A DNA stretch of 60,892 bases from a virus (lineage: Duplodnaviria; Caudoviricetes): IMG/VR virus record IMGVR_UViG_3300046777_001724, positions 1 through 60,892 of that record. One strand, 5' to 3'. The notes beneath the pieces are model-generated. The model saw only the letters and a list, made by a program, of their open reading frames with translations. It ran no database searches and had not been told where the DNA came from. The translations under genes and the position numbers were made by a program. Of this stretch, positions 1-60,892 are shown one piece after another. The number at the start of each line of letters is the position of its first letter. Positions within the stretch are counted from its first letter, which is position 1.

Positions 1-1420
1 AAACAGATATATCTCCAGTGACAACTCCGCCATCTTTCAATAGATATTGTGGGTGATGATCTTCCTCTAATCCTGCTAGGCTAGCGTGATTAGATAGTAG
101 GTCGCTTTCATATTTAAGTTGATATTCTGAGTTTTTAAATACATTTACATAAGGATCACTTATTACATTAAGTACGACTTTTTGCTTTTGAGCCCCTTTG
201 AAAGATAACTGAAATATATAATTACAGTATTTCCTCTTGTTATTAATTAGTCTTAATAATGAATCTATTTTTGAATTTATTATATGATTTCGCTCAATCA
301 TGTCCGTTAATATCATTCCCATATTGGCATTGATTACATTGGTCGCTATGACTAATTCGGATGCCAAAGTTGGAACTACAGAAGATAAAGCTGTTGTATA
401 AAAATTAAGTTCCATTGGAGAACTTATATCTTTTCTAAAGGTCAAGGCCTGCTTTAGGTATCTCTTATAAAAGATCTCACAATGATCTGTATAATCTTTT
501 TTTAATACTTCTAAAAAGTTTTCTACTTCTTCATTAACTGCGTCTAATCGAATCGAGAAAAATGCTTGGAATTCAATGGCTTGCTTTTGAGTGACTTTAT
601 CCACTTCGGAAGGAGGGAGTTCCCCTGGTTTCGATATGATGATTTCGCTAATGCGTTTCGCGTTGTGTAATGCGACCTTTGCCCATGCATCGAATTGCAC
701 GCCAATTTGTTTCTGTGAATCGTCTTCATATTCCTCCCTAAATATACTATCTAACATGTTTTTTATTTCATATCCTTCATTTATAATGAAGCTAGAAAGA
801 TTTCTTAAATCTAAGAGATAAGAAAATACAGAGTGTGATGTGATTTTATTGTATTCTTTTATTAATCTTCTGGATACGTTTGATCCAGATCTAAGTGCGT
901 ATAAATATTCTTCAAAAGATATATGTATTGGATAATAATCTTCTACAGAAATATATTTACCAGTAGTCTCATCAAATGTTGGACTTCCTCCGGCATATAC
1001 TTTTTCTTCTTCAATTAAATCTTCAATTTCTACAGAATTAAACTTGCATACTTCTTTCCAAAGCATTCTATGAGTTTCTTCTAGCCTTGGAGATATAGAG
1101 TAGTCAATATTTATATTAGACATTAAATCTTCTATTTGACCTATAATATTTAGGTGTTGGAATATTGATTCATTAACTTCCATTCTAACCGATTCTAATG
1201 GAACATAATATTCATCTCTAAATGAAGTATCACCTTGGTTTGGAATAATTCCATTAAAAAGTTTTTTAGCTAATCTTTCTGGATTATCATCATAAAAGTA
1301 AGAAGAGCTGTCATCTATTCCTTCATATGTTCCAGTGTTTTCGTTAAAGAATTTTGATCCACCAGAATACATATTCTTATCCTGTCCAGGCATTTGGTTT
1401 TCAATGTTATTAATTGACAT
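1..1420 (-). CDS. Partial virion structural protein (runs off the window), contains H-x2-L-x-GL-x2-DHHPQYL motif
   Basis: ATG at 1420 with AGGAG SD. Absent from the ORF track, consistent with no stop in the window. The same frame reads NHASLAGLEEDHHPQYLLKDGG near nt 30-90, a motif common in phage tail/structural proteins. Confidence 0.7.
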   Translation of the reverse strand, partial: MSINNIENQMPGQDKNMYSGGSKFFNENTGTYEGIDDSSSYFYDDNPERLAKKLFNGIIPNQGDTSFRDEYYVPLESVRMEVNESIFQHLNIIGQIEDLMSNINIDYSISPRLEETHRMLWKEVCKFNSVEIEDLIEEEKVYAGGSPTFDETTGKYISVEDYYPIHISFEEYLYALRSGSNVSRRLIKEYNKITSHSVFSYLLDLRNLSSFIINEGYEIKNMLDSIFREEYEDDSQKQIGVQFDAWAKVALHNAKRISEIIISKPGELPPSEVDKVTQKQAIEFQAFFSIRLDAVNEEVENFLEVLKKDYTDHCEIFYKRYLKQALTFRKDISSPMELNFYTTALSSVVPTLASELVIATNVINANMGMILTDMIERNHIINSKIDSLLRLINNKRKYCNYIFQLSFKGAQKQKVVLNVISDPYVNVFKNSEYQLKYESDLLSNHASLAGLEEDHHPQYLLKDGGVVTGDISV

Positions 1421-1428
1421 CTAAACTC

Positions 1429-3279
1429 CTAAAACATTCTTCTTGGTATTCTAGTAGAAGATCTATTCTTAGAAAATCCAGATGGCTTTATTGCAGAAGC
1501 TCTACCAGTAATTACCATTTTGGATTCACTTTCATCCTCTGTAACAGTTTTCTTGTTTGGCATAAAGAAAGAATTAGAGAAGGATTCTGTATTAGTGGCG
1601 TAAGACACCTTTGACAGTTCACCATAATTTTGTGTTATAGCGAGAAGAGCCAACATCAGTGCATCATGCGCATGATCCATTGCTGATCCTGCAGCTTCGA
1701 AAACAGGCCTACCTGTTTGAGTTGTTCTAACTACGACGTATGATATTAGTTGTAGATAAAGTTCTTCATCGTTTTCTGGAAAAAGTATATTTTCTCTTTC
1801 TAAAAACTGCCTTAAGTTATCTACCATAAAAGGTTTCATTTCTTTTTTTACAAACATTTTTGTATAAGGATCTCTTATGTCTAATGTTTCAGCAAAAGAA
1901 ACACCTTTTACTTTTTCTTTTAGACCGCTTCTTGGATCTTCTATTCCCTTTTTGTGTAATAGCTCTACTTGAACTTCTCCAAAGCCTCTGTCTACATATA
2001 TGTGTCTAGGATTAAAAATCGAATTAAGATCAACTATTCTGTCTACTGCTTTAGTTAAAGTGTATTCAGATCTTATTATTTCTTCTCTGTATATAACTCT
2101 TGTTTTATTTCTAAATCTTGCGTCTTCGTAATTTTCTGCACAAGCTTCAACTACAACAATGTTTGTTCCTGCACCATATTTGTCCCAGTCAACACCTATT
2201 GTAAAAAAGCTTCTAGCTGATGTTATTTCTGGTTCATAGTTCCATGATGGAGATACAAATGCTCTATCAACATACTTTCTTGGATAAACGCCTTCTGAAT
2301 CCTCTCCCCAGTCAGCCTCTATTTCATGTCTATATCCAGATTCTGAATATTGTTCCCTAAATTCATCTTCTTGATCTTTAGAAAAGTATGGGTTGCAATA
2401 AGATGGGAACCAAAACTCTCTAAACCTATTACTGTTGCACCATTCCCAAAAGCGTTCTCTTCTACCAGTTGGGGTTGATGCTCCCATTAACACTTTATCT
2501 GGTTGATCTTCTGCTGTTTTTTGAAGCATTGCATATAGTGCGTCTAGGTCGTCCGCATGCATGTAGTCCATTTCGTCAAGAATAATCAGATGTGCTTCCT
2601 GACCACGAGCTACGTCTGATTTTCCACCAGATCTCATACCTGACGTAAAGAATCTAATGGTTGATCCATTAGAGAATTGAATCATAAATTGTGGACTTGT
2701 TACTTTTCTCGTAATAGAATTCATGACTATATCATTTTTAGATGCAATTCTAATTATTTCTTGATATATCAATTCTACTTGAGTTTTCATAGGTGCAATA
2801 ACTAGACACCTGCCATCTTTATGTGTATAGCTATAATGCAAAAGATTAATAGCCATAGTAAATGTTTTACCTAAACGACGACCAGCTCTTAGAACTTTAC
2901 GAAGAGATGGGTGTCTAAGTATCATTATTTGATATACTCTTGGTTCTGCCCCAAGGAAATTCTTAGCCCATGTAACAGGGTCTTTAGCTATATGAATTTG
3001 CCTTTGTTGCTCTGCAGTTACGCCAAGACTTAATAGATCTTTATCTAGCTCAAATGGTTCATCTATTAGAAGGGCTAATTCTTCATTTGTAAAATCTCTA
3101 CTTAAAACAGGAGTGCCATCATTCCAGTTTAAGTGTTCAAGTTTATTTCTAAAAACCCATTCAATTCTATTTACTTGCTTTAATAATTCTGGGTCTTGAT
3201 CTTTTAATATATCTAATATGTCTTCCCTTGGAAGCTCAGATATTTTTTGTCTAAATTCTTTAGTTTTATCTATTATCAT
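1429..3279 (-). CDS. terL: Terminase large subunit
   Basis: Walker A (AGRRLGKT), Walker B (IILDEMD), motif III (ASTP), nuclease motifs IGVDWD, YVDRG and DHAHDA. Confidence 0.93.
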   Translation of the reverse strand: MIIDKTKEFRQKISELPREDILDILKDQDPELLKQVNRIEWVFRNKLEHLNWNDGTPVLSRDFTNEELALLIDEPFELDKDLLSLGVTAEQQRQIHIAKDPVTWAKNFLGAEPRVYQIMILRHPSLRKVLRAGRRLGKTFTMAINLLHYSYTHKDGRCLVIAPMKTQVELIYQEIIRIASKNDIVMNSITRKVTSPQFMIQFSNGSTIRFFTSGMRSGGKSDVARGQEAHLIILDEMDYMHADDLDALYAMLQKTAEDQPDKVLMGASTPTGRRERFWEWCNSNRFREFWFPSYCNPYFSKDQEDEFREQYSESGYRHEIEADWGEDSEGVYPRKYVDRAFVSPSWNYEPEITSARSFFTIGVDWDKYGAGTNIVVVEACAENYEDARFRNKTRVIYREEIIRSEYTLTKAVDRIVDLNSIFNPRHIYVDRGFGEVQVELLHKKGIEDPRSGLKEKVKGVSFAETLDIRDPYTKMFVKKEMKPFMVDNLRQFLERENILFPENDEELYLQLISYVVVRTTQTGRPVFEAAGSAMDHAHDALMLALLAITQNYGELSKVSYATNTESFSNSFFMPNKKTVTEDESESKMVITGRASAIKPSGFSKNRSSTRIPRRMF

Positions 3280-3281
3280 AA

Positions 3282-4691
3282 TTATCCAAAATGTGCAGCC
3301 ATCATACCAGCTTCAGATCCTAGCATAGATCTTGCATTTAATCTAGAGTTTTGAATGGCCATTACACCTCTAGCTCTTGAAGTAGCTGCTACTTCTGTAT
3401 CTTTATAGCCCATTCCAAATGTTGGTTTACTAAAAGATCCTTGTAGAGATTTTTCAGCGTCTCTTGCTAAATTGATACCACTCTTAATTACTTCCCCACC
3501 GATTTTACCTAGGTCATAGACTAAGGAAGCAGTAGCTAAAACATTTAAGCCAGGAATTGCAAGGGCTAAACCTCTTGCTCCAAGTGCTGTAGCCCCTGCT
3601 TTTGACATTAAGGCTTTTTTCATTCCTGCTTTTCCGATTGTCTTATAAACTCCGTCACCGCCTGCTTTTAGAGCTGCACGTGCAAGAACATCATCTCCAA
3701 GAGCTGCACCTAAGTGTGCTACTGCTTTCTCAGCACCCTTTGCTGCATAGGTATCTAAACCTGCAGCGTCGGCATAGCCCAATGCTCCTCTAAAGTATCC
3801 AGCTAAATATCTTGTTCCCTTACCACCCATTGAAGAGGCTAGTAAGTTTCCTCTTACTCCAACTTCTCCAATTCCTTTTCCAGTAACCGATCCAGCCATG
3901 CTTGATTCTATTAGACCTGGTGTAGAGGAAACAATTGATCCTGGTATTCTGCCACCATAAAGAGTAACATTAGGTTGTGCTATTGCAAAGTTATTCATTC
4001 CGGCTAATCTTTGAATAGTTCTATCCACTTTTGAAAGTTTATTAAGAGCTCTTTCACTTCCACCCAAAGCTCTTCTTTCTAAGATATCAGTTTTTCTACC
4101 TGCAGTAATTGCAGACAAAAGACCTGGTCCTAATATATTTTCTTCTGGGAGTGCATCTACTGTATCTGCTAATTTACCTAGTGGGCCAAATCTCATTTTT
4201 CCAGCACCTCTGACTCCACCAGCAAAAGAGTAAAGACCAGTTTCTGCTTGACTAAATACGCTAAGAGAACTCACTCTTCTTAAAGCTCTGGGCCTCATTG
4301 TTGCGTTGTTTACTCTTGCACCTTTATAAAAGGGGTCCCTCATTACTCTGCCAGCGCCAGTTACTCCGTTTGTTGTACCTCTGTATCTACCAAATCTAGT
4401 AAAAGCTCTATTGCTTACAGATGGTGTAAGTTGATTCGGTCCTGCTTTAGTAAAAGCTCCATACTTTGCAGCTCTTCTAGACCCTAGGGTTCTTCCACCT
4501 ATTTGTCTACCAGAGAACATTCTGTCATCCATGAAACCACCACCGGCCATCATGGTTCTAGAACCTCTTCCTGCGTTAAATAAGATTCCCGCAGATATTC
4601 CTGGTGCATGTTCCATAGCCCTTAGCGGCAATGGTGGCTGTGCTACCTCTCCTGCATAAACTTCTTGTCCTGTAAACGGATCTAATGGCAT
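3282..4691 (-). CDS. Gly/Ala/Arg-rich putative internal virion protein
   Basis: 469 aa, low-complexity G/A/R composition with a hydrophobic segment near the C-terminus; abuts terL. Confidence 0.6.
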   Translation of the reverse strand: MPLDPFTGQEVYAGEVAQPPLPLRAMEHAPGISAGILFNAGRGSRTMMAGGGFMDDRMFSGRQIGGRTLGSRRAAKYGAFTKAGPNQLTPSVSNRAFTRFGRYRGTTNGVTGAGRVMRDPFYKGARVNNATMRPRALRRVSSLSVFSQAETGLYSFAGGVRGAGKMRFGPLGKLADTVDALPEENILGPGLLSAITAGRKTDILERRALGGSERALNKLSKVDRTIQRLAGMNNFAIAQPNVTLYGGRIPGSIVSSTPGLIESSMAGSVTGKGIGEVGVRGNLLASSMGGKGTRYLAGYFRGALGYADAAGLDTYAAKGAEKAVAHLGAALGDDVLARAALKAGGDGVYKTIGKAGMKKALMSKAGATALGARGLALAIPGLNVLATASLVYDLGKIGGEVIKSGINLARDAEKSLQGSFSKPTFGMGYKDTEVAATSRARGVMAIQNSRLNARSMLGSEAGMMAAHFG

Positions 4692-4694
4692 TCG

Positions 4695-5295
4695 TTAGTA
4701 TCCATTTCTTGAATTATGCATACCTAGGACTATATTTCCAGATGCGTTAAGAGCTGCTGCTGTTGCTGAAGACTGATTACCATATGGTGATCTAGAATAA
4801 AAATCCCTATTGGCTGCAACATGTGCCACTGGTCCAGACATAGATGCTCCTAGGCCTAAACCTCCACCTATTGCTGCGCCTGCTACTGACGATAAGATCT
4901 TGCCTCTAACTCCACCACCAGCTCTACCAGATAACTTTGCTCCTGCAAATGCTCCACCAGCTACACCTGCTGAAGTCATTCCTATAATGCCACCAGTACT
5001 AACAGGTAACGGAGTCATCCTAGCTAAATCAGCTGGATTAGAATATCTCATAGCATTACCTAATAGTCCACCAGTTGCTTCTCCCATTAAGTATCTAGCT
5101 GACAAGCTTGAACCAAGAAAAGCTTGGTCTGCATTAGGATCTCCAAATGCTGCCTCTAGCATTGCATCTTTTGGGGCAGAGCCCATTCCTTTTGCTAAAC
5201 CAATTGTGCCAGCTGTTGCTGCTACTCCGTGCTAATACGCCTCTATTTCCAGCTAGTCTCCCTGTTACTGTGCTTATTTTATTTAAAAACGACAT
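4695..5295 (-). CDS. Glycine-zipper putative virion/membrane protein (extra base at 5229)
   Basis: ATG at 5295 lies 2 nt after the upstream stop. Removing one base (5229) joins it in frame to ORF 4695..5186. GxxxG-rich hydrophobic helices. Confidence 0.6.
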
Positions 5296-5297
5296 AA

Positions 5298-8276
5298 TTA
5301 CGCCCCATATAAGTGATTATATTTATTTGGTCCCATTTGAGTATGACCTATTTTATTTCGATCTAGATTACCAACTACACCAGCTGTTACAAGTGGGTCT
5401 CTTCTAAATGATGCCATATCAGATTGTGTCAATCTAGGACTTGATCTTCTTTGTCCACCATATTCAATTGGCTGTTGTTCAAGTGTCTCATCATACATTT
5501 GGTTTTCTTTATATCTACGATAACCATAGTAACCTATTCCTGCTGCTATTAGACCTAATCCTGCATTTCTAATATTAGTTTTATTTCCTATATAAAAATC
5601 TAATATTTTGTTGGCACCTAAACCTAGTCTTGATCTACTTACTCTAGTTCTAGCTTCTGATTCAATTCCATTTTCCATTATAAAAGAAGCTGTTCTATTA
5701 AGTGCGCTTACTGCTTCTTCTCCTGAAGATCTTGTAGCGCCGGCTGCAGTCAAGGTATAATCATCTGCAAAAGCGCCAACTCTTACTATGTCACCTTCGC
5801 CCATTTGATCTATGAAATCTGCCTGCATCATAGACACTAGTTCGTCGTTAGTTGCATCATAACCCTGTCTTGCTAGATTTCTTAAAGTTCTAGTTGCCAT
5901 TTCAGTATCGTCGTAAGCAAAGCCTATTCCACCTTTAGCTTCTGCCTCCAGTAACATATCTACGACGCTACCTTTTCCTGCAGAATCTATTGCAGCTGCA
6001 GTTGTCACTAATCTCTTATTTTCTTCCATCAATCTTTCCGAACCAGAGAGCGCATCGTGTTTCAACATAATATTATCTACCAATGATTCCATCATGGATC
6101 TTTTTTCAGCTTGAGATACATCAGAACCCATTTTCCAGAAAAGATTAATTTTTTCTGTTCCATCTGCGTTTTTAGCAGCACTCAATGAAACTCTACCAGC
6201 TTTCATTCCACCTTTTGAAGCCAAAACGTCATCTGCTACTTCATTGAGCATTGTTACTGGAACAAAGATTCTATTCGTTGATCGAATATCTCCACCAATT
6301 CCTTCTAGTAATCTTATTTCTTGTTGCCCCTTGAAGTGAGATACTCCATATTCTGGTAATATATCTGCAACATCTGCATATGCCAAGCTTTCTATCTGGC
6401 TAGTTAATTTTGCTACTAAAGCATCATCCCCTGCTTCTTGTGCACTTATTAATCTTTGAGTTAATACTCCTCTTCCAGACTTAGCTGTTTCTGCAGTAGA
6501 CTCTGCCATTACCGTACTGAATACCCTGCTTCTAATATCTAAATTGGAATATGTATTTCCCATGGCTTGAGAAATGCCTGCAAACTGTTGTGCTACTCCA
6601 AAGATTTCATCTCCAGATGCAGTAGGAGCTAATCCATAATTATTAAGTCCTACACTAAAACCAGAATTTGATGGAAGTCTACCTCTGGCAATATCCACCA
6701 TATCTGCAAGACTTGCTTGCTTGCCAAACATTCTATATGTTGCACCTATATTGTCTAGCAGTGATTCTTTAGTTAGATCTACAGCTGCTCCTGGAACTAT
6801 CGATCCTGCCATTCTTGACATTTCATTAATCTGATGAGCCTGAAGTATATTTACTCCAAGACTACCAATTCTCTCTGCATACTTATTTGCTTTTTGAACT
6901 GCTGGATTCCATGGAGTACTTATTGTCTCCATTGGACCAGTTGCGCCTGTAAGAGTTTCTCTTATTATTCTTTCAGCTTCATCTGTAGCGACTCTTGTTA
7001 CATTGTCGGATGTAGAATAATAATATCCAGTATATTTACCAGTTGCTCCTGGGCTGAATATATCATTATCCAATGTTCCATATTGCAAGTTTCCACCAAG
7101 TGGGTCAAGAACACCTTTTTCTAAGGTTAGAGAAACTCTTTGTTTAGCTTTATCATCTCTCATAATAAAGTCAAAAATATCTGTAGATATATCTTCAACG
7201 CTAGAAATATTTGTAGTAACAGTCAATGCTGATGATCTAGCTATAGCTTTTTGTGCGGCTACGACTTGATTATTGTATCTTGTTCCCCTTGGGGTTACTT
7301 TTAACATTTTTCCAGATCCAGATGGATCATCTTCAATAAGATATTTAGACATATATGTCTGTAGTGCAGAGTCTGTATCTGCTACGTGAGTACCTTTAAA
7401 TATGTTATCGAATACTTCTTGTGCAAAAGTATCTCCACCTTCAGCATCTTTATACAAAAGATCAATAAGGTTTGTATTTAGAGAGATTGCTTCCATTGAT
7501 GCATACGGCGCTGATCCACCTGATCTTATTCTTGCTAAAAATTCTGGTGAATATATTAGTTCTCTAAATTTATCTAGTCTAGCAAACTCATCTGCACTCG
7601 ATGCTGTAGCTAATAACTCATTAACTTGATCTTGTAAATAAACCCTAGAAAACTCTAGGGTATCTACGACTCTTCCTTCTTCAGATACGGCTGCTAATAG
7701 TCTAGACACTGCTGACTTAGCTGCAGTATTAGAATCATAACCTTCCATTTGTTTCATTGTACTAGTTAAAGAACCTATGTCAAAAAATATATTATGACCA
7801 GCTATAACATTTGATTCTAATAAGTTATCTATAAATTTTACTGATTCATCTAAGAAAGTTGTTGGATCCTTTAAAGGAAGTCCTCCAGATTCTCTTGTTA
7901 AAAATTGATTTACCGTTAGACTTGTTGCTGCGTTTCTATTTACGACAGTTAATCCACCTAACTGTTCAGACGCAAAGTTCATGGTTGTTCCATCAACTTG
8001 TTTAATGACTCCATTGGTCATTTCAGTTATAGATTGAGACCTTGTCTGTGCCCCTCTAAAGATTCCAGTAGTTTCAACGTCGAATGTCTTAACTACTCTT
8101 GCTGTTCCATCTGGATTCGTTCCGCTTAATAAGCTAGATAAATCTTGTCCTGCAACTTGCTTTAATTGTTGGAAGCCCATTAAATTACTTGATCCAAAAT
8201 TAAAAGCTTCTATTCCAACTTTATCTGGATCTACGTTAAACATTGCCCTATTAAGCAGTACCATCAATGGGTGCAT
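5298..8276 (-). CDS. Large putative virion protein with DEDDh (DnaQ-like) exonuclease domain and C-terminal TM helix
   Basis: ExoI FDVETTG, ExoII AGHNIFFDI, VDTL, ExoIII HVADTD; TM segment AGLGLIAAGIGYYGY. Probably continuous with 8264..8737. Confidence 0.7.
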   Translation of the reverse strand: MHPLMVLLNRAMFNVDPDKVGIEAFNFGSSNLMGFQQLKQVAGQDLSSLLSGTNPDGTARVVKTFDVETTGIFRGAQTRSQSITEMTNGVIKQVDGTTMNFASEQLGGLTVVNRNAATSLTVNQFLTRESGGLPLKDPTTFLDESVKFIDNLLESNVIAGHNIFFDIGSLTSTMKQMEGYDSNTAAKSAVSRLLAAVSEEGRVVDTLEFSRVYLQDQVNELLATASSADEFARLDKFRELIYSPEFLARIRSGGSAPYASMEAISLNTNLIDLLYKDAEGGDTFAQEVFDNIFKGTHVADTDSALQTYMSKYLIEDDPSGSGKMLKVTPRGTRYNNQVVAAQKAIARSSALTVTTNISSVEDISTDIFDFIMRDDKAKQRVSLTLEKGVLDPLGGNLQYGTLDNDIFSPGATGKYTGYYYSTSDNVTRVATDEAERIIRETLTGATGPMETISTPWNPAVQKANKYAERIGSLGVNILQAHQINEMSRMAGSIVPGAAVDLTKESLLDNIGATYRMFGKQASLADMVDIARGRLPSNSGFSVGLNNYGLAPTASGDEIFGVAQQFAGISQAMGNTYSNLDIRSRVFSTVMAESTAETAKSGRGVLTQRLISAQEAGDDALVAKLTSQIESLAYADVADILPEYGVSHFKGQQEIRLLEGIGGDIRSTNRIFVPVTMLNEVADDVLASKGGMKAGRVSLSAAKNADGTEKINLFWKMGSDVSQAEKRSMMESLVDNIMLKHDALSGSERLMEENKRLVTTAAAIDSAGKGSVVDMLLEAEAKGGIGFAYDDTEMATRTLRNLARQGYDATNDELVSMMQADFIDQMGEGDIVRVGAFADDYTLTAAGATRSSGEEAVSALNRTASFIMENGIESEARTRVSRSRLGLGANKILDFYIGNKTNIRNAGLGLIAAGIGYYGYRRYKENQMYDETLEQQPIEYGGQRRSSPRLTQSDMASFRRDPLVTAGVVGNLDRNKIGHTQMGPNKYNHLYGA

Positions 8277-8737
8277 TGCTCCGTCCGTGCACCTCTTGCT
8301 GTATCTACTTCATAACGAAATAATCTTCTATATATGTTTGCAGAAGGTAACTCTACATTTGGAAGACCATGCTTTCCCAATAGTGTTGGGAGCATTAGTA
8401 TTTCATCTCTGAATTTTTGTTCAAGTTGTTTTGCGACGTCTTTTCTTAAAATGCTTAGGTCTATTTTTCCACCAGCTTTAAGAAAATCTATATCTACACC
8501 AGCTGCTTTTGTTGGGTCTAGTCCAGTTTCTAGTGCATTTTTGTATAATGATTCAAAATTTTGATATCTAGTGAGAAACTCATCTGAAGTTCCAAAAACT
8601 CTTTGGAACTCTGTATCAGAAACTATCTTGCCAGATGCGTACTTACCAAAACCAGGAGCTGCTGCTGGATTAGATATTATCCTTCCTACAGCTGTTACAT
8701 GTGAGGGTAACGGTTTTCTACTGTTCGGATATACCAT
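8264..8737 (-). CDS. Hypothetical protein, probable N-terminal part of 5298..8276
   Basis: Overlaps the next ORF without a well-spaced SD; removing two extra bases (8283, 8287) fuses them. Confidence 0.55.
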   Translation of the reverse strand: MVYPNSRKPLPSHVTAVGRIISNPAAAPGFGKYASGKIVSDTEFQRVFGTSDEFLTRYQNFESLYKNALETGLDPTKAAGVDIDFLKAGGKIDLSILRKDVAKQLEQKFRDEILMLPTLLGKHGLPNVELPSANIYRRLFRYEVDTARGARTEQCTH

Positions 8738-9467
8738 TTTCTATTTCTTCTATTTGTGGTTTTTCTTGTGCTTCTATATATTCGTCGACTTCATAAATGC
8801 CAAGCTTCTTCTTTAGCATTTTTTCTCTTTCTATTTCTATAGATTGAACTTTATATAAAATATCAGAAATAGCTTGTGCGCTATCTGCTTGCATTTGTCC
8901 AACTTTTGCTTTTGCTTCTCTAGTTGCTAAAAGTTGATTTCTTAAATCTTTTCTTCTCTTATGAAGTTTATCTTCTAATTCTACAGCTAAGTGAAGTTCT
9001 TTCTTCAAAATTGGTTCACCTGTATTAGAATCTATTCCAATAATATTCTCCTGAATGAAATGCTCTTTGGCTAATAGTTTTGTTTTTCTAAGATATTGAA
9101 CTTCTTGATCCACCAAGTCTCTCACCATAGAAACTTCCACTAAATTATCTGCTTGAACATCTAATTGATCCATGTACTCTGCTGTAAATTGAGAAACTAT
9201 AGACATCTCTATAGGACATGGATTTCCCTTTGGTGCTAGATTTTCTTTCATTAAAGGACATGTGTCTGCAAAGATGCACTTAGTAGCCTCGCATGACATT
9301 GGTATCGATGAGAACATTGTTGATCTTGTTCTTTGAGGCCTAACAAGGTCTACTACTTTTTGCTTATCTTGCTCTGACCATGATTCGGGCAAAAATAAAT
9401 CTGGTCTTAGTGATTCAAATTCTTTAAGAAAATTTGTTTTATCATTATATTTTTCTACATTAGACAT
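8718..9467 (-). CDS. Cys-cluster helical protein (possible terminase small subunit)
   Basis: CEATKCIFADTC...CP cluster followed by coiled-coil; located in the packaging operon. Function is a guess. Confidence 0.45.
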   Translation of the reverse strand: MSNVEKYNDKTNFLKEFESLRPDLFLPESWSEQDKQKVVDLVRPQRTRSTMFSSIPMSCEATKCIFADTCPLMKENLAPKGNPCPIEMSIVSQFTAEYMDQLDVQADNLVEVSMVRDLVDQEVQYLRKTKLLAKEHFIQENIIGIDSNTGEPILKKELHLAVELEDKLHKRRKDLRNQLLATREAKAKVGQMQADSAQAISDILYKVQSIEIEREKMLKKKLGIYEVDEYIEAQEKPQIEEIENGISEQ

Positions 9468-9630
9468 TAAAATCTATCCATTCACTAGAGTATCTTCCAT
9501 TTTCTTGAAACTTTTCAAATATTCCGCTTTTACATATGGAACAATATAAATCTCTAAAAAATAGACTTTCTTCAAAATCATAATATTCAGATACGAGCGT
9601 CATTCTTGCATCGCATCTGGGGCAGTTCAT
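9460..9630 (-). CDS. Small zinc-ribbon protein (56 aa)
   Basis: MNCPRCD...YCSICK; overlaps both neighbouring genes. Confidence 0.7.
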   Translation of the reverse strand: MNCPRCDARMTLVSEYYDFEESLFFRDLYCSICKSGIFEKFQENGRYSSEWIDFNV

Positions 9631-10040
9631 GATATTTCTTCGAGTAGTTTCATTAAACCTTTTTGAAGCTTTTCTTGAACATCTGCATCTTGTGCTGCCC
9701 CAACAAAAAGACTAACATCTCTAACCTCATCTGCTGAGAGATAGGATGTAATCTTGTATCTTGCACCTTTGCATATATCACAGTAATTTTCTTTTTGATC
9801 AGAAAAGCATATACACTTTTCTATAACGTCAAAATTTTCAAGACATCTTGCGATATCAAACCATCTATTTTTAAATAGCTTTTTTGTTTGTTCTTTATAT
9901 GCTCTTAATTTCTGCTGATCATTAGAAAGAAGCGTTCCCATATCTAGAGAATGCTTCATTAAATCGTTAATACTTTTATATAAAAAGTTTGCTAATTGAA
10001 AATCACCATTTTGATCTATATAACTTTTCCAGTCACTCAT
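9627..10040 (-). CDS. Hypothetical protein with CxC..CxxC
   Basis: ORF track, operon packing. Confidence 0.7.
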   Translation of the reverse strand: MSDWKSYIDQNGDFQLANFLYKSINDLMKHSLDMGTLLSNDQQKLRAYKEQTKKLFKNRWFDIARCLENFDVIEKCICFSDQKENYCDICKGARYKITSYLSADEVRDVSLFVGAAQDADVQEKLQKGLMKLLEEIS

Positions 10041-10070
10041 AATACATTATACATCTTTCTAAAAAAATAA

Positions 10071-10445
10071 TTAAGCGTATCTTCCGCTTCCCTTTGCAGT
10101 TCTCATTGAAGGAGGACTATATCCACCTCTAGATCCACTTCTATTTCGATACATACCCACACCACCCAAGGCTACGCCTCCTGCTGCATAACGCCTTCCA
10201 ACTTGGAATTGTCTGGATCTGATAGCTGCATTTCTTACTGTCTCTGCTCTTTGTTGAGCCATTATTGAAGGAATGCCTGAGGTTCTTATTGCGCCTGACG
10301 ATACACCTTTATCATAAGCAGCACCTGCTCTTGCTAGATACTTTGCAGATTTTCCTTTACCTGCATCAATATATGGTGCAGCTTTTGCTGATGACATTCC
10401 TAAAAAATCTAGAACTGTACCAACAGCCTTGCCTCTAACTGCCAT
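10071..10445 (-). CDS. Basic Gly/Ala-rich small protein, putative virion protein
   Basis: Starts MAVRG; glycine-rich hydrophobic segment followed by a basic tail. Confidence 0.65.
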   Translation of the reverse strand: MAVRGKAVGTVLDFLGMSSAKAAPYIDAGKGKSAKYLARAGAAYDKGVSSGAIRTSGIPSIMAQQRAETVRNAAIRSRQFQVGRRYAAGGVALGGVGMYRNRSGSRGGYSPPSMRTAKGSGRYA

Positions 10446-10456
10446 AGCCTATCTTC

Positions 10457-10714
10457 CTAGTATCCGTACATTCCAGTTGGTCTACCTGAGCTCTTAGAAA
10501 CTCCGGGACCTCTTCTGCTTCTCATTGCGCCAACACCCATAACACCACCAGCTACTGCTGCTGATCTTACCTTCCCTGATCTTGCCAACATCTTAGGATC
10601 CATGGTGCTTACGTTTTTTCTTCCTATAGCACCAACTTTACCAAAGAACCCTTTGGCATCTTTGGCTTGAGAAAACATGCCTCTAGCTGCACCTGCAACT
10701 GATCTTACTGCCAT
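10457..10714 (-). CDS. Basic Gly/Ala-rich small protein, similar in layout to 10071..10445
   Basis: Starts MAVRS with GGAGG SD; same architecture. Confidence 0.65.
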   Translation of the reverse strand: MAVRSVAGAARGMFSQAKDAKGFFGKVGAIGRKNVSTMDPKMLARSGKVRSAAVAGGVMGVGAMRSRRGPGVSKSSGRPTGMYGY

Positions 10715-10754
10715 TTAGACCTCCAAAATAACATTTCATACTACAATAGTAATA

Positions 10755-11939
10755 TTAATCTTCAACTACCTTAAGTTTTCTTGCTGGTTTTGACACTTTT
10801 AGATTAAATATATTATCTTTATAAGTAAAAATAAACACTGTACCTTTAGGCATGTGAGACATAACTATTGATTTTGCAATCTTTGTTTCTATCTGCTCTC
10901 TTCTAATTTGAGAAAGGCCTCTTGCACCTTTGATCGTATCTATACCATTGTCAATTAAGCCATTGATAACGCTTTCATCGTATTCTATAGAATAACCTTT
11001 TTTGATCATCTTTTCAGAAATGATGTCCATTTCTAATTCTGCTATTTTTTCGCAGTCTTGTCTATTCAAATGGTTAAATACAACAATTTTATCGAGTCTA
11101 TTGATCAACTCTGGTTTAAAGTATTTTCTTATAGCATCGAGTGTATTTTTTTCCACCATTTGTCTTGGAGGTGTAATCGTGGTTGATGTTGAGTAATTAA
11201 CATTTCTATTAAAGCCTGCACCAGTTCCTATGAGATTGTCTACTGTCTTATCGTTTCCTAAATTCGTAGTCATAACTATTACAGTATCCCTAAAGTCAAT
11301 TTTGTCACCCTTGCCATCAGTTACAAAACCCTCGTCAAAAATAGACAAGAATGTATTCCATATGTCAGGATGAGCTTTTTCCACTTCGTCGATCAATACT
11401 ACTGAGTGCGGATGCTTTTTAATTTGATTAACTAGCTGACCACCCTCATCGTGACCCACATACCCTGGAGGAGAACCTATTAATTTTTGGTTTTCATGTT
11501 TATGTTGAAACTCTCCACAGTCTATGCGAACCATTGGATAATCTTCAGCAAAAAGGTAGTTGTGTAAGGTTGAAGCAAGATGTGTTTTTCCGACGCCAGA
11601 AGAGCCTGCAAAAAGAAATACGCCTAATGGTCGCCCATCGTCATTTAAACCCGCCTGAGAGCGTAGGAGAGCTGCACAGATAGAATCTACTGCCTCATCC
11701 TGACCTATAATATTTGATTTCAAATGATGTTCAAGGCCCAGATACTTTTGCTTGGATATTTTTTTAGTATTAGGCTTCTTCTTTTGGTTCTTGTCTGAAG
11801 CTGATGCTCTATCCTTTGCTTTTGATATAAGCTTTTGTATCTCACTAAAATTTAAATCATCATCCATGTCTTGATTGCCAGGAGCTGATGCATATGCAAT
11901 TGCTACCCAGTAATCTATGTCCAATCCAGGATTCAACAT
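10755..11939 (-). CDS. ClpA/ClpB-family AAA+ ATPase (second NBD only)
   Basis: IIGQDEAV, GSSGVGKT, KLIGSPPGYVG, LIDEVEKAHPD, FKPELINRLD, GARGL. Confidence 0.9.
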   Translation of the reverse strand: MLNPGLDIDYWVAIAYASAPGNQDMDDDLNFSEIQKLISKAKDRASASDKNQKKKPNTKKISKQKYLGLEHHLKSNIIGQDEAVDSICAALLRSQAGLNDDGRPLGVFLFAGSSGVGKTHLASTLHNYLFAEDYPMVRIDCGEFQHKHENQKLIGSPPGYVGHDEGGQLVNQIKKHPHSVVLIDEVEKAHPDIWNTFLSIFDEGFVTDGKGDKIDFRDTVIVMTTNLGNDKTVDNLIGTGAGFNRNVNYSTSTTITPPRQMVEKNTLDAIRKYFKPELINRLDKIVVFNHLNRQDCEKIAELEMDIISEKMIKKGYSIEYDESVINGLIDNGIDTIKGARGLSQIRREQIETKIAKSIVMSHMPKGTVFIFTYKDNIFNLKVSKPARKLKVVED

Positions 11940-12186
11940 TACGCATCCGTGTGTACAATGCTTCTATGCATCTTTCTGCATCAGGTCTTGTCATTAAACT
12001 TAGTGCCGATGAGATCTCAGACTTAAGATTGAATATTACATACTGCAGAATCTTTCTTTTTCTGTCTTTCTCATTCTTTGTATTTATTTGAGAAATAAAC
12101 GATTCTATTTCTTCTGGTTCTAAAACTTTGTATTTAACATACACATTTAGGTCCGGAACATATATTTGATATAACTTCATTCTCAT
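11860..12186 (-). CDS. Probable N-terminal domain of the Clp ATPase (extra base at 11949)
   Basis: Removing one base gives EALYT-GCV-MLNPGLD, in frame with 10755..11939. Confidence 0.6.
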   Translation of the reverse strand: MRMKLYQIYVPDLNVYVKYKVLEPEEIESFISQINTKNEKDRKRKILQYVIFNLKSEISSALSLMTRPDAERCIEALYTRMRNVESWIGHRLLGSNCICISSWQSRHG

Positions 12187-12509
12187 CCGGCTTTCTCTAA
12201 TCTTACTTTAAAATAAGGATATATACTATATAGAGTAATATTAATATATATTAATATATTAGTATATATTAACATATATGTATATAGTAAAGGGGGTAGG
12301 GGGTAGGGGGTCACGTTCAAGCTTACTATATTTCGTCACCCTATGCAAATGGATCTTCCATATTTTTTGGAATATCTTCTATGCTAGGATGTGGTTCGAG
12401 ACAAGGCCCGAGAGAATGCCCAATATCTTAAAAGATCCACTGGATAGTGAAATCTATTCTTGAGTAAAAATATTGCTCTGTAAAAATCTTCATCTAGTTC
12501 TATTTTGCG

Positions 12510-12537
12510 TTGCATTGTTGCACCTTTCGTGTATACT
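12510..12537 (+). promoter_or_regulatory. Sigma70-type promoter upstream of the recA operon
   Basis: TTGCAT-N16-TATACT, ~40 nt upstream of ATG 12578. Confidence 0.5.
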
Positions 12538-12577
12538 GTGACCTACCAATTATACCATCAACCAGAAGGAATAAAAA

Positions 12578-12772
12578 ATGCCAAAAGAAATTAAACCATC
12601 ATATGCCTACCTCAAACAACTGTTTGATCTACGTGACAAGACACGTGAAGCAATGCTGGGTAATGATCCAGAGTCTCAGGCAGAACTCCGTTTTGTAGAA
12701 ACAAGAATTGTAGACAAGATTAGAGAAGTTCAGGCTGCGCTTGGATATAAGAACCCAAAGGTGATAAACTAA
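12578..12772 (+). CDS. Hypothetical protein
   Basis: AAGGA SD; directly upstream of recA. Confidence 0.7.
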   Translation: MPKEIKPSYAYLKQLFDLRDKTREAMLGNDPESQAELRFVETRIVDKIREVQAALGYKNPKVIN

Positions 12773-12776
12773 TCAC

Positions 12777-13757
12777 ATGGAAGATTCAAAAGCATTAGAA
12801 GTTGCTATCGCTCAACTAGAGCGACAGTTTGGTGCGGGTTCAGTTATGAAGCTGGGTTCGTCAGAAGTTCAACCCTGGCCAGCAGTACCAACAGGTGCTA
12901 TGACGCTAGACAATATTTTAGGAATTGGTGGTTTGCCAAGAGGTCGCATTGTCGAAATCTATGGTCCAGAATCATCAGGTAAATCAACAATTGCATTGAC
13001 TGTTGTAACAGAAGCTCAGAAGATGGGACTCAAGTGTGCATACATTGACGCAGAGCATGCATTGGACCCAGTATACATGCAAGCACTTGGTGTGAATCTT
13101 GATGAATTAATTTTCTCCCAGCCAGACTACGGCGAACAAGCTCTAGAAATTGTAGACCGCCTTGTTCGTACGGGCGAACTGGGTGTTATCGTTATTGACT
13201 CAGTAGCTGCACTTATTCCTAAGGCTGAGCTTGAAGGCGAGATGGAAGCAGCTCAGATGGGCTTGCAAGCACGTCTTATGGCTAAAGCTATGCGTAAGTT
13301 AACTGGTCTTGCCTCTGAGAATAAAACACTATTACTTTTCATCAACCAGCTTCGTAATAAGATTGGCATTATGTTTGGTAATCCTGAGACGACACCTGGT
13401 GGTATGGCACTCAAGTACGCATCATCTGTTCGTATCGATTTGCGCAAGAAAGAAGACCTCAAGTCCAAAGACGGAGAAGTCATTGGAGTAAAGGTTAAAG
13501 GTAAGATTATTAAGAATAAGATGTCTCCTCCGCTAAAGATAGCTGAGTTCGATATCATGTATGGAAAAGGTATAGATCAATATGGATGTCTTTTTGATGT
13601 TGCACTGGATAAGGGAATCCTTAGCCAAAAAGGTGCGTGGGTTCAATACAATGGTGAGTCGTTTGCTCAAGGTCGTGACAATGCGATCGAAAAGCTAAAG
13701 ACAATGCCAGAGCTTATTGACATGATCAAAAACCATAATGGAAAGAAAAATGACTAA
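12777..13757 (+). CDS. recA: RecA recombinase
   Basis: GGLPRGRIVEIYGPESSGKST, DAEHALDP, IDSVAAL, FINQLR, ETTPGGMALKY. Confidence 0.98.
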   Translation: MEDSKALEVAIAQLERQFGAGSVMKLGSSEVQPWPAVPTGAMTLDNILGIGGLPRGRIVEIYGPESSGKSTIALTVVTEAQKMGLKCAYIDAEHALDPVYMQALGVNLDELIFSQPDYGEQALEIVDRLVRTGELGVIVIDSVAALIPKAELEGEMEAAQMGLQARLMAKAMRKLTGLASENKTLLLFINQLRNKIGIMFGNPETTPGGMALKYASSVRIDLRKKEDLKSKDGEVIGVKVKGKIIKNKMSPPLKIAEFDIMYGKGIDQYGCLFDVALDKGILSQKGAWVQYNGESFAQGRDNAIEKLKTMPELIDMIKNHNGKKND

Positions 13758-13911
13758 GTTTGTTTCAAACAGTTGTGAAGATTGTTCATATCCTCCCAAT
13801 CATATAGTCTCTTCACTTCCCTCTAAGGAGGATGGAACTCTAAGATTTTCAGTGAAGTGTAGAGATTGTAATGATTCTTGGGAGGAGGACTTCACAGATG
13901 AAAACTCTTAA
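13750..13911 (+). CDS. Small zinc-ribbon protein (53 aa)
   Basis: MTKFVSNSCEDC...KCRDC; overlaps the recA stop. Confidence 0.7.
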   Translation: MTKFVSNSCEDCSYPPNHIVSSLPSKEDGTLRFSVKCRDCNDSWEEDFTDENS

Positions 13912-14005
13912 TCGAACCTGCTTTTCGCCGGACAAAATTTTTTAGATTTTTTACCATTTACAAAGTTACTATAGAAGTAATATTTAATATGTAATTGGAG
14001 ATTAT

Positions 14006-14767
14006 ATGTCCTTTCGAGGAAGAACATTTGCCAGTTTATTTACACAGGCAGCTGAAAACGCAACGTCAAGTGTAAGAACGGTAAAAGGTGTTAATCATGC
14101 CTCCACTCAAGTTGCTAGAGCTGTCTCTTCTGGTAGAGGGGTTGGAACATCTAGTGGAGTAAGAGCTGTTCTAGAAAAGCCTAAGATGGTCACAGAAATG
14201 TTTGACGATATTCCTGGTATCAGAACAGACTTATTCTCAAGAACTAGAGACAGTTGGGATGAGATCTTAGAAGATCTTGACTATGCTCTAGGTCCTCGTG
14301 TTATCCATGCCTCCAACCAAGAAGGTTTGTCTACTATTTCTCCCATGAAGGGATCTGCTCACGCAATACAAGGACAATATGGACTTGACGCAGAATCTAG
14401 CGTAGCTTTTGCCTATAATCCTGAGAGTATTTTCTATAATGATAATGCTGCCCAATTAGCTGGTAAACTTGCTGCAACAGCTGGAGAGGCTTCTACTAAA
14501 ACTGGTTCTCCAACAGTTTATATGGCTAAGGCTCCTCTTAGTGGATTAAGTAACCATCCCGATCTTGCAGACAAAGGGTGGTATATGTCTTTTAAACCAT
14601 TGAGAACTTTAGATTCTGAACCCTTACAACCAGGTAATACTAGAAGAATAGAAGATATGATTAGAAGGGTAACTGGAGAAGCCTCACCTGAAGAGAAGCT
14701 AGCTGAACTACAAGCTTATAACGCAGCTCGTGCAGCTGAACGAGCCAATAAACCATCAGTTGCTTAA
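14006..14767 (+). CDS. Hypothetical protein with basic N-terminus; possible ADP-ribosyltransferase-like C-terminal domain
   Basis: GGAG SD; RVIHASNQEGLSTISP..VAFAY..VYMAK is only weakly ART-like. Confidence 0.55.
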   Translation: MSFRGRTFASLFTQAAENATSSVRTVKGVNHASTQVARAVSSGRGVGTSSGVRAVLEKPKMVTEMFDDIPGIRTDLFSRTRDSWDEILEDLDYALGPRVIHASNQEGLSTISPMKGSAHAIQGQYGLDAESSVAFAYNPESIFYNDNAAQLAGKLAATAGEASTKTGSPTVYMAKAPLSGLSNHPDLADKGWYMSFKPLRTLDSEPLQPGNTRRIEDMIRRVTGEASPEEKLAELQAYNAARAAERANKPSVA

Positions 14768-14772
14768 AGTAT

Positions 14773-15054
14773 ATGGACTTTATAAAGAAAATATTAGACC
14801 TATTCAATGAAGCTGGTGTAGAGTTTCCTTTTGATCGTTTTGATCTTCCTGAAGATGAGATCAATGAAATGATAGTGACCATTCACACTAAAGAAGATGG
14901 AAAAATAGTTTTCAATCTCTTTGATAAAGATGAGTGGGCTATGGTAGAAGATATCTGCCAACTGACAGAACAGATGCCCTCAGAAGTTGTTCCTAGCTTA
15001 GACTTGGATAATAATACTCGTACAATAGTCATAGATCCAAAAGATTACGAGTAA
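14773..15054 (+). CDS. Acidic hypothetical protein
   Basis: ORF track, operon packing. Confidence 0.7.
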   Translation: MDFIKKILDLFNEAGVEFPFDRFDLPEDEINEMIVTIHTKEDGKIVFNLFDKDEWAMVEDICQLTEQMPSEVVPSLDLDNNTRTIVIDPKDYE

Positions 15055-15090
15055 ATCCGCGGTTAAAAAATTTTAAATATATACATTAAT

Positions 15091-15127
15091 AAAAAGACCC
15101 CCAAGGAAAACTCCAAGGGGGTCTTTT
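15091..15127. terminator. Bidirectional intrinsic terminator
   Basis: AAAAGACCCCC...GGGGGTCTTTT between convergent genes. Confidence 0.8.
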
Positions 15128-15145
15128 GACATATAAGGCTACAGA

Positions 15146-15352
15146 TTAATAATCGTATCCATAGTTTTCTGAATCGTAGTCTTCGTATCTATGATCGTCT
15201 TGTATTGTACTACCGTAGTAAGCCTTAGCGTAGCTAGATGCATCCATTTCTGATTCTAACCACTGTAGACAGTCTGGACAACGTAACACGCTAGCTACCT
15301 GGTCGTCTTTCACTACAAACTCTGTACCACATTTTGGACAGTCCATAAACAT
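15146..15352 (-). CDS. Small zinc-ribbon protein with acidic Tyr-rich tail
   Basis: CPKC..CPDC, AAGGAG SD. Confidence 0.75.
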   Translation of the reverse strand: MFMDCPKCGTEFVVKDDQVASVLRCPDCLQWLESEMDASSYAKAYYGSTIQDDHRYEDYDSENYGYDY

Positions 15353-15512
15353 AACTTAAATTCTCCTTGATGAATTTAGCATTAGTAATAATACTTCAGA
15401 TGGTGTTATCTGGAGTGACGATAACTATACACATAATCTCTAGCATCTGTCTAGTCATATTGGAATATTTCTGGATTATTTGTTTTTTCGCCGGCCATCT
15501 TGTATAGACATG

Positions 15513-15632
15513 TATAGAGCTATATAGATTCTTACACACTGAAAATGTAGGGAAAAATTTTTGAGGCCAAACCTGTATGTAGATATATAGACCTATATAA
15601 ATTCTTATACCTATGAAATAGGGGGAAAATTT
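15513..15632 (+). repeat. Imperfect ~47 bp direct repeat, 2 copies
   Basis: TATAGAGCTATATAGATTCTTAC..TGAAAATGTAGGGAAAAATTT (15513-15560) vs TATAGACCTATATAAATTCTTAT..TGAAATAGGGGGAAAATTT (15586-15632). Confidence 0.65.
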
Positions 15633-15723
15633 ATAAGCGGGTAATAGTGAGTATATGTCATGCTCAAGACCTTTAACGTGCCCACGGGGGTATGGGGTCT
15701 ATTGAAAATAGAAAGATAAAGAA

Positions 15724-16227
15724 ATGAATAAGTTAAACATAGTAGTAAGTGAAATGTGGAATACATTGTTGATGGGTATTGGTATTGTAATTGATGGTCG
15801 TATCATTACAGTAGGTGATAATAGTGCAATGTTGTTTTATGTAAAAGAAGATACTTATGTAGATAAGTATGAATATACAAAGATTCAATTATTAGTTGCA
15901 TATGGAGAATGTGGTGTTATATGGTATGAACTAGACGCATATAACAATGGTAATAATTGGGAATTGATTAATACAGTAGTAGATACACGATATGTGTATG
16001 GAATCCATGTAGGTAATTTAATTAAGTCTATTGATGGTAAGGAATGCATATCATCAAATGGTGACTATGTTGGTTATGGTATTGACCATGCAGAGTTGCT
16101 AGAGGCAATTAAGGCTAATAATGATATGGGTAACTATAGCGATTTTCATGTTTCGTGGGATGAATATCTTACGCAAACATGGATCCAAGCAGAGTCATTC
16201 TTTGCAGATCCAATCTTTGATATATAA
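15724..16227 (+). CDS. Hypothetical protein, first gene of the early-type region
   Basis: ORF track; followed by a terminator. Confidence 0.7.
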   Translation: MNKLNIVVSEMWNTLLMGIGIVIDGRIITVGDNSAMLFYVKEDTYVDKYEYTKIQLLVAYGECGVIWYELDAYNNGNNWELINTVVDTRYVYGIHVGNLIKSIDGKECISSNGDYVGYGIDHAELLEAIKANNDMGNYSDFHVSWDEYLTQTWIQAESFFADPIFDI

Positions 16228-16377
16228 ATAATGTAATCAAAGTAAAGAGAAAGGTGTATGTAATGTACACCTTTTTCTTTTATGGGTAGGTCTAAGACCT
16301 TTAATTACTGTAGCTGTACATACAGTAGCCTGCGTAGATGAGCGCATCTCATCACTAACCATACTCTAGGAGGAGTC

Positions 16378-16707
16378 ATGGCACAATTCACCATCTTCGC
16401 GTTGATCATTCAGATGATCAGCTCGAATCCAAAAGCATACAGCGAAGCTTGTTCAGACGCATTGGTCTGGAATGACCTTCTCTGTGCAGACAACTTGCAG
16501 AATGGTATCTACCATCTCTACATGTGTCATCCAGCAATTCTTCGTGAGGTTCCATACCTCGTAGAAGAAGTGACCATTGCTGAGATTAAGAAGGCGTTGA
16601 ACATGCCTGATAATCATTGGCATTCATACAACCGTGCATCTCTTGAAGAGATTGCTGCTGCTACCCGCATTGATTTGTCGGGTCGCCCAGTAATTAGCTG
16701 GAGATAA
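16378..16707 (+). CDS. Hypothetical protein
   Basis: AGGAGG SD; terminator downstream. Confidence 0.75.
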   Translation: MAQFTIFALIIQMISSNPKAYSEACSDALVWNDLLCADNLQNGIYHLYMCHPAILREVPYLVEEVTIAEIKKALNMPDNHWHSYNRASLEEIAAATRIDLSGRPVISWR

Positions 16708-16777
16708 TCAACACAAAGAAGAACCTCAGTCGTACAGGACTGGGGTTTTTCTTTTATGGGTAGGTTAAAGACCTTCT

Positions 16778-16925
16778 AGTCCTGGTTATTGGGGACTATA
16801 AATAAACTGTAAGTCCGATACTTACGTAATAACAGGAACCATGCGAATGATACTTATCATGCTTAATCGTGAGATTAAGAATAACTATGTATTAGGAAAT
16901 GCACGAGCCTTACGACAACAGTGCA
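16778..16925 (+). ncRNA. Structured 5' leader with tandem pseudoknots, copy A
   Basis: Homologous to 17722-17847 and 23095-23180, with compensatory base changes. Confidence 0.65.
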
Positions 16926-16943
16926 TAATAAAGGGGAATTAAC

Positions 16944-17318
16944 ATTTCCACAACACATAACACACCATTGTTCCCTTACTCAAAGGGATTCAATCCAGCA
17001 TACCCAAATCGCAGGTATGAGTCACAGTATCCTGGCGTCCAACAAGCACCATTGGGATTCTGGGGTAATGACTTCGGTGGCAATATGCGTCGTCCTGTAC
17101 TGACAAATTATACCATTGTTGGTCGTGACACTGGCATCTTGTACCTGCGTTCAAAGACAGGCGATTCCAATGACATCTTTGTAATCAACTTCCATACAGA
17201 TCCTCATTACTTTGAGTATCATTTTCTTGGCAAGAAGGCAAGTTTTGTAGGAAGCCTTGAATGGGACAACATTGCACAAGGCCATTATTTTACATGGTCT
17301 TGCAAGCTTGAGGGTTAA
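16944..17318 (+). CDS. Hypothetical protein (possible ATT start at 16944; TTG at 16968)
   Basis: AAGGGG SD 7 nt before an in-frame ATT. Confidence 0.65.
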   Translation: MSTTHNTPLFPYSKGFNPAYPNRRYESQYPGVQQAPLGFWGNDFGGNMRRPVLTNYTIVGRDTGILYLRSKTGDSNDIFVINFHTDPHYFEYHFLGKKASFVGSLEWDNIAQGHYFTWSCKLEG

Positions 17319-17426
17319 TAACTCTTAAAAAAGAATCCCCTGCTACACATCCAGTGTAGTGGGGGTTTTCTTTTTATGGGTAGATCCAAGACTTTGTAGG
17401 TCATCTATTCAGAAAGGAGGGTGAAC

Positions 17427-17594
17427 ATGTTTGAAGTTCACAGTCCAGACTTTGGCACATACATTCTTTGCGAGCACTGCTACAAAGAAGAAAAAGCCAA
17501 GTTTGCAAATGCTGAGTTTCTCAGCGTTGCAAAACTTAAAGAAGCAGATCACCTTAACTGCCATAAGTGCAGTCTTGGTACTCTTCTTTATTAA
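17427..17594 (+). CDS. Small CxxC..CxxC protein (55 aa)
   Basis: AAAGGAGG SD; MFEVHSPDFGTYILCEHC..NCHKC. Confidence 0.75.
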   Translation: MFEVHSPDFGTYILCEHCYKEEKAKFANAEFLSVAKLKEADHLNCHKCSLGTLLY

Positions 17595-17721
17595 AGTCTG
17601 GTAATTCCGAATAAGATTCGGGGCTAGCACATAGCCTGGCAACAGAAGTGTGCAAAAAGAATTACCCCTGGGGAGAAATCCCTGGGGGTTTTCTTTTTAC
17701 GGTTAGGTTTACAACCCTACC

Positions 17722-17847
17722 AGTCCGAGCTATTGAGGACTTTAAATAAACTGTAAGCTGGATGCTTACGTGATAGTAAGAACCATGCGAATGACGCTGG
17801 CATGTAAAACAACTTGCATTAGGAAACACATGAGCCTTAACAGTGTG
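17722..17847 (+). ncRNA. Structured 5' leader with tandem pseudoknots, copy B
   Basis: See copy A; ends just before the AAAGGAGGT SD. Confidence 0.65.
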
Positions 17848-17865
17848 TTAAAAGGAGGTGTCCAA

Positions 17866-18135
17866 ATGGACGCAATCGTAAACTGGTTTCGTGGACTTCC
17901 ACGGAACATTCAGATCATCATGTTGCTGGCAACATTTATCTTCATCTTGGATGAGATCGTTATTGGTCTTTTCTTTGGTGCATGGGATGTGACCGGCTTC
18001 ATTATTCGTAATGTCAACTGGGGAGCAGTTCTGCTTGCTCTCTTGGCATTTGGTGGATATGCAGTCTACCGCTGGTTCACCAGTGACGAAGAAGATGAAG
18101 AAGAAGAGTACGACAGCTGGGATCTCTACCGCTAG
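17866..18135 (+). CDS. Small membrane protein with acidic tail
   Basis: AAGGAGGT SD; two hydrophobic segments. Confidence 0.8.
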   Translation: MDAIVNWFRGLPRNIQIIMLLATFIFILDEIVIGLFFGAWDVTGFIIRNVNWGAVLLALLAFGGYAVYRWFTSDEEDEEEEYDSWDLYR

Positions 18136-18237
18136 TCATACGCAAGAAGATGTTCCCCTGGGGCTTTGGCTCTGGGGAACTCTTTTTATGGGTAGTAACC
18201 AGGTCATAAGACCTAACCCAAACCACGGAGGTAAAAC

Positions 18238-18378
18238 GTGGCTTACAAGAAGAACACCCCGGTGCTGCCGTTCCAGCAGCCCATCCACCCCAGGTTCAAG
18301 GAGCAGGACTGCTTCGAGACCCGCCGCCACTGGAGGCACATCCCCAACCACAACGTCAAGCCGAAGACGCACAAGTAG
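18238..18378 (+). CDS. Small basic protein (46 aa, GTG start)
   Basis: GGAGGT SD; nearly all codons end in G/C; followed by a terminator. Confidence 0.65.
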   Translation: MAYKKNTPVLPFQQPIHPRFKEQDCFETRRHWRHIPNHNVKPKTHK

Positions 18379-18462
18379 GCAACAAAGAAAGCCCCAGGGT
18401 GAGTTCCTGGGGTTTTTCTTTTATGGGTAGGGCTAAGGCCCCTAAAACAAAAGGAGAAACCC

Positions 18463-18999
18463 ATGTCGTCATCAGACAACAACAAGAAAGGTGGTATCAT
18501 GAAGAAGTTCATTTTCTTCACTTGCCATAACTCATATGTCACCATAACGGTAGACAAAGCTGGGGACATCGTTAAGATGTTCTGGTTCCAACCAGGCACA
18601 TCGTGTCGTCGTCTCGAGTTGATCAATCCAAAGATCATGCTCGATGGTGCCACATTCGATGGCCCCTTCTTGCCATTCAGTGAAGCACACTGGAACATTG
18701 GTGGAAACTTCAGGATTGCTGCTCAAGACATTTTCTGTCTGAGCATTAAGCCAAAGTATATCCCTACATGTAAGGAATGTGGTACATTCCCAGTGTTTGA
18801 ATGGCGATGCTTGTCACACGATGGTATTCGTGAGTACAGCCAGGGATACAACCCTAAGTGCATTATGTGCGAAGGAATGGAAGAAGAACCACTTCCATTC
18901 GTCTCACGCGCATCTGACATCGGTAAAATGATGAAAGATGCACTCGATGCAATCCTCAACTTTACAACAGATGAGGAGGACGGAGGAGACTTCGTCTAG
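18463..18999 (+). CDS. Hypothetical protein with CxxC pairs
   Basis: AAGGAG SD (alternative start 18499). Confidence 0.75.
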   Translation: MSSSDNNKKGGIMKKFIFFTCHNSYVTITVDKAGDIVKMFWFQPGTSCRRLELINPKIMLDGATFDGPFLPFSEAHWNIGGNFRIAAQDIFCLSIKPKYIPTCKECGTFPVFEWRCLSHDGIREYSQGYNPKCIMCEGMEEEPLPFVSRASDIGKMMKDALDAILNFTTDEEDGGDFV

Positions 19000-19113
19000 A
19001 ACAACCAAATAAAGATAGAGCCCCGGTGCAGTACCCCCCGCTGCACTGGGGTTCTTCTTTTATGGGTAGATTTAAGATCCCTATTCTGGGACACCCAACA
19101 GAAAGGAGATGCG

Positions 19114-19422
19114 ATGAGCATCTATTGGAAGAGGAGAATAGCAGTTTTGCTTATTCTCATGATGACATTGTTTGTCATTAAGAAGGCAGATAATACTGTC
19201 AAGGAATACCTGGATAATGACTGGGCTTGTAAGCATCTGATGGTGATCACTGTTCAGAAGGACATGACTCTATCTGAAATTGTGGAGCAGCAGATTACCA
19301 ATGGAAACTGTCAGGGATACGAGGGGCTTCTTGCTTATCTCGTTGAAAAGAACAGTGACTACGGTTCGATCATCTATCCAGGTGAAACAATTACCATCGA
19401 TTCCTACGGAAGCGATAAGTAA
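19114..19422 (+). CDS. Membrane-anchored LysM-like protein
   Basis: YWKRR plus TM helix, then ITVQKDMTLSEIV...IIYPGETITI. Confidence 0.65.
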   Translation: MSIYWKRRIAVLLILMMTLFVIKKADNTVKEYLDNDWACKHLMVITVQKDMTLSEIVEQQITNGNCQGYEGLLAYLVEKNSDYGSIIYPGETITIDSYGSDK

Positions 19423-19461
19423 TAAAGGTCTCATGAAAACTGAGAAAAGAAAGGAGGAGCC

Positions 19462-19548
19462 ATGTTGGCAACATTCATCGTGTTCTACGGACTCATGATT
19501 GTCACCATCAAGGTGATGCGGAAGGCGTTCCGCGCAGAACTGGGTTAA
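19462..19548 (+). CDS. 28 aa single-TM peptide
   Basis: AAGGAGG SD; MLATFIVFYGLMIVTIKVMRKAFRAELG. Confidence 0.6.
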   Translation: MLATFIVFYGLMIVTIKVMRKAFRAELG

Positions 19549-19830
19549 ATCCCAGAAAAGAGTACCCCAGGGTCAGTTCCTGGGGTTTCTCTTTTATGAG
19601 TAGGCCATAGACCCCTACGAGGAAAGGACAATCTCAAATGAGATGTCTATGTTACATATTAATGAAACGGCACACGTGTTTGTGTGCTGTTGTCCGTATT
19701 GCTGCTACCGGGACCTCTCGTGATGGGTGTAAGTGATTAGTTATCTTAATCTTTTTTTATGAGTAGATCCCAGACTTTAGAATAAAGTCGTCTACCCAAA
19801 CAGAGCGGTCTGCATTGGAAAGGGCAGATC

Positions 19831-20109
19831 ATGAACATCAAAGAAGAGAAAGACTTCTTAATCAGTCAGATTGAGGTTTATAAGGCGATATTAAAGTCAC
19901 CTCACGCTACTGATAAATATAAGGCAGCTATAAGCACAAAGCTTCAATCTTTTGAGGCACGATATGTGTTAATAACAACACCACGCAACTACATGGTTGA
20001 TTCCACGCCTCACTACAAAGAGGTTTGGATTGACGGGGAATTATTCCTTGAATGCACATCATGTGGTGCAGACGGTCCCGGCAACTGTGGATGCTGGGTA
20101 ACCGACTAA
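19831..20109 (+). CDS. Hypothetical protein with C-terminal Cys cluster
   Basis: SD upstream; terminator downstream. Confidence 0.7.
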   Translation: MNIKEEKDFLISQIEVYKAILKSPHATDKYKAAISTKLQSFEARYVLITTPRNYMVDSTPHYKEVWIDGELFLECTSCGADGPGNCGCWVTD

Positions 20110-20382
20110 ATAAAAACAAGAAAGAAAACCCTCTATTGGTCGTCCGCTCGGACCAGTAGGGGGTTTTTCTTTTATGGGTAGGACCCAAACTACATAAGGA
20201 GCACACGTGTGTTTAAAAGACATTGACAAATTACATAGACAGATGACGAGTAGAACTATTTAACTAGGTCAGTATGATTAGTTACTTTAATCTTTTTTTA
20301 TGGGTAGATCTCAGGCCTCAGGTCTGGTAAACCCAACCGCCGATGGTCGGCCACCATCAACACTGCATCATGGAGGTGCAAA

Positions 20383-22962
20383 ATGAAGCTCAATCGAGCC
20401 TCAGACCATCCCGGGGCAAATCAGCCACCGGGCAACCCAGAGGGTAACAACCCTCGCAACGGAAAGGGGGAAGCGATGAAGATCATCACATTCCTTCGCA
20501 GTCAATTCCGTGTCGTAACCAATTCGGTAACGGCTGAGGAAAAGGCTGCATACGACGAGTCCATCAAGACACGTCGTCCACAAACCATCAACGGCAACAC
20601 CGTGATGGCAGTCCAGACAGGTGAGTGGATCTACTCACTCCTGGAGAACAAGCTCAACACACGGGGCATCAAGTTCCGTTTGGGCATGATCAGCATTCAA
20701 GACTTGCAGAACGGCATCAGGCACAACTGGTGGACCGTTGACTCGCTCGTCGACGACTGCACTCATGCATGGGCAAACGCAAGCTATGCCTTCTTCTTGA
20801 AGGTTGAGAACATGCGCAGCAATACCAGTGAGATCATTAAGGACTTCGGTCTGGAAGAACTCGGCTTGTTGGCTCTCGACTCAAAGAAGACGAGCAAGCG
20901 TTCACAGGAAATCACACGCATCACACAGGTACGTGCATCTGGAAAGATGGAAATGCTTGATTACGAGGTCTTTGACTCTGGTGATCAGCAGGAAATCTTC
21001 TTCGATGGACCAATCATGGTGCGTGAAAGCTTCCTGCTCAAGGCAGCATTCCGTATCCGTGATGAGCGTGTTCGCAAGCATCACATTTGGATGATCAAGT
21101 CCGGTGAAATCGGACCAATGATCGCTCGTATCCAGATGGATAAGGGTCTCATCAAGGGACTTTTGCGAGCCGTACCGGACGACCAGATCAACAGCGACAT
21201 TGTGTTCCATAAGAGCGCATTGAAGCCTGAGATCAAGTCTACGGACGGATACTGGCATTTCACTGCCTTCCGTTTGAATGTCCTCGGCAAGAAGCTGTGG
21301 GACATGCAGACTGCTGTCAACAACCACAACTGGCTGTACACAGAAGAGCGTTTCTATGAGGATCTTGGGACAATTGTTCCTGAGCTTCAGGCAACGCTTG
21401 ACAGTGGTGAGCTTCCTTCCTGGATTCTTCATCAGCACGACGAAAAGCATGATGATGATGGCATTCCCGTCATCGAGCATGCAACGGCGTACTGGTCAGA
21501 TCAGGCACGTAAGTTCTCTCACGTCAGATGGCAGAACAATGGTCTTCCGATTAGCGCATCGGCAAACATCATTCGCATGGCTTTCGGGTCAGTTGTGAAT
21601 CAGATGACTGCTGCTCGCAAGCGTAAGTCCATGTGGGTTCCGAAGTCACATGCATTTGCTGCACCGTGTATCACTGCTGAGGCATTGACACAAATGGGTG
21701 GCTACCAGCATGAGGACTGGATGAACTACTACGTCTGGTACATGCCTAACGTGGGACTCGTTGTTCCTGGTTCACGTTTTGCGGAGACTGTGTCTTTGCA
21801 CGACGGAATGGACTCGGACGGTGACGTTCTGAGCGTCGAACACATCATGCTGTGGTCTTCTGATGAAGAAGTGACTGAGCGTCGTAAGGAACAGGGTATT
21901 GTCCCTGCTTTCATGACGGTGCCAAGCACTCCTGAAGAAGCAATTCATGCAGGTGTAATGATGCGCAGTCCGAACGGTCCGGGTGGATACTCGATCCAGT
22001 TGATTGACCACGAGAACATGCCATTCATGCATACTTCGACAAAGCTGCAGGTCATTGACCTTGCTAGCACACCGGAGTCGCTGGATGACTTGCTCTACGA
22101 AGTGGGAGCTCAGCCAATCGATGGTTTCCAGACCTACACGAATCAGCCAATGAGCCGTGACAATGCCAAGGAGATGATCAAAGCACAACTTGCCAACCCT
22201 GGTGTTGGTTCGTATGCAAATGCGATCATGTTCTGGGCTGCAGCAAACGGTCCGAGCTATCCCGACTTCCTCCTTACGGACAACAACTCAATCGTTGATA
22301 TCTGTCAGCAAACGGCAGATCTTGACGCATTCGAGATGATTGCTGAAGGCGTGAAGTCCATGTGGGACGAAATGGCAGCATGTGACATGGAGGTTGATGA
22401 ATTCATCCTTCATACTCGTGTTCCCAAGAAGTTCCGGGAGAATCCGGATGAAACGGCATGGACCATTGTTGATGGATCATGGAGCAGAATGAATCGTCGT
22501 TACCTTGCGACGATCAAAGAGCTCAACGACATCATCTCTGAAGGATCTTTCAAGATTCGTCAGCAGAGCTGGTTGGTTGAATCTCTCATCAACAAGATTC
22601 CGACACTTTCACCTGAGACTGTTCAGTGGGCTCGTACCTTCCGCATGAAGTATGAGAACATGTTGACCAGCGTCGATGCAAAGTACAACGAATTCGATGG
22701 AGACAACATTGACCGCTTCATCAAGATGATGGCAGCTGCAAATCGTTCCGACGAAGTTGCTGTCATTGTTCAGATGATGGTGGATGAAATCATGGAAACC
22801 TCCTACCCGGAGAAGTATGCGGTGGCTCTCTACCGTTACATGATCGATCCAAAGTACTCCACTTACAAGTGGGGCGTCTCGGACCGTGTCATCTTCCAAG
22901 GCGGAAAGCCTGGTCAAACGACAGTGATGGACCTGTTCATCGAGGGAATCACCTCCCTCTAG
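20383..22962 (+). CDS. Single-subunit two-barrel (YonO/RdRP-like) RNA polymerase candidate 1
   Basis: FDGPIMV, ARIQ..GLIKG, GMDSDGD (DSDGD at 21811-21825), RSP, VGSYAN, IVD; alternative start 20476. Confidence 0.72.
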   Translation: MKLNRASDHPGANQPPGNPEGNNPRNGKGEAMKIITFLRSQFRVVTNSVTAEEKAAYDESIKTRRPQTINGNTVMAVQTGEWIYSLLENKLNTRGIKFRLGMISIQDLQNGIRHNWWTVDSLVDDCTHAWANASYAFFLKVENMRSNTSEIIKDFGLEELGLLALDSKKTSKRSQEITRITQVRASGKMEMLDYEVFDSGDQQEIFFDGPIMVRESFLLKAAFRIRDERVRKHHIWMIKSGEIGPMIARIQMDKGLIKGLLRAVPDDQINSDIVFHKSALKPEIKSTDGYWHFTAFRLNVLGKKLWDMQTAVNNHNWLYTEERFYEDLGTIVPELQATLDSGELPSWILHQHDEKHDDDGIPVIEHATAYWSDQARKFSHVRWQNNGLPISASANIIRMAFGSVVNQMTAARKRKSMWVPKSHAFAAPCITAEALTQMGGYQHEDWMNYYVWYMPNVGLVVPGSRFAETVSLHDGMDSDGDVLSVEHIMLWSSDEEVTERRKEQGIVPAFMTVPSTPEEAIHAGVMMRSPNGPGGYSIQLIDHENMPFMHTSTKLQVIDLASTPESLDDLLYEVGAQPIDGFQTYTNQPMSRDNAKEMIKAQLANPGVGSYANAIMFWAAANGPSYPDFLLTDNNSIVDICQQTADLDAFEMIAEGVKSMWDEMAACDMEVDEFILHTRVPKKFRENPDETAWTIVDGSWSRMNRRYLATIKELNDIISEGSFKIRQQSWLVESLINKIPTLSPETVQWARTFRMKYENMLTSVDAKYNEFDGDNIDRFIKMMAAANRSDEVAVIVQMMVDEIMETSYPEKYAVALYRYMIDPKYSTYKWGVSDRVIFQGGKPGQTTVMDLFIEGITSL

Positions 22963-23094
22963 ACAAACCGCAAAAAGGCGGAAAATGATCCTACGGGATC
23001 CTGAGACTGGAGTGCCCCTGGGGAAACCTGGGGGCATTCCTTTTATGAGTAGGTCTATGACCTCACTCTAGGGGCCTGAGCCGAAGCTACAGGA

Positions 23095-23180
23095 GGAACC
23101 ATGCAATGATGCAAGCATGAACAGTCGGGAGACTGTAGTACAAAAGCGCATTAGGTAACACGTGGAACCTTAACCATGTG
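23095..23180 (+). ncRNA. Structured 5' leader, copy C (two 3' pseudoknots)
   Basis: GGAACCATGC..GCATG..GCATTAGG..CACGTGG..CCT..CCATGTG. Confidence 0.55.
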
Positions 23181-23201
23181 CAACAAAGAAAGGGGCCAGA
23201 A

Positions 23202-23843
23202 ATGGCACTCACAATCCTGCAGGCGATCCTCGCGGTCGTCTTGCACAACAACCAGTCCATGGAGGAGGCATTTGCCTTCTTCGCCGTCAACACCCGGGAT
23301 GGGTTCACCTACCAGAATGGTAGCGTCCACAAGATCGACTGGATCCGTGGCGAGAACACTGCTCCGTACTACCGCATCGACAAGAAGGGTCGCCTCTTCG
23401 TCGCTCGCAAGTTCGAGAACATTTCATCTTGGGCAATCGACACCAACAAGGTCAAGAACAACCTGCGTGTCAAGCCTGCAATGATCCAGATGAACGTGCT
23501 TCGTGCGTCTGGAAAGCGTGGTGGATACCTCATTCGCCTGCACGTGCAGACTCCGATCTTGGCTCGCACCAAGAAGTTCCAGTTCCACGGCAAGTGGGTT
23601 GGATACTGGGCAAGCGAAACCATGTTGCAGAGCGGCATCTGGACCAAGTCAGCCAACGGAAAGTTTGGTAAGGCGACTTTGATCAACGACGTCATCAGCT
23701 ACGAAACTGTCATGAAGTCCGTGGAGATGCTGAACCATGCCCTGGATAAGGACCGAAACACCAATCTGGTAATCGGTGCCAACAGCATGTTCGGCAAGTC
23801 GTACACCGCAGAAGAATGGATGAACAAGTCCGACCTCTTCTGA
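23202..23843 (+). CDS. Basic hypothetical protein
   Basis: AAAGGGG SD before ATG 23202; strongly GC-ending codons. Confidence 0.8.
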   Translation: MALTILQAILAVVLHNNQSMEEAFAFFAVNTRDGFTYQNGSVHKIDWIRGENTAPYYRIDKKGRLFVARKFENISSWAIDTNKVKNNLRVKPAMIQMNVLRASGKRGGYLIRLHVQTPILARTKKFQFHGKWVGYWASETMLQSGIWTKSANGKFGKATLINDVISYETVMKSVEMLNHALDKDRNTNLVIGANSMFGKSYTAEEWMNKSDLF

Positions 23844-23989
23844 TCCGAAAATCAGACAACAAGGAGATGCCCTGGGGAAACCTGGGGCATTTTCTTTATG
23901 GGTAGATTTTAGACCTCAAGTCGACCCAACTGTTAAAGAATGATGCAGTTATTAAATTATCATTCACTAACATGTCTCTAGGAGGAGCC

Positions 23990-24241
23990 ATGACACCAGT
24001 AAAGAAGTGCTACGCCTGCAAGGGTGTACACACCAACCACAACGAGCAGATCAATTGCTACCGCATCCACGGTCTGCTCATCGAAGCCAACGAGATGGGT
24101 AAGCCCGTCGCAAAGAAGGCTGTCATCACTGACCCTGACCGCATCGTCATCGTGACCTGCGGTTGGGGTAACGCTGCACACAAGTGGGAGACCACTAAGG
24201 CAGAAGCCATCGAACACAAGGCGTGCCCAGAGCACCGCTAA
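23990..24241 (+). CDS. Small Cys/His-rich protein
   Basis: AGGAGG SD before ATG 23990. Confidence 0.75.
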   Translation: MTPVKKCYACKGVHTNHNEQINCYRIHGLLIEANEMGKPVAKKAVITDPDRIVIVTCGWGNAAHKWETTKAEAIEHKACPEHR

Positions 24242-24311
24242 AGGTTCACATTTGACATCGGTGGGGGTGAGAGGTCCACTTCCACCACGTCACAACAGAA
24301 AGGAGCCAGAA

Positions 24312-24605
24312 ATGGCTTTATACTCAACACACTGCACCAATCCAGGCTGTAAGTGTGGCAATCCACCACTTCCTAAATACCCATCGGGTAACAGAAGTAA
24401 AATGTGGGCCTACTGTAATGACTGTTACGCTCGGATCTTTCCAAAAGCAGCAGCCAAGAAAGGCATCACAACCACAACAAAGGTGATCAAGCAGACTACT
24501 GACACCAAGATCATGGAGCGTTGCTCACGCTGTTGCGGGGTTTATGACCCTCAGACCGTGTTCAATCCGGACATGTTCTTGTGTTGGTTCTGCTACCAAC
24601 ACTGA
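24312..24605 (+). CDS. Cys-rich double zinc-finger-like protein
   Basis: AAAGGAG SD before ATG 24312. Confidence 0.75.
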   Translation: MALYSTHCTNPGCKCGNPPLPKYPSGNRSKMWAYCNDCYARIFPKAAAKKGITTTTKVIKQTTDTKIMERCSRCCGVYDPQTVFNPDMFLCWFCYQH

Positions 24606-25071
24606 CAAACAATAAAAAAGAAATTCTTTCCCCTGGGGACTTCTGTCCCTGGGGGTTTTCTTTTATGGGTAATTCCTAAGTCGCTTCAGTGTACTTAGTC
24701 TGAGTAGTATTTAAAGTATCTAGTTAGTCTCATATGTCTGATTAGTTATTCTAAATCCCCCTTCGGGGTTTGCGTAGTCTTCAGGCTGCGTCGCTCTTCT
24801 AAAGTTTCGTCTGGAGATTTACCTTTCCACAAACTCAAGAAAAATAGGGGCTCACATGCCCACAAGTCTACCACTCGGAAGAGAGAGAAAAATAGGGGCT
24901 CATATGCCTCTTCCTCTCACTCCGTGTGGGGAAAAATAGGGGACACTCCCTACGCCGCGACTGGCCTGCCTTCACTGGTGGTAATGCGTACTGTGTCACC
25001 AAAAATAGGGGTAATCCCCTGCGCCGATGGACGCCCTCCATCAACCAGAGCATCTACTACAAGGAGTAACC

Positions 25072-25572
25072 ATGCTGCTCGCAACACGAGTTGGTCAACC
25101 TACGACCAACACCCACAACCGCAAGGACGGTTCGGGTTCGTTCACCTCAGAGTCCACACCCATCGAGTTCCACGGGTTCGATGTCGATCCAGCCACAGGT
25201 TTCATCACCGTCGACTGGGGCATCAAGCACACCCTCTGGACCAGCGATGCTGAAGTCATTGCTACGGCAATCGAGTCAAACTGGAACGCATCCACCTCTG
25301 GATTCGTTCTCTGCCTCGACGCAGCTCGCACCAAGATTGGTGACAACGGACTCCACAAGGTTGAGTTCAAGACCCGCAACGGTGAAGACAAGTCCATTCT
25401 CCAGCGGTCCATCTGGATCGTCGGAGACGCAACTTGGGACTTCATCGCCCGTCCTGTGTCGAGCGACCGTGGCAACCTCGCTGCTGCCCGTGCTAAGGCT
25501 GGCTTGTCCGCCACTGCACCTCGCATCGAGACCACCGTCACCGTGGACACCTCGGTCAAGCCTTTCGGCTGA
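25072..25572 (+). CDS. Hypothetical protein (beta-rich, possible SSB/OB-like), ends DTSVKPFG
   Basis: AAGGAG SD before ATG 25072; strong GC-ending codon bias. Confidence 0.75.
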   Translation: MLLATRVGQPTTNTHNRKDGSGSFTSESTPIEFHGFDVDPATGFITVDWGIKHTLWTSDAEVIATAIESNWNASTSGFVLCLDAARTKIGDNGLHKVEFKTRNGEDKSILQRSIWIVGDATWDFIARPVSSDRGNLAAARAKAGLSATAPRIETTVTVDTSVKPFG

Positions 25573-25844
25573 CCACTAACCCATCCATCCCTGAAGGGGT
25601 GTCGGGTCCTGCAATATGGACTCGGCACTCCTTCTAAAAAAAATATCCGTAGTTCCTTCGCCATGTAGAACTTAGATATCTTACTACCCAGATCGCTGCA
25701 TGGCACCTCCCGGCTGACGTGGGAGTGATCAGTTCTTTACCCCTTTCTGACTGGTCACTCTCACTGACGCTGAGTAAAAAAATTTAAAATAGTTTCCATA
25801 TCGGACACTTAGATTAAAAATAGGGGACAATAAAGGAGATTACC

Positions 25845-26078
25845 ATGGCCCTGTTCAACTTTAGCAATGAAAGTCGTAACACCTATGTTCAAACGAACAT
25901 GTGCCGGCATTGCAAAGAAATCAATTCAATCATCGTTGACATGGACGCATTCACTCAATGGCGTACAGGAAAGCTCTTTATCCAAGATGCATTTCCCCAT
26001 TTGTCTGCAGATGATCGTGAAATTATGATATCTGGCACGCATATTGCTTGCTGGAATAAAATGTTCCCAGAAGAATAA
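25845..26078 (+). CDS. Phage Zn-ribbon protein (IQDAFPHLSADDREIMISG type)
   Basis: AAAGGAG SD, CxxC, recognisable phage motif. Confidence 0.8.
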   Translation: MALFNFSNESRNTYVQTNMCRHCKEINSIIVDMDAFTQWRTGKLFIQDAFPHLSADDREIMISGTHIACWNKMFPEE

Positions 26079-26201
26079 GGAGGATCCAATGTGGACATGT
26101 AATTGCTGCGGTTCTGACAATGAACCAAAGTATGATTATTGCCCGTACTGTGAAGAATGTGGTTGTACAAAAAACAACCCTCGTTGTGAAGAAGTAAACA
26201 A

Positions 26202-26387
26202 ATGACTTCTTGTACAGATTGTAAAAAATATTATTGCTACAACAAAAACTGTAAATACTTTCAAGAAAGACGAAAGAAAGACAGAGATTTAGCATTGACT
26301 CGTCCAGACCCTGAATATACTCAATGGGTACTTAGTCAAATTTTTAATTCACTTATTAAACAAATCAAAGAAGGAAAGGAAAAATAA
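26202..26387 (+). CDS. Hypothetical protein
   Basis: ORF track, operon packing. Confidence 0.55.
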   Translation: MTSCTDCKKYYCYNKNCKYFQERRKKDRDLALTRPDPEYTQWVLSQIFNSLIKQIKEGKEK

Positions 26388-26391
26388 CAAC

Positions 26392-26631
26392 ATGTCAGAA
26401 ATAAGAGTTGAAAACGGACTTCGTTTTCTTGCAGCCATTTCACGTGATCACTTACGTGAATTCATTGACCTAGTTCATACACACATGGGACCTGCAGCAG
26501 AACCTCAATTGCTTATCCACAGTGATGAAACACCTGTTGAAGGAATCTTCCTTAATCAGTTTCATATGAACAACTTGTCACCACTACAAAATAGAATTTA
26601 TAATTCTAAACTCGACAGAGGAGAATTGTAA
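26392..26631 (+). CDS. Hypothetical protein
   Basis: SD, ORF track. Confidence 0.65.
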   Translation: MSEIRVENGLRFLAAISRDHLREFIDLVHTHMGPAAEPQLLIHSDETPVEGIFLNQFHMNNLSPLQNRIYNSKLDRGEL

Positions 26632-26755
26632 GATGATACTTAACATTTTACTTTTAATCAACTTAGTTGGTCTTGCTTTCATCTACAACATCAACAAGAA
26701 AGTTAAATAAAAAATAGGGGAAGTTCAAAAGAACTTATCTATCAATAGGAGAAAA

Positions 26756-26974
26756 ATGAAGTCACTTGTGAAAACATTTCGAATTCTAAACGTTGGATTC
26801 ATGCTTGGCGTAGCTTTCATGGCCTGGCTGTACAACGATGAAATCGAAGCAGGCAAAAAGACAACTAAAGAAGATTCCAATCCCGGAAAACTTCTTGGTG
26901 ACAAAGAATATGCAGCATCACTCGATGATCTGTATAACCACTACCTAGCAAAGGAAAAACTCAAAAATGCGTAA
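26756..26974 (+). CDS. Small TM protein
   Basis: AGGAG SD; hydrophobic N-terminus. Confidence 0.7.
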   Translation: MKSLVKTFRILNVGFMLGVAFMAWLYNDEIEAGKKTTKEDSNPGKLLGDKEYAASLDDLYNHYLAKEKLKNA

Positions 26975-27067
26975 GCACATCACTGTAGCTTTCACTACCA
27001 TCTGCTTCGTCATCGGCATCTACGCCGGCGACAAAGCACGAACACTTTACACCTCAAGGAGTAAATA

Positions 27068-27361
27068 ATGAACACCATTACCCACGTACAAGCCCTCGAG
27101 TTGATTGATGTGGCGGCTCAAGAAAACCGCCTCTATCATCACAATGGGGGACAAGCTTACATTCGTGTAAGCATGTCGCTCAATGTCTTGATGATTATCG
27201 ACCACACAAGAGCTCACCATCCAGAAATCACATTCCACGACGGCACTAAGTATTTCATTGATTGTGTTAACTACAACTTTGAACATTCACACCGTTTGCG
27301 TGAGCATGGTTCTCTCGCAGAATGGTTTAAGAATACTTATCCAGAAAAGGCAGCAGTCTAA
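27068..27361 (+). CDS. Hypothetical protein
   Basis: AAGGAG SD. Confidence 0.75.
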   Translation: MNTITHVQALELIDVAAQENRLYHHNGGQAYIRVSMSLNVLMIIDHTRAHHPEITFHDGTKYFIDCVNYNFEHSHRLREHGSLAEWFKNTYPEKAAV

Positions 27362-27641
27362 TGGAATGGTACTGGTATATTTCCGGTATTGTAACCACAC
27401 TCTTCGTGCAGTCTCTACTTTTAAACGTAGGACTTGCACGTGGGTGGGTTAAGATTTTCAATCGCCGGCCTCAACAGCAGAAAGCTACACTTTATAATTG
27501 GGAAGATCATTCCGGACCAATTTCTAAAGTATCGTAACAAGCTAATACTCACCTTCTAAAATAGGGGAAAGGAGACTAGTTTGTTCGAATGGCTATTTGA
27601 CCTAATCGCAGAACTAATCGATTCAATATTTGGAGAATAAA

Positions 27642-27872
27642 ATGACCCAAGTTGCAAGGTCTGTGGGAAAACTCACAGGCAAAACTCTTACTGGACTCAA
27701 GAAAGTTAGTAAGAAAACAACAGACATGGCTAAAGAAGCCCCAAAAAAGACCTCTGAAACCGTAACAAAGATCAAAAATGATCTGGTTCAAGGGTTTGTC
27801 CAAGAGACAAATACAAAAATAGGGGTCGTAGAAGATGAAATCATCGATACGACTTCTTCAAATCCACAATAA
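27642..27872 (+). CDS. Lys/Thr-rich hypothetical protein
   Basis: GGAG SD before ATG 27642. Confidence 0.65.
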   Translation: MTQVARSVGKLTGKTLTGLKKVSKKTTDMAKEAPKKTSETVTKIKNDLVQGFVQETNTKIGVVEDEIIDTTSSNPQ

Positions 27873-27919
27873 CCACTATCCATCCACTATCATACAATAA
27901 CAAGAATAGGAAAACTCCA

Positions 27920-28948
27920 ATGTCACTCCTGAATAAATTCGGCATCGAAGCCGACAAGTACAAGGTTGAGGTAGATAACCTCGACTCCTTCGCACGTAAG
28001 TCTAATACAACGACTCTCGTGCTCGACCAGCGTGTAAAGGTTCCTGGCTCGCTCAACGGAATTGCTATCCCAACTTGGGCTACACTCCGTAACGCAGAAT
28101 GGCACCGCATCACTGTCCGTGACCACGAAATCAACCGTGCAGGCGAAGGAACTCGCATCAGCCAGGTAGTCGGACTCTCTTTCCGTAATGTAAAGATTGA
28201 CATCGAAGTTGAAATTGAAGGCCAGCTTATGAGCCTTCAAGACTTCGTTCGCTCCATTGCATCAAGCTTCATCAACGGTGAGACCGACAACGAAGTTCTC
28301 GACAAGGTCATCGCAGACTGTGGCTTGAACTTTGACAACATGCCAATGTTCCTCCAGCAAATGGGAGCTAGCACCAACGGATTTGCCCACGCAATCGAAC
28401 TCTTCAAGAGCGCAGGCGGATACGACGATATGCAGTCTGTCAAGAACAACTCACTGTTCCATACAGCATATGCAATCAACAAGTCAGCTCCTGGCTTGAA
28501 GGTCGTTTCATTCGAAATGGGCTCAGCAGACCGTACACAGTCAGCAACTGGACAGGGTTTCGTAGACCTTATCGACGCTGTTGTTGGAAACTTCATGCGT
28601 ATGTGGGAGCACAAGAGCACAATCACAGCATTGAAGGCTAAGCTTGAACAGCCTGGTCTTTCTCAGGCTCAGACTAAGGACATCAACTCACAGATTGAAG
28701 ACCACGAAAAGATGGTCAAGAACTATGGTTCGTCCTGGTCAGGTGCTGCCCGTCAAATCGACAAGGCAACAAAGCTCCCAATGGCAAAGTACAACCCAAT
28801 GAACATCCTCTGTGGTCGTTGGAACGCACTTGTTGGTGAAACAAACACCGAGTTCGATGTATGGTCAACCTCTGAGAAGGCTCCTTCGGGTGACGTCTCC
28901 AACTTGGTCAAGACACCTGTCATCGACACCACTCAGAAGCCATTCTGA
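27920..28948 (+). CDS. Hypothetical protein (342 aa), ends DTTQKPF
   Basis: Long ORF with strong codon bias. Confidence 0.85.
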   Translation: MSLLNKFGIEADKYKVEVDNLDSFARKSNTTTLVLDQRVKVPGSLNGIAIPTWATLRNAEWHRITVRDHEINRAGEGTRISQVVGLSFRNVKIDIEVEIEGQLMSLQDFVRSIASSFINGETDNEVLDKVIADCGLNFDNMPMFLQQMGASTNGFAHAIELFKSAGGYDDMQSVKNNSLFHTAYAINKSAPGLKVVSFEMGSADRTQSATGQGFVDLIDAVVGNFMRMWEHKSTITALKAKLEQPGLSQAQTKDINSQIEDHEKMVKNYGSSWSGAARQIDKATKLPMAKYNPMNILCGRWNALVGETNTEFDVWSTSEKAPSGDVSNLVKTPVIDTTQKPF

Positions 28949-29089
28949 TTTGGAAAAATAGGGGGCTGCGTGACTAACGCGTCTTAAACGACACTGTGGT
29001 GTGCCCTATTATTCCACAACCCGCATGGTTAGCGGGGAAAATCCTCTCACTGGTATATTGAGAATGTTCTAACCAAATATACCACCCAC

Positions 29090-29170
29090 GGGTGCCTGGA
29101 AGGTAACGAGCTCTACATAAGCCCCCCAGTAGAGACCACATGAATAGGTTCGAATCCTATCACACCCACC
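29090..29170 (+). ncRNA. tRNA-like element without a canonical anticodon loop
   Basis: GGGTG/CACCC acceptor followed by ACC; T-arm ATAGG-TTCGAAT-CCTAT; central stem CTCTAC/GTAGAG with a 12-nt loop. Confidence 0.55.
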
Positions 29171-29645
29171 GAGTACCTTGGATAAGACAAACGCTGTGCT
29201 GCGTTGTGAATGCGAAGCGGGATCATCCGATAAGCAGTCGTGCGGTTAAGATAAGCTTCACATATCTTAACCTACCTGTGAAGCAGGTAGTCCAAGGGAA
29301 AGTCTGCGGGCTGCACGTGTCCGAAACACCTAGTCGCGATAGGTGGCTACAACTAATGTTGGTGATAGGAGATATCCTATTATAGAATGCATCGTAGTAA
29401 GTGAAGTAGACGTGTCGAGATTGATAGAAGACTCGCTTATAATGTCCATGTCTGGTATAAACATGACGCATGTTCTATCATTATACCTTTTAACTCGGTT
29501 GCGAGAGTATAAACAGCGTAATCCTCGGGGTCTGGTACGAGCCCGACATAATCATAGTTGCCTGGCATATGCATCTAAAGCGTCGTACATATATGCCAAA
29601 GATCTCTTTTTTGACTAATTCAATATAATACCAGGAGCAATAACT

Positions 29646-29867
29646 ATGAAGTTTCACGGCGAAATCCAATACGAAACCAACAACGGCAATGTTCACTCTG
29701 ACATCTGCTTCAACTGCAACCCTGATGCTGAAACCAAAGAATACTCAGTGGAACACCGTAAGTTTCTTCACGCCTGCTTGGACGAATGGTTGAACCAGTC
29801 CAACGGCACAGGTGCCTTCTGGGTTGGTGACCCTGAATACTTCGCTTCATGGGAGAATGACTACTAA
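29646..29867 (+). CDS. Hypothetical protein
   Basis: AGGAG SD. Confidence 0.75.
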   Translation: MKFHGEIQYETNNGNVHSDICFNCNPDAETKEYSVEHRKFLHACLDEWLNQSNGTGAFWVGDPEYFASWENDY

Positions 29868-30115
29868 TGAGAGAAAACTTAACTCCATGCCTTATATGTG
29901 AAAAGGCTGTTGTCTATCTCTGGCGTGAAGACATCATTGAAGGTGAACCTCCTACCAATCTCGATGGTGCTTCATACTTAAGAATCATTGCTAGCTATGG
30001 ATCTATCTTTGACTGCAATGAATACCAAGCCATCATCTGTGACGATTGTCTCGAACAAGCTGTTCAACGCCGGCGAGTCAACTTCATAAAAGAACATTCA
30101 CCCTTTGGAGACTGA
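29867..30115 (+). CDS. Zn-finger hypothetical protein
   Basis: CLIC..YGS.FD..ICDDC; TAATG translational coupling. Confidence 0.75.
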   Translation: MRENLTPCLICEKAVVYLWREDIIEGEPPTNLDGASYLRIIASYGSIFDCNEYQAIICDDCLEQAVQRRRVNFIKEHSPFGD

Positions 30116-30349
30116 TCTTGTATTCCCTATCTATGGTTATCATACTGTAGATAGGGATACAAAAAATTTTTTATTAGGCTTACGATCACCGAAAAATTTC
30201 GAGTGTTTTGGCCGTATTAAAATTAAATATTTATATTTTTATTTTAGGCCTCAGAACACCGAAATTTAGGTGATCTGCCGGCATAATCAATGAATCATGA
30301 TTTGATCGCCGGCACAACTATAAAATTTTATACTTTTTTGTATCTGGAG

Positions 30350-30379
30350 TTGATTTCGAGTTCCGACATCTGTTATACT
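30350..30379 (+). promoter_or_regulatory. Sigma70-type promoter with extended -10
   Basis: TTGATT-N18-TATACT with TGn. Confidence 0.55.
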
Positions 30380-30420
30380 TTCCTTGTCGGATATAGGAAT
30401 CTATATAAAGGAGATAACAG

Positions 30421-30636
30421 ATGCCCAAGCAGCATCAATCCAAAGCTATAAAAAGTGTATTCGCAGAATTGCGGAGACTAGGTTTTGTAGTTGAACAACG
30501 TAAATCAGGAAGCTATCGGATAGTCCCTCCTTCAACTATAGCAGGTCCTATTTACACGACTCACGGCACGGAATCAGCCCTTCATCCAATACGCCGTGAT
30601 TTCAAAAAATACTATAACATAGAACTTCATATATAG
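30421..30636 (+). CDS. HicA-like (dsRBD-fold) protein
   Basis: 71 aa, LRRLGFVVEQRKSGSYRIVPP pattern; no adjacent HicB. Confidence 0.55.
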   Translation: MPKQHQSKAIKSVFAELRRLGFVVEQRKSGSYRIVPPSTIAGPIYTTHGTESALHPIRRDFKKYYNIELHI

Positions 30637-31239
30637 ATCTTGTATCCTGTAGGAGCATCCAGAACTCACTTTGGTGGTGTGTGAGTTACTAGGGTGCTCC
30701 TACCTTTATGTATGGATACTTTCGCCGGCACCACCAATTAGAATCTTTATTCTTAATTCGCCGGCATCAAACAATCTCTATATATACAAATCCCTATATA
30801 GAACTAACACACAGAATAGATAGGAATAATACAGACTAACTATAACAAATGCTATATACATAACAATAAACAAATACCAACTGTGTACTCCACAGTAGTA
30901 TAATTGTTGTTAAAAATAAAAATAGGGGACCTCTCAGGTGGGGACCCATTATAAACACAGTATAGACGTAGTATAGACCTAATATATAATCCTCATAAAC
31001 TGTATACAACCCTACCTATATCTCTAAACAAATAGCACTAATATGCCAAACACTTCTTGGAACAAAAGTGGGGCAAAGTGGGGAACAATGGGGTATCCCC
31101 CCATCCCACGATATCTATCTCCTCTAACTCTATATTAACCTATGATATAATCTATGTATATATTCTAATAACTTCAAAGTTTTTGCCGGCGATTTCCCAA
31201 AATCACGAAAAAACTATAAAAAAAATTTCAATCCGAATT

Positions 31240-31312
31240 GCCCTGGTAGCTCAGTGGATAGAGCAACGGACTTCTAATCCGCAGGTCGTAGGTTCAAGTC
31301 CTACTCAGGGCG
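31240..31312 (+). tRNA. tRNA-Arg(TCT)
   Basis: Canonical cloverleaf; anticodon loop CTTCTAA. Confidence 0.93.
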
Positions 31313-31367
31313 CAAATAAACAATCCTCACAATAACCCAAAAACATGACATTCAAGGAGACATCACC

Positions 31368-31739
31368 ATGACAATCCCTAAAGACTATACAGACTGTTAT
31401 CTCGCTCTCTACAAGATCAATGAAGATGGCACTATTGATTCTACCTATATTAAGCCTATCGTGCGGGCGACCAGAACTTCTGGTGAACAGCTAGACTTCT
31501 ACGGTGTTCGAGCCAGCAAGTACGGAATCAAGGTTCCTACAGGCTCTCAAGAGTGGGGCATCTTTCACTATGACGGTTCTGAATTTAAGCTATTGGTTTC
31601 CGGCCAGATTCCTGAGCCATCAACCAAGCGTATTCATGAACTGTCAGATGGTCGAATCATCTATGTTCGACGTGCAAAGAGCAACCTGTCCATCTCCATG
31701 TCTATGTACCCAAAGAGCTTTAAGTCCATAACAATTTAA
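31368..31739 (+). CDS. Hypothetical protein
   Basis: AAGGAG SD. Confidence 0.75.
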   Translation: MTIPKDYTDCYLALYKINEDGTIDSTYIKPIVRATRTSGEQLDFYGVRASKYGIKVPTGSQEWGIFHYDGSEFKLLVSGQIPEPSTKRIHELSDGRIIYVRRAKSNLSISMSMYPKSFKSITI

Positions 31740-31801
31740 AAACTCGCAAATTTCATACTATCTTATAAACCAATATAACTATTACCCCAGAAGGAAGTAT
31801 A

Positions 31802-32314
31802 ATGATTCTTTCATTTACTCTCAACAATATTGCTTTCCAGGCACAAGGTGATATCTTTGATATTGCAGAACTGGTAGCTGCCCTTGACAAAAAGGCTGCA
31901 AACGTCAAGATTTTGGCTGAGAAGACCAAGTCTTCTGAGACCAAATTCGACAAGCCAGTTTCTGCCAACCTTAGCCAAGAGCAACGTGACTATATCTCAG
32001 CTCTGTTTCCTTACCCAATCAGCAATAGAACCAACACAGGTAAGCCTGCTTACATGATGGCTCTTATGCTTGATGGTAAGCCACACACAGTAGCTGAACT
32101 CTGCAAGCTTGGCAATTGCACCCAGTCCACTATCAGAACAGTAATCACACGCCTTCAGGCAAGTGGTTCAACTGTCGAAGTGAACAGCAATCGCCTAGCC
32201 AAGAACACCATTGTTCAAGTCACAAGCATCACTTCACAAAAGCTTGCTCCAGCAAAGCGTAAGAATCCTGTGAAAGTTAACCCTTCACAAGGGTTTCAGA
32301 ACCTCTCAATTTGA
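31802..32314 (+). CDS. Winged HTH protein
   Basis: PHTVAELCKLGNCTQSTIRTVITRLQASG. Confidence 0.65.
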   Translation: MILSFTLNNIAFQAQGDIFDIAELVAALDKKAANVKILAEKTKSSETKFDKPVSANLSQEQRDYISALFPYPISNRTNTGKPAYMMALMLDGKPHTVAELCKLGNCTQSTIRTVITRLQASGSTVEVNSNRLAKNTIVQVTSITSQKLAPAKRKNPVKVNPSQGFQNLSI

Positions 32315-32324
32315 GACACGGTCT

Positions 32325-32452
32325 GATGTATCCCGGGTGCTGATTTACCTCCTTAATCAGCATGATCTTTTAACCAAATCTGTACCCACACATTCCTAAA
32401 GATCCGCTTGTCTAACAGCAACAAGCGTCCGGGGTAACATCGGTTCTTTTTT
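32325..32452 (+). ncRNA. Multi-branched structured RNA with an anti-SD loop, ending in a U-tract
   Basis: Outer stem GATGTATCCCGG/CCGGGGTAACATC; inner hairpin GTGCTGATT-TACCTCCTT-AATCAGCAT. Confidence 0.5.
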
Positions 32453-32474
32453 AAAAAGGCACCAGAAACTTTCA

Positions 32475-32951
32475 ATGAAAACAACTAACGTATATGCGAA
32501 TGATTCAGATAAGAATCTCGATAATAATACTCCTCCAATGGACCAAGGAATTCTTGAAGTCCTGTCAGTCCATAATTCCCTCTGGGATAAGGAGGAAAAA
32601 TTAAATTATCGTGGCAAAACTTACGACATATATAATCCATCTCATGGAGGATATTCATCCGTAATCTTGCCTAATGAGAATGGCTATAACTTCCTGTGGA
32701 TTACCCAAAATTTAAATAAATCCACCTATGGATCCATGGCCATTCTTCAAGCAAGAACTCAAGGAGACGACAAGAGAAATACTTGGATAGTCGACAACAA
32801 CAATGGTACCTTCAAGTACGTCGGTATAATTGCTACATGTAATTATTTCGACGGCAAGAAAACTCAGCTCATCGAAAGATACACTGAGCATGGCACCATT
32901 GTGGTATACTCAAGTGATCCTATGATCGTCTCTGAACGATCTAGATACTAA
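32475..32951 (+). CDS. Hypothetical protein
   Basis: ORF track. Confidence 0.7.
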   Translation: MKTTNVYANDSDKNLDNNTPPMDQGILEVLSVHNSLWDKEEKLNYRGKTYDIYNPSHGGYSSVILPNENGYNFLWITQNLNKSTYGSMAILQARTQGDDKRNTWIVDNNNGTFKYVGIIATCNYFDGKKTQLIERYTEHGTIVVYSSDPMIVSERSRY

Positions 32952-33126
32952 TTCAAAAATGTTGACATTGCCAAATTATATACCTTTGGCATGTCTTGTA
33001 CATATATAATATATGATTTGTAATCGATATATTTGATATGTTAACAAAACTACTATAAAATACCATTTTTTACATCAATACTTATACAACTTTATATATC
33101 TTTTTTACACTCAAAAAGGAAATAAA

Positions 33127-33378
33127 ATGCCTAAGCCAAGCAAAACTCCAGCTATTGAAGCCTTCGTAAACGCTAACGTTGGTAAGACATTTACTACTAA
33201 GGAAATGTGCGAACAGATAGGTTGTTCACTACCTACTCTGTTGAGCTATCTTAAGAACAACGTCATGAAGTTTACAATGGTTTCATACGGATCCTACCTC
33301 ATCAACTCAGATGTAACATCTACCACAACACTCAATTCAGCTGATTCCATCACTGATGAAGAGTGGGAAAATAATTAA
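33127..33378 (+). CDS. Small HTH protein
   Basis: FTTKEMCEQIGCSLPTLLSYLK; AAAGGA SD. Confidence 0.7.
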   Translation: MPKPSKTPAIEAFVNANVGKTFTTKEMCEQIGCSLPTLLSYLKNNVMKFTMVSYGSYLINSDVTSTTTLNSADSITDEEWENN

Positions 33379-33677
33379 TTTTAATTAATTATCTGGTACT
33401 ATATTCTCTATCGTTTTAAAAATAAACGATAGCGCAGAGAGTTTATTCAAAGGCACTAGCCTATTGAGTAGACAATTCTAAATTAACTAATCTATGCGGG
33501 AGGTGTGCTAAATGCGTAAGAAAAATTCTGAGCAACCAAGCACCTATTCAAATGAGATCTACCTTAAGGTTCTCATTTTAATAGCCAACCGACTCGAAGA
33601 TATTTCGAAAGAAATTAAATTACTTCGTGAGCAGAATGCTATAGATTCCGTCAAGGAGAACTACTCTGAGTAAACAC

Positions 33678-33706
33678 TTGTTACATCACCTACAACATGA
33701 TACAAT
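33678..33706 (+). promoter_or_regulatory. Sigma70-type promoter of the Rpf-like gene
   Basis: TTGTTA-N17-TACAAT followed by a ~190 nt GC-rich leader. Confidence 0.6.
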
Positions 33707-33899
33707 ATCAACCATGCCCGAACAGCTCGGGCAGGGGGTCCAATCCCCTACGTAACAGAGAAATACTGTGAAGTCGGAGAGGCAACCTACTGCCATACTG
33801 TGACGGGCATATCGTATTTGTCCGCACATCTTCGGTTTCGCAACCTGCGCGTTTGCTAATGAGACGTAAGTCTCAAACCCACACGAAAGGAGCGATACC

Positions 33900-34772
33900 A
33901 TGCGCAACATACGAATACTATTATTATCATTAATAACGGTCATATCAGGTCTCATCGAGACCTCAGTAGCTTCAGCTGCTACTGTCACAGGAGGTGTCTC
34001 GGAAACACAATCCGAGCCCCGAAGTACCAACCTGCCCAGTAATCCAACTAGATGGAAAACAGTCACATTTAAAATGGGACCATCCATCAAGTACTGGAAA
34101 AAAGTTGCACAATGTGAGACTGGTCAAGACTGGCAAGACGGTGGCAATTGGGGTGGCGGTCTAGGAATAGCCACATCCACATGGAAGGCTTATGGAGGCA
34201 AACAATTTGCTTCTCATCCTTCTAAAGCCACTGTGCTACAACAAATAGTTGTAGCTAACCGTATTGCTATCTTTGGTTGGCAAACCAATGAATTCATAAC
34301 ATTAGACGATAGACTTAATGGTAAGACATTCTTTAGACCAGCCGTTGGCTTCTACGGATGGGGATGTATTAAAAATAATAAATACCTCCATCCAACAAAT
34401 GATAGTATATATACAGCTAAATTACCTGTAGGCAAAGAATTCTATTGTCCTCAGTATGAAGATGTATTCAAGAAATATGCTCTTCCAGCAAAAGTCTTTT
34501 CCTACATTGCTTGGCGTGAATCCAGATGTAATCCTGGAGCCGTCAATGCAACTTGGGAAAATGGACAAATTGTCTGGACCTTAAATAGGAACGGAACATA
34601 TGACTCAGGTCTACTTCAAATTAACTCTTCATGGTTTAAAACATTAAGAGAACAATTTGGGTATGAACCTAATGATTTATTTAATCCAGCAGTCAATGCT
34701 CTATTTGCTAGCTGGATCTTACATTTTTCTAGTGGAAGATTGTCCAACTGGAACGTCAAAGCTAAAATGTAA
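33900..34772 (+). CDS. Secreted Rpf-like transglycosylase fused to an SLT-type lytic transglycosylase
   Basis: Signal peptide; WKKVAQCETG..GGGLGI...TWKAYGG..QQIVVA (Rpf domain); IAWRESRCNP..DSGLLQIN (SLT domain). Confidence 0.85.
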   Translation: MRNIRILLLSLITVISGLIETSVASAATVTGGVSETQSEPRSTNLPSNPTRWKTVTFKMGPSIKYWKKVAQCETGQDWQDGGNWGGGLGIATSTWKAYGGKQFASHPSKATVLQQIVVANRIAIFGWQTNEFITLDDRLNGKTFFRPAVGFYGWGCIKNNKYLHPTNDSIYTAKLPVGKEFYCPQYEDVFKKYALPAKVFSYIAWRESRCNPGAVNATWENGQIVWTLNRNGTYDSGLLQINSSWFKTLREQFGYEPNDLFNPAVNALFASWILHFSSGRLSNWNVKAKM

Positions 34773-34914
34773 ATAATTCATAATAATTCAAAACTTAAAA
34801 ATAGGGGTCTCATTTACTTATGGGATCCCTATTTCTAATTCAAGATTCGTTTTTTATCTAATTCAAAAAAACGAACTTAATATGTATTCAATACAAATAT
34901 AAGGAACACACTAA

Positions 34915-35349
34915 ATGCTGTTAACAATGATGCTAATTTTGGCCGTCACTTCATCAGTTCTCGAATTGATGATAGCTGCCAAAGTTCCAGCTTGGCGTAG
35001 ACTATCTGCCAAAAGTCCACTGTTCAACTTGTTGAACTCTTTGTTCATCTCATTTCTTATGGGTGTTGCTTTTGGAGCAGGCGGTCTTATCGCCATGGGT
35101 GCAGGTGTTATATCAACTGTAATATCTGTACCCGGTTATAAGTTCCTTTACTGGAATTATGACAGCGAACAAGCATTGGCCCATGGTGGTAATATGATGA
35201 GACACATTAAAAACAAGTGGTCTCAAGCACTTAAGGATCTAGCCAAAGTTATCTACTCTATTATTAGAGTAATTACATTCCCCGTTTGGGGAACTCGGCT
35301 TGCTGTACAAAAGTATAATAACTTGAAGCTACGTCTTTCTCGCTCTTAA
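34915..35349 (+). CDS. Membrane protein
   Basis: About three hydrophobic segments; upstream of polymerase 2. Confidence 0.75.
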   Translation: MLLTMMLILAVTSSVLELMIAAKVPAWRRLSAKSPLFNLLNSLFISFLMGVAFGAGGLIAMGAGVISTVISVPGYKFLYWNYDSEQALAHGGNMMRHIKNKWSQALKDLAKVIYSIIRVITFPVWGTRLAVQKYNNLKLRLSRS

Positions 35350-35384
35350 AATATAATTCAATAAACATTCCATAAGGAGGAATA

Positions 35385-37964
35385 ATGACATCATCATACT
35401 CACCTGTGGTCCGGTTGCATTCTATGCACAATGGACCACTCCGTTCAATGAACGATTATCAATATGGATTCTACGACTGTGGAATCCTTCGGACTGCTTT
35501 GCAGTACGTTGATGGCTCTAGTTTCCGTATGGCAACTTTGCCAATTCCAACAACTCCATATGAAGCTCAACTAGCTGAAGCAATCATTCGTCATCCTGAC
35601 ATCTGCTATGCTGTGGTAGATAAGAATAAGATTGCCCTTGTTATCGTAGAAGACAACCCTGGTTGGCTTGATATCTTCACAAAGATGGGCTATGAAGTGT
35701 TCTCTGGTGAGAAGACTGGCAAGCGTCTCAAGACCTTCCATCGAGCCGCACTTCTTAACGCACACTTTGAGAAGGACGAAATTAACATTAAAGTTGTTGA
35801 TCCTCGTGCATACACCCGTCATGACTTCACTAATTCTAATGATGAAGATTACATCATTGAATCTCTTTGTACCGAAGAAGTAACAGACAGACTTCTTGAT
35901 GGCGGTCTTGTTATTTCTCATCGTCTTATTCAGAAGGCTGTTAATAACATTCCTGTTTATCAGCCACAAAATACTGACGACAACAAAGAATACTATTACG
36001 ACTGGCGTATCCGCAATAAGATGATTGATAATCTTCTTAATCAGCGAGTATACAACGTTCGCATTATCTACAAAGACGGTTTCATCAAGGGCAATGCAAT
36101 TGTCCGATATGATCTTCCTGAAGGTGTGGACGTTATCACCGCTCCACAAAATATCAAGAATGAAATTAAATATCACAATGGATACCAATTCTTAGCAGAA
36201 CCACAATCTTCTCACGAACGAGTAATTACTGACGATCAGACTGTCATCAATCTTCCTAAACTCTTCCGTAAAGCAGACATGACTATGTGGCTTGAAGAAG
36301 AATACAAGAAGATGTTTGATGCAGCTACTAACTCTCAGCTTCTTAATAACTGGAAGGAACTCTACAAACGTGAGTTCCGTAACATTCACAGTTCAGAAGA
36401 TGAAGAAGCAAACTCTCGCATGAGCTATGTTGGCTACCGTTGGGTTGCATCTGGAATGAAAATTACAGATTCACCTTGGCTGTTTGAAACTCTTGCAGTT
36501 TCTCACGCCAAACCCTTTAGACCCAACAAAAATCGTTCAGGTCGTATTCCCATTCCATGTTCAGTCTATGAGCAGGTGATTCCTGAATCTCTTGCTCGTA
36601 TGGCAGGATACGATATCGAAGTAGAGAATGACACCATTCAAAGAATCGATGAACTTGGAGTTCATGTCGTTAACGACATTGATTGGCTAGAAATGTACGC
36701 CAGCCATGGCGGACATGACGAAGACGATTACTTCAAGTGCTTCTATCGTGAGATGGAAGGCGGATTCTGGGACGGAGAAAAGGTTGTCATTGTCGTTCGT
36801 TCACCAAATGGTTATGGCGAATATACAATCTTCAAGTATGTAGAAGGTCAATGGGCACCAAAGTGGCACAAAGCTGATGGCACAGAAGTAACATTCCCGA
36901 AGGTGAATGGACGTAACTGGCCTAAGCGACTTAGCCACGCTGTCAACATAGGCGATGTTAAGTATGGAAAGTTTCCATCAGAACTTCGTCCTAAAACTAA
37001 AATGACCGGACTATATACTGCAGACAATGTTATCCACGACATGCGCATTGCTATGTCTGGTGGTAACGTTGGCGGATATGTAAACGCAGTCATGGCTCAC
37101 TCTCTTGTACTTCATCGTCATCGTTCTTATCAGCTCTGCTCTCTTGAGAAGGCTATCGATAAGTGCATCAACCCTGATGACATGGATGACGTTCGAGCTA
37201 TCGACCAAGAAGCTGAAAATATTGTCAGAGAAATTATTGATTCCAAGAAACCAATTGATATTGAATTCTGGGAACGTCGTGGATTTTCTCGTTATCTAAA
37301 GAAGGATGACGAGATTACATTCCACGAAGGAAAGATTTCTCAACTCAATAAACTTTCAGGTACATTCTTCATGGATTATTCAAAGAAGGTGAGAGACTGG
37401 GCTCAGGAAAATGCTAGACCTGATGAGATCATTACTCAACTAGGTCAACGCATGTACTTCCGTGCACTACCAATTCTCAAATCCTTTAGAAGTAATATTT
37501 ACAGAGTCAACTCTTCTGAAGCAACTTCTGCTTCTGGAAGTATTGTTCGTCAGTCTTGGGAATCAATGTATGATTCTATTGTTCAAGCAATTGAATCTCA
37601 CGAACGCATTGAAGATCAACACGATTTCGTGCTTGGTCTTTATGCTGTTTCATTGAACGTCCCAACTAGTGACGGTAAATTTACTGATCAGATTGTACTC
37701 AACAGATTCGTTTATCCTTATTTGGAAGCAGCTTTGCATTTCTATGGGATTACTCGTAATCCTGTTTGCACAGCTACTCCAGATGGAGATGTAAAAATCT
37801 CGTATCTTAAGATGGTCGAATGGCATTACCAAGATGCTTACGGCAATCTTAATAAGTATACAGATCCTCTTGAATTCCAGAAAGCCCACGCTCAGGATTC
37901 ACCTGTTCAGTTTACATCTGTAACCAAACAATCATCCAATCCTAGAACTACATCAATGTACTAG
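35385..37964 (+). CDS. Single-subunit two-barrel (YonO/RdRP-like) RNA polymerase candidate 2, variant DxDD motif
   Basis: Paralog of 20383..22962: LDGGLVIS, VRII..GFIKG, RIPIP, GGHDEDD (DEDD at 36717-36728), RSPNG, VGGYVN, AID. Confidence 0.65.
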   Translation: MTSSYSPVVRLHSMHNGPLRSMNDYQYGFYDCGILRTALQYVDGSSFRMATLPIPTTPYEAQLAEAIIRHPDICYAVVDKNKIALVIVEDNPGWLDIFTKMGYEVFSGEKTGKRLKTFHRAALLNAHFEKDEINIKVVDPRAYTRHDFTNSNDEDYIIESLCTEEVTDRLLDGGLVISHRLIQKAVNNIPVYQPQNTDDNKEYYYDWRIRNKMIDNLLNQRVYNVRIIYKDGFIKGNAIVRYDLPEGVDVITAPQNIKNEIKYHNGYQFLAEPQSSHERVITDDQTVINLPKLFRKADMTMWLEEEYKKMFDAATNSQLLNNWKELYKREFRNIHSSEDEEANSRMSYVGYRWVASGMKITDSPWLFETLAVSHAKPFRPNKNRSGRIPIPCSVYEQVIPESLARMAGYDIEVENDTIQRIDELGVHVVNDIDWLEMYASHGGHDEDDYFKCFYREMEGGFWDGEKVVIVVRSPNGYGEYTIFKYVEGQWAPKWHKADGTEVTFPKVNGRNWPKRLSHAVNIGDVKYGKFPSELRPKTKMTGLYTADNVIHDMRIAMSGGNVGGYVNAVMAHSLVLHRHRSYQLCSLEKAIDKCINPDDMDDVRAIDQEAENIVREIIDSKKPIDIEFWERRGFSRYLKKDDEITFHEGKISQLNKLSGTFFMDYSKKVRDWAQENARPDEIITQLGQRMYFRALPILKSFRSNIYRVNSSEATSASGSIVRQSWESMYDSIVQAIESHERIEDQHDFVLGLYAVSLNVPTSDGKFTDQIVLNRFVYPYLEAALHFYGITRNPVCTATPDGDVKISYLKMVEWHYQDAYGNLNKYTDPLEFQKAHAQDSPVQFTSVTKQSSNPRTTSMY

Positions 37965-38112
37965 GATAAATCCTCAAGGCCGGTTTAGTCATATACCGGA
38001 AAAGAACCAGCGCCAGCCTGGCTTCAGAAATATGACAGCTGGCACTCTATACTACTTTAAAAGGAGATATTTATGTGTTGATAAATTTATAATTTAACAT
38101 GAAAGGTAAGTT

Positions 38113-38556
38113 ATGAATTTTCTACATGAATTCAACCAACCCAACTGTGGTCTTCACACTTGTACAAAGTGTTCCACAACTCCCATCAATGAACATTATC
38201 GAGAAGAGCTCAACGAGGATTACTTGACACAGTCATTTCCTACTCTCATTACTCCTCAGAATGCTCTTCAATCTATCAAGTTTGCACTTGAAGATGTCAT
38301 GGAATCTATGAACTGTACTCAAACAGCTCATGTTCATGACGATGGAAGTATTACTGTTGTCGACGGACCCAATGTTAGAGGTGCTCTTTACCACCTCTTT
38401 AATTCTATTAAAAACACTTTAACTAAAGCTGGCATTAACCTTTGGGAATACAGTGATGCACTTTTCCTAGAAAATGCCAACATTGATCCTGATTCAATTT
38501 CCTTTGAAGACTTTCTTGATCGCTTTCTTGAAAGCAACAAACCTGACGAAGAATAG
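38113..38556 (+). CDS. Hypothetical protein
   Basis: SD, ORF track. Confidence 0.75.
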   Translation: MNFLHEFNQPNCGLHTCTKCSTTPINEHYREELNEDYLTQSFPTLITPQNALQSIKFALEDVMESMNCTQTAHVHDDGSITVVDGPNVRGALYHLFNSIKNTLTKAGINLWEYSDALFLENANIDPDSISFEDFLDRFLESNKPDEE

Positions 38557-38605
38557 TTCTTCATCATAAATAAAACAATTTAATTTTATTCTTTTAGGAG
38601 AACCT

Positions 38606-38983
38606 ATGAATACTATGCAACTATCCTTTGATGAATATAATTCTATAAACACATTTGAAGAATTTAAAAATTCACAATTCGCTAAAAACATTATTGATGC
38701 TTACCAAGATTTGGCTAGACAAATTCTTGACACTTCCTCTAAAGCTAAGAAATCATACTCTTATAAATTTGGAAAGCTTGCTGGAAAAACTTATAACTTC
38801 ATTACAAGAAAAGAAACAAAAACTTCTTTCCTAATATCTGCTTGGGCAGTAGAAACAGTTGTTGTTGCTATTTCAATTAATCTAATGATTCTTACTGGCT
38901 CAATAATCTCAGCTATGCTGCTTGCAGCATTTCATCTGTACACTACCTATGCTTTGTTTACAATCATAGCTAATCAGAAATAA
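38606..38983 (+). CDS. Membrane protein
   Basis: AGGAG SD; C-terminal TM helices. Confidence 0.7.
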   Translation: MNTMQLSFDEYNSINTFEEFKNSQFAKNIIDAYQDLARQILDTSSKAKKSYSYKFGKLAGKTYNFITRKETKTSFLISAWAVETVVVAISINLMILTGSIISAMLLAAFHLYTTYALFTIIANQK

Positions 38984-38990
38984 CGATATT

Positions 38991-39599
38991 ATGATTATTA
39001 AACTAGATGAACTTGAACATTATTGTTCTTCACCCGAAGAACAACTTAGAAATATACAACTTGCATTTGAACAAATTGTATCTTTGACTCCAGAAGATCC
39101 TACTTATAGACCAAGACTTGCTCTATTTGACTCTTCCAAAGAACTTCAAATTGCTATATCAGCTAAATCATACAAGGGCTTAACTGAATACAAATCTGCT
39201 ATTGCAGAAATGCTATATGCATTCTCTGCATTTCAAGCTCATGCTTGTATTCTTGTCCTTGACAGCCATGTAAAAGATAATGATAAAGTTATTGGCGAAT
39301 GCCTTAATCTTTATTTCATTTCATCTGAACAATGTCACATTGTCCAGTTGATGTACTCTATAAATAACACTGATGTTATTTGGCTAGATTCTGATCATCG
39401 CTTTTCTCAAATCGATCTTAAAGATCATTCTTCAGTTTCAAATGAAATGGTAGAAATGCTGTTTGTCTTCACTCACCTTGATGACTCCCCATTCAAATCA
39501 GCAGAGCTTCTATCATTTTATTCTCATGAAGGATATCAGTTCAGATCATTCAAAGAACTTGGAATCTCTTATGTTGATTTCATTTCAACCTCCCCCTAA
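38991..39599 (+). CDS. Hypothetical protein
   Basis: ORF track. Confidence 0.75.
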   Translation: MIIKLDELEHYCSSPEEQLRNIQLAFEQIVSLTPEDPTYRPRLALFDSSKELQIAISAKSYKGLTEYKSAIAEMLYAFSAFQAHACILVLDSHVKDNDKVIGECLNLYFISSEQCHIVQLMYSINNTDVIWLDSDHRFSQIDLKDHSSVSNEMVEMLFVFTHLDDSPFKSAELLSFYSHEGYQFRSFKELGISYVDFISTSP

Positions 39600-39608
39600 T
39601 GATATACT

Positions 39609-39803
39609 ATGAGTGATAAACTAAATAAAACAAAAATTAATTTTAAACCTGTTTTCTCAGATGTTTCTCTTAAAAAGAAATACTGTGAAATATCAGGACA
39701 GATTCTTACTGTTCAAGAAGAATGTGAAAACATTACCGATGAACAAATCCAAGATATGATGATTCAATCTTCATATTACGGATACACTGAATCTTACGCT
39801 TAA
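39609..39803 (+). CDS. Hypothetical protein
   Basis: ORF track. Confidence 0.55.
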   Translation: MSDKLNKTKINFKPVFSDVSLKKKYCEISGQILTVQEECENITDEQIQDMMIQSSYYGYTESYA

Positions 39804-39862
39804 ATTTCTTAAGTTTATAAAATAAATTTTCTATCATTAATTCAACAGTATAAGGAGTAAAC

Positions 39863-41542
39863 ATGTCTTTTTCTTTACGTTCATATCAACAAGAAGCTTT
39901 GTCTTCTGTTGTTGATAACTTAAATAAAGGCATCAACAAGCAACTTGTTGTACTTCCTACTGGTGCTGGTAAAACAGTAATATTCAGTAACCTTCCTAAC
40001 TACGTAGACTCTCCTCTTCCTATGCTAGTTCTAGCACATAGAGGAGAACTATTAACTCAAGCTAGGGAAAAGATTCTTTGGTCTAATCCACAACTTGATG
40101 TTCAAATAGAAAAAGCAGAACAACACGCAGACCTATGCGATGTTGTTGTAGCTTCAGTTCCTACATTAGGAAGAATTGAATCAGAACGAATCCTTAAATA
40201 TCCAAAAGATTATTTTAAAACAATAGTTATAGATGAGGCCCATCATGCTGCTGCTGCTTCTTATAGAAGAATTATTGATTACTTTAGTCCTGCTCTTCTT
40301 TTGGGGGTTACTGCTACTCCACAAAGATCAGACTCGGTAAGACTTACCGATGTCTTTCAAGAGATAGTATACTATAAAACAATTCAGGACCTTATTAAAG
40401 AAGGTTATCTATGCCGACTTGTTGGCTATAGAGTTAAAACAGATACAGATATCTCAGAAGTGGAGACTAATAATGGTGACTATGTTGCTTCGCAATTGGA
40501 AGAAGCTATCAATACTCCTGCTCGTAACGCCTCTGTCGTTGCTGCTTATTTACAAATTGCTTCCGAAAAGAAAGCAATCGTATTCGCCTCAGGTGTACAG
40601 CACGCAAACGACTTGGCCCTATCCTTTCAACAGAAGGTAACTACTGAAGTACTACTAGGAACTACATCTGAAGATGATCGTTTTGCGATACTTCAAAGAT
40701 TTAAATCTGGTCAGACTAAAGTACTTGTTAACGTAGGTGTTCTCACCGAAGGCTTTGACGAGCCTTCTGTAGAAGCTATCATATTAGCTAGACCAACTAG
40801 ATCATCTCTGCTTTATACGCAGATTGTTGGTCGAGGTACTAGATTATTCGAAGGAAAAGAACATTGTATAATTATCGATATTGCAGACACAACAAAAGGC
40901 AAGAAACCATTAGGTCTTCCTACTCTTCTTGGCCTTCCTGCAGATTTCGATTTACAAGGTAAGGACCTTATTGATACAGCTGAAGAATATAAGAAGCTAG
41001 AACAATTCTGCCCTGGCGAAGCTGTTCGTGTTCTCAATCCAGAAGACATAGAATTAGCATACAAACGTATCGATCTATTTATGCCTCCTCCACCAAATGA
41101 AATTGTTCTACAATATTCAGCATTTGTGTGGGCAGAAGTAGGAGAAAATGATTTCCATCTCGGCATTAACAATGGAGAATCTCTCCGTATTTATGTTGAT
41201 GCTCTAGGTAGATGGACTGTCGAACTAACTCAAGCTAACTCTTCATCTACACGTACCACAATACTTGGTCACGTAGATGATATGCGTGAAGCTTTTGTAA
41301 GGTCAGATCGATGGGTTATGAACAATCGTTCTTCATCAATGACTCTTATTGACAGCAATGCTGCCTGGAGATCTGATGGACCCACTGATGCTCAGAAAAA
41401 ACTTTTAAAGAGAATTGGCGTTCCAGTTACTTCTGATATGACAAAGGGTACCGCTTCTCAGATTATATCTAAATATTATGAAACCAATCCTCGTCCTAAA
41501 TGGTTAGAGAATAAGATTCAAAATAAGCGTAGCAATTGGTAA
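39863..41542 (+). CDS. SF2 DEAH helicase (ResIII/Irc3-like)
   Basis: LRSYQ, PTGAGKT, DEAHH, TATP, LTEGFD, QIVGRGTR. Confidence 0.93.
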   Translation: MSFSLRSYQQEALSSVVDNLNKGINKQLVVLPTGAGKTVIFSNLPNYVDSPLPMLVLAHRGELLTQAREKILWSNPQLDVQIEKAEQHADLCDVVVASVPTLGRIESERILKYPKDYFKTIVIDEAHHAAAASYRRIIDYFSPALLLGVTATPQRSDSVRLTDVFQEIVYYKTIQDLIKEGYLCRLVGYRVKTDTDISEVETNNGDYVASQLEEAINTPARNASVVAAYLQIASEKKAIVFASGVQHANDLALSFQQKVTTEVLLGTTSEDDRFAILQRFKSGQTKVLVNVGVLTEGFDEPSVEAIILARPTRSSLLYTQIVGRGTRLFEGKEHCIIIDIADTTKGKKPLGLPTLLGLPADFDLQGKDLIDTAEEYKKLEQFCPGEAVRVLNPEDIELAYKRIDLFMPPPPNEIVLQYSAFVWAEVGENDFHLGINNGESLRIYVDALGRWTVELTQANSSSTRTTILGHVDDMREAFVRSDRWVMNNRSSSMTLIDSNAAWRSDGPTDAQKKLLKRIGVPVTSDMTKGTASQIISKYYETNPRPKWLENKIQNKRSNW

Positions 41543-41546
41543 TCTA

Positions 41547-42017
41547 ATGTATAATGATTCAATGAATGCTTCATATTATACTAGGTCAGTTAATGAACCT
41601 TATCTAGACTATGACTTCATAGATGCTCCTGTATCTAAGAATGAAATATCATTTCTTTCTGCAGCTGCTAAAATTGCTGCTACTTCTCCCAATCGATTTA
41701 GAATGGGAGCTATGGTGGTCAAATCTGGAAGAGTCTTGGGTGGTGCTGTTAACCTAACTAAAAAATCACCCAGTACTCCTCCTAATAGATTTTCCACTCA
41801 TGCAGAAATCTCAGCTATGCGTCTTGCATCCGATACTACAGGATCTACTTTATATATAGCTAGACTAGATAAATATGAAAACACTGTGCTTGCAAAACCT
41901 TGCGCATGGTGTATTCAAAAGATATTACAAGCTAATGTTTATAGAGTTGTCTTTACAACCAATGAAGCTCCTATGAGCTTCTATACCGATATGGTTACTT
42001 GGGTTGACAATGTTTAA
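41547..42017 (+). CDS. Zinc-dependent cytidine/dCMP deaminase family protein
   Basis: HAE...KPCAWC. Confidence 0.88.
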   Translation: MYNDSMNASYYTRSVNEPYLDYDFIDAPVSKNEISFLSAAAKIAATSPNRFRMGAMVVKSGRVLGGAVNLTKKSPSTPPNRFSTHAEISAMRLASDTTGSTLYIARLDKYENTVLAKPCAWCIQKILQANVYRVVFTTNEAPMSFYTDMVTWVDNV

Positions 42018-42474
42018 ACAAATAGATAAATATTCTATATCTCACCCACTTATTACTCCAGAATTTTTTATTCCAGAACTTACTTCTACTCATAAAGTAA
42101 AGTCACTTGCTATCTATGACAATAAATCTTTGTCTCCAGATATACTTTATGATAAGCCTATTAATGCTATTGATTACGTTATAGGTTCAAATAATTTTTT
42201 TAATGCTCTTATACTTCATCCTAATTATCATATGTACATTAATGATTATCCTTCTGTATCTAACTTACCAGCTAACTTATTGGCCACACAGTTATACAGA
42301 ATGTCATTATTAAGTAGCTTAGGAATTACAAGTTATCGTATAATATACGGACCTGTTATTTTGTTCGGTTCTGTTTCTGCTTATACTAAGCAAAACGATG
42401 GTGAAGATTACTCTGTACCATATGAACTTATAGAACAAGTAATTAGATTATATAAGGTTTTTAATGAACATTAA
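42010..42474 (+). CDS. Hypothetical protein
   Basis: ORF track; NLLAT..IYGPVILFG pattern. Confidence 0.65.
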   Translation: MFKQIDKYSISHPLITPEFFIPELTSTHKVKSLAIYDNKSLSPDILYDKPINAIDYVIGSNNFFNALILHPNYHMYINDYPSVSNLPANLLATQLYRMSLLSSLGITSYRIIYGPVILFGSVSAYTKQNDGEDYSVPYELIEQVIRLYKVFNEH

Positions 42475-42631
42475 TATTCCACAACCTCTTACTTGTAAAG
42501 ACTGTGGAATTAAATCTTTGCAAGTAAGTAAAAACAAATTATATAAAGTCAATTTATGTGTCCCTTGTTTTGTCCAAAGACAAATTCAAAATAAAGGGTA
42601 AGGCAAAAAACTTTTATTGAAAGGACAAATT

Positions 42632-42856
42632 ATGTCTATCAACATTATTGTTGGTTCTGACGAAGAAGACATTTCCAAAATTAAAACAACTATTAATATT
42701 TTAAACTTTATTAACAAGATCATTACAGACGACAATGTCGTTATTGCTCTTCATAAGTTTGATATTGATAAGGGTACTGTCGATGAATTAATTGATTGGT
42801 ATTCTAGTATGGATCACATTCTTACCAATCCATCATTTGCAGTAGAGACTGTATAA
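42632..42856 (+). CDS. Hypothetical protein
   Basis: AAAGGA SD before ATG 42632. Confidence 0.7.
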   Translation: MSINIIVGSDEEDISKIKTTINILNFINKIITDDNVVIALHKFDIDKGTVDELIDWYSSMDHILTNPSFAVETV

Positions 42857-42862
42857 TCATCT

Positions 42863-42948
42863 GCCCGAGTGGCGGAATGGCAGACGCAGGGGGCTTAAAC
42901 CCCCCGGAGGGCAACCTCTTACCGGTTCAAGTCCGGTCTCGGGTACCA
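42863..42948 (+). tRNA. tRNA-Leu(TAA), CCA encoded
   Basis: Type II cloverleaf; anticodon loop CTTAAAC. Confidence 0.93.
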
Positions 42949-42994
42949 TTATTTATGGTATAATATAATCTAAACTAATCACAAAGGAAACATT

Positions 42995-43459
42995 ATGAAC
43001 GACGTACTATTTGATCCACCATCACCAACACCGCAACCTAAGAAGAACTTTGAAATTAATCCTAAGTTTGCACTCGCATTCTTCTTTGCTGCAATCGCAA
43101 TTCTTATTGTGGTATTGGCTATTCCTGGGGATAAAAAAGAAACAGTTACAACTACTCCAGCTCCAGTTCAAACTTATGCACCTGCTCCTGCAGTTAATAA
43201 GTATGACTCATATTTGGAGCACGTATATAATAACTCAGGTCAAGCTAACACCATGACAAAAGCTAAGCTTATTGAATATGGCGACATTATTTGCGAAGCA
43301 TTAGATAATGGCCGAAGCATTGCTTGGATTACTAGCTACCTTTCAACTTATTCCGAAGGTCAGTCAGATGTAGAGCTTTATGCCTCTATCATCTATGGCT
43401 CAATCACATACATCTGTGATGAGTATAAAGGTGATCTTAACCTTTATCTTAATAACTAA
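42995..43459 (+). CDS. Membrane-anchored DUF732-like protein
   Basis: TM helix, Pro/Thr linker, LIEYGDIICEALDNG...YIC. Confidence 0.6.
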   Translation: MNDVLFDPPSPTPQPKKNFEINPKFALAFFFAAIAILIVVLAIPGDKKETVTTTPAPVQTYAPAPAVNKYDSYLEHVYNNSGQANTMTKAKLIEYGDIICEALDNGRSIAWITSYLSTYSEGQSDVELYASIIYGSITYICDEYKGDLNLYLNN

Positions 43460-43461
43460 TT

Positions 43462-43698
43462 ATGAAAAGAAAATTTAAAGCTTTTCTTCAAGGCTTTGAC
43501 TATGGAGTAAAGCACTATCTCACTATAGAAGATCGTCATTTTCATTCATATCCAGACGCTAACTGGCATGAAAAAGACATCAATAAGATTTATCGTAAAG
43601 GCATTTATGCTGCTCGCAGATACATGCATTATCGATATGAAATATTGACTCTTACTGTTTTAATCTTTACATCTCTACTATTCATGTTTACTTGGTAA
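43462..43698 (+). CDS. Hypothetical protein with C-terminal TM
   Basis: ORF track. Confidence 0.65.
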   Translation: MKRKFKAFLQGFDYGVKHYLTIEDRHFHSYPDANWHEKDINKIYRKGIYAARRYMHYRYEILTLTVLIFTSLLFMFTW

Positions 43699-43700
43699 TT

Positions 43701-43961
43701 ATGCCCACTGTTCATAACAAATATAAATCTACTGCTCCCGCAGATGCCGTATATATTGGCAGACCTACTAAATGGGGTAACCCATTTGTAATAGGAACTC
43801 ATGGCACTCGGGAACAAGTAGTTCAAAAGTATAGAGATTATATTTTATCTAATCAATCTCTTCTATCTCAAATAGAAGAACTCCGTGGCAAAGACGTTGT
43901 ATGCTTTTGTGCGCCGCAACAATGCCATGGAGATATTTTAATTGAATTAGCTAATCAATAA
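43701..43961 (+). CDS. DUF4326 family protein
   Basis: VYIGRPTKWGNPF...LRGK.VVCFCAPQQCHGD. Confidence 0.85.
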   Translation: MPTVHNKYKSTAPADAVYIGRPTKWGNPFVIGTHGTREQVVQKYRDYILSNQSLLSQIEELRGKDVVCFCAPQQCHGDILIELANQ

Positions 43962-43966
43962 ATCTT

Positions 43967-44039
43967 TCCCAGATAGCTCAGTTGGCAGAGCTACGGACTG
44001 TTAATCCGTTGGTCGTAGGTTCGAGCCCTACTCTGGGAG
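43967..44039 (+). tRNA. tRNA-Asn(GTT)
   Basis: Canonical cloverleaf; anticodon loop CTGTTAA. Confidence 0.93.
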
Positions 44040-44041
44040 CT

Positions 44042-44245
44042 ATGGCTAAAATTAATATGGATCATCTAATTGGTAGAAAGGTTCAACTTATTTATACCAA
44101 TGATGAATATACTAAGCTTGTTCCTGGAGATACAGGTACCGTATCTCTTATAGATGATACCGGTACAGTATTCGTTAACTGGGATAATGGATCTAGATTA
44201 GGTCTTATTCCCGGTGTTGATAAATGGAGATACCTTTTTGATTAA
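44042..44245 (+). CDS. DUF4314 family protein
   Basis: GTVSLIDDTGTVFVNWDNGSRLGLIPGVD. Confidence 0.8.
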   Translation: MAKINMDHLIGRKVQLIYTNDEYTKLVPGDTGTVSLIDDTGTVFVNWDNGSRLGLIPGVDKWRYLFD

Positions 44246-45683
44246 GCGTATTATAATATTATTTTCTATTATTACCTCTACTCTTGTTTATTCAGATAAT
44301 GCAATAGCATTACAATATACTATTGATGTACAGCCCGCTACCACTAGAGTTAAATATAAATTTACTCTTACCAATACTGACACTAGAATTGGTGTATCAA
44401 TACCTTATAACAATAACTATCAAGGTCAAGATTCTTACGTTGTAGTTATTGATACTGGAGTTCAAGTTGATCACCCATTTCTTCAGGGTAGAGTAGCTTT
44501 AGAAGCTTGCTTTGCTACCAGTTGCCCCAATAGACAATCCAGTATGGTTGGTCCTGGTGCAGCTGCCCCTGTTCATTGGCATGGTACTCATGTTGCTGGA
44601 ATCATAGCCGGAAGCAATTCATCTATGCATGGTGTTGCCCCTAAGGCAAATATCATTGCAGTCAATGTCTTTGATCCAGATGGTGCTTCCTATGATGACT
44701 CTATCATTAGGGCTCTTCAATGGGTAAGCTCTATAGCTTCATCTTATAATATTGCAGCAGTAAATATGTCTCTTGGTTCTCAGATGGTATTTACTTCTAG
44801 CTGCAATTCCTTTATTCCAGAGATGACATCTATTATTGCTGAACTCAAAACTAAAGATATTGCTACAGTCGTTTCCGCAGGAAACGGTTACTCTTATGGA
44901 ATGAGCAGTCCTGCTTGTATTACCGATACAGTTAGCGTAGCTGCTACTTATTACTTTGCAGATGAAGTCACTCCATTTTCTAATGTTAGTGAACTTACAA
45001 CTTTATCTGCTCCTGGTTATGTAGTCAGCTCATCTGCTACAGGATCTACTTACAGAACTGCTTCAGGAACATCTATGTCTGCTCCAACTGTAGCTGGTTC
45101 TTTTGCTGTATACAGATCTAAGTTTGGTAGGCAATCTGTTAATTCTGTTGTCTCTAACTTTAGATCTACTGCTGTAAATGCTATTGATAAATCTACCAAT
45201 ATCAATACTAAAAGAATTGATTTAAGATCTTTATTTACTACAGATCAGACAACAACAACCACCACCACCACTACATCCACTACTACAACTACTACTACCA
45301 CTCTCCCTATTATTACAACAACAACAATTCCAACTACTACTTCTACTACATCAACTTCTACTACTACAACTACCATAGATGAAGATGATGATTATCCAGA
45401 AGATACTTTAAATATTCCCTACATTGTTTCTTTGAAGAAACATAATTCAACTCATGTATATATATCTTTTGTATATAGACATAACTCTTTACCTGTAAAT
45501 AGATATTCTTTACAGTGCAGTTATACTAACAATACTTCTGTAACTAAAATTATTTTTAATGCTCAGAATGATTATAATAAATTTTACATTAGATTAAATA
45601 ACAATAGACTGAGTAAATGCAGAATAGCAGCTATTTCAATGAATACTGTAGGAATATACTCTAAATATCTTAAGGTTAGGTAA
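44238..45683 (+). CDS. Secreted subtilisin-like (S8) serine protease with Thr-rich linker
   Basis: IDTG, HGTHVAG, SAGN, GTSMSAP; signal peptide; poly-Thr linker; likely TTG start at 44238. Confidence 0.92.
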   Translation: MIKRIIILFSIITSTLVYSDNAIALQYTIDVQPATTRVKYKFTLTNTDTRIGVSIPYNNNYQGQDSYVVVIDTGVQVDHPFLQGRVALEACFATSCPNRQSSMVGPGAAAPVHWHGTHVAGIIAGSNSSMHGVAPKANIIAVNVFDPDGASYDDSIIRALQWVSSIASSYNIAAVNMSLGSQMVFTSSCNSFIPEMTSIIAELKTKDIATVVSAGNGYSYGMSSPACITDTVSVAATYYFADEVTPFSNVSELTTLSAPGYVVSSSATGSTYRTASGTSMSAPTVAGSFAVYRSKFGRQSVNSVVSNFRSTAVNAIDKSTNINTKRIDLRSLFTTDQTTTTTTTTTSTTTTTTTTLPIITTTTIPTTTSTTSTSTTTTTIDEDDDYPEDTLNIPYIVSLKKHNSTHVYISFVYRHNSLPVNRYSLQCSYTNNTSVTKIIFNAQNDYNKFYIRLNNNRLSKCRIAAISMNTVGIYSKYLKVR

Positions 45684-45688
45684 TAACG

Positions 45689-45928
45689 ATGGATTCACCT
45701 CTTCACTCTAATCATAAGCTTGATATAATTGCGCATACTCTTACTCGCTCTGGCATAACTATTTGGAAGGGTATTCCTGAACAGATTGTTAAAGATCTCC
45801 ACACTGCAGGATATAAGATTAAAAAGCGTAAGGGTTTTAAACACGTTGCTCAACAATTAGATCCTCGCAGAGTTCCTAAAGCTAAGCTAGAATCACAACA
45901 CGAAAAGAATGACGAGATTTATTTATAA
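45689..45928 (+). CDS. Hypothetical protein
   Basis: ORF track. Confidence 0.65.
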   Translation: MDSPLHSNHKLDIIAHTLTRSGITIWKGIPEQIVKDLHTAGYKIKKRKGFKHVAQQLDPRRVPKAKLESQHEKNDEIYL

Positions 45929-46147
45929 TGTTAATATATGTAATTACAGCTATCGGTGCACTATGGGGTATACTCACCCTTATTGGTATTCGTGAAGAAG
46001 ACAAAGAGATTCAGGAATTACTTGAATCTGCACGTAATGCAACTCGTAAATCACACGGATCTGAATAATATGGAAATGTTTTTTATTATTATTGCTGCTT
46101 TTGGAACTTACACTTTATGTGAATGGATTAAAACCAAATAACAATAA

Positions 46148-46220
46148 GCGCCTTTAGCTCAGTTGGTAGAGCAGTAGACTTTTAATCTATTGGTCCCGGG
46201 TTCGAGCCCCGGAGGGCGTA
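46148..46220 (+). tRNA. tRNA-Lys(TTT)
   Basis: Canonical cloverleaf; anticodon loop CTTTTAA. Confidence 0.93.
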
Positions 46221-46222
46221 CT

Positions 46223-46429
46223 ATGACAACATATAATGTTACAGTAGCTATTGGTAAAACTTACATTTCAGAATCAATTACTGTTGATACAGATCTTTCT
46301 CCAGAAGACGAAATCAACTTTGCTGAAAATTCTCTTTTAGATAAATGGACTGATTTATTTAAATGCGATATTGTCGAACTCGCAGATGAAGTAACTTCTT
46401 TCACCGTTAAGGATACCGATGAACAATGA
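46223..46429 (+). CDS. Acidic hypothetical protein
   Basis: ATG 2 nt after the tRNA. Confidence 0.65.
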   Translation: MTTYNVTVAIGKTYISESITVDTDLSPEDEINFAENSLLDKWTDLFKCDIVELADEVTSFTVKDTDEQ

Positions 46430-46697
46430 ACTAAACACAATCAATGAACTCCATATTGGAGATATCGTTGGAACAACCAATCGTATGGTTATTGCGTTAA
46501 CTAAAAGATCTGAAAGAATCCCTGGAGATTCATACGCTACTTGGGTAGCTATTTGTTATAAAGATCAAGAGCGTGACCCATACGTAGTATGGACTGTTAT
46601 TGCTCGTCCTGAAGGTTTTGCAGCTGAGAATGGAGACTATTGCTCTACATTCCAACAAGCAGTTACTATGTATAAAAAACGTGGAGGAGAAGCATAA
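46419..46697 (+). CDS. Hypothetical phage protein
   Basis: AAGGA SD; PYVVW..GDY pattern. Confidence 0.7.
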   Translation: MNNELNTINELHIGDIVGTTNRMVIALTKRSERIPGDSYATWVAICYKDQERDPYVVWTVIARPEGFAAENGDYCSTFQQAVTMYKKRGGEA

Positions 46698-46850
46698 TGT
46701 CATTAGATCCTAAATCAAATGCCGTTCAACTTGTAGATAAAGCAATCAAAGATATCTCTGGTCAACAGTTAGTTTCAACTAGTGAAATGACTGATTTACT
46801 TTTAGATATTCGTCTTTACCTTTTAACTATTGAAGAGTCAACTCCTTCAT

Positions 46851-47060
46851 ATGAAAGCTAAGCTTTTATTGGAAGTAGTAGTTGATATTCAAGAAGGTTT
46901 ATCTAAACCTGATTCTATAAAGATAATTACTCAGGACTTACATGATCGTCTACATACGAACGGTTATGACCCACTTAATACAATTCAATATGATGACTGT
47001 TTCATAAGACTATATGTTCCTAATTCATCTTATATTAAACACAACGAGGATAATTCTTAA
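46851..47060 (+). CDS. Hypothetical protein
   Basis: ORF track. Confidence 0.55.
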   Translation: MKAKLLLEVVVDIQEGLSKPDSIKIITQDLHDRLHTNGYDPLNTIQYDDCFIRLYVPNSSYIKHNEDNS

Positions 47061-47062
47061 TT

Positions 47063-47263
47063 ATGAAAGTAAAAATTATTACAGAGATTGAAGCTTCCAT
47101 TCCTGGAGAGTTTCAAAACGACGCAGAAGCTGTTGCTTTATTGCGGGATGAATTGAATGAACTATTAGATATTGGCGCTGAATACGATAAGTATGATCAG
47201 CCAACTGTAATGTTTACAACATTAAACATTACTCAGTACATTCCCGGAGCAGGAAAGTTATAA
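47063..47263 (+). CDS. Hypothetical protein
   Basis: ORF track. Confidence 0.6.
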   Translation: MKVKIITEIEASIPGEFQNDAEAVALLRDELNELLDIGAEYDKYDQPTVMFTTLNITQYIPGAGKL

Positions 47264-47265
47264 CT

Positions 47266-47751
47266 ATGATTAATCCAGATTATGGCGTATCTTACACCGC
47301 TGTACAAGATACTCAAACTGTTTTAAAAGCAGAAGAGTATGCACAAAAATTCTTAACTCAACACATTTCTGACCCTAATTATACTCATGAACTTTCTGCT
47401 GCACAACTTTGGGCAGTTAAAAAAGATGATACTTTTCATTTTCTAACTGCGCATCCAGATGTTTATGACCTTTTAGAAACTAACTTTGATCTTTCTCCAT
47501 ATAACGGAGTCATTATCCATACTACTGGATGGGCTGCTCCTCTTGATGAAAATGGAGAACCAGAAGGTGCACCAAGTAAGCACTCTCTACGTCGTAGAGT
47601 TGCACTTGCTGCCTGCGTCACTTCTTCTTCAGTCGGTAGTGCTCTGTCATTTGCAGATGATTCAGAAATGATTCTAGACCCTGGCTCTGCTACTGGCTCA
47701 CTTGCTGAAGCCCTTTTAGGCTTTTGGGAAAAGAACTCTTTAGGACTTTAA
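47266..47751 (+). CDS. Hypothetical protein
   Basis: TTGWAAP...PSKH..RRRV motif. Confidence 0.75.
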   Translation: MINPDYGVSYTAVQDTQTVLKAEEYAQKFLTQHISDPNYTHELSAAQLWAVKKDDTFHFLTAHPDVYDLLETNFDLSPYNGVIIHTTGWAAPLDENGEPEGAPSKHSLRRRVALAACVTSSSVGSALSFADDSEMILDPGSATGSLAEALLGFWEKNSLGL

Positions 47752-47795
47752 TTAAAATTATTGATTAATGTTTTACTGAGATAAACAATCAGTAC

Positions 47796-47950
47796 GGGAG
47801 TTAACAGTCCCCTATAAGCGTGTTACCAATCTATCTGTCCCAGACCAGATAGGCGCAACTGTTAATTCTAAATACTGGGAGTTGACAGTCCCCATAAGCA
47901 AACATAACCGAGGTGTGACACGGCAAATGACGCACCATTTGCAACTGTTA
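47796..47950 (+). ncRNA. Two tandem pseudoknot-type RNA motifs upstream of the tRNA
   Basis: GGGAGTTRACAGTCCCC..ATAAGC...GCAACTGTTA occurs twice. Confidence 0.55.
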
Positions 47951-47953
47951 TAC

Positions 47954-48027
47954 GGGCCTATAGCTCAGCTGGTTAGAGCATCGGACTCATAATCCGCCGG
48001 TCGCAGGTTCAAGTCCTGCTGGGCCCA
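47954..48027 (+). tRNA. tRNA with CAT anticodon, probably Ile2 (lysidine)
   Basis: Canonical cloverleaf; G1:C72 paired, so not an initiator; C4:G69 and C5:G68 as in TilS substrates. Confidence 0.85.
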
Positions 48028-48029
48028 CT

Positions 48030-48188
48030 ATGATTAACTTATTATTTGATATTCTATATTTGTTTTATATTGCTATAACTCAATCTGCTTTTATGCAGGT
48101 CTTCACTATTTTAGTTTTTTATATCTTATCTAAATTTTATTATACTCCTAGAAAGAATTGGTATTACCCAGAGGATAACGATGCCTAG
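48030..48188 (+). CDS. Small membrane protein (52 aa)
   Basis: ATG 2 nt after the tRNA; hydrophobic. Confidence 0.55.
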   Translation: MINLLFDILYLFYIAITQSAFMQVFTILVFYILSKFYYTPRKNWYYPEDNDA

Positions 48189-48369
48189 ATATAATTTAAA
48201 TCATCAAGATGTAGAAACCTTGGTTTCTGGATTATTTCATCTTTCTTTAAATGCTGAATCAACTAAAGAACACACTAGAATTACCAATCTTAGAGATAGG
48301 CTTTTAAATAAATTAAACTCTGAAGACTCCAACCCAGATGATCTTGACGTTTGGGATGCTTTTAAGTAG
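48181..48369 (+). CDS. Hypothetical protein
   Basis: GAGGA SD. Confidence 0.65.
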   Translation: MPRYNLNHQDVETLVSGLFHLSLNAESTKEHTRITNLRDRLLNKLNSEDSNPDDLDVWDAFK

Positions 48370-48378
48370 GAAGCAAAA

Positions 48379-48630
48379 ATGCCATATATTAAACCAGAAC
48401 TCCGTTCTTCTATACTCTTAGACCCTGAATCTATATCTAATGCCGGCGAACTCAACTATTACATTAGCACTCTTGTAAATCATTTCATTAATGAAAAAGG
48501 TAAATCTTACGCTGTTGTTAATGAAGTAATTGGTGCATTAGAATGTGCTAAATTAGAATTGTATCGTCGCATTATTGCACCATATGAAGATATTAAAATA
48601 CAAGAAAACGGAGACGTTTACTCAGTATGA
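48379..48630 (+). CDS. Conserved phage protein ([23 protein letters not shown] type)
   Basis: Recognisable phage motif. Confidence 0.8.
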
Positions 48631-48851
48631 CTACAGCTGGAGTTAGAAAGCAGCCTGGTGTTGTTAACATTCAGGCACTTCAGGGATATGATCATCCCGC
48701 TAAACTTGAACGTATTGTAAGAAAACAAAAATTAGTACCTGTAAGATTTTGTTCCCATCAGGATTGTGCAGTTAAGTTATCTGTTTATAATACAGGCACT
48801 TACTGCTCACAACACGAAAGAGGAACAATTCCTACTGTTAAACTTATCTAA
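48627..48851 (+). CDS. Small Zn-finger protein
   Basis: CSHQDC..LSVYN...CSQH. Confidence 0.7.
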
Positions 48852-48860
48852 GGATTTATT

Positions 48861-49322
48861 ATGGGAATGGATGTCTACGGAAGAAAACCAAAAACCAAAC
48901 AAGGTGAATACTTCCGTGCTAATGTTTGGTATTGGCACCCTTTATGGCAGTACTGTGAAGTTAAACATCCTACCATAGCTAATGAGAATAAAGTTCCTTA
49001 TGCTCATTCTAATGATGGTTCTGGATTAAATTCTATTGATGCAACAACTTTAGGAAGACTTATTCTTAAAGACATTGAAAATGGTCAGGCTCAAAAATAT
49101 ATTGATGAACGTAATGAATATCTAAATTCTATTCCTTTAGAAGATTGTATTTATTGTGAAACTACTGGCGTTCGTCAATGGGACGACGGAGAAAAGATTT
49201 GCAATGGTTGCAATGGTTCTGGTAAGACTGAATCATTTCAAAAACACTATCATCTTAACATTGATGTTTTAAAAGAGTTTGCTGACTTTTTAATTAATTC
49301 AGGTGGATTTAATATATGGTAG
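48861..49322 (+). CDS. Conserved phage protein with DnaJ-like CxxCxGxG repeats
   Basis: MGMDVYG..YFRANVWYWHPLW; CIYCETTG, CNGCNGSG. Confidence 0.8.
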   Translation: MGMDVYGRKPKTKQGEYFRANVWYWHPLWQYCEVKHPTIANENKVPYAHSNDGSGLNSIDATTLGRLILKDIENGQAQKYIDERNEYLNSIPLEDCIYCETTGVRQWDDGEKICNGCNGSGKTESFQKHYHLNIDVLKEFADFLINSGGFNIW

Positions 49323-49612
49323 AACGTAGATCTATTGAATATCCTCCAATTCAACGCAGACAAGAAATACTAAATCAGTATTACAGAAATCTTGAAGTGA
49401 TGGATTACATAGATGCACATGTTGCATACGAACATGCTATGCATAGATTATATGTAATATACAATCCCTGGTTAGCAAGAACTCCTGATGGTCGTCCACG
49501 TAGGACTAGAACCAGAGAAAGTTTTATGCCTAAAACTGATAAGTTTGGTATGCCTTTAGCTTTATCTAAAATGACGGATGAGGAGATTGAAAATTATGTT
49601 AATAACAATTAG
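49316..49612 (+). CDS. Hypothetical protein
   Basis: ORF track. Confidence 0.65.
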   Translation: MVERRSIEYPPIQRRQEILNQYYRNLEVMDYIDAHVAYEHAMHRLYVIYNPWLARTPDGRPRRTRTRESFMPKTDKFGMPLALSKMTDEEIENYVNNN

Positions 49613-49883
49613 GTCTCATTCTGGAGAAGTTTTAGAATATGATTCTATAGATACTGCTATTCAATCATTTATTACAGATGATGGATATAGACTTAGCTTT
49701 TTTATGAATGATGGTACTGAGTTACATATTCGCAAAGCAGAATATACTCAGGATCATCCAGCTACAAATGATAAAAATCATTTTATGCATAATTATATTT
49801 CTAGAGTGTTTGATGCTGAAGCCAGAGTGACATTAATTCTTCCTCAGCAGAAAGATGCAGAGATTATAAATCTCTTTGATTAA
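49596..49883 (+). CDS. Hypothetical protein
   Basis: GAGGAG SD. Confidence 0.65.
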   Translation: MLITIRSHSGEVLEYDSIDTAIQSFITDDGYRLSFFMNDGTELHIRKAEYTQDHPATNDKNHFMHNYISRVFDAEARVTLILPQQKDAEIINLFD

Positions 49884-49885
49884 GG

Positions 49886-50222
49886 TTTAACCAGTAGCGT
49901 GTACGAAAAACTATTTGGATTTCGGAACGGATATTAATAACTACACCAAGCACGTGGGCCTATATTCCTCGTAGTTACTACTGGTTAATTAATTTGGTAG
50001 TGTCACTTTTCTTAAGTCGTCTGCAAGTGACACTACCTTTAGTTTGATGGCGTGAGCTAACGAAGGGACGCGGGATGCTCCGCCATCAATTGATTTAATA
50101 GCAGCTAGCAGATTAGATAAACTTACTACGCCGATAAGGCAGAAATAAGCCAGTCGAATCGCTAACGGCAAAGCAATGATGCTAGTAGTCCCCATATTGA
50201 CTCCATTGCCTGCTATTAATTT
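49886..50222 (+). ncRNA. Cluster of four long-range stem structures, non-coding
   Basis: TTAACCAGTAG/CTACTGGTTAA; GGTAGTGTCACTT/AAGTGACACTACC; TTGATGGCG/CGCCATCAA; TTAATAGCAG/CTGCTATTAA. Confidence 0.5.
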
Positions 50223-50236
50223 TTTATAAGGAAAGA

Positions 50237-50503
50237 ATGTTAGTTAATATTAAACCCTCTTCTTCAACTCATCTTGTTTTAAAATATCTTAAGATGAAGA
50301 AAGATTGTTTAGTAACCTCTAAGGATATCTATAATTTTTCTCCTATCAAATTCCAAAGACCGTCTAAAGTCGATAGATCTTTATCTATTTTGGTTAGAAT
50401 GGGTTTTGCAATTCAGCTTCAAAACTGTTATACTATAACTCAATCAGGCGTACAAGCTTTGTATGAAATTGTTAAACAACAACCAATTAAGGAAAATCTG
50501 TAA
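50237..50503 (+). CDS. Winged-helix-like protein
   Basis: VDRSLSILVRMGF...YTITQSG. Confidence 0.6.
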   Translation: MLVNIKPSSSTHLVLKYLKMKKDCLVTSKDIYNFSPIKFQRPSKVDRSLSILVRMGFAIQLQNCYTITQSGVQALYEIVKQQPIKENL

Positions 50504-50550
50504 TGATTCTAGACTTTCGAATATGTAGGGATACATCTCCGCTAACTCAA

Positions 50551-50627
50551 GCGGGCGTATCCCCTCACTCTTATAAAGTGTAGAAAGGGTAGCTGGTGGC
50601 ACGCGGGTTCAAATCCCGTCGCCCGCA
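50551..50627 (+). ncRNA. Non-canonical tRNA-like RNA with a TAT anticodon-like loop placed before the D-loop-like segment
   Basis: Acceptor GCGGGCG/CGCCCGC plus A; T-arm GCGGG-TTCAAAT-CCCGT; inner CCCT-CACT-CTTATAA-AGTG-TAGAA-AGGG then TAGCTGGTGGCAC. Confidence 0.65.
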
Positions 50628-50631
50628 CAAT

Positions 50632-50916
50632 ATGAACATTGAACAAATCTTCCAAGAAGAATTACAATCCTATAATAATATTCAATCTAATTTAGATTCA
50701 TTAGTATTAGAATTTAAAGATACTTATGCTAAGTATGAAGATATAAAGAATACCTTTAGGTCTACTGTTTCTTCTCGTACTTTTTCTCATAAAGATTTAA
50801 CTACTCTTTTAGAAAAGCATATTGCTGTTGTTACTCAGATTAATGACATTAATAGATCTATTGCTGATGTTTTTAAGTTAATTCAAAATCGCATAGATAC
50901 AGAAGGTTCCAATTGA
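50632..50916 (+). CDS. Coiled-coil hypothetical protein
   Basis: ATG 4 nt after the tRNA-like element. Confidence 0.7.
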   Translation: MNIEQIFQEELQSYNNIQSNLDSLVLEFKDTYAKYEDIKNTFRSTVSSRTFSHKDLTTLLEKHIAVVTQINDINRSIADVFKLIQNRIDTEGSN

Positions 50917-51260
50917 GACTTACTCCAAAGACAGAAGATTGGCGTGCAGACGCAGCTTGTTTCCAAGAAGATCCTAATATATTCTTTCCACTAAAAACTA
51001 CTTATCAATCTGTTCAGGCAGCTTTTGCATTTTGTAAAACTTGTCCTGTTAAAATAGATTGTCTTCATTTGTCTGTAGTTTATGGTTATGAAGGTATATG
51101 GGGTCACTCTACTTTTGGTCAGAGACTTCATGTTTTAAAAGAACATTTTAATAACGATAATACTAACTTTACAATACAGGACGCTAAAAGAATGTATGCT
51201 GAAATAAATAATGTTTCAGTTAAGATTCGTCCAAATAGACGCAGAAAAAAAGAGTCTTAA
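50913..51260 (+). CDS. whiB: WhiB-family transcription factor
   Basis: WRADAAC..DPNIFFP..CKTCPVKIDCL..GIWG. Confidence 0.88.
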   Translation: MRLTPKTEDWRADAACFQEDPNIFFPLKTTYQSVQAAFAFCKTCPVKIDCLHLSVVYGYEGIWGHSTFGQRLHVLKEHFNNDNTNFTIQDAKRMYAEINNVSVKIRPNRRRKKES

Positions 51261-51278
51261 TTACAAATAGGATATAAT

Positions 51279-52049
51279 ATGACAACTCAGCCATACAGAA
51301 ATGATGATGATGATCTCTTTGATTATGATCCATCTAAAGAACAAACTTCAAACTATAGTCAAGACTATTTAACTTCTTCTACACAAAATAATAACTCTAA
51401 AGATAATTCTCTTCTTGATGATATCTATCGTCAGATGGATAATCTAGTTCATTCTGATGGAGAGGAAGCTGTCAATGAATTCCGGATTCGTCTTTCTGAT
51501 TCATTAAATGAAGCTTACTCTCAGTACTTATCTAAGTCTTCTGTAGTCTCTCATGTTCAGGCTGTTACAATTACTTTAGATGAAGTCACTAATGGTAGAT
51601 TTTCTGAACTTTATCTTCTCAAAAATCTTGAACAAAATATTTTTCGTAGAATAAATATACACTTTTTATTGAACGCTATCATTGATGATGGTGGCGAAAA
51701 CAATATTAGTTTTAAAGATTTCTTGGCTAAAGTAAATATATCTATTTCTGATGATTTTATTCCTGTTTACTTTTTGACTTTACTAAATATTTCTAGTCAT
51801 ACATTAGATCTTGAAAGAGCTATGTATATGGATCTTTCTCAGAGACTAGGTATTACTCCTAATCCTTTAGCTATTCATTCTGATCCAACACCAAAAGAAA
51901 TTTCTAATGCAGTACCACTTACTGCTAGTCAGTTTAGAGATTCTATTTATAATTCTGTTTATGAAAAGATTTCTTCTACTCAGGAATACACTGATTCTAT
52001 AAAGAATATTTTTGTTGCAGACAGCGTTATAAAAATATCTAAGATATGA
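51279..52049 (+). CDS. Hypothetical protein
   Basis: ORF track. Confidence 0.75.
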   Translation: MTTQPYRNDDDDLFDYDPSKEQTSNYSQDYLTSSTQNNNSKDNSLLDDIYRQMDNLVHSDGEEAVNEFRIRLSDSLNEAYSQYLSKSSVVSHVQAVTITLDEVTNGRFSELYLLKNLEQNIFRRINIHFLLNAIIDDGGENNISFKDFLAKVNISISDDFIPVYFLTLLNISSHTLDLERAMYMDLSQRLGITPNPLAIHSDPTPKEISNAVPLTASQFRDSIYNSVYEKISSTQEYTDSIKNIFVADSVIKISKI

Positions 52050-52498
52050 AAAATAAACTTACAGAGTTTATAATTCTGTCTGGTACAGTTCTTGCATTAG
52101 CAGCTATAAACTATAGTATTATTCATACTCCTTTTATATTTATAGTTCTTTTGATTATGTTAGTACATGAGTTCGGTCACTATTTTGCTGCTAAGTTTCA
52201 AAATGGAGATCCTCAACTTCCATATTTCATACCTATTCCTTTTGTACCTATAGGTATTACAAGAGTTAGAAGAATGAAGTTTCTTTCTTTTAAATCAAAA
52301 AAAAATATAGTTCTATTTGGTCCCATTCTTGCATCTTTTACTTCTTTTATTCTTTATCTTTTTTCTTTATCTTTTTATCCACATTACTCTCTCTCTCTTT
52401 TACTTTTAACAATTGGCGAACTTCTTTTTAACTTTATTGGTTTTGACGGTAAAAAGTATAGACATTATTCTAAGCAGGAAAAAGTATCATGCATTTAA
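52046..52498 (+). CDS. M50 (site-2) family intramembrane metalloprotease
   Basis: HEFGH within a TM helix, FGP, N..GFDG. Confidence 0.75.
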   Translation: MKNKLTEFIILSGTVLALAAINYSIIHTPFIFIVLLIMLVHEFGHYFAAKFQNGDPQLPYFIPIPFVPIGITRVRRMKFLSFKSKKNIVLFGPILASFTSFILYLFSLSFYPHYSLSLLLLTIGELLFNFIGFDGKKYRHYSKQEKVSCI

Positions 52499-52689
52499 TC
52501 ATAGCTCCGTTTCTATGTACAGGTTTGTTTCTAAAGTTATATAATAATTCAAAAAAGAACCTTTTAAATCAAAAGGCTTCTAATCAAAAACCCATACATT
52601 ATAATTCATTTTTTCATAATTTTAACACGGGAAAAGAAACTCAATGCACAACAAAGAACAAGAACAAAGAGAGCTTATGCATCGATTAA
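52489..52689 (+). CDS. Hypothetical protein
   Basis: ORF track; overlaps the next gene by 46 nt. Confidence 0.4.
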   Translation: MHLIIAPFLCTGLFLKLYNNSKKNLLNQKASNQKPIHYNSFFHNFNTGKETQCTTKNKNKESLCID

Positions 52690-52871
52690 ACAATTATTTA
52701 GATGATTGTTGTTTAGATGTACAAGGGTTCTCTAATCCTGGCATGTCTTCTATTGCAGAAACACAGTTAGCTCGGATCTTAACCAAAATTGCGATAGGGT
52801 CTGCGACAGTCTGGTGGTCACTGCTTGAGCTCAAAGACTTCGTCAATATACGAAAGACTTTAAAGGAATAA
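52644..52871 (+). CDS. Hypothetical protein
   Basis: ORF track. Confidence 0.6.
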   Translation: MHNKEQEQRELMHRLNNYLDDCCLDVQGFSNPGMSSIAETQLARILTKIAIGSATVWWSLLELKDFVNIRKTLKE

Positions 52872-52873
52872 AT

Positions 52874-53245
52874 ATGACCGACTCTGACGGAATTAAATCT
52901 TTTAGATTTTCTTTTGATATGGCTTCTAAAAGCAAGTCAAACATTCAGAACGAAGTTCAAAATTTAAAAGATAGAATTGATAAGATTATCGATCACTTTA
53001 CAGTGAATGATATGCCCATTCTTAGACTCATACTAAATGTTACTGAAGAACATGATGACTTGAAAAAATTATCTAAAGCCCTAGATCGCTTGGCTGATTT
53101 GACTGGTCACTACAATAGTTTAGTAAGAAAACTAAATGTTATAGAACAAGCTGAATCAGATCCAAATTGGTTTGCTTTGGCTTTTGGCGATTTTCAACAG
53201 GATGTTGAAGACGGCATAAATAAATTTTTTACAACAGACAATTAA
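52874..53245 (+). CDS. Coiled-coil hypothetical protein
   Basis: AAGGA SD. Confidence 0.75.
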   Translation: MTDSDGIKSFRFSFDMASKSKSNIQNEVQNLKDRIDKIIDHFTVNDMPILRLILNVTEEHDDLKKLSKALDRLADLTGHYNSLVRKLNVIEQAESDPNWFALAFGDFQQDVEDGINKFFTTDN

Positions 53246-53262
53246 TATAATATAGAGGAAAT

Positions 53263-55227
53263 ATGTCTACCGATAAAGTAACTTATACTTTTGTTAAAGA
53301 GGAAGGCAATATTTTATTTCGGTCTAAAGTAAATTCATTTAACTTAGACCACGTAACAGATAAGAATATTGTATCTTTCTATCAGAACTTTTCAAACTAT
53401 GCTGCCATGGACACTGGTTTACTACCTGTCGATGGTACTGGTTTGTTGGCCATAAGATCAGCTGGCAATCACACTCAAGTAGCATATCAGTATAAGCCTG
53501 GTATGTACTACGTTAACTGGGGTGCTTCAGAAGGTGATCCTAACGCAGTAAGTTACTTGGTCGCTCAGCCATATAGAATTGTTATTATTGATTTTGTTGA
53601 TAATAATTTACTTGGTGCTAGAACATTTTATTCTCCTATTCCAGCTACTCATCCAGGTATTCAGCTTTACCATGTAAACCTCCCTAACATTAACTGTAGA
53701 GGTTATCGTGGAAATGGTGTTGGTTGGATTTGTTTGTATCATAATCAAGATTGGTCTAAGATGCCGTTTAATGAACGGTTGGCTAGAGCTCTTGAACGTT
53801 GTTCTGGCATTGAAGTTTACAACGATGCAAACATGTCTGAAACAGATGGACCTCGTTTCTATGCTTCTAAGTCTAAGCCTTCTTATATTACTAATCCTCG
53901 TGAGTGGGAAGATAAATCTCAAGCCGAAGGATTTGAGTGGACCATTGATGAAAATCTTTGGATACCAATTATGGTCAAGAGTAGAGACGAACAAGGTCAG
54001 CACTACGATGGAGAAGGTTCAGTTCCACTGACACTTGGCGATGCTATTGTAGGTAAGTACAACGCATACTATAATGATTCATATCATCCAAAGCCTATTA
54101 ATGCACTGACTAATCCTGATCTTGAACTTGATCCTAAGACAGTTACTTCTTGGTTTGTTAAGTCTTATAATGATTCTTCTACATCATTTGTTGGTATTGA
54201 TCCATTTTTACAGTCTCAACAGACTAGACAAAATATAGCTAATACTCAGCTTACTCCTCAGAGTTTAAAAACTTCTTCTGATGTTCCTGATAGTGAAAAC
54301 ACTGTACAATGTACTTCTTGTGAAGATCTTTATGATGAAGATGATGTAGTGGAACATTCAGATGAATACTGGTGTACTGATTGTTTCAATGAAACATTTG
54401 TTCATTGTGAAAATACTGATGAGTACTTACATCAAAGTGATGATAACCTTTATTATAATGAGCACGATTCAGAATATTATGACCTCGGTGGCTTTAAGAA
54501 CTACAGCACCTGTTCAAACTGTAGTGCTTTACATTACGTAAGTCATACTGACTTTATTCTCTATCATTCAAAAACATCTCATTGGGATCCTAATATTTGG
54601 ATGGTTCAAGCTGAAGATGGTACTAAGATTGAACTCTGTTCAGAATGTATAGCTGATGAAGATATAGCAGGTGTTTCTACTATGAATTGTGAAACTTGTT
54701 CTTGTACCATTCCTCAGTCTTCTATTAATCATTCTTTCTCTATACCTACTTTGGCTGACGAATACAATATTATTGGTTCTAATAATATTTGTTCTACCTG
54801 TTCCTCTAAACAGTATTCTAAGAAGATGTCCATTACTGGTACAGCTTTTTATGAGTACGATATAGTTAAAGTTTTAAATCCTAAATCTTATATCGTAGAT
54901 GAATCTAATTTTTCTGCAGCTTATATTGCTATAACAGATTATATGAAATCTAACGATATGGATATACATGATCAGTATTATGTTCAAATTACTGATGCTC
55001 CATCAGTAGCATGTGATCTTGTACCCGCTTGGGAAATACAAGATCAGTATAATAATGATGATTCTTTTAATCCTCCTATTACACCAAATGGCGATGGCTA
55101 TTATAGATTAATCAAAACATCGGTGTCTTCTGCACTTGACGATAACCTTCAACATAATGGAGTGTTATTCGGTAAGCTTATAGAAAATCACGCTGTCACA
55201 CTTACACCATACAATGAACCATTCTAA
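53263..55227 (+). CDS. Prokaryotic E2-like (family D/PRTRC-B-like) protein with Cys-rich zinc-finger repeats
   Basis: QPY..LYHVNLPNINC..G..ICL resembles the LY..P.PN...G.IC E2-D signature; many CxxC pairs in the C-terminal half; operon context. Confidence 0.7.
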   Translation: MSTDKVTYTFVKEEGNILFRSKVNSFNLDHVTDKNIVSFYQNFSNYAAMDTGLLPVDGTGLLAIRSAGNHTQVAYQYKPGMYYVNWGASEGDPNAVSYLVAQPYRIVIIDFVDNNLLGARTFYSPIPATHPGIQLYHVNLPNINCRGYRGNGVGWICLYHNQDWSKMPFNERLARALERCSGIEVYNDANMSETDGPRFYASKSKPSYITNPREWEDKSQAEGFEWTIDENLWIPIMVKSRDEQGQHYDGEGSVPLTLGDAIVGKYNAYYNDSYHPKPINALTNPDLELDPKTVTSWFVKSYNDSSTSFVGIDPFLQSQQTRQNIANTQLTPQSLKTSSDVPDSENTVQCTSCEDLYDEDDVVEHSDEYWCTDCFNETFVHCENTDEYLHQSDDNLYYNEHDSEYYDLGGFKNYSTCSNCSALHYVSHTDFILYHSKTSHWDPNIWMVQAEDGTKIELCSECIADEDIAGVSTMNCETCSCTIPQSSINHSFSIPTLADEYNIIGSNNICSTCSSKQYSKKMSITGTAFYEYDIVKVLNPKSYIVDESNFSAAYIAITDYMKSNDMDIHDQYYVQITDAPSVACDLVPAWEIQDQYNNDDSFNPPITPNGDGYYRLIKTSVSSALDDNLQHNGVLFGKLIENHAVTLTPYNEPF

Positions 55228-55235
55228 GGAAACAT

Positions 55236-56936
55236 ATGTCACAAGATAATATAACATTGGACGACTTGAATTATTTTTGGATGCCTAACGGTGCTCCATG
55301 CTTTATTGCAGATAATGATTCTATATTTGAAATAGTTGAATCTATTGGTTTTGGTATTTATTATTTGTTTAGCAATGAACAAAAAATAACAACAAGCACT
55401 GCAACCAGCTACAAGCCTACTACTCCTGGGGCTGTAACATCCACACCTACCACTACTACAACTCAAACTATTAAGAATACTCCTAAATTGTTTAAAGTTG
55501 TTTCTAACTTTGTTGGTAGAAGTGTTACCATTTCTGAAGATCCGCTTCCTGATAATTTTGTTCCACTTGAAGAAAGCTGCGAATACGCACTTCCTTTTAT
55601 TCCATATTCTATGGTTGAAAAGCTTGATCAATTCTTTAGACTTGTTCACGCTAAGCATGGCACCGAGTCAATCGTATTACTTACTTTTGATCAGACCAAA
55701 GAAGGCTCTGATGGTTGGGGCATCTTAGTCCCAAGTCAAGTGAATACAGCTGCACATTGTCACTATGATGCCGAAAGCATTTTGGACATTAAACCAGAAG
55801 ATGCTATTATTGTTGGTTCTGTTCACAGCCATCCTGATATGCCAGCTTATGCTTCTGGTACTGACCATGCGGACCAGGCTGATTTTGATGGTATCCATAT
55901 TACTTTTGGATGGCAGAAATCAGTAAACAATGGAGCAACCCAGTATCATATGGAGCTTCAGATGTCTGGAAAGAATTATAAACTCGATCCAGAAGATGTT
56001 TTTGAAAGTTTTACTATTGACAAGGACCCTGATCCAGAAGTTGTACAATGGAGTGAACAAGTAAAAAAAGCATTCCCCCCAGTACAGGGGGGACATACGG
56101 CACATACTCCAGCTACCGATCAAACAGCGTATCAGATGACAAATGGTACGGCGGATACAACGCTTGGCTTTAGAAATTCTTTCTACAAAGAAAACATTAC
56201 TCTACTTCATGTAGAACCAGACGCTGTTGTCATAGCTGAAGTATATCAGCAAAGTGACGGCACTGCCGTATGTCCTTCTTGTAATTTCGATCTTGATTCT
56301 GCAGACTTCTATAGTGGATATTGTCAGATCTGTGATATACCTATTGCACTTGAATCTACGTCAATTAACATGATAGGTTCTGCTGTTCAGAAATATCGCA
56401 AAGTTCGCAATCTTCCAACAGACACAAATGTTTATCTTTGGGCTAGAGATAATCAGGGTGAAGAGTTCTTGATAAATATTAATATGGACAAAGCTTTATC
56501 TGGAACTTTTTATGAAGACGATGATTTTGATAAAGGTAAAATACCAGTAAATCACACTGGTTATGATGATACTTATCCTTTAGAAGATAATTATGATTTT
56601 GATCCTAATAGACTTGTATGCTGTGGTGAACTAGCTCAAGAATATGTTGATCGTTGTATGTGCCCTACAACAATATTCTACACAGACTTTAAAGCCTTTG
56701 ATGAAGAAACAACTAGAGTCAGTCTTTACGAAGCTGGATCTAAATGCCAAGAGTGCCTGCACTATTGGACACCTCAGTGTCCTGGATTAAAATCTATGAT
56801 AGGCGAGTATATTGATTCTGGCTATGATTCTAAGATTATTGAAACTATGGTTCAAATGTCCAGCTGTGATGAATACGTTCCGTATGAATCCATAAGTTCG
56901 GATTATTTGTATGAGAACGAAAGATATTATAACTAA
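55236..56936 (+). CDS. JAB/MPN metallo-isopeptidase with Cys-rich C-terminal extension
   Basis: TE..., VGSVHSHPDMPAYASGTD (HxH-x7-S-x2-D). Confidence 0.88.
   Translation: MSQDNITLDDLNYFWMPNGAPCFIADNDSIFEIVESIGFGIYYLFSNEQKITTSTATSYKPTTPGAVTSTPTTTTTQTIKNTPKLFKVVSNFVGRSVTISEDPLPDNFVPLEESCEYALPFIPYSMVEKLDQFFRLVHAKHGTESIVLLTFDQTKEGSDGWGILVPSQVNTAAHCHYDAESILDIKPEDAIIVGSVHSHPDMPAYASGTDHADQADFDGIHITFGWQKSVNNGATQYHMELQMSGKNYKLDPEDVFESFTIDKDPDPEVVQWSEQVKKAFPPVQGGHTAHTPATDQTAYQMTNGTADTTLGFRNSFYKENITLLHVEPDAVVIAEVYQQSDGTAVCPSCNFDLDSADFYSGYCQICDIPIALESTSINMIGSAVQKYRKVRNLPTDTNVYLWARDNQGEEFLININMDKALSGTFYEDDDFDKGKIPVNHTGYDDTYPLEDNYDFDPNRLVCCGELAQEYVDRCMCPTTIFYTDFKAFDEETTRVSLYEAGSKCQECLHYWTPQCPGLKSMIGEYIDSGYDSKIIETMVQMSSCDEYVPYESISSDYLYENERYYN
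56063..56093 (+). other. Candidate -1 programmed ribosomal frameshift signal
   Basis: In-frame A|AAA|AAA, then a 4 nt spacer and hairpin TCCCCCC-AGTACA-GGGGGGA. Confidence 0.55.
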
Positions 56937-57700
56937 TGACTACAGAGACTAAAAGATTTGTACTGGTTGGCGCTGGCGGAATTGGAAACTGGCTTGCAGC
57001 TGGTTTAGTTAGACTTCTTGAATGGAAGTTTCCTGGTTCTGGTTTAATTATTGTCGATGGCGATAATTATGAAGAAAAGAATCGGGAACGTCAAGAGTTT
57101 ACTAAGATTGGAAATAAAGCAGTAGTCAAGGCTCATGAACTGATTCCTCAGTTCCCCAACACTGTTATTATTCCACTCGCTAAGTGGGTTGTATCTGACG
57201 ATTTTTCTGGAGTTTCTTCTGATGAAGATGCTCCAAAAATTCCAGCATCTCAACTTATTAATGAAAACGATGTTGTCTTTGCAGTAGTTGATAACTTTGC
57301 TGCTCGTAAAATTATCTTTGATGCTGCATCTAAACTTAACAACGTTGATGTTTTTACCGGTGGTAATGATGATGAACTCTTCGGATCAATCTATCATTAT
57401 CAGCGTCGTGAAGGAAAGGATGTTACTGAACATCCAGTTCACTTCCACCCAGAGTATGATAATCCACCAGACAAAAATCCCGGTGAACTATCATGTCAAG
57501 AACGTTCTGAAATAGAAGGTGGCACTCAGCTACTAGCTACCAATATGGCTGTTGCAGCTTTTATTTTGGGACGTGTTCAGAAAACAATAGTGCTAGGTCA
57601 AAATCCCGACGAGACGGAGATATACTTTGACTTAGGTCTTGGCAAATCTGAACCGTATAACAGAACAGTATCTGAAAACAATCACTACACTACAGTATAA
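56936..57700 (+). CDS. E1/ThiF-family ubiquitin-like activating enzyme
   Basis: VGAGGIG, VDGD.YEEKNRERQ, NKA, VDNFAAR, LSC (candidate catalytic Cys), Q...TN. Confidence 0.9.
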   Translation: MTTETKRFVLVGAGGIGNWLAAGLVRLLEWKFPGSGLIIVDGDNYEEKNRERQEFTKIGNKAVVKAHELIPQFPNTVIIPLAKWVVSDDFSGVSSDEDAPKIPASQLINENDVVFAVVDNFAARKIIFDAASKLNNVDVFTGGNDDELFGSIYHYQRREGKDVTEHPVHFHPEYDNPPDKNPGELSCQERSEIEGGTQLLATNMAVAAFILGRVQKTIVLGQNPDETEIYFDLGLGKSEPYNRTVSENNHYTTV

Positions 57701-57708
57701 GGATAATC

Positions 57709-57960
57709 ATGGAAACTAATATGAATTCATCTTCATCTGCTCAATCGAGCGGTATGGCTAATGTTCGCTTTGGTGTTTATAACCAGCCAAGCAACATCGG
57801 AGGAAAGAGCATCAAAGACGCTCGTGAGCAGTTCAGCAAACTGTGGGGAATTCCTACAGACGCAGTTGCTTACAAGGGTAAAGAAAAGCTCGACGAGAAT
57901 TATGTTATTCAGCCAGGCGACAACGTGGAGTTCCACCGTCGTGCCGGCGAAAAGGGCTGA
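57709..57960 (+). CDS. Ubiquitin-like beta-grasp protein ending in RAGEKG
   Basis: 83 aa; DENYVIQPGDNVEF..GEKG; strong codon bias; AAGGA SD. Confidence 0.82.
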   Translation: METNMNSSSSAQSSGMANVRFGVYNQPSNIGGKSIKDAREQFSKLWGIPTDAVAYKGKEKLDENYVIQPGDNVEFHRRAGEKG

Positions 57961-57980
57961 GCACCTGAATGACTAAGGTC

Positions 57981-58019
57981 GTGGGGGAGCATTACTCTAT
58001 ATAGGGTGTGCTCCCCCAC
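57981..58019 (+). other. Strong hairpin after the Ubl gene (mRNA stabiliser or attenuator)
   Basis: GTGGGGGAGCA...TGCTCCCCCAC; no U-tract follows. Confidence 0.6.
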
Positions 58020-58070
58020 ACTAACAAAAAAAAATTTACAAAGGCACCAGCCTATATACGGAGTATTATA

Positions 58071-59669
58071 ATGCTATTCAATTATTTAAAGTTGGGTTAT
58101 CCATCTTTATGGCTTAAGACCAAAGAACCTTATCGATCAGTAGAGTCTGTTCTTAATTATGATTTTAGAACATATTTTACAATTACTCCGGATACAGGTT
58201 TTTCACAGTATATTGATGGTACTTGGAAATCTGTTCTCGTAGATATTCCATTGCCAGAGGGTGGAACTAAATTATCAGTTATCTATGATGTTAGTGTTGC
58301 ATGGCACTGGTTGACAACAAATAAATTTGATAATCCAATTACTTTCATAGTTTCTATTTTGGGTAAGCCTGATCAGATTATTCCAGTCTATGCCCCCATT
58401 GCTTCTTCTCTAAACGCTAAGTACAGAGATGTATTTTGGTCTGATAATATAGATAGTTCTTTAATTCAACTTCTTTTTGTTTCTTCTTTTGATGCTCCAG
58501 AAGAATTTGCCGGCTTGTTTAAGCATGTTGAATTTTCTATACCTGATTCAAAAGAATTATCAACCATTGTTTCTCATATATCTGATTCTTCTGATGGAAG
58601 ATTTGTTCAGGAAGATGAAGTTAAAGATATAGTTCGTGCAGGCATTGGTCTTACTGAGTCTGACTTTATAGATCTTTGTCTTCAATCAATTGTTACTTCT
58701 AATAAAATAGATCATAAGTTTATTTATGATTCTAAGATGAAGCACATCAAGGATTCTGGTATCCTTGAAATTATTAAACCAAATATTACTTTTGATGATA
58801 TTGGTGGTTTGGATAATATCAAAGACCTAATCAAGCGCACTGCTTTTCTTTGGCAGAATAAAGAACAAGCAAAAGAATTTGGTATTACACCAATTCGTAG
58901 AGTTCTGATGGTTGGTATTCCTGGTACTGGCAAGTCAGCAATCTGTCAAGCTACTGCAGCTGAACTTGGTCTTGACCTTGCACGCACTGGTGTAAGTCAA
59001 GTTATGAATTCTTTTATTGGTCAATCAGAGCAGAACATGCGAGCTGTTTTTCAACAGATTAAAATGATGACTCCGCTTTGTGTTTGGATTGACGAATTTG
59101 GTAGAGACATGTCTGGTGGTCAATCTTCTGGACATGTTGATGGTGGCACTACTGATCGTGTCCATGGTGAGTTTCTTACTGGCCTACAAGAGCTTCCTGA
59201 GGACACCTTCCTTATGTGTGCTGCCAATCAGCTTGATCACCTAAAGCCAGAAATGCTACGTGCTGATCGCTTTGATAAGATTGTCTTTGTTGGTATGCCT
59301 TCTTTTGAAGAGCGTATGGATATCTTTAGAATTTACCTTGAGCCAATTAAAACAGATCATAAGTTTAATTACGAAGCACTAGCTCGTGCAACAGAATGTT
59401 TTACTGGTGCAGAAATTTCTTCTCTTATTAAAGAAGTAAAATTCTATGTTGTCAGCTCTGACTTTAGAGCTATAACAACTGAAGACCTTGTTTCTTATGC
59501 TCCAATGATGCGTAATACTATTTGGAACAAACACAGAGACATGGTAAAATCAATGTATCAGTTTGCATTGGAACAATGGGATTGGGCTTCTTCTTCTCAG
59601 CTTGAAGAAGCTAAATTAGTTATTACCGGAAAAGCTGCAGTATCAGAACAAGTTTCATTTAAAATATAG
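58071..59669 (+). CDS. AAA+ ATPase (Ycf46/Cdc48-like, degenerate first plus active second module)
   Basis: FDDIGGL, GIPGTGKS, FIGQSE, WIDE, LRADRFD, FTGAEI. Confidence 0.9.
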   Translation: MLFNYLKLGYPSLWLKTKEPYRSVESVLNYDFRTYFTITPDTGFSQYIDGTWKSVLVDIPLPEGGTKLSVIYDVSVAWHWLTTNKFDNPITFIVSILGKPDQIIPVYAPIASSLNAKYRDVFWSDNIDSSLIQLLFVSSFDAPEEFAGLFKHVEFSIPDSKELSTIVSHISDSSDGRFVQEDEVKDIVRAGIGLTESDFIDLCLQSIVTSNKIDHKFIYDSKMKHIKDSGILEIIKPNITFDDIGGLDNIKDLIKRTAFLWQNKEQAKEFGITPIRRVLMVGIPGTGKSAICQATAAELGLDLARTGVSQVMNSFIGQSEQNMRAVFQQIKMMTPLCVWIDEFGRDMSGGQSSGHVDGGTTDRVHGEFLTGLQELPEDTFLMCAANQLDHLKPEMLRADRFDKIVFVGMPSFEERMDIFRIYLEPIKTDHKFNYEALARATECFTGAEISSLIKEVKFYVVSSDFRAITTEDLVSYAPMMRNTIWNKHRDMVKSMYQFALEQWDWASSSQLEEAKLVITGKAAVSEQVSFKI

Positions 59670-59678
59670 GAGAATGTA

Positions 59679-60311
59679 ATGTCAGAAGAGTTTCCAGACG
59701 TAGAAGATTTCATCGAAGCTTTTACCAATAGTTCAGAACCTAAAGTCACAACTGAAGAAAAACAGTATGATCAAGATCTTTATAAGAAGTGGTTCAGATC
59801 TAAAACACAAAGCGGATTTTTATCTATTAAGCCATGGTATCAAGGTCTTAAATTTAAGATTGATATTGGTAAGACATCTCCAGATGGCAAGCTATTAAGC
59901 AGCACAATGATATTCGTTGATGCAATAGACTTTGCTGCTTATCTTCAGTCTATTTCCAATGGTACTGGAGCAGTGAATTACCCTGCGAATGATAAGTCAG
60001 GCGTACCAACAGCAGAAGGTTTTGTATCTTATGGTGGTGGAATCATAGAATCCAAGCCTGTCTCTAGAATCTTTAAAGCACACTACTGGCAGAACTCAGA
60101 TAATACATTTGATTCATCTGCTTTTGCTTGGAAGTGCGGTCACTTTGCTGCTAGAAAAACAGAGAGTGGAGCTTTCATTCCTGATATGAAGTCACCACTT
60201 TCTGTTGACTCTATTAAAGTAACTAGACAGGATGTACTAAGTATTTCTTATATGCTAAACTTATCATTAGTTTCTCATGTAACAAATAATTCAGATTGGT
60301 ATAATATATGA
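59679..60311 (+). CDS. Hypothetical protein
   Basis: AGGAG SD. Confidence 0.8.
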   Translation: MSEEFPDVEDFIEAFTNSSEPKVTTEEKQYDQDLYKKWFRSKTQSGFLSIKPWYQGLKFKIDIGKTSPDGKLLSSTMIFVDAIDFAAYLQSISNGTGAVNYPANDKSGVPTAEGFVSYGGGIIESKPVSRIFKAHYWQNSDNTFDSSAFAWKCGHFAARKTESGAFIPDMKSPLSVDSIKVTRQDVLSISYMLNLSLVSHVTNNSDWYNI

Positions 60312-60667
60312 CAGATAAAGAAGTTGACTTTAAAGATATTCTAGAATCTATTTTAGTATCTATCAATGCTCAGACAAATATTAGGTTTTCTGAACTTGAA
60401 GAAAAAATAGAAAAAATAGAACAACAAATAGCAACTCTTACATTAGCATATGGCGAAACAGCAATATTCTTAGAAGCTCTTGTGGGCCAGCTTGCTTTTG
60501 CTTCAGATGATGCTCAAAAAAACTTTCATTCTACTTTATCTGAAAGTAGAAAATCTATGTTAGAGGTAATGCAGAGTGCAGCACAAGGATTCGTGGGTGA
60601 CGATAGTCCAGTCGTTGGAGCAACCCTTAGCGACTTGGCTCAGCAAAAGCTTGCTGAGACAGATTAA
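60308..60667 (+). CDS. Coiled-coil hypothetical protein
   Basis: ATGA overlap with the upstream gene. Confidence 0.75.
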   Translation: MTDKEVDFKDILESILVSINAQTNIRFSELEEKIEKIEQQIATLTLAYGETAIFLEALVGQLAFASDDAQKNFHSTLSESRKSMLEVMQSAAQGFVGDDSPVVGATLSDLAQQKLAETD

Positions 60668-60892
60668 TCAGTTTGATTCTGTTTTATTTTTAGATAAAGC
60701 AAACTATCTGTTACTTAACGATTTACAATATTTAAATAAAATCTATCCTATTGTAAAAAGTTACTATCCTACAACTAGATCTTTATTCTTAGTTCAAACA
60801 CATTTCTTAGAATTTATTAAAAATGATGAGATAGAACTATATTCAATTGAGGTAATGTAATGTTTAAATTTAGATTTGATTCTTCTGAAGAA

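Follow-up and report, generated by a model that had tools for sequence, protein, structure and literature searches.

A short motif, here called class I, recurs ahead of small early genes and a polymerase gene in an uncultured giant (jumbo) lake phage, and raises the question of whether it starts transcripts, ends them, is a site of RNA cleavage or serves as a joint at which gene cassettes are exchanged. The window, i.e., the whole stretch of 60,892 nucleotides that was analyzed, covers about 29% of the phage genome. Its TerL is closest to those of Moorella phage MTATph1 and the 0305phi8-36-type Bacillus jumbo phages (28–38% identity), and with TerL affinities lying there the phage is not T4-like.

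The class I motif and its modules

A pattern search of the window for TTTTATGRGTAG returned 11 exact matches, all on the + strand and within 16278–23041 (starts at 16278, 16752, 17372, 18184, 18419, 19058, 19592, 19755, 20170, 20296, and 23041), compared with a mean of 0.03 and a maximum of 1 in shuffled sequences (0/100 reached 11) and no match to the reversed pattern. When up to two mismatches were allowed, 22 matches were found against 15.8 expected, a number reached by 8/100 shuffles, and the looser search is by itself uninformative. Three near-copies were retained on the strength of a shared hairpin and T-run context (17695 with two mismatches, 23894 and 24661 with one each), while eight looser rows were discarded as chance (+ strand: 46864, 54847; − strand: 19907, 42086, 53267, 56113, 57300, 58696). 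The 14 copies counted in an earlier, sequence-only reading of this DNA are thus made up of 11 exact and three near-copies.

Position counts over the 14 copies show conservation from about −10 to +21 relative to the 12-mer, with an invariant core T4-A-T-G-R-G-T-A-G followed by a semi-conserved nTCnnAGACC. The AGACCT ending previously ascribed to every copy does not hold, since AGAC[CT]T follows the motif in only 6 of 14. All copies are confined to a single 8.4-kb block, where they frame small early genes and pol1, one of two RNA polymerase genes. A gene end precedes 13 of the 14, the exception being copy 20296, which has no gene before it and lies directly ahead of pol1, as had been pointed out. 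The leader with a ribosome site and short gene described behind the motif was found as an SD-led ORF 44–215 nt downstream of 12 copies (exceptions: 20170 and 24661). None of the 49 sigma-70-like hits of a consensus scan at 12–32 kb coincided with a class I copy, and the position counts contain neither TTGACA nor a TATAAT-like hexamer with T at −7, in line with the earlier impression that a sigma-70 −35 is not evident.

By sequence, a hairpin whose T-run leads straight into the motif precedes 12 of the 14 copies, which agrees with the original description. Eight of these are + strand hits of a terminator scan (17337, 17664, 18156, 18387, 19017, 19564, 23009, and 24630), and the other four (about 16250, 16727, 20129, and 23867) were taken from sequence context. 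The + strand terminator hits at 12–32 kb are all confined to 17.3–24.7 kb, and class I modules show the GC-rich stem-loop and T-run of a predicted intrinsic terminator. Such a restriction of canonical hairpin/U-run terminators to the class I block would fit a bacterial-type polymerase acting there, but is awkward to combine with a non-sigma-70 promoter. Conservation reaches 10–20 nt past the T-run, where an intrinsic terminator requires no sequence. At 19755 and 20296 the hairpin is missing and GATTAGTTAYYTTAA stands upstream instead; this retention of the core without a hairpin, also seen in 5/12 copies of the relative L013, speaks for a start signal.

All modules lie on the + strand. Module 1 (16250–16300) joins an AT-rich hairpin, T-run, core (16278–16289), and mini-hairpin AGGTC-TAA-GACCT ahead of a cargo ORF at 16378–16707, while in module 2 (16727–16774) a long conserved leader and the ORF 16968–17318 come after hairpin, T-run, and core (16752–16763). 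Module 3 (17337–17394) has a terminator-like hairpin (17337–17365), a core at 17372–17383, and cargo at about 17421–17594. Module 4 (17664–17717) combines a hairpin (17664–17689) with the degenerate core TTTTACGGTTAG (17695–17706) and GGTT-TAC-AACC, with a conserved leader and cargo (17866–18135) downstream. Module 5 (18156–18214; hairpin 18156–18177, core 18184–18195) carries a displaced mini-hairpin, AGGTC-ATAA-GACCT, and its cargo (18238–18378) has an 89% identical counterpart in the relative L104. Module 6 (18387–18441; hairpin 18387–18417, core 18419–18430, GGGC-TAAG-GCCC) precedes cargo at 18463–18999, module 7 (19017–19080; hairpin 19017–19055, core 19058–19069) two cargo ORFs (19114–19422 and 19462–19548), and module 8 (19564–19614; hairpin 19564–19586, core 19592–19603) one at 19638–19736. 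Module 9 (19735–19777) has GATTAGTTATCTTAA upstream of its core (19755–19766) in place of a hairpin, and cargo at 19831–20109. Module 10 (20129–20192; hairpin, core 20170–20181) is an orphan, the 126 nt to the next copy holding no cargo ORF. Module 11 (20276–20318), again without a hairpin, has GATTAGTTACTTTAA upstream of its core (20296–20307) and pol1 directly behind. Module 12 (23009–23063; hairpin 23009–23040, core 23041–23052, AGGTC-TAT-GACCT) is followed by a conserved leader and cargo at 23202–23843, and module 13 (23867–23916; hairpin, core CTTTATGGGTAG at 23894–23905) by cargo at 23990–24241 and about 24313–24605. Module 14 (24630–24683; hairpin 24630–24655, core TTTTATGGGTAA at 24661–24672, degenerate 3′ half) has no cargo and closes the block; it and the orphan module 10 sit poorly with a start signal. 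Eight proteins encoded in or beside the block, five of them cargo, gave no Pfam or usable PHROG match.

Two polymerases and the order of the early blocks

Both pol1 and pol2 are single-chain two-barrel RNA polymerases. pol1 (20383–22962, + strand, 859 aa) has the invariant residues D477-x-D479-x-D481 and K169/K172/R173 (DxDxD and KxxKR; alignment A1) and a family of 117 representatives; the best Foldseek matches of its AF2 model (pLDDT 87.9) were RDR2/QDE-1 and the P23-45-type proteins gp64/gp62 (8f72, 8f5m). pol2 (35385–37964, + strand, 859 aa) is a distant paralog with invariant D445-x-D447-D448 and K110/K113/R114. The polymerases showed no sequence match to any solved structure or Pfam family, and both detectable enzymes, at about 860 aa, are encoded outside the structural genes.

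Between them lies the class II block (24840–34807, + strand), in which AAAAATAGGGG occurs 10 times without mismatch and only on the + strand; four copies form a tandem at 24840–25011, and the last (34797) precedes ORF 34915–35349 and pol2. The class II motif lacks hairpins and adjoins ribosome sites; at copy 27557 the SD begins only 1–2 nt after the motif, which places the start site inside the motif.

The resulting order of class I block with pol1, class II block, and pol2 is kept in relatives with variant motifs, even where their pol1 is only 22–43% identical, and the class II variants track pol1 clades. In the complete relative G002 (209,701 bp), all 15 class I copies are on the + strand in one 12-kb block just ahead of pol1 (136,937–148,775), and pol1 and pol2 enclose eight of nine class II copies. 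In G001 and G005, 7/8 and 7/9 class I copies, respectively, are in the block that precedes pol1. Distinct motif classes in successive blocks are thus seen in the window, in G002, and in other relatives. In G003, however, the class I motif has 0 copies in 204,904 bp, despite pol2 and pol1 being 88 and 70% identical to those of G001, which indicates that the modules are dispensable and that, with P0 ahead of it, the early block can function as an operon. This conserved non-coding element (15553–15696, + strand) heads the early block, contains CTTTAACGTGCCCAC and the class II-like TGAAATAGGGGG (15614), and aligns with the loci of five relatives. The first class I copy follows directly behind P0 in three of the relatives (L058, L073, and L086), and the CTTTAACG part of P0 also occurs in lineages without class I modules (L012, L014, and L021).

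Searches of the window and, depending on the search, of as many as five relatives' records, four of which are at least 97% complete, turned up no sigma factor, T7-like polymerase, or third polymerase. Profiles A1 and A2 returned two paralogs only per complete relative and no virion polymerase. Neither D.DD nor D.D.D occurs in the giant virion ORFs of G002, and profile comparison of three of these four ORFs gave no match. Among identified candidates, this leaves pol2 and the host enzyme as possible readers of class I.

A proposed terminator and start signal, and competing explanations

We consider the module to be a composite of an intrinsic terminator and a non-sigma-70 start signal in a staged programme, with recombination between copies, and give this reading a probability of roughly 0.6. 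Position and the block order conserved in relatives suggest a promoter role of the earliest class; position by itself cannot tell a promoter from a terminator's tail, as the cassettes are closely packed and gene ends precede nearly all copies. Among the sequencing runs listed as containing this sequence, none was of RNA. In a module of about 32–60 nt, the GC-rich hairpin and T-run would end the transcript of the preceding small gene, and the T-run, core, and nTCnnAGACC would form a phage-specific start signal launching a mostly one-gene transcript. A start 3–5 nt after ACCT, as first proposed, is unlikely, since in relatives the ribosome site begins already 14–15 nt after TAG (copy 11106 in L086; copy 2110 in L015). 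The start is therefore expected in or just after the core, most likely at the invariant G, and the small hairpin would be a 5′-terminal RNA stem-loop rather than a promoter hairpin in the DNA. The first tier would consist of the class I block with pol1, the next of the AAAAATAGGGG block with pol2, and the remaining genome would come last, pol1 being the most likely reader of class II. For class I, a virion-borne polymerase (packaged pol2 or an undetected one) would be the leading candidate, at somewhat below even odds; the host polymerase with a specificity factor is a weaker candidate, and another reader is weaker again.

In a bolder and rather unlikely version, a two-barrel polymerase delivered with the virion, most simply packaged pol2, would use class I as its promoter, and pol1 would read class II and so remake pol2. 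This would amount to a closed, host-independent two-polymerase loop, and modules moving between co-infecting jumbo phages would place new genes under immediate early control.

Less probable is a role in RNA processing or stability, in which a polymerase that ignores hairpins makes one long transcript from P0 and an endonuclease cuts the U-rich/AUGGGUAG stretch, so that the upstream mRNA keeps a protective 3′ hairpin and the downstream mRNA begins with a 5′ stem-loop. RNase III processes the T7 early region in a comparable manner. At least six lineages have P0 in front of the block, the block of the G003 lineage is operon-like without modules, and the succession of hairpin, single-stranded U-rich stretch, and hairpin suits a cleavage site, the second hairpin shifting position as an RNA element would. 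However, copies without an upstream hairpin exist, RNase E, Y, or III sites do not usually have a 12-nt core of such invariance, and the parallel class II motif adjoins ribosome sites in promoter fashion with no hairpins at all. As to the polymerase, YonO-type enzymes do not have the flap that has been implicated in hairpin termination (PMC5467207), a point in favor of the processing model.

An N4-type structural promoter, in which the inverted repeat is extruded as a DNA hairpin and read by an injected polymerase from a start fixed a few nucleotides downstream, appears improbable. Copies 16278 and 23041 do have the expected 5-bp stem and 3-nt loop. Over 54 unique same-core copies, folding of the 26 nt from TAG surpasses that of shuffles (mean z −1.54; a control stretch situated 45 nt downstream gives −0.71), and stem covariation is seen in 6/11 copies of L010 (reached by 8/2000 controls) and 3/7 of L015 (40/2000). 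Nevertheless, z lies above −1.5 in 30 of the 54. The inverted repeat with compensatory changes that the sequence-only reading saw in the 3′ half is borne out for the four copies it quoted and a displaced one at 18201–18214, but full pairing at all three variable stem positions occurs in 4/14 window copies and does not stand out from a dealt-out control (mean 1.96; 210/2000 controls reach 4). Around half of the copies have a weak mini-hairpin or none; the hairpin starts at TAG or 7–9 nt later, and has loops of 3–6 nt, whereas the geometry in N4 is fixed, with specific loop and stem bases (PMC4496689). The SD of relatives lies at most 5 nt behind the hairpin, and a T7/N4-type polymerase (PF00940) gave no match in the window and four relatives' records, in a search that was silent in the control genomes as well. 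The analogy with N4, once offered for the motif, thus does not carry over as a mechanism.

It is similarly doubtful that the module is a sequence-specific terminator of a phage polymerase, with the core as part of the stop rather than the start. Its place behind gene ends in all but one case and the closing of the block by the cargo-less copy 24661 are compatible with this. The P23-45 virion polymerase, which has a conserved motif of 26 nt at seven sites of termination, likewise shows that two-barrel phage polymerases can use such a terminator (PMC10770324). On the other hand, copy 20296 comes after no gene and directly before pol1, the first copy in L058, L073, and L086 follows the non-coding P0 rather than a gene, tandem copies in L010 are 38 nt apart, and each downstream gene would be left without a start signal.

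Cassette exchange and comparison with known systems

Cassettes are deleted, replaced, and reordered with joints in the motif. Joints were taken from metagenome contigs of other samples at 85% likeness if 30 or more letters matched on both sides, which left out four others that fell short of 30 on one side. The joints retained lie inside or within about 30 nt of class I copies, as predicted for recombination joints: 17380→17704 removes the module 3 cassette (two runs, two studies), 19752→20293 removes that of module 9, and others connect 23038→19590, 23063→17718, 24664→18216, and 17394→18450. In addition, ORF bodies are replaced (16383→16715, 15724→16234, and 17848→18147), and contigs of two runs part from the window exactly behind 19603, the end of the module 8 core. 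Related phages are mosaic at the modules as well, so that the gene-content breakpoints looked for there were found: L010 and L015 share 88–92% identical patches in a block whose pol1 is 37% identical, five of six HSP ends between L025 and L028 are found −72 to +18 nt from a module, and in tblastn only 3/14 cargo proteins matched in the loci of 19 relatives, whereas the modules align. Because a sequence of about 30 nt is common to the flanks of all cassettes, homologous recombination between copies leads to their deletion, replacement, reordering, and exchange. It is highly improbable that the module is only a mobility site (a recombinase target or selfish mini-element) without a role in transcription: joints inside the motif and a module between two genes contiguous in L015 (L010 5577–5674) would fit, but the copies share a single orientation with the genes, are fused to terminators ahead of ribosome sites, and lie in a block in which no recombinase was noted (most cargo lacks a family assignment), and homologous exchange between 30-nt repeats suffices for the joints.

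Among known systems, YonO of the Bacillus prophage SPbeta is likewise a single-chain relative of multisubunit polymerases that transcribes phage genes; its promoter was still to be determined according to that paper, so no promoter comparison with class I or class II is possible (PMC5467207). In phage N4, as described in PMC4496689, the early promoters P1–P3 are read by a T7-like virion polymerase at a fixed hairpin of 5–7 bp with a 3-nt loop and specific bases, with the help of gyrase and SSB. Shared features are a conserved sequence with a small inverted repeat before early genes and a polymerase cascade, but the hairpin here is inconsistent and variable, and the polymerases belong to another superfamily. 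P23-45 combines gp96, a virion polymerase fused to the tape measure protein, and the non-virion gp64 with two-tier promoters (PMC10770324). It resembles the present phage in its single-chain two-barrel polymerases, in two dissimilar motif classes in adjacent blocks, in having the gene of the next polymerase inside the first block, and in the fold of gp64/gp62. In contrast, no virion polymerase was found here by profile, the motifs are unrelated, and the account consulted (PMC10770324) does not describe P23-45 promoters as fused to hairpin terminators or recombination joints.

The nearest known kind are the PeSLs of T4-like phages, which join a promoter and a stem-loop (Arbiol et al., 2010, PMC2839356). 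That analogy, drawn from the outset, stands for the behavior of the modules, i.e., stem-loop and cassette shuffling, and fails for the promoter: PeSL promoters are reported there to fit the Escherichia coli sigma-70 consensus and to be read by the host, whereas class I copies lack −35 and −10 elements and the phage encodes two two-barrel polymerases. The present modules, like the PeSLs of that account, are small composites of a stem-loop/terminator and a promoter, here a putative one; they recur ahead of ORFans within a plastic region, and recombination between the copies inserts, deletes, and replaces cassettes between related phages.

The class I modules and their cassettes

The class I motif TTTTATGRGTAG has 11 exact matches in the window, from 16278 to 23041 and on the + strand only, compared with an average of 0.03 in shuffles. 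With up to two mismatches it gave 22 matches against 15.8 expected, a count that is uninformative alone; among the looser matches, those at 17695, 23894 and 24661 were retained because their surroundings are the same as those of the exact copies, and the remaining eight rows were discarded, which brings the total to 14 copies (16278-24683). At 12 of these, an upstream hairpin sends its T-run into the motif, while the copies at 19755 and 20296 carry GATTAGTTAYYTTAA upstream in place of the hairpin. A Shine-Dalgarno-led ORF lies 44-215 nt downstream of 12/14 copies, the exceptions being 20170, an orphan, and 24661, the closing copy of the block. The sequence-only reading, which had described 14 copies in intergenic cassettes, with a hairpin U-tract running into the motif and a leader and one or two short genes behind it, is borne out for most copies by these counts. 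Its remark that no sigma70 -35 is evident also held, since none of the sigma-70-like matches in a consensus scan coincided with a class I copy. All + strand terminator-like hairpins within 12-32 kb were found at 17.3-24.7 kb. Judged from sequence and arrangement, the class I module would be a promoter, a reading to which we assign a probability of about 0.6.

By position counts over the 14 copies, the conserved stretch begins at about -10 with the GGGG of the hairpin arm, continues over the T-run and an invariant A-T-G-R-G-T-A-G and reaches A17-G18-A19-C20-C21; the 3' half is therefore kept as sequence, with AGAC[CT]T present in 6/14 copies. The sequence-only reading had also described this half as often being an inverted repeat with compensatory changes. 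In relatives, the stem frequently starts at the T of TAG (TAGnnn-loop-nnnCTA) and its inner pairs covary. The three variable positions were fully paired in 6/11 copies of locus L010, a value reached by 8 of 2000 dealt-out controls, and in 3/7 copies of L015 (40 of 2000); pooled, 22/58 copies were paired against a control mean of 9.5, with the pooled control mixing lineages. In the window itself, 4/14 copies were paired (reached by 210 of 2000 controls). In 54 unique copies sharing the window's core, the first 26 nt counted from TAG folded better than shuffles (mean z -1.54, 24/54 below -1.5), and the control stretch 45 nt downstream gave a mean z of -0.71 with 16/54 below -1.5. The stem begins at TAG or 7-9 nt beyond in these copies and the loops are variable, whereas an N4-type promoter, according to the available text of PMC4496689, requires a fixed geometry; the proposed analogy to N4 vRNAP hairpin promoters is therefore not supported. 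Since the ribosome site starts 14-15 nt past TAG at copy 11106 of L086 and copy 2110 of L015, transcription from the class I promoter would start within the core or directly behind it, with the invariant G at position 7 of TTTTATGRGTAG as the predicted site, and the small hairpin would then be at the RNA 5' end.

Three cassette leaders (16830-16915, 17775-17845 and 23095-23185) share a motif of ~110 nt, built from GAACCATGCRAATGA ... GCATTAGGWAAC ... followed by a compensatorily changing stem with a GAGCCTTAAC loop directly upstream of the ribosome site. It had no Rfam match and was not found in relatives, and is a candidate cis-regulatory RNA. At gathering level, Rfam returned only tRNAs; at E up to 1, the 16.2-25.2 kb region gave only sub-threshold chance matches.

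Recombination at the modules

Logan DNA contigs from four runs of four studies were aligned to 15500-25500 at 85% likeness, and joints were counted when at least 30 letters matched on both sides. The joints 15650->20287, 15698->16776, 16772->22997 and 21339->24650, where one side matched over less than 30 letters, were left out. Joint 17380->17704, present in two runs, removes precisely the cassette that separates copies 3 and 4, and at 19752->20293 the cassette between the two hairpin-less copies is lost. Reordering at or just after copies was seen at 23038->19590, 23063->17718, 24664->18216 and 17394->18450, while 16809->17780 joins two homologous leaders. ORF bodies were lost or replaced at 16383->16715, 15724->16234 and 17848->18147, and one joint, 18649->17654, lies away from any copy. 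Among the copies compared, none of the exact shared repeats reaches 31 nt, which makes chimeras from k-mer assembly unlikely.

Independent IMG/VR contigs agree with the Logan joints. In L064, the cargo of cassette 1 is swapped between a leader of 96% identity and a next module of 92% identity. L010 and L015 contain patches that are 88-92% identical in differing order within a block whose pol1 is 37% identical, and L010 has an additional module separating two genes that are contiguous in L015. Between L025 and L028, 5/6 HSP ends map close to a module (-72 to +18 nt). Only 3/14 cargo proteins had a tblastn match among 19 relatives' loci. The recombination role of the modules is directly observed, and the suggestion of cassette shuffling at the motif sites, as in the PeSL modules of T4-type phages, is supported.

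Two polymerases, a second motif and their conservation

The polymerase gene within the array, pol1 (20383-22962, +), had no Pfam, PHROG or PDB sequence match; Pfam and PHROGs over 18 window proteins returned nothing for pol1, the second polymerase pol2 (35385-37964, +) or the cargo, solved-structure sequence searches with pol1, pol2 and the pol1 family profile A1 gave nothing meaningful, and tblastn of both against the phage collection gave zero matches. The pol1 family comprises 117 representative clusters, and D477, D479 and D481 together with K169, K172 and R173 are invariant in a 44-member alignment. Its AlphaFold model (pLDDT 87.9) matched plant RDR2, fungal QDE-1 and the non-virion polymerases of P23-45-like Thermus phages (8f72, 8f5m) with a Foldseek probability of 1.0. 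Equal in length to pol1 (859 aa), pol2 is related to it as a distant paralog, with 20% identity at E 1e-4 and with E 5e-50 against the pol1 profile, and its orthologs retain D445-x-D447-D448 and K110, K113 and R114. The metal loop of pol2 is DxDD, not DxDxD. Among relatives, pol2 is far better conserved, with 57-65% identity to the window compared with 36-43% for pol1.

The stretch up to pol2 is filled by the class II motif AAAAATAGGGG, which has 10 exact copies between 24840 and 34797 (block 24840-34807), each of them on the + strand; the end of the class I block directly precedes the first copy. Four copies stand in tandem at 24840-25011, spaced by 44-69 nt, and the final one (34797) lies ahead of ORF 34915-35349 and pol2. 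Tandem copies also directly follow pol1 in relatives (G002 151607/151656; L028 12782/12831/12884; L019 12693/12760). No hairpins were found at class II copies in the terminator scan. Several copies adjoin ribosome sites, and at 27557 the Shine-Dalgarno sequence begins 1-2 nt after the motif, so any start site would lie inside it. The leader at 20326-20361, behind the class I copy before pol1, is 81% identical to 25010-25045 behind the fourth tandem class II copy (family D11), so that the two motif classes have a leader in common.

In the window and in the loci of five closer relatives, the early block is headed by P0 (15553-15696), a conserved non-coding element that the first class I copy directly follows in three of the five loci. 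P0 may be the primary promoter of the block. It contains a class II-like AAATAGGGG and CTTTAACGWG..CAC, and its G-rich tail GGGGGTATGGGG appears reverse-complemented, as CCCCCCATACCCCC, in L058 and L086.

A single-protein-pattern scan of viral contigs found no close pol1 relatives; an alignment-based scan gave 20 viral-contig loci with pol1 homologs of 23-43% identity, on contigs of up to 231 kb. Several lineages retain the architecture with variant class I motifs: TTATG[AC]CTAG in L009/L010, TTATG[AG]CTAG in L013/16/22 (with AAAATAGGG after pol1), TTATGACTAG in L015/17, and TTTTGAG[GT]ATAG behind a GTTTCCCCTGGGG hairpin, then AAACAAAGTGGGG, in L025/27/28. A 14-nt scan of viral contigs found the window's exact core in the closer relatives L086, L094/L098, L104, L073, L058, L064 and L111; as most of its matches were single chance matches, only the 8 loci with at least two copies were used. 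In the complete genome G002 (209,701 bp), 15/15 class I copies are on the + strand at 136,937-148,775, just upstream of pol1, and 8/9 class II copies are located in the interval from pol1 to pol2; the block preceding pol1 holds 7/8 class I copies in G001 and 7/9 in G005. Class II variants track pol1 clades, with AAAA[TA]GGGG in the window, G002 and G005 and GGAATAAGT[CG]GG in G001, G003 and L019, and the class I core is common to G001, G002 and G005 despite this change. No class I copy was found in the 204,904 bp of G003, although its pol2 and pol1 are 88% and 70% identical to those of G001; its early genes are tightly packed after the conserved non-coding element.

We also searched for the enzyme that would read class I. 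Searched with profiles of both polymerases, neither the window nor any of the relatives' records covered, four of them at least 97% complete, gave more than the two paralogs. Sigma factor region 2 was not found in the window and four relatives' records, and a search for T7-like polymerases gave no match, with its control silent too. The window ORFs 5298-8276(-) and 53263-55227 did not match A1. Among all four giant virion ORFs of G002 there was no polymerase-like motif or family, PHROGs and Pfam identifying virion or lysin-like proteins only; the three compared with the second polymerase profile A2 gave no match, and the 1560-aa ORF had no named match in the ESM Atlas. The confinement of canonical terminators to the class I block hints at a bacterial-type enzyme, while the lack of a -35/-10 at class I argues against the host holoenzyme alone.

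Two further motifs were considered. TATAATGATTC was dropped, as it sits mostly within ORFs. TTACTATA is enriched in G002 intergenic DNA upstream of - strand structural/late genes (e.g. 205179-, 92850-, 25108-), in a few cases with a TTGACA-like hexamer about 17 nt upstream; as a lead only, it is possibly a third promoter class or a host-type promoter of late genes.

The phage group and comparison with known systems

The window is an entire IMG/VR virus record of 60,892 bp, classed as linear. With an estimated completeness of 29% (CheckV), it therefore represents part of a phage of roughly 200 kb. Its genes include, by Pfam/PHROGs, those for a large terminase, a ClpX-like ATPase, a helicase, RecA and a subtilase, and five tRNAs are present. 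The large terminase has 28-38% identity to its counterparts in Moorella phage MTATph1 and 0305phi8-36-type Bacillus jumbo phages. A megablast search with 16-25 kb found no match in the phage collection. The DNA runs containing this stretch are freshwater and lake metagenomes and one crustacean metagenome, and no RNA run was among those listed as containing it. The phage group is abundant in lake metagenomes, with RecA homologs of 73-97% identity on numerous contigs, of which some measure about 200 kb. RecA gave no host assignment, its best matches being the phage group itself.

Two further stretches, 12200-12330 and 15503-15601, carry AT-rich palindromic repeats and a GGGGTAGGGGGTAGGGGG run where the - and + strand gene blocks diverge, and TATAGAC-type repeats that precede the early block; they could be an origin or control region, and a similar G-run is found in L021. 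A bidirectional terminator-like hairpin at 15096-15127 (GACCCCCAAGG...CCAAGGGGGTC, flanked by A-/T-runs) lies between the RecA operon and a small gene on the - strand (15146-15352), and L021 is arranged alike. G+C is 0.44-0.51 in the class I block and pol1 (window 16278-24700; G002 136.9-151.5 kb), compared with 0.35-0.39 in the regions flanking both motif blocks, which would fit early expression ahead of phage tRNA action.

For single-chain two-barrel polymerases of the YonO type, no promoter has so far been defined; the available text of the YonO paper leaves it undefined (PMC5467207), and our literature search found no paper dealing with promoters that such enzymes use in jumbo phages. The window and its many relatives offer two sharply defined candidate promoter classes with natural variation across lineages, as well as two candidate enzymes to match them, each of about 860 aa and expressible, so that promoter specificity is testable in vitro without a cultured host. 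As far as the available text of PMC10770324 describes it, the P23-45 polymerase cascade resembles the window phage in its programme and differs in that no virion enzyme was identified for the latter. The likeness to PeSL, on the available text of PMC2839356, lies in the behaviour of the modules, but the sigma-70 promoter that defines a PeSL was not found in those of the window, and the phage is unrelated to T4. The PeSL principle, by which regulatory modules double as recombination joints and turn over early ORFans, would extend beyond host sigma-70 promoters and T4-like phages.

Follow-up and report, generated by a model that had tools for sequence, protein, structure and literature searches.

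In an uncultured freshwater phage, three early genes share what looks like the same folded leader RNA, each copy carrying up to three pseudoknots, and the locus raises the question of whether this repeat is a genuine structured RNA, whether it belongs to a catalogued family and what it might do for the genes that it precedes. The window, that is, the whole analysed stretch of 60,892 nucleotides, is a phage fragment (roughly 29% complete) whose terminase is a distant relative of Firmicute jumbo phage terminases, the nearest terminases coming from Firmicutes phages.

Leader copies and their modular architecture

A covariance model built from copy B and two foreign homologues, with copies A and C left out (R1), assigns 96.5 bits (E = 1.4e-20) to A and 19.6 bits (E = 0.0084) to C and scores no other site in the window above 9.2 bits. 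All three copies lie where the first-pass annotation had placed them. A, B and C are true paralogues, all on the + strand (Table 1). Scanning of public collections yielded seven further distinct copies in related phage contigs, ten in total; cellular genomes gave none. The ten sequences all belong to a single narrow phage clade, and the covariation described below represents few independent events; conservation and spacing may likewise stem from simple inheritance.

The element's core reaches from the P2 hairpin to PK3 and is about 75-95 nt long, PK1 is an optional 5' H-type pseudoknot, and further optional hairpins sit in the A-rich third loops. The hairpin inserted in the PK1 domain is missing from copy D, the GNRA-loop hairpin inserted in the PK2 domain is found only in A, J and C, and copy H is a mosaic of A type with a B-like middle section. 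As noted earlier from the sequence, copy C lacks PK1 and has only PK2 and PK3, with a plain hairpin in PK1's place. The loop sequences AACCAUGC, AAUGA, AUUAGG and CCUU are common to all copies, divergent paralogues included, with AAC following CCUU by 1-6 nt throughout; such conserved loops point to specific recognition of the RNA rather than to mere stability.

Table 1. Positions of the leader modules and neighbouring features in the window (all on the + strand)
Copy	Feature	Position	Sequence or remark
A	Promoter-like motif	16752-16765	TTTTATGGGTAGGT, directly after stem-loop and T-run
A	Whole element	16778-16927	Model R1
A	PK1 domain	16778-16833	P1 16778-16782/16793-16797 (AGTCC/GGACT)
A	PK1 loop helix	16785-16791 with 16827-16833	GTTATTG:TAATAAC
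A	PK1 inserted hairpin	16809-16814/16820-16825	GTAAGT/ACTTAC
A	PK2 domain	16840-16893	Putative P2 16840-16843/16858-16861 (CATG/CATG)
A	Putative PK2	16846-16849 with 16890-16893	AATG:TATT
A	Inserted GNRA-loop hairpin	16862-16868/16873-16879	In PK2 domain
A	PK3 domain	16894-16926	Putative AGG 16894-16896 with CCT 16908-16910
A	PK3 long helix	16899-16904 with 16921-16926	ATGCAC:GTGCAT
A	Shine-Dalgarno; probable start	16931-16936; 16944-16946	AAGGGG; ATT (conserved), then TCC
A	Downstream gene	16944-17318	124 aa, no known family
Partial	Possible fourth copy	17607-17653	3' UTR of 55-aa ORF
Partial	Hairpin	17607-17612/17616-17621	
Partial	PK3-like first helix	17622-17625 with 17633-17636	GGCT:AGCC
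Partial	PK3-like second helix	17627-17632 with 17648-17653	GCACAT:GTGTGC
B	Promoter-like motif	17695-17708	TTTTACGGTTAGGT, after terminator 17664-17689
B	Whole element	17722-17849	Model R1
B	PK1 domain	17722-17777	P1 17722-17726/17737-17741 (AGTCC/GGACT)
B	PK1 loop helix	17729-17735 with 17771-17777	GCTATTG:TGATAGT
B	PK1 inserted hairpin	17753-17758/17764-17769	GTAAGC/GCTTAC
B	PK2 domain	17784-17820	Putative P2 17784-17788/17800-17804 (CATGC/GCATG)
B	Putative PK2	17790-17793 with 17817-17820	AATG:CATT
B	PK3 domain	17821-17848	Putative AGG 17821-17823 with CCT 17835-17837
B	PK3 long helix	17826-17831 with 17843-17848	ACACAT:GTGTGT
B	Shine-Dalgarno; start	17852-17858; 17866	AAGGAGG; ATG
B	Downstream gene	to 18135, ATG 17866	89-aa hydrophobic protein, acidic tail
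C	Promoter-like motif	23041-23054	After terminator 23009-23040
C	Plain hairpin, PK1 position	23075-23093	CCTGAGC ... GCTACAGG
C	Core only	23092-23182	Models R1, R2
C	Putative P2	23100-23104/23115-23119	CATGC/GCATG
C	Putative PK2	23105-23108 with 23149-23152	AATG:CATT
C	GNRA-loop hairpin	23121-23126/23131-23136	In PK2 domain
C	Putative PK3 short helix	23153-23155 with 23168-23170	AGG/CCT
C	PK3 long helix	23159-23165 with 23174-23180	CACGTGG:CCATGTG
C	Shine-Dalgarno; start	23190-23195; 23202	AAGGGG; ATG
C	Downstream gene	to 23843, ATG 23202	213 aa, no known family

Support for the pairings

Every pairing initially listed for PK1, its inserted hairpin, PK2 and PK3 is present in the sequence, and 97-98% of cells in the leader alignment are paired, versus 19-56% with the partner columns shifted. 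The pair tables contain G-U pairs only when the leader is read as the + strand, and a coding sequence is excluded by indels of 17-19 nt. Because the nested minimum-free-energy z-scores of the copies are weak (-0.7 to -1.6), the case rests on covariation rather than on thermodynamics. The covariation originally ascribed to the leader holds for the PK3 long helix, where compensatory changes on both sides affect four of the six pairs once the seven further homologues are included, for the PK1 loop-to-downstream helix (100% of cells paired, with one pair changed on both sides and two on one side) and for the PK1 inserted hairpin (both sides changed in 3/6 pairs). It does not extend to P2 (CATGC/GCATG) and PK2 (AATG:YATT), which are invariant, or to the AGG/CCT helix of PK3; these never covary and are thus unproven, so that of the multi-pseudoknot description PK1 and the PK3 long helix stand, while PK2 goes unsupported. 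The nucleotides of PK2 fit another helix, ATGCG:YGYAT, equally well, and for this one 43/43 cells are paired; the PK2 and AGG/CCU pairings are accordingly presented here as putative. Taken together, the alignment supports a real, strand-specific structured leader RNA.

The leader belongs to no catalogued RNA family, in agreement with the first reading of it as neither a known riboswitch nor a known ribozyme: searches of the leader copies against Rfam 15, at gathering thresholds and in E-value mode, gave no family match, the best score being 15.3 bits for the Pistol ribozyme (threshold 34.5) on copy B only. At E <= 10, copy A matched no Rfam 15 model whatever and no Rfam riboswitch model matched the leader. 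An HDV-like fold was ruled out by inspection, as P3/L3 is absent.

Genomic setting and start-codon context

Copies A, B and C are each preceded by a terminator and a promoter-like motif. Allowing up to three mismatches, the motif has 20 matches in the window against 6.7 +/- 2.5 in shuffled sequences (none of 100 shuffles reached 20), 14 of them falling within 16278-24661 on the + strand, and intrinsic terminators crowd the region, with 23 terminator-like sites where shuffled sequences give 7.0 +/- 2.7. The leader had been said to begin about 4 nt after this motif, which is correct only if a weaker 3' extension is counted; the 14-nt motif itself ends 12 nt (A) and 13 nt (B) before. The PeSL cassettes of T4-like phages (PMC2839356 and PMC4122927) similarly fuse a stem-loop terminator to a conserved promoter-like motif and, like the terminator-promoter unit repeated 14 times here, lie around small variable genes in cassettes gained or lost between relatives; PeSLs are boundary repeats, however, whereas the pseudoknot leader comes on top of the repeat, in 3 of the 14 units. 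Copies D, E and F, from relatives, follow not the promoter-like motif but a tRNA-like minihelix, whose probable excision would leave a 5' monophosphate immediately before PK1.

At the other end, all three copies do stop just short of a Shine-Dalgarno sequence: their PK3 long helix ends 17 (A), 17 (B) and 21 nt (C) from the start codon, and the same distance is 16-21 nt in 9/9 sequences measured. Six of the ten distinct copies precede weak starts (ATT in A, H, I and J; TTG in E and F). Furthermore, in the A type the PK3 segment GGAAAUG, running from the AGG across the first loop into the 5' strand of the long helix, is complementary to CAUUUCC, within which lies the AUU start; the resulting duplex is worth -7.5 to -9.2 kcal/mol, and only 0.4-2.4% of shuffled tails do better. 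In copy H a G-to-A change in this segment is accompanied by C-to-U changes in both of its partners, namely in the PK3 long helix and beside the start codon. Copies F (GGAAAC:GUUUCC, 2.0% of shuffles better) and B (3.4%) show the same tendency, whereas in D, E and C the pairing is no better than in shuffles (19-52%), leaving the switch unsupported as a property common to all copies.

The leader heads four unrelated gene types (A, B, C and I), BLASTP at E <= 10 finding no similarity among their proteins and thereby bearing out the earlier statement that the downstream genes are unrelated. Two related loci (L087 and L089) are alike in the upstream DNA, in the leader and over the first ~8 codons, after which the genes diverge, and one window cassette is absent from a third (L094).

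A regular expression derived from A, B and C has five matches on the two strands of the window, namely the three copies, one more site and a possible fourth, partial copy in a 3' UTR (Table 1). This last module (minimum-free-energy z-score -2.54) was missed by covariance models R1 and R2, lies far from any ribosome binding site and ends 10 nt 5' of a terminator. The sole tmRNA-model match in the window, at 21 bits against a threshold of 50, falls over the same module, and ARAGORN found no tmRNA in the related locus L004. Strings of H-type pseudoknots occur in tmRNA and the tobacco mosaic virus 3' UTR; the leader resembles both in its consecutive H-type pseudoknots with short linkers and in the tRNA-like structure that adjoins it in relatives, and differs in occupying a 5' leader position before an ordinary gene.

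Possible functions of the leader

The main rival to the reading that we prefer, possible although doubtful, is that of a 5' stabiliser or exonuclease roadblock, in which A-rich-loop pseudoknots would shield the mRNA from RNase J, or from 5'-entering RNase E or RNase Y, and, with the ribosome binding site following so closely, no stretch of naked RNA would separate structure and ribosome. The leader start some 0-12 nt from the promoter-like motif is consistent with it, as are the probable monophosphate ends in D, E and F and the Firmicutes affinity of the terminase, Firmicutes being a group with RNase J; the PK3-like module before a terminator would in turn fit a decay-resistant fragment. This 3' UTR module and the tRNA-like processing signal in relatives keep the roadblock alive. 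A plain GC-rich hairpin would suffice for the task, however, so that conserved loops and three elaborate pseudoknots go unexplained, together with the weak AUU/UUG starts and the compensated start-codon pairing, and C dispenses with PK1 as D does with the inserted hairpin. Among viral exonuclease-resistant RNAs (PMC5760640, which discusses them alongside RNase J, and PMC8374639), the flavivirus and plant-virus examples are likewise compact pseudoknotted RNAs facing a 5'-to-3' exonuclease, but they reside in 3' UTRs and form a ring round the 5' end from a junction and pseudoknots; of this defining fold the leader shows no sign. A small-molecule riboswitch, with a stacked PK2-PK3 aptamer sensing a host or infection metabolite and switching early genes on or off, is unlikely. 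Its length, conserved unpaired nucleotides, variable GNRA-loop hairpins and Shine-Dalgarno adjacency are aptamer-typical, the same leader stands on unrelated genes, and the A type offers a possible mutually exclusive pairing. The preQ1-II and SAM-II riboswitches are H-type pseudoknots with an A-rich third loop and an optional embedded hairpin, adjoining the Shine-Dalgarno sequence, and the leader shares each of these traits, but its Shine-Dalgarno lies outside the pseudoknot. The regulated genes, all of no assigned function, give no clue to a ligand, no conserved expression platform is common to all copies, only ten sequences are available, and the Rfam search was negative.

The put RNAs of phage HK022 act on the transcribing RNA polymerase, and a put-like antiterminator for read-through of the strong terminators that close every gene here would suit the abundance of these sites, the promoter-proximal leaders and the solitary PK3-like module upstream of a terminator. 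This is nonetheless improbable: the fixed start-codon distance would be superfluous, D, E and F have no promoter-like motif in front, and neither put RNA nor any Rfam antiterminator is similar to the leader. We regard as very improbable that the repeat has no RNA function and persists as a recombination joint for gene cassette shuffling, a role that PeSL terminator-promoter repeats are known to play (PMC2839356 and PMC4122927); the mosaic copies such as H, the gene swap just after the leader and the missing cassette would fit, but a mere substrate would not have its pairing preserved by compensatory and G-U changes on one strand. Least credible of all is a self-cleaving ribozyme that would process the mRNA 5' end, be it Pistol-like or a new class. 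The weak Pistol (RF02679) match covers a 5-bp P1 hairpin, a loop pseudoknot pairing downstream and an AUAAAUA linker, yet its score is far under threshold, the helix order differs, with the pseudoknot 3' strand after the hairpin and no enclosing P2 helix, P3 and the G-U cleavage context are lacking, and D is without the hairpin needed as P3.

The fixed start-codon spacing, the AUU/UUG starts and the A-type start-region pairing favour an effect on translation initiation, and we tentatively propose, with a probability of about 0.4, that the leader is a modular cis-acting RNA that gates initiation at the 5' end of some phage early mRNAs. The folded PK2-PK3 core would border the ribosome binding site on the 5' side and control access to it. 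The nucleotides UAGGAAAYR and CCUU, which would be locked in PK3, resemble a Shine-Dalgarno sequence and its complement, and upon PK3 unfolding they could pair with the real Shine-Dalgarno and start-codon region; initiation, often at a weak AUU or UUG, would then hinge on the fold and presumably on a factor that stabilises it, be it a protein, the ribosome or a small ligand. Both the start-region switch and any such effector are conjectured from sequence. Against gating, the Shine-Dalgarno could be paired in both imagined states, and the PK3-like module in the 3' UTR is away from ribosome binding sites.

The T4 mRNA leaders carry translational operators, among them the gene 32 leader pseudoknot and the RegA targets. 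The gene 32 pseudoknot is single, lies far upstream and regulates its own gene, whereas the present leader places up to three pseudoknots directly against the ribosome binding sites of four unrelated genes; it shares no sequence similarity with the T4 leaders, and no protein is known to bind it. As in T4, however, an H-type pseudoknot in a phage mRNA leader lies 5' of the ribosome binding site, and several early genes would potentially be under one translational control.

Leader copies in the window and in related phages

As the first-pass annotation had proposed, the structured leader RNA occurs in three copies in the window, A, B and C, which align with one another. With R1, a covariance model for which only B and two foreign homologues were used, A reaches 96.5 bits, C 19.6 bits and everything else in the window no more than 9.2 bits, while R2, a model of the core (the P2 hairpin to the third pseudoknot, PK3), run with filters off, finds only A, B and C, the next best match reaching 10.1 bits. 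R2 and a further model, R3, likewise run with filters off, add nothing in the window beyond these copies and a PK3-like module in a 3′ UTR, which was found by a regular expression derived from A, B and C and not by R1 or R2. This module carries the CACAT-AGCCT-AACAG-GTGTG signature of the leaders' PK3, with a short GGCT:AGCC helix instead of AGG:CCT; alpha_tmRNA matches weakly here, over 17523-17656 only, with 21 bits where the threshold is 50. We regard it solely as a lead to a possible fourth, partial leader copy.

Exact-pattern scans followed by model scoring raised the set to ten distinct sequences (A to J; see table). Four scans of viral contigs returned 2 stretches (one real), 59 (two real, in L004 and L041, judged from their sequence contexts), 25 (two real; in the other 23 the best R1 score was 14.9 bits and fell outside the pattern site) and 2 (both known before). 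A metagenome scan gave 16 loci, nine of them with 10 real copies and seven with chance matches, L095 being rejected on reading. Among 185,579 cellular genomes, none of 10 pattern matches was real (L113 again rejected on reading), and a DNA similarity search of 16700-18200 in distant mode against 50,697 phage records gave no match. Searching for relatives with the protein downstream of B alone found none, and a four-sequence protein alignment recovered only two contigs, both already known. Searches of two whole records, G001 and G002, gave one copy each; for L087, L089 and L101 the search covered their loci only. The contigs that carry copies come from related phages, and in all of them the leaders are found downstream of recA, in early regions that are syntenic, with one to three per contig fragment, and the leader is so far confined to one clade of uncultured freshwater phages.

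The window spans one entire IMG/VR virus record (60,892 bases) with a completeness estimate of 29%, and therefore represents part of a phage genome of roughly 200 kb. Its genes include those for a large terminase, a helicase, an AAA ATPase, a subtilase and RecA, and the terminase is closest to that of Moorella phage MTATph1 (37.6% identity) and to those of Bacillus jumbo phages of the 0305phi8-36 type (28-36%). The only sequencing runs listed for the same study are labelled as freshwater or lake-water metagenomes, and a search for RNA runs containing the region listed none. Across the related contigs recA is conserved and syntenic. Two ORFs of identical length are distant paralogues, with 20% identity over 610 aa (E 2.8e-4).

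Positions of leader copies and associated features (L numbers denote loci in relatives' contigs)
Feature	Position	Strand	Remarks
Leader A	window 16778-16927
Leader B	window 17722-17849
Leader C	window 23092-23182		identical to L086
Leader D	L004		identical to L091 and L098
Leader E	L041		identical to L096
Leader F	L100		identical to L101
Leader G	L094:944-1072		near-identical to B
Leader H	L094:341-474		A-type copy with B-like middle section
Leader I	L087
Leader J	L089
PK3-like module (hairpin and H-type pseudoknot)	window 17607-17653		within the 3′ UTR of a Cys-rich ORF of 55 aa (17428-17594), whose terminator follows after 10 nt
Apparent ATT start	window 16944-16946; L094 491; L087 3374 (-); L089 3351 (-)
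14 composite units	window 16278-24674	+	intrinsic terminator, then TTTTATGGGTAG(G/A)T and a weaker RACCY extension
tRNA-like minihelix	L004 ~11968-12016; L041 ~1925-1975 (-); L100/L101		directly upstream of leader
RecA gene, full-length	window 12777-13757		Pfam RecA, E 1e-118; just upstream of variable early region
Six tRNA genes, scattered	window 31240-50627	+	one (50551-50627) at only 34.5 bits
Two ORFs, exactly 859 aa each	window 20383-22962 and 35385-37964		no Pfam or PHROG match

Secondary structure and covariation

Every pairing listed in the first-pass annotation is present in the copies, and C, described there as lacking the first pseudoknot (PK1), has a plain hairpin at that position. 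Base pairs were counted on two MAFFT alignments, one of domain 1 (8 sequences, without C, which has no PK1) and one of the core (9 sequences), with G left out of both as almost identical to B. In domain 1, 98.5% of cells are paired, against 31-56% with the partners slid by 1-3 columns, and in the core 97.2% against 19-53%, although the shuffle control ignores relatedness, the structure was derived from the same sequences and, because the clade is narrow, few independent events stand behind the counts.

The claim of a covarying multi-pseudoknot fold holds for PK1 and for the long helix of PK3. The helix between the PK1 loop and its downstream strand is paired in 100% of cells (8 sequences), with one pair changed on both sides (U-A to C-G) and two changed on one side via G-U intermediates, and both-side changes are found in three of the six pairs of the hairpin inserted in PK1, in one pair of the P1 hairpin stem (an A-U to U-A exchange) and in four of the six pairs of the PK3 long helix. 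The latter occurs as ATGCAC:GTGCAT, ATACAC:GTGTAT, ATGTAC:GTACAT, ACACAT:GTGTGT, ACACAT:ATGTGT and CACGTGG:CCATGTG. PK1 thus has comparative support for both helices, as defines the H-type class, whereas in PK3 the long helix is well supported and AGG/CCU is invariant. Covariation does not support P2 (CATGC/GCATG), PK2 (AATG:YATT) and the 3-bp AGG/CCT, which have no covarying pairs among the nine core sequences. PK2 nucleotides could instead form ATGCG:YGYAT, a helix incompatible with P2 that pairs in 43 of 43 cells and likewise shows no covariation. The three-pseudoknot picture is favored by its regularity, each proposed pseudoknot having a first loop of 1-2 nt and an A-rich third loop, with optional hairpins inside the third loops and the PK2 3′ strand abutting the AGG of PK3.

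Folded RNAs typically carry hairpins that vary or can be dispensed with but are always inserted at the same points. In the leaders, the PK1 third-loop hairpin is absent from D and differs in sequence in E and F, and a GNRA-loop hairpin in the third loop of PK2 is found in A, J and C only. Furthermore, the G-U pairs are standard pairs on the plus strand only, the lengths of indels are not multiples of three, and the short reading frame from a conserved ATG is not conserved. A leader peptide was rejected, as ATGCGAATG... forms an open frame continuous with that of the gene in B and D only; E and F have it in another frame than the gene, and in J and C it shrinks to a two-codon ORF (ATG CAA TGA). 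Nested minimum-free-energy z-scores of the leaders are an unimpressive -0.7 to -1.6, which is expected if much of the fold is pseudoknotted, yet lends it no support.

Flanking cassettes, downstream genes and leader mobility

All 14 copies of the promoter-like motif in the composite units lie directly 3′ of a stem-loop and T-run. The motif has 20 matches at up to three mismatches, against 6.7 ± 2.5 in shuffled sequence (0 of 100 shuffles reach 20), and terminator-like sites number 23 against 7.0 ± 2.7, so that almost every small gene of the region forms its own unit. These genes have no assigned function, and three of the 14 units carry the long leader and the other 11 short ones. The motif does not fit a sigma-70 consensus (8 sites found by the scan, 11.9 expected), and a phage-specific promoter possibly lies behind it. 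Composite promoter-terminator cassettes (PeSLs) have been described for T4-like phages (PMC2839356, PMC4122927), and the window's units around small genes resemble them as outlined there; it is only the flanks of the leader that show the PeSL-type arrangement of a stem-loop terminator and then a conserved promoter-like motif, repeated around variable genes.

The genes downstream are unrelated, as first claimed for A, B and C: those of the A, B and C types (named after the window copies and their genes) and that of L087 have no mutual BLASTP match at E ≤ 10. A Pfam and PHROG search of these four gave no family above threshold, and Atlas returned for the downstream proteins only leads below 0.9. 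In each of the nine sequences measured, 16-21 nt separate the 3′ end of PK3 from the start codon. Close to the Shine-Dalgarno sequence of the A-type frame there is no ATG, GTG or TTG; instead an ATT, at which the gene after leader A appears to start, follows that sequence by 7-8 nt. This ATT is kept in A, H, I and J, and a 6-nt indel soon after it preserves the frame. The B-type genes following E and F use TTG as start codon.

Between L087 and L089, similarity extends over 300 nt or more of upstream DNA, through the leader and into the gene for ~8 codons, and there is none beyond, a gene replacement directly after the leader and those codons. The cassette with the 55-aa gene between A and B (17320-17720 region) is missing from L094. 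Together, this swap and this absence show cassette shuffling at these repeats; with the composite copy H, they indicate that the leader travels as a module including the ribosome binding site and the first codons.

Proposed modes of action and relation to known RNAs

We propose, with a probability of roughly 0.4, that the leader controls translation initiation. In the A type, GGAAAUG, which runs from the AGG across the first loop to the third base of the PK3 long helix, could pair with the CAUUUCC containing the AUU start, and CCUU with the Shine-Dalgarno sequence, so that in some copies PK3 could fold only when the ribosome binding site is not occluded, and vice versa. Of shuffled tails, only 0.4-2.4% do better than these A-type duplexes, and similar complementarity is found in F (2.0%) and B (3.4%), whereas D, E and C do not exceed their shuffles (19-52%). 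In copy H, a G to A change in the GGAAAUG segment is matched by C to U changes in both its partners, in the PK3 long helix and beside the start codon, a double compensation that, as one event, is suggestive of the alternative pairing rather than proof. The balance between the folds could be tipped by a protein, the ribosome, a ligand, temperature or co-transcriptional kinetics. It is improbable, in our estimate, that the stacked PK2-PK3 core serves as aptamer in a new phage-borne riboswitch class, through which a small molecule of the host or infection state, conceivably a stress or defence signal, would gate the translation of early genes, some starting at AUU or UUG, with PK1 as an add-on protecting the 5′ end; of the ligand-dependent structural change linked to an expression platform that characterizes riboswitches, only the alternative pairing was seen, and this only in the A type, F and B.

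A serious alternative to control of initiation is that the leader acts as a roadblock to RNA decay. Exonuclease-resistant RNAs are characterized by a ring-like fold about their 5′ end and by their halting of 5′-to-3′ exonucleases. The PK3-like module in the 3′ UTR cannot act on any ribosome binding site, and in D, E and F the leader follows a tRNA-like minihelix that occupies the place of the window's terminator and promoter motif and probably marks a processing site. The minihelix has a covarying 7-bp acceptor stem (CCTGC/GCAGG vs CCTAT/ATAGG), a short D-like stem and a canonical T arm, without an anticodon arm; neither ARAGORN (in L004) nor Rfam (in L096) calls it. Readings of the leader as a ribozyme, as an antiterminator or as a site of recombination alone are weaker. 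A Pistol ribozyme (RF02679) match on B only (15.3 bits, 34.5 being required; A has none at E ≤ 10) reflects a common hairpin, loop pseudoknot and AUAAAUA linker, and its P2 and P3 positions hold unrelated bases. Pistol is defined by a P2 enclosing the pseudoknot 3′ strand, a P3 hairpin and a G-U cleavage site, whereas in the leader the 3′ strand follows the hairpin, which D lacks altogether, and the Pistol-defining helices are missing. HDV-like and theta ribozymes form a nested double pseudoknot with a P3 hairpin between the P2 5′ strand and the P1 3′ strand. By inspection, that position in the leader holds 1 nt (PK1), 6 nt (PK2) or 3 nt (PK3), too few for a hairpin.

The statement that the leader is not recognized as a known riboswitch or ribozyme agrees with Rfam 15, in which A, B and C have no family match at the gathering threshold. 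The whole window yields only the 6 tRNAs at gathering thresholds, and E-value mode on A, B, C and the relatives L094 and L096 gives nothing above threshold, the weak matches (Pistol, alpha_tmRNA, snoRNA C/D-box, ohsC) being sub-threshold or on terminators. A tmRNA, which would have a tRNA-like domain, a tag reading frame and pseudoknots, was likewise rejected, given the sub-threshold alpha_tmRNA score and an ARAGORN run that found nothing in L004. Inspection also gave no support for CsrA GGA sites, a k-turn or C/D-box, a T-box or an HDV-like fold. The proposed action most resembles that of phage translational operators and H-type pseudoknot riboswitches, though the leader could be assigned to neither. 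A narrow literature search for a described phage pseudoknot leader returned nothing relevant, and we consider the leader a candidate for a new RNA family, though one whose general kind is known.

To our knowledge, most early genes of phages lack an explanation, and outside model phages very few controls at the RNA level have been described. Here, a compact, repeatable RNA module is moved among unrelated early genes, tied to the ribosome binding site and weak start codons, with natural variants built in, with and without PK1 and with and without inserted hairpins. If it is a translational switch or a roadblock to bacterial-type exonucleases, phage gene regulation would gain a new RNA family, and synthetic biology could gain a portable leader part; should it be no more than a stabilizing structure, it still documents the shuffling of leaders along with terminator-promoter cassettes.

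Follow-up and report, generated by a model that had tools for sequence, protein, structure and literature searches.

Does the JAB/JAMM peptidase gene of this freshwater phage yield a single protein, or does it also carry a signal by which a second one is made? The window, i.e. the whole 60,892-nucleotide stretch of DNA that was analysed, contains this gene as an ORF at 55236-56936 (all features given here lie on the + strand). Its 0-frame product of 566 aa, the long isoform, is laid out as an N-terminal domain, a JAB domain, a variable linker and a two-lobed Cys-rich C-terminal region. The original prediction held that an in-frame A_AAA_AAA just past the JAB domain, together with a TCCCCCC/GGGGGGA hairpin, directs a programmed -1 frameshift, and both elements were confirmed. 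The slippery heptamer (56063-56069) consists of the last base of GTA (V276) and the AAA codons of K277 and K278, placing the run of seven A in the X_XXY_YYZ register of the 0 frame (codons GTA AAA AAA). The predicted 3′ stimulatory hairpin (56074-56093) pairs TCCCCCC (56074-56080) with GGGGGGA (56087-56093) around the loop AGTACA. The spacer is indeed 4 nt when counted to the T-A pair, but its description as shorter than typical does not stand, as the conserved distance of 5 nt to the C/G core falls in the usual bacterial range. The -1 frame translation reads KKSIPPSTGGTYGTYSSYRSNSVSDDKWYGGYNAWL and stops at TAG 56171-56173, giving a trans-frame product of 276 + 36 = 312 aa against the 566 aa of the 0 frame, in line with the size predicted. 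The -1 frame extension (56069-56173) encodes SIPPSTGGTYGTYSSYRSNSVSDDKWYGGYNAWL, the predicted C-terminal tail of the short, 312-aa isoform, and near its end lies a Tyr-x-x-Trp motif (TAC..TGG, 56156-56167) that is conserved in the tails of relatives. It overlaps the 0-frame linker of the long isoform (56082-56171), which is Thr/Gln/Ala/Pro-rich and poorly conserved (composition and alignment A1).

The site was judged against the window's own background. A run of seven A is not rare in itself, the window having 23 matches over its two strands where 33.5 would be expected, and this was discarded as an argument. The arrangement CCCCCC-N3-16-GGGGGG, on the other hand, occurs once in the window and in 0/100 shuffles. 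Five in-frame A_AAA_AAR heptamers are present in the called ORFs of the window, and no hairpin follows the other four. The hairpin forms within the minimum-energy structure (RNAfold, -16.2 kcal/mol, z = -2.55), with 3/200 shuffles being equally stable. A search against known RNA families found nothing near gathering score around the site and no match to a frameshift element of Rfam. From the window alone the slip signal is only suggestive, and the weight of the case rests on the relatives, which keep the signal.

JAB/JAMM (MPN+) peptidases have the zinc-binding motif E ... H-x-H-x7-S-x-x-D, and E144...H197-S-H199-x7-S207-x-x-D210 is invariant in 36/36 sequences of alignment A1. The window protein matches Prok-JAB (PF14464) over aa 131-223 at 24.2 bits, against a Pfam cut-off of 25, and many homologs carry PF14464 in their precomputed annotation. 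A profile of A1 searched against the PDB gave a weak match over the motif to an Rpn11-like protein (6fjv, E = 0.08). Full-length homologs numbered 460; there was no match to the JAB gene among cultured phage records. The Cys-rich C-terminal region (56172-56933), found in the long isoform only, has as its invariants CxxC...CxxC and CC...CxC...CxxC...C...C (alignment A3). Its AlphaFold2 model has a mean pLDDT of 76, with no PDB fold match at E <= 0.001 (Foldseek) and no Pfam match at E <= 0.01; the wide VIA-align search reached at best Z 3.4 and the Atlas feature search at best a score of 0.85.

The prediction was to be tested by asking whether homologs conserve the A-run and the hairpin, and the outcome was positive. 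Fifty one genes of this architecture (the window plus 50 loci on viral contigs) were compared, comprising 41 distinct gene sequences, with an additional MAG contig, L104, counted beside them. NNA AAA AAA, a spacer of 4-6 nt and a C4-7/G5-6 hairpin were found in 51/51 genes and in L104. Four-fold sites of these genes are near saturation, with a median pairwise identity of 0.46 versus 0.38 by chance, and clustering on them at an identity of 0.6 or more leaves 25 clusters. Among the 41 distinct genes, K277 is AAA in 41/41 and so is K278, whereas the invariant lysines K129, K186 and K228, which serve as an internal control, are AAA in 13-17 versus AAG in 24-26. Similarly, P281 is CCC in 41/41. There are seven other invariant Pro columns: P282 belongs to the C-run itself, and the remaining six are CCC in 3-8/41. 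Across the whole gene CCC makes up 12% of Pro codons and GGG 5% of Gly codons. Moreover, the NVSKK clade has replaced the codon before the run, GTA (Val), by TCA (Ser) with the third-position A retained. The signal is thus kept beyond the needs of the protein, as the near-saturated four-fold sites and the AAA/CCC codon control indicate, and the preceding wobble A survives a Val-to-Ser change; both support a frameshift. On another reading there is no recoding at all and the runs are held for some other reason, e.g. as an mRNA hairpin or as a pause on Lys-Lys/Pro-Pro to aid folding at the domain boundary, or possibly as the binding site of a regulator. That the site coincides with the end of the conserved JAB domain is in keeping with this. 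However, a pause needs neither AAA over AAG nor a wobble A preserved across the Val-to-Ser change.

A hairpin is predicted in 41/41 distinct genes at -12 to -21 kcal/mol, with a spacer to the C-run of 4-6 nt; in cassettes of the dnaX/IS3 type a stimulatory structure is expected some 5-9 nt 3′ of the heptamer. Of 31 sequences, 29-31 form each of the five inner C-G pairs of the core. Covariation over these 31 sequences is not significant because the core pairs never vary; what variation there is lies in the inner extension pairs (for 23-35, CG 4, UA 2, other 1). C6 and G6 are exactly what Pro-Pro and Gly-Gly need in both frames, so dual coding of PP/GG could be a partial cause of their invariance. 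An upstream Shine-Dalgarno-like stimulator is not conserved, an SD-like tetramer being found no more than 24 nt upstream in 13/31 distinct sequences at variable distance. The missing covariation, which also speaks for the absence of recoding, and the patchy stimulator both weaken the case for a frameshift, as do the part that linker composition plays in the openness of the -1 frame and the share of the invariance of the C and G runs that PP/GG dual coding could explain. It is strengthened by the uniqueness of the cassette, which occurs exactly once in each of five complete relatives of 202-216 kb (reversed-pattern control 0), and by independent assemblies that carry no indel. The latter are contigs of a second, independent sample (runs X4 and X5 of study P4), which span the site intact. 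Contigs of run X3, as a separate observation, end and start inside 56063-56079.

The same 312-aa protein would arise if RNA polymerase rather than the ribosome slipped, adding one A on A7/T7 to give A8 mRNAs. As the product is identical, all evidence from the -1 frame fits such programmed transcriptional slippage equally well, and the invariance of all seven A, the last of which is never G even though A_AAA_AAG shifts E. coli ribosomes better, is in its favour. Known cases of bacterial RNA polymerase slippage mostly use 8-11 A, and seven are short for efficient slippage. Moreover, a hairpin 3′ of the run comes too late to influence the polymerase as it slips, its 5-nt spacing is the ribosomal arrangement, and the sister clade described below lacks hairpin and A-run together. 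We therefore regard slippage by the polymerase as unlikely, although A7 runs are avoided in coding sequence, partly due to such slippage, according to the available text of PMC4066793 and PMC5009743. The ribosome is favoured as the slipping machine. A_AAA_AAA with a stem-loop is a proven shift signal in a bacterial IS cluster, as described in the portion of PMC4066793 available, and this precedent supports the ribosomal reading. It is weakened in turn by the lower shift-proneness of the heptamer: in E. coli constructs A_AAA_AAA shifts less readily than A_AAA_AAG (PMC5009743, available text).

In 51/51 genes a stop in the -1 frame comes only after 29-49 codons, K277-K278 included; in the +1 frame of the same genes the open stretch is 6-63 codons. 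Elsewhere in these genes the -1 frame is open for at least 29 codons at 1.6% of 16,253 positions. As stand-alone evidence this openness is weakened by a control in which codon-shuffled linkers keep the -1 frame open in 47% of shuffles; it is partly a by-product of linker composition. That figure speaks in favour of no recoding, under which the -1 frame stays open simply as the linker has no Lys, Asn, Asp or Glu codons. Counted by 0-frame codon position 1/2/3, the substitutions in the overlap number 39/89/71 (291 sites each, 11 pairs), and 15/34/26 of 110 sites in the 4 independent pairs. In the JAB domain just upstream the corresponding counts are 13/6/113 of 392 (contingency versus overlap, p = 2e-14). 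Tested against an even spread, the position bias within the overlap is modest, resting on 4 independent pairs only (p = 0.026). This pattern fits that expected of a region coding in the -1 frame, and is left unexplained if there is no recoding.

The tail that this frame would encode extends 27-47 residues beyond K277-K278 across the genes (34 in the window) and is Gly/Ser/Tyr-rich, with a composition of S 20%, G 14%, Y 13% and W 6%. In each of the 34 distinct tails a Trp stands 0-6 residues before the C-terminus, and in 28/34 a Tyr precedes it by three residues. In the Trp codon TGG, the T coincides with the third position of the overlapping 0-frame codon, which is always NNT yet encodes any of seven amino acids (A, L, G, T, V, I or P). 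Neither this invariant NNT before GG, nor the narrow length of 29-49 codons with a stop 0-6 residues past the Trp, is explained without recoding, which we consider decidedly improbable. An open -1 frame with coding-like substitutions and a conserved tail motif supports the frameshift instead. The prediction of short and long JAB isoforms made by a programmed -1 frameshift is thus borne out at the level of a conserved signal and a coding-like -1 frame. Its picture of the short form needs revision. The 312-aa protein would indeed be without the Cys-rich extension, but it would not merely lack it, gaining a conserved Gly/Ser/Tyr-rich tail of 27-47 residues with a Tyr-x-x-Trp end. The wording 'untargeted versus targeted' is accordingly not supported, as the short form has a conserved aromatic tail of its own.

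Five sister-type genes (L049, L053, L054, L056 and L105) provide a negative control. K-K or similar residues are kept in them with mixed codons, and none of the five has the A-run, the hairpin or the PP..GG motif. In the four with KK the -1 frame closes after 6, 9, 23 and 34 codons. A Gly/Ser/Tyr-rich segment is found in the 0 frame of 4/5, that of L105 being only Gly/Thr/His-rich, and lobe 2 of the Cys-rich region is a separate gene in the sister clade. Distant standalone JABs (L052, P0321 and others) likewise carry Gly/aromatic-rich tails at their end and in frame. That sister-type genes are without the signal while distant JABs have in-frame aromatic tails lends further support to the frameshift. 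A few of the 87 shorter database proteins resemble versions shifted around the C-run: P0122 (324 aa) ends ...NDWDAGWGI, resembling the -1 tail, and P0123 and P0125 break directly after VKK. P0122 was considered as a natural in-frame short form and rejected, the comparison with the tail profile being not significant (hhalign probability 2%). These proteins could also be taken to reflect phase variation at the DNA level, in which slipped-strand changes in A7, C6 or G6 switch genomes between long-only and short-only. We judge this very improbable. The 0 frame is intact across the three tracts in 51/51 viral-contig genes and L104, the X4 and X5 contigs (two runs from one independent sample) cross the site with no indel, the P0122 tail falls short as described, and homopolymer assembly errors are an equally good reading of the shorter proteins.

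The gene neighbourhood places the JAB gene within a conserved phage operon, in the order possible E2, JAB, E1, small Gly-ended protein and AAA+ ATPase. Upstream lies a 654-aa protein (53263-55227) with a Cys-rich C-terminal half and a conserved N-terminal domain in which the motif LPNxNC..GWxCL is invariant. Its model (pLDDT 82) has no Foldseek match; E2/UBC enzymes make up about 20 of the 50 VIA-align matches listed, at only Z 3.1-3.8, and on this structural comparison the N-terminal domain may be E2-like. Downstream, the 254-aa E1-like adenylating enzyme of the ThiF family (56936-57700; Pfam ThiF 42.8 bits, cut-off 28.1) has a start that overlaps the JAB stop (TAATG). It lies directly 3′ of the JAB gene in 31/37 distinct loci, with its start -11 to +20 nt from the stop. 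The putative ubiquitin-like protein that follows (57709-57960, 83 aa) ends ...EFHRRAGEKG, is 81-89 aa long across loci and highly conserved, and has a terminal Gly in 28/31. Searches of Pfam and PDB sequences gave no match to it, only weak rows, and its ubiquitin-like fold is putative. In L038, L042 and L051 this protein has a natural extension of 2 residues. The AAA+ ATPase (58071-59669; Pfam AAA 81.9 bits plus AAA_lid_3; PADLOC IetA-like, 8e-30) is also found downstream of the operon in related loci. PADLOC has no model matching the JAB, the possible E2 or the small protein, and its CBASS E1-E2 models match the E1 at only 1e-4. Further away, the phage encodes a tRNA-Lys (46148-46221) whose anticodon, UUU, decodes the AAA codons of the slippery site. 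A homolog sharing this anticodon was found in 5/5 complete related genomes, so that the tRNA is present in 6/6 of the genomes looked at; a link to the frameshift is only conjecture. The family consists of large (~200-kb), uncultured and widespread freshwater phages. Compared with the terminases of Moorella MTATph1 and of large 0305phi8-36-type Bacillus phages, the terminase of the phage reaches no more than 38% identity. The two MAG contigs found do not establish a host.

Taken together, these comparative data make it likely that the JAB gene is subject to a programmed -1 ribosomal frameshift. In the aligned genes the signal is conserved at the nucleotide level and the -1 frame is conserved as coding. 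Very probably two products are made from the one gene, a 566-aa protein with the Cys-rich domain and a 312-aa protein with the aromatic tail. Most ribosomes would pass straight through the gene and make the former. A fraction would pause at the C6/G6 hairpin with P- and A-site tRNA-Lys on AAA AAA, slip one base back on A_AAA_AAA, read 34 more -1-frame codons, stop at TAG 56171 and release the latter. The 312-aa protein would thus share the N-terminal and JAB domains, with a Gly/Ser/Tyr-rich Tyr-x-x-Trp tail in place of the Cys-rich domain. That it is the ribosome which slips, that the products stand in a fixed ratio, and what each C-terminus does are inferences. From the conserved operon context (possible E2, E1, Gly-ended protein and AAA+ ATPase), the isoforms are probably two differently docked forms of an enzyme that processes or removes the phage's ubiquitin-like tag.

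A more ambitious reading, which we offer as a long shot in its entirety, is that the frameshift is the stoichiometry and timing device of a phage-built machine resembling the proteasome lid. The -1 tail would act as a flexible tether, its terminal Tyr-x-x-Trp docking the short JAB on the AAA+ ATPase or E1, by analogy with Rpn11 on the proteasomal ATPase ring or with bacterial JAB-E1 fusions. The zinc-binding lobes of the long isoform would reach another partner or substrate. In the course of infection the phage tRNA-Lys(UUU) would adjust how often AAA AAA slips, so that the isoform ratio and the translation of the coupled E1 gene shift over time.

The frameshift would be a deeply conserved case of recoding beyond the classic tail-chaperone, dnaX and IS cases, and one placed inside a phage-encoded ubiquitin-like conjugation operon. 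A role in phage defence has lately been demonstrated for bacterial counterparts of such conjugation systems. In all of these phage genomes the 312-aa protein escapes automatic annotation. Two selected C-terminal modules on one peptidase offer separate pull-down baits for the targets of the system. Moreover, a single cassette per genome (A7, 5-nt spacer, C6/G6) makes a simple natural test bed for shifting on A_AAA_AAA and for whether phage tRNAs modulate frameshifting. A full-text literature search found no report of frameshifting in a JAB gene, and in the available part of the review by Atkins et al. none of the terms JAB, MPN, deubiquitin and ubiquitin-like appears.

Among known systems, E. 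coli dnaX (tau/gamma) shares with the phage gene an in-frame A-rich X_XXY_YYZ read by tRNA-Lys, a 3′ hairpin a few nt on, which in the phage gene is a predicted one, and a frameshift product that is the shorter protein with N-terminal domains common to the full-length one. It differs in its heptamer, A_AAA_AAG rather than A_AAA_AAA, in belonging to an unrelated gene family and in having a Shine-Dalgarno-like stimulator, which is found in only part of the phage sequences; in cases of -1 frameshifting other than dnaX such a stimulator is optional. The dnaX -1 frame stops almost immediately after the slip, whereas that of the phage JAB gene adds 27-47 residues with a conserved motif. The orfA-orfB frameshifts of IS3 and IS1 use A_AAA_AAG or A_AAA_AAA plus a stem-loop, but make a longer transposase fusion where the phage JAB gene, which is not a mobile-element gene, would make a shorter protein. 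In the tail assembly chaperones G/GT of lambda-like and many other tailed phages, -1 frameshifting is maintained across diverged phages and GT is the longer product. Here too there are two proteins with a common N-terminus and presumably a set ratio, but gene, slippery sequence and direction are different and there is no JAB/E1/ubiquitin-like context. The protease of arterivirus nsp2 is of the papain/OTU-like deubiquitinase type, not JAMM, and the likeness, a viral gene with a deubiquitinase-type protease and frameshift isoforms, is one of analogy only. Its -2/-1 frameshift gives isoforms that share their N-terminus and differ at the C-terminus (available text of PMC10747760 and PMC7618843), but in an animal RNA virus and by protein-dependent stimulation, in place of which the phage JAB gene has a predicted hairpin. 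The operon itself is closest to Bil, Bub and the Cap2/Cap3 of type II CBASS, in which a JAB peptidase likewise sits beside a ThiF-type E1 and a small Gly-ended protein; BilABCD, for instance, is given as Ubl, E2, JAB DUB and E1 in the available part of 10.1101/2023.09.04.556158. Unlike these, it is a phage operon in genomes of ~200 kb, and its JAB carries extra N- and C-terminal domains together with the frameshift.

The JAB peptidase gene (55236-56936, forward strand) encodes a protein of 566 aa. Its match to the prokaryotic JAB family PF14464 in Pfam is weak but specific (24.2 bits, cut-off 25, aa 131-223), and its JAMM motif is complete (E144, H197-x-H199, S207, D210), with all residues invariant in an alignment of 36 homologues. 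The last conserved block is W272..V276 K277 K278..P281 P282, and the DNA directly 3′ of it reads GTA AAA AAA GCA TTC CCC CCA GTA CAG GGG GGA. Seven A form a slippery heptamer in the X_XXY_YYZ register (56063-56069, forward strand), and a hairpin follows on the same strand (56074-56093) in which TCCCCCC (56074-80) pairs with GGGGGGA (56087-93). The forward-strand -1 frame continues for 34 codons to TAG (56171-73), for a product of 312 aa. The original prediction had described the A-run register, the 7-bp hairpin, this stop and a length of about 312 aa, and all are borne out by the sequence. The hairpin is part of the minimum-energy fold at the site (z = -2.55). The A-run alone is unremarkable, the window holding 23 A7 runs against 33.5 expected; the C6..G6 pair occurs once in the window and in none of 100 shuffles.

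Metagenomes commonly contain the full-length architecture (460 proteins, E <= 0.001; the 120 matches listed of these are 535-620 aa with query coverage of 91-100%), and a search of cultured-phage records found no match to the JAB gene. Fifty-two viral-contig loci were taken, of which 50 hold a gene of this architecture and two (L049 and L052) hold more distant forms; conservation counts refer to the window gene plus the 50 (51 genes, 41 distinct sequences). Most of the contigs measure 170-270 kb. Five related genomes that were checked are 97-100% complete and 202-216 kb in size, with terminal repeats in three. The window phage has genes for a terminase, UvsX-like recombinase, helicase and dCMP deaminase, and its terminase shares no more than 38% identity with the terminases of large Bacillus, Moorella and Acinetobacter phages. 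One contig (IMGVR_UViG_3300042868_009074, 267,766 bp) has two diverged JAB copies (L024 and L028) ~215 kb apart, which have separate frameshift cassettes and differ in their tails; either the assembly is chimeric or concatenated, or the genome carries two operons.

Conservation of the A-run and hairpin in homologues, which had been proposed as a check, extends to 51/51 genes and to one more gene, L104 on a MAG contig, which has the same cassette. In all 51 genes 4-6 nt separate NNA AAA AAA from a run of 4-7 C, and a loop of 1-15 nt leads from there to a run of 5-6 G; RNAfold draws the hairpin for all 41 distinct genes. This nucleotide-level conservation cannot be attributed to protein conservation or codon bias, since four-fold degenerate sites are near saturation (median pairwise identity 0.46 versus 0.38 expected from composition; 25 clusters at at least 0.6) and since codons fixed here are mixed at other invariant columns. 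K277 and K278 are AAA in 41/41 distinct genes, whereas other invariant lysines are AAA in 13-17 and AAG in 24-26; P281 is CCC in 41/41, against 3-8 of 41 at six of the seven other invariant prolines. Moreover, CCC and GGG are minor codons gene-wide (12% of Pro and 5% of Gly codons, respectively), and the wobble A survives the change of the pre-lysine residue from Val (GTA) to Ser (TCA) in the N-V-S-K-K clade. Each of the five complete relatives has a single occurrence of A7-N4-7-C5-N1-16-G5, located at the JAB gene; the reversed pattern, used as a control, does not occur in these genomes. Transcriptional slippage on the A7 would give the same protein product as a ribosomal shift, but the conserved position of the hairpin favours the ribosome and we consider slippage improbable. 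This argument is limited by the invariance of the hairpin core pairs and by the fact that C6/G6 is also what encoding PP and GG in each of the two frames demands.

All 51 genes keep the -1 frame open for 29-49 codons (the +1 frame for 6-63), and elsewhere in the same genes the -1 frame is open for at least 29 codons at 1.6% of 16,253 positions. However, this openness is weakened as evidence because the Thr/Gln/Ala/Pro-rich linker has few codons able to create -1 stops, and in a codon-shuffle control the -1 frame stays open in 47% of 0-frame linker shuffles. Substitutions were counted between related genes of equal tail length. Changes in the overlap at 0-frame positions 1, 2 and 3 numbered 39, 89 and 71 of 291 sites each (11 related pairs), or 15, 34 and 26 of 110 in four independent pairs, for which the JAB domain just upstream gave 13, 6 and 113 of 392 (contingency p = 2e-14 versus the overlap). 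The most variable site in the overlap is the -1-frame wobble position and the least variable the -1-frame second position, the overlap alone departing modestly from an even spread (p = 0.026, four pairs). Such substitutions, and the tail motif described next, give the -1 frame the appearance of genuine coding sequence. Trp lies 0-6 residues from the end in 34/34 distinct tails, with Tyr three before it in 28. The T of the tail TGG falls at the wobble position of its 0-frame codon, which is always NNT and encodes Ala, Leu, Gly, Thr, Val, Ile or Pro; where the tail has the Tyr codons TAC and TAT, the 0 frame encodes Thr, Ile or Met. In composition the tails favour Ser (20%), Gly (14%), Tyr (13%) and Trp (6%). 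The simplest interpretation of the tail is a flexible tether with a putative terminal docking peptide.

A sister clade (L049, L053, L054, L056) has JAB proteins of 410-430 aa in which Lys-Lys is retained (TCC AAG AAA, TCC AAA AAA, ACG AAA AAG and GTC AAA AAA AAG), with neither a C/G hairpin nor Pro-Pro..Gly-Gly at the corresponding site; its -1 frames close after 6, 9, 34 and 23 codons. L105, also of this type, is without any Lys-Lys. PP..GG is found only together with the slippery run, which argues that these residues serve the RNA rather than the protein. In the sister-type genes a Gly/Ser/Tyr-rich stretch (only Gly/Thr/His-rich in L105) lies in the 0 frame as a linker to a zinc-ribbon-like domain. 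The Cys-rich region of the 566-aa protein is modelled with confidence as two lobes (pLDDT 76), in which comparison with PDB structures recognised no fold, and in the sister clade its second lobe is encoded by a gene of its own, located between JAB and E1 (hhalign probability 96.6%, E = 5e-10). Therefore, the same parts occur in different gene layouts across the two clades. Distant standalone JABs (240-350 aa) often have Gly/aromatic-rich tails directly after the W..KV.K block; these are present, for example, in L052, P0321, P0318, P0320, P0325 and P0327, and absent from P0316, P0319, P0324 and P0328. A JAB with an aromatic/Gly-rich tail is also encoded as an ordinary gene product by relatives.

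Taken together, we consider ribosomal -1 frameshifting at the JAB cassette probable. Two tRNA-Lys would re-pair on the heptamer, with the 3′ hairpin five bases downstream, and such a spacing after a heptamer permitting two tRNA-Lys re-pairings is the classical bacterial arrangement. The little probability left beside this and transcriptional slippage goes to no recoding or to variation at the DNA level. As to the latter, a few shorter public metagenome proteins, compared as proteins only, resemble versions shifted around the C-run: P0122, P0123 and P0125 (284-324 aa) are family-like to VKK and then diverge, as if the C-run had gained or lost one base. The end of P0122 (...NDWDAGWGI) recalls the -1 tails, but the profile similarity of this protein, the only one tested, is not significant. 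Contigs from two sequencing runs of one other sample/study (X4, X5) span the site without an indel; those of run X3 break within the tracts.

Five phage tRNA genes lie in the window (46148-46221, 31240-31313, 42863-42948, 43967-44040 and 47954-48028). The first is tRNA-Lys(UUU), reader of the slippery AAA codons, and homologues with the same anticodon (84-91% identical) are found in 5/5 complete related genomes; one relative has tRNA-Val(UAC), reader of GTA. A nine-A run with an in-frame A_AAA_AAA (52297-52305) lies inside an ORF for a 150-aa hydrophobic protein (52046-52498, forward strand), the -1 frame being open for 44 codons after it, with no hairpin there.

The stop codon of JAB and the start codon of a ThiF-type E1 overlap (TAATG), and the E1 start lies -11 to +20 nt from the JAB stop in 31/37 distinct loci. 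Shifted ribosomes would have no part in termination-reinitiation coupling there, because they terminate 763 nt before the E1 start. E1 is followed by a protein of 81-89 aa ending ...EFHRRAGEKG (terminal Gly in 28/31 loci) and then by an AAA+ ATPase gene. In three loci (L038, L042, L051) the ...AGEKG end is extended by two residues (SL or NI), which suggests a precursor needing trimming by a peptidase such as JAB. Between the Gly-ended gene and the ATPase (~57981-58034) is a perfect 11-bp G/C-rich inverted repeat, GTGGGGGAGCA ... TGCTCCCCCAC, with a nine-A run after it, which may be a regulatory or processing hairpin. The 654-aa protein encoded upstream (53263-55227) diverges less than the JAB C-terminus, with 50-70% identity over 300+ aa among upstream genes of L001-L056, and its LPNxNC..GWxCL motif does not vary. 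Many E2 enzymes are among the matches to its model listed by VIA-align, but only at Z 3.1-3.8, and E2 is a possible assignment to follow up rather than an established one.

Neither a full-text literature search nor the portion consulted of a large recoding review turned up a description of frameshifting in a JAB gene. PMC4066793 cites a proven case in which an A_AAA_AAA cluster has a stem-loop, and PMC5009743 gives A_AAA_AAA as weaker than A_AAA_AAG in E. coli. The mechanism is of a known kind; what is new is the gene family, the conserved alternative tail and the phage ubiquitin-like context.
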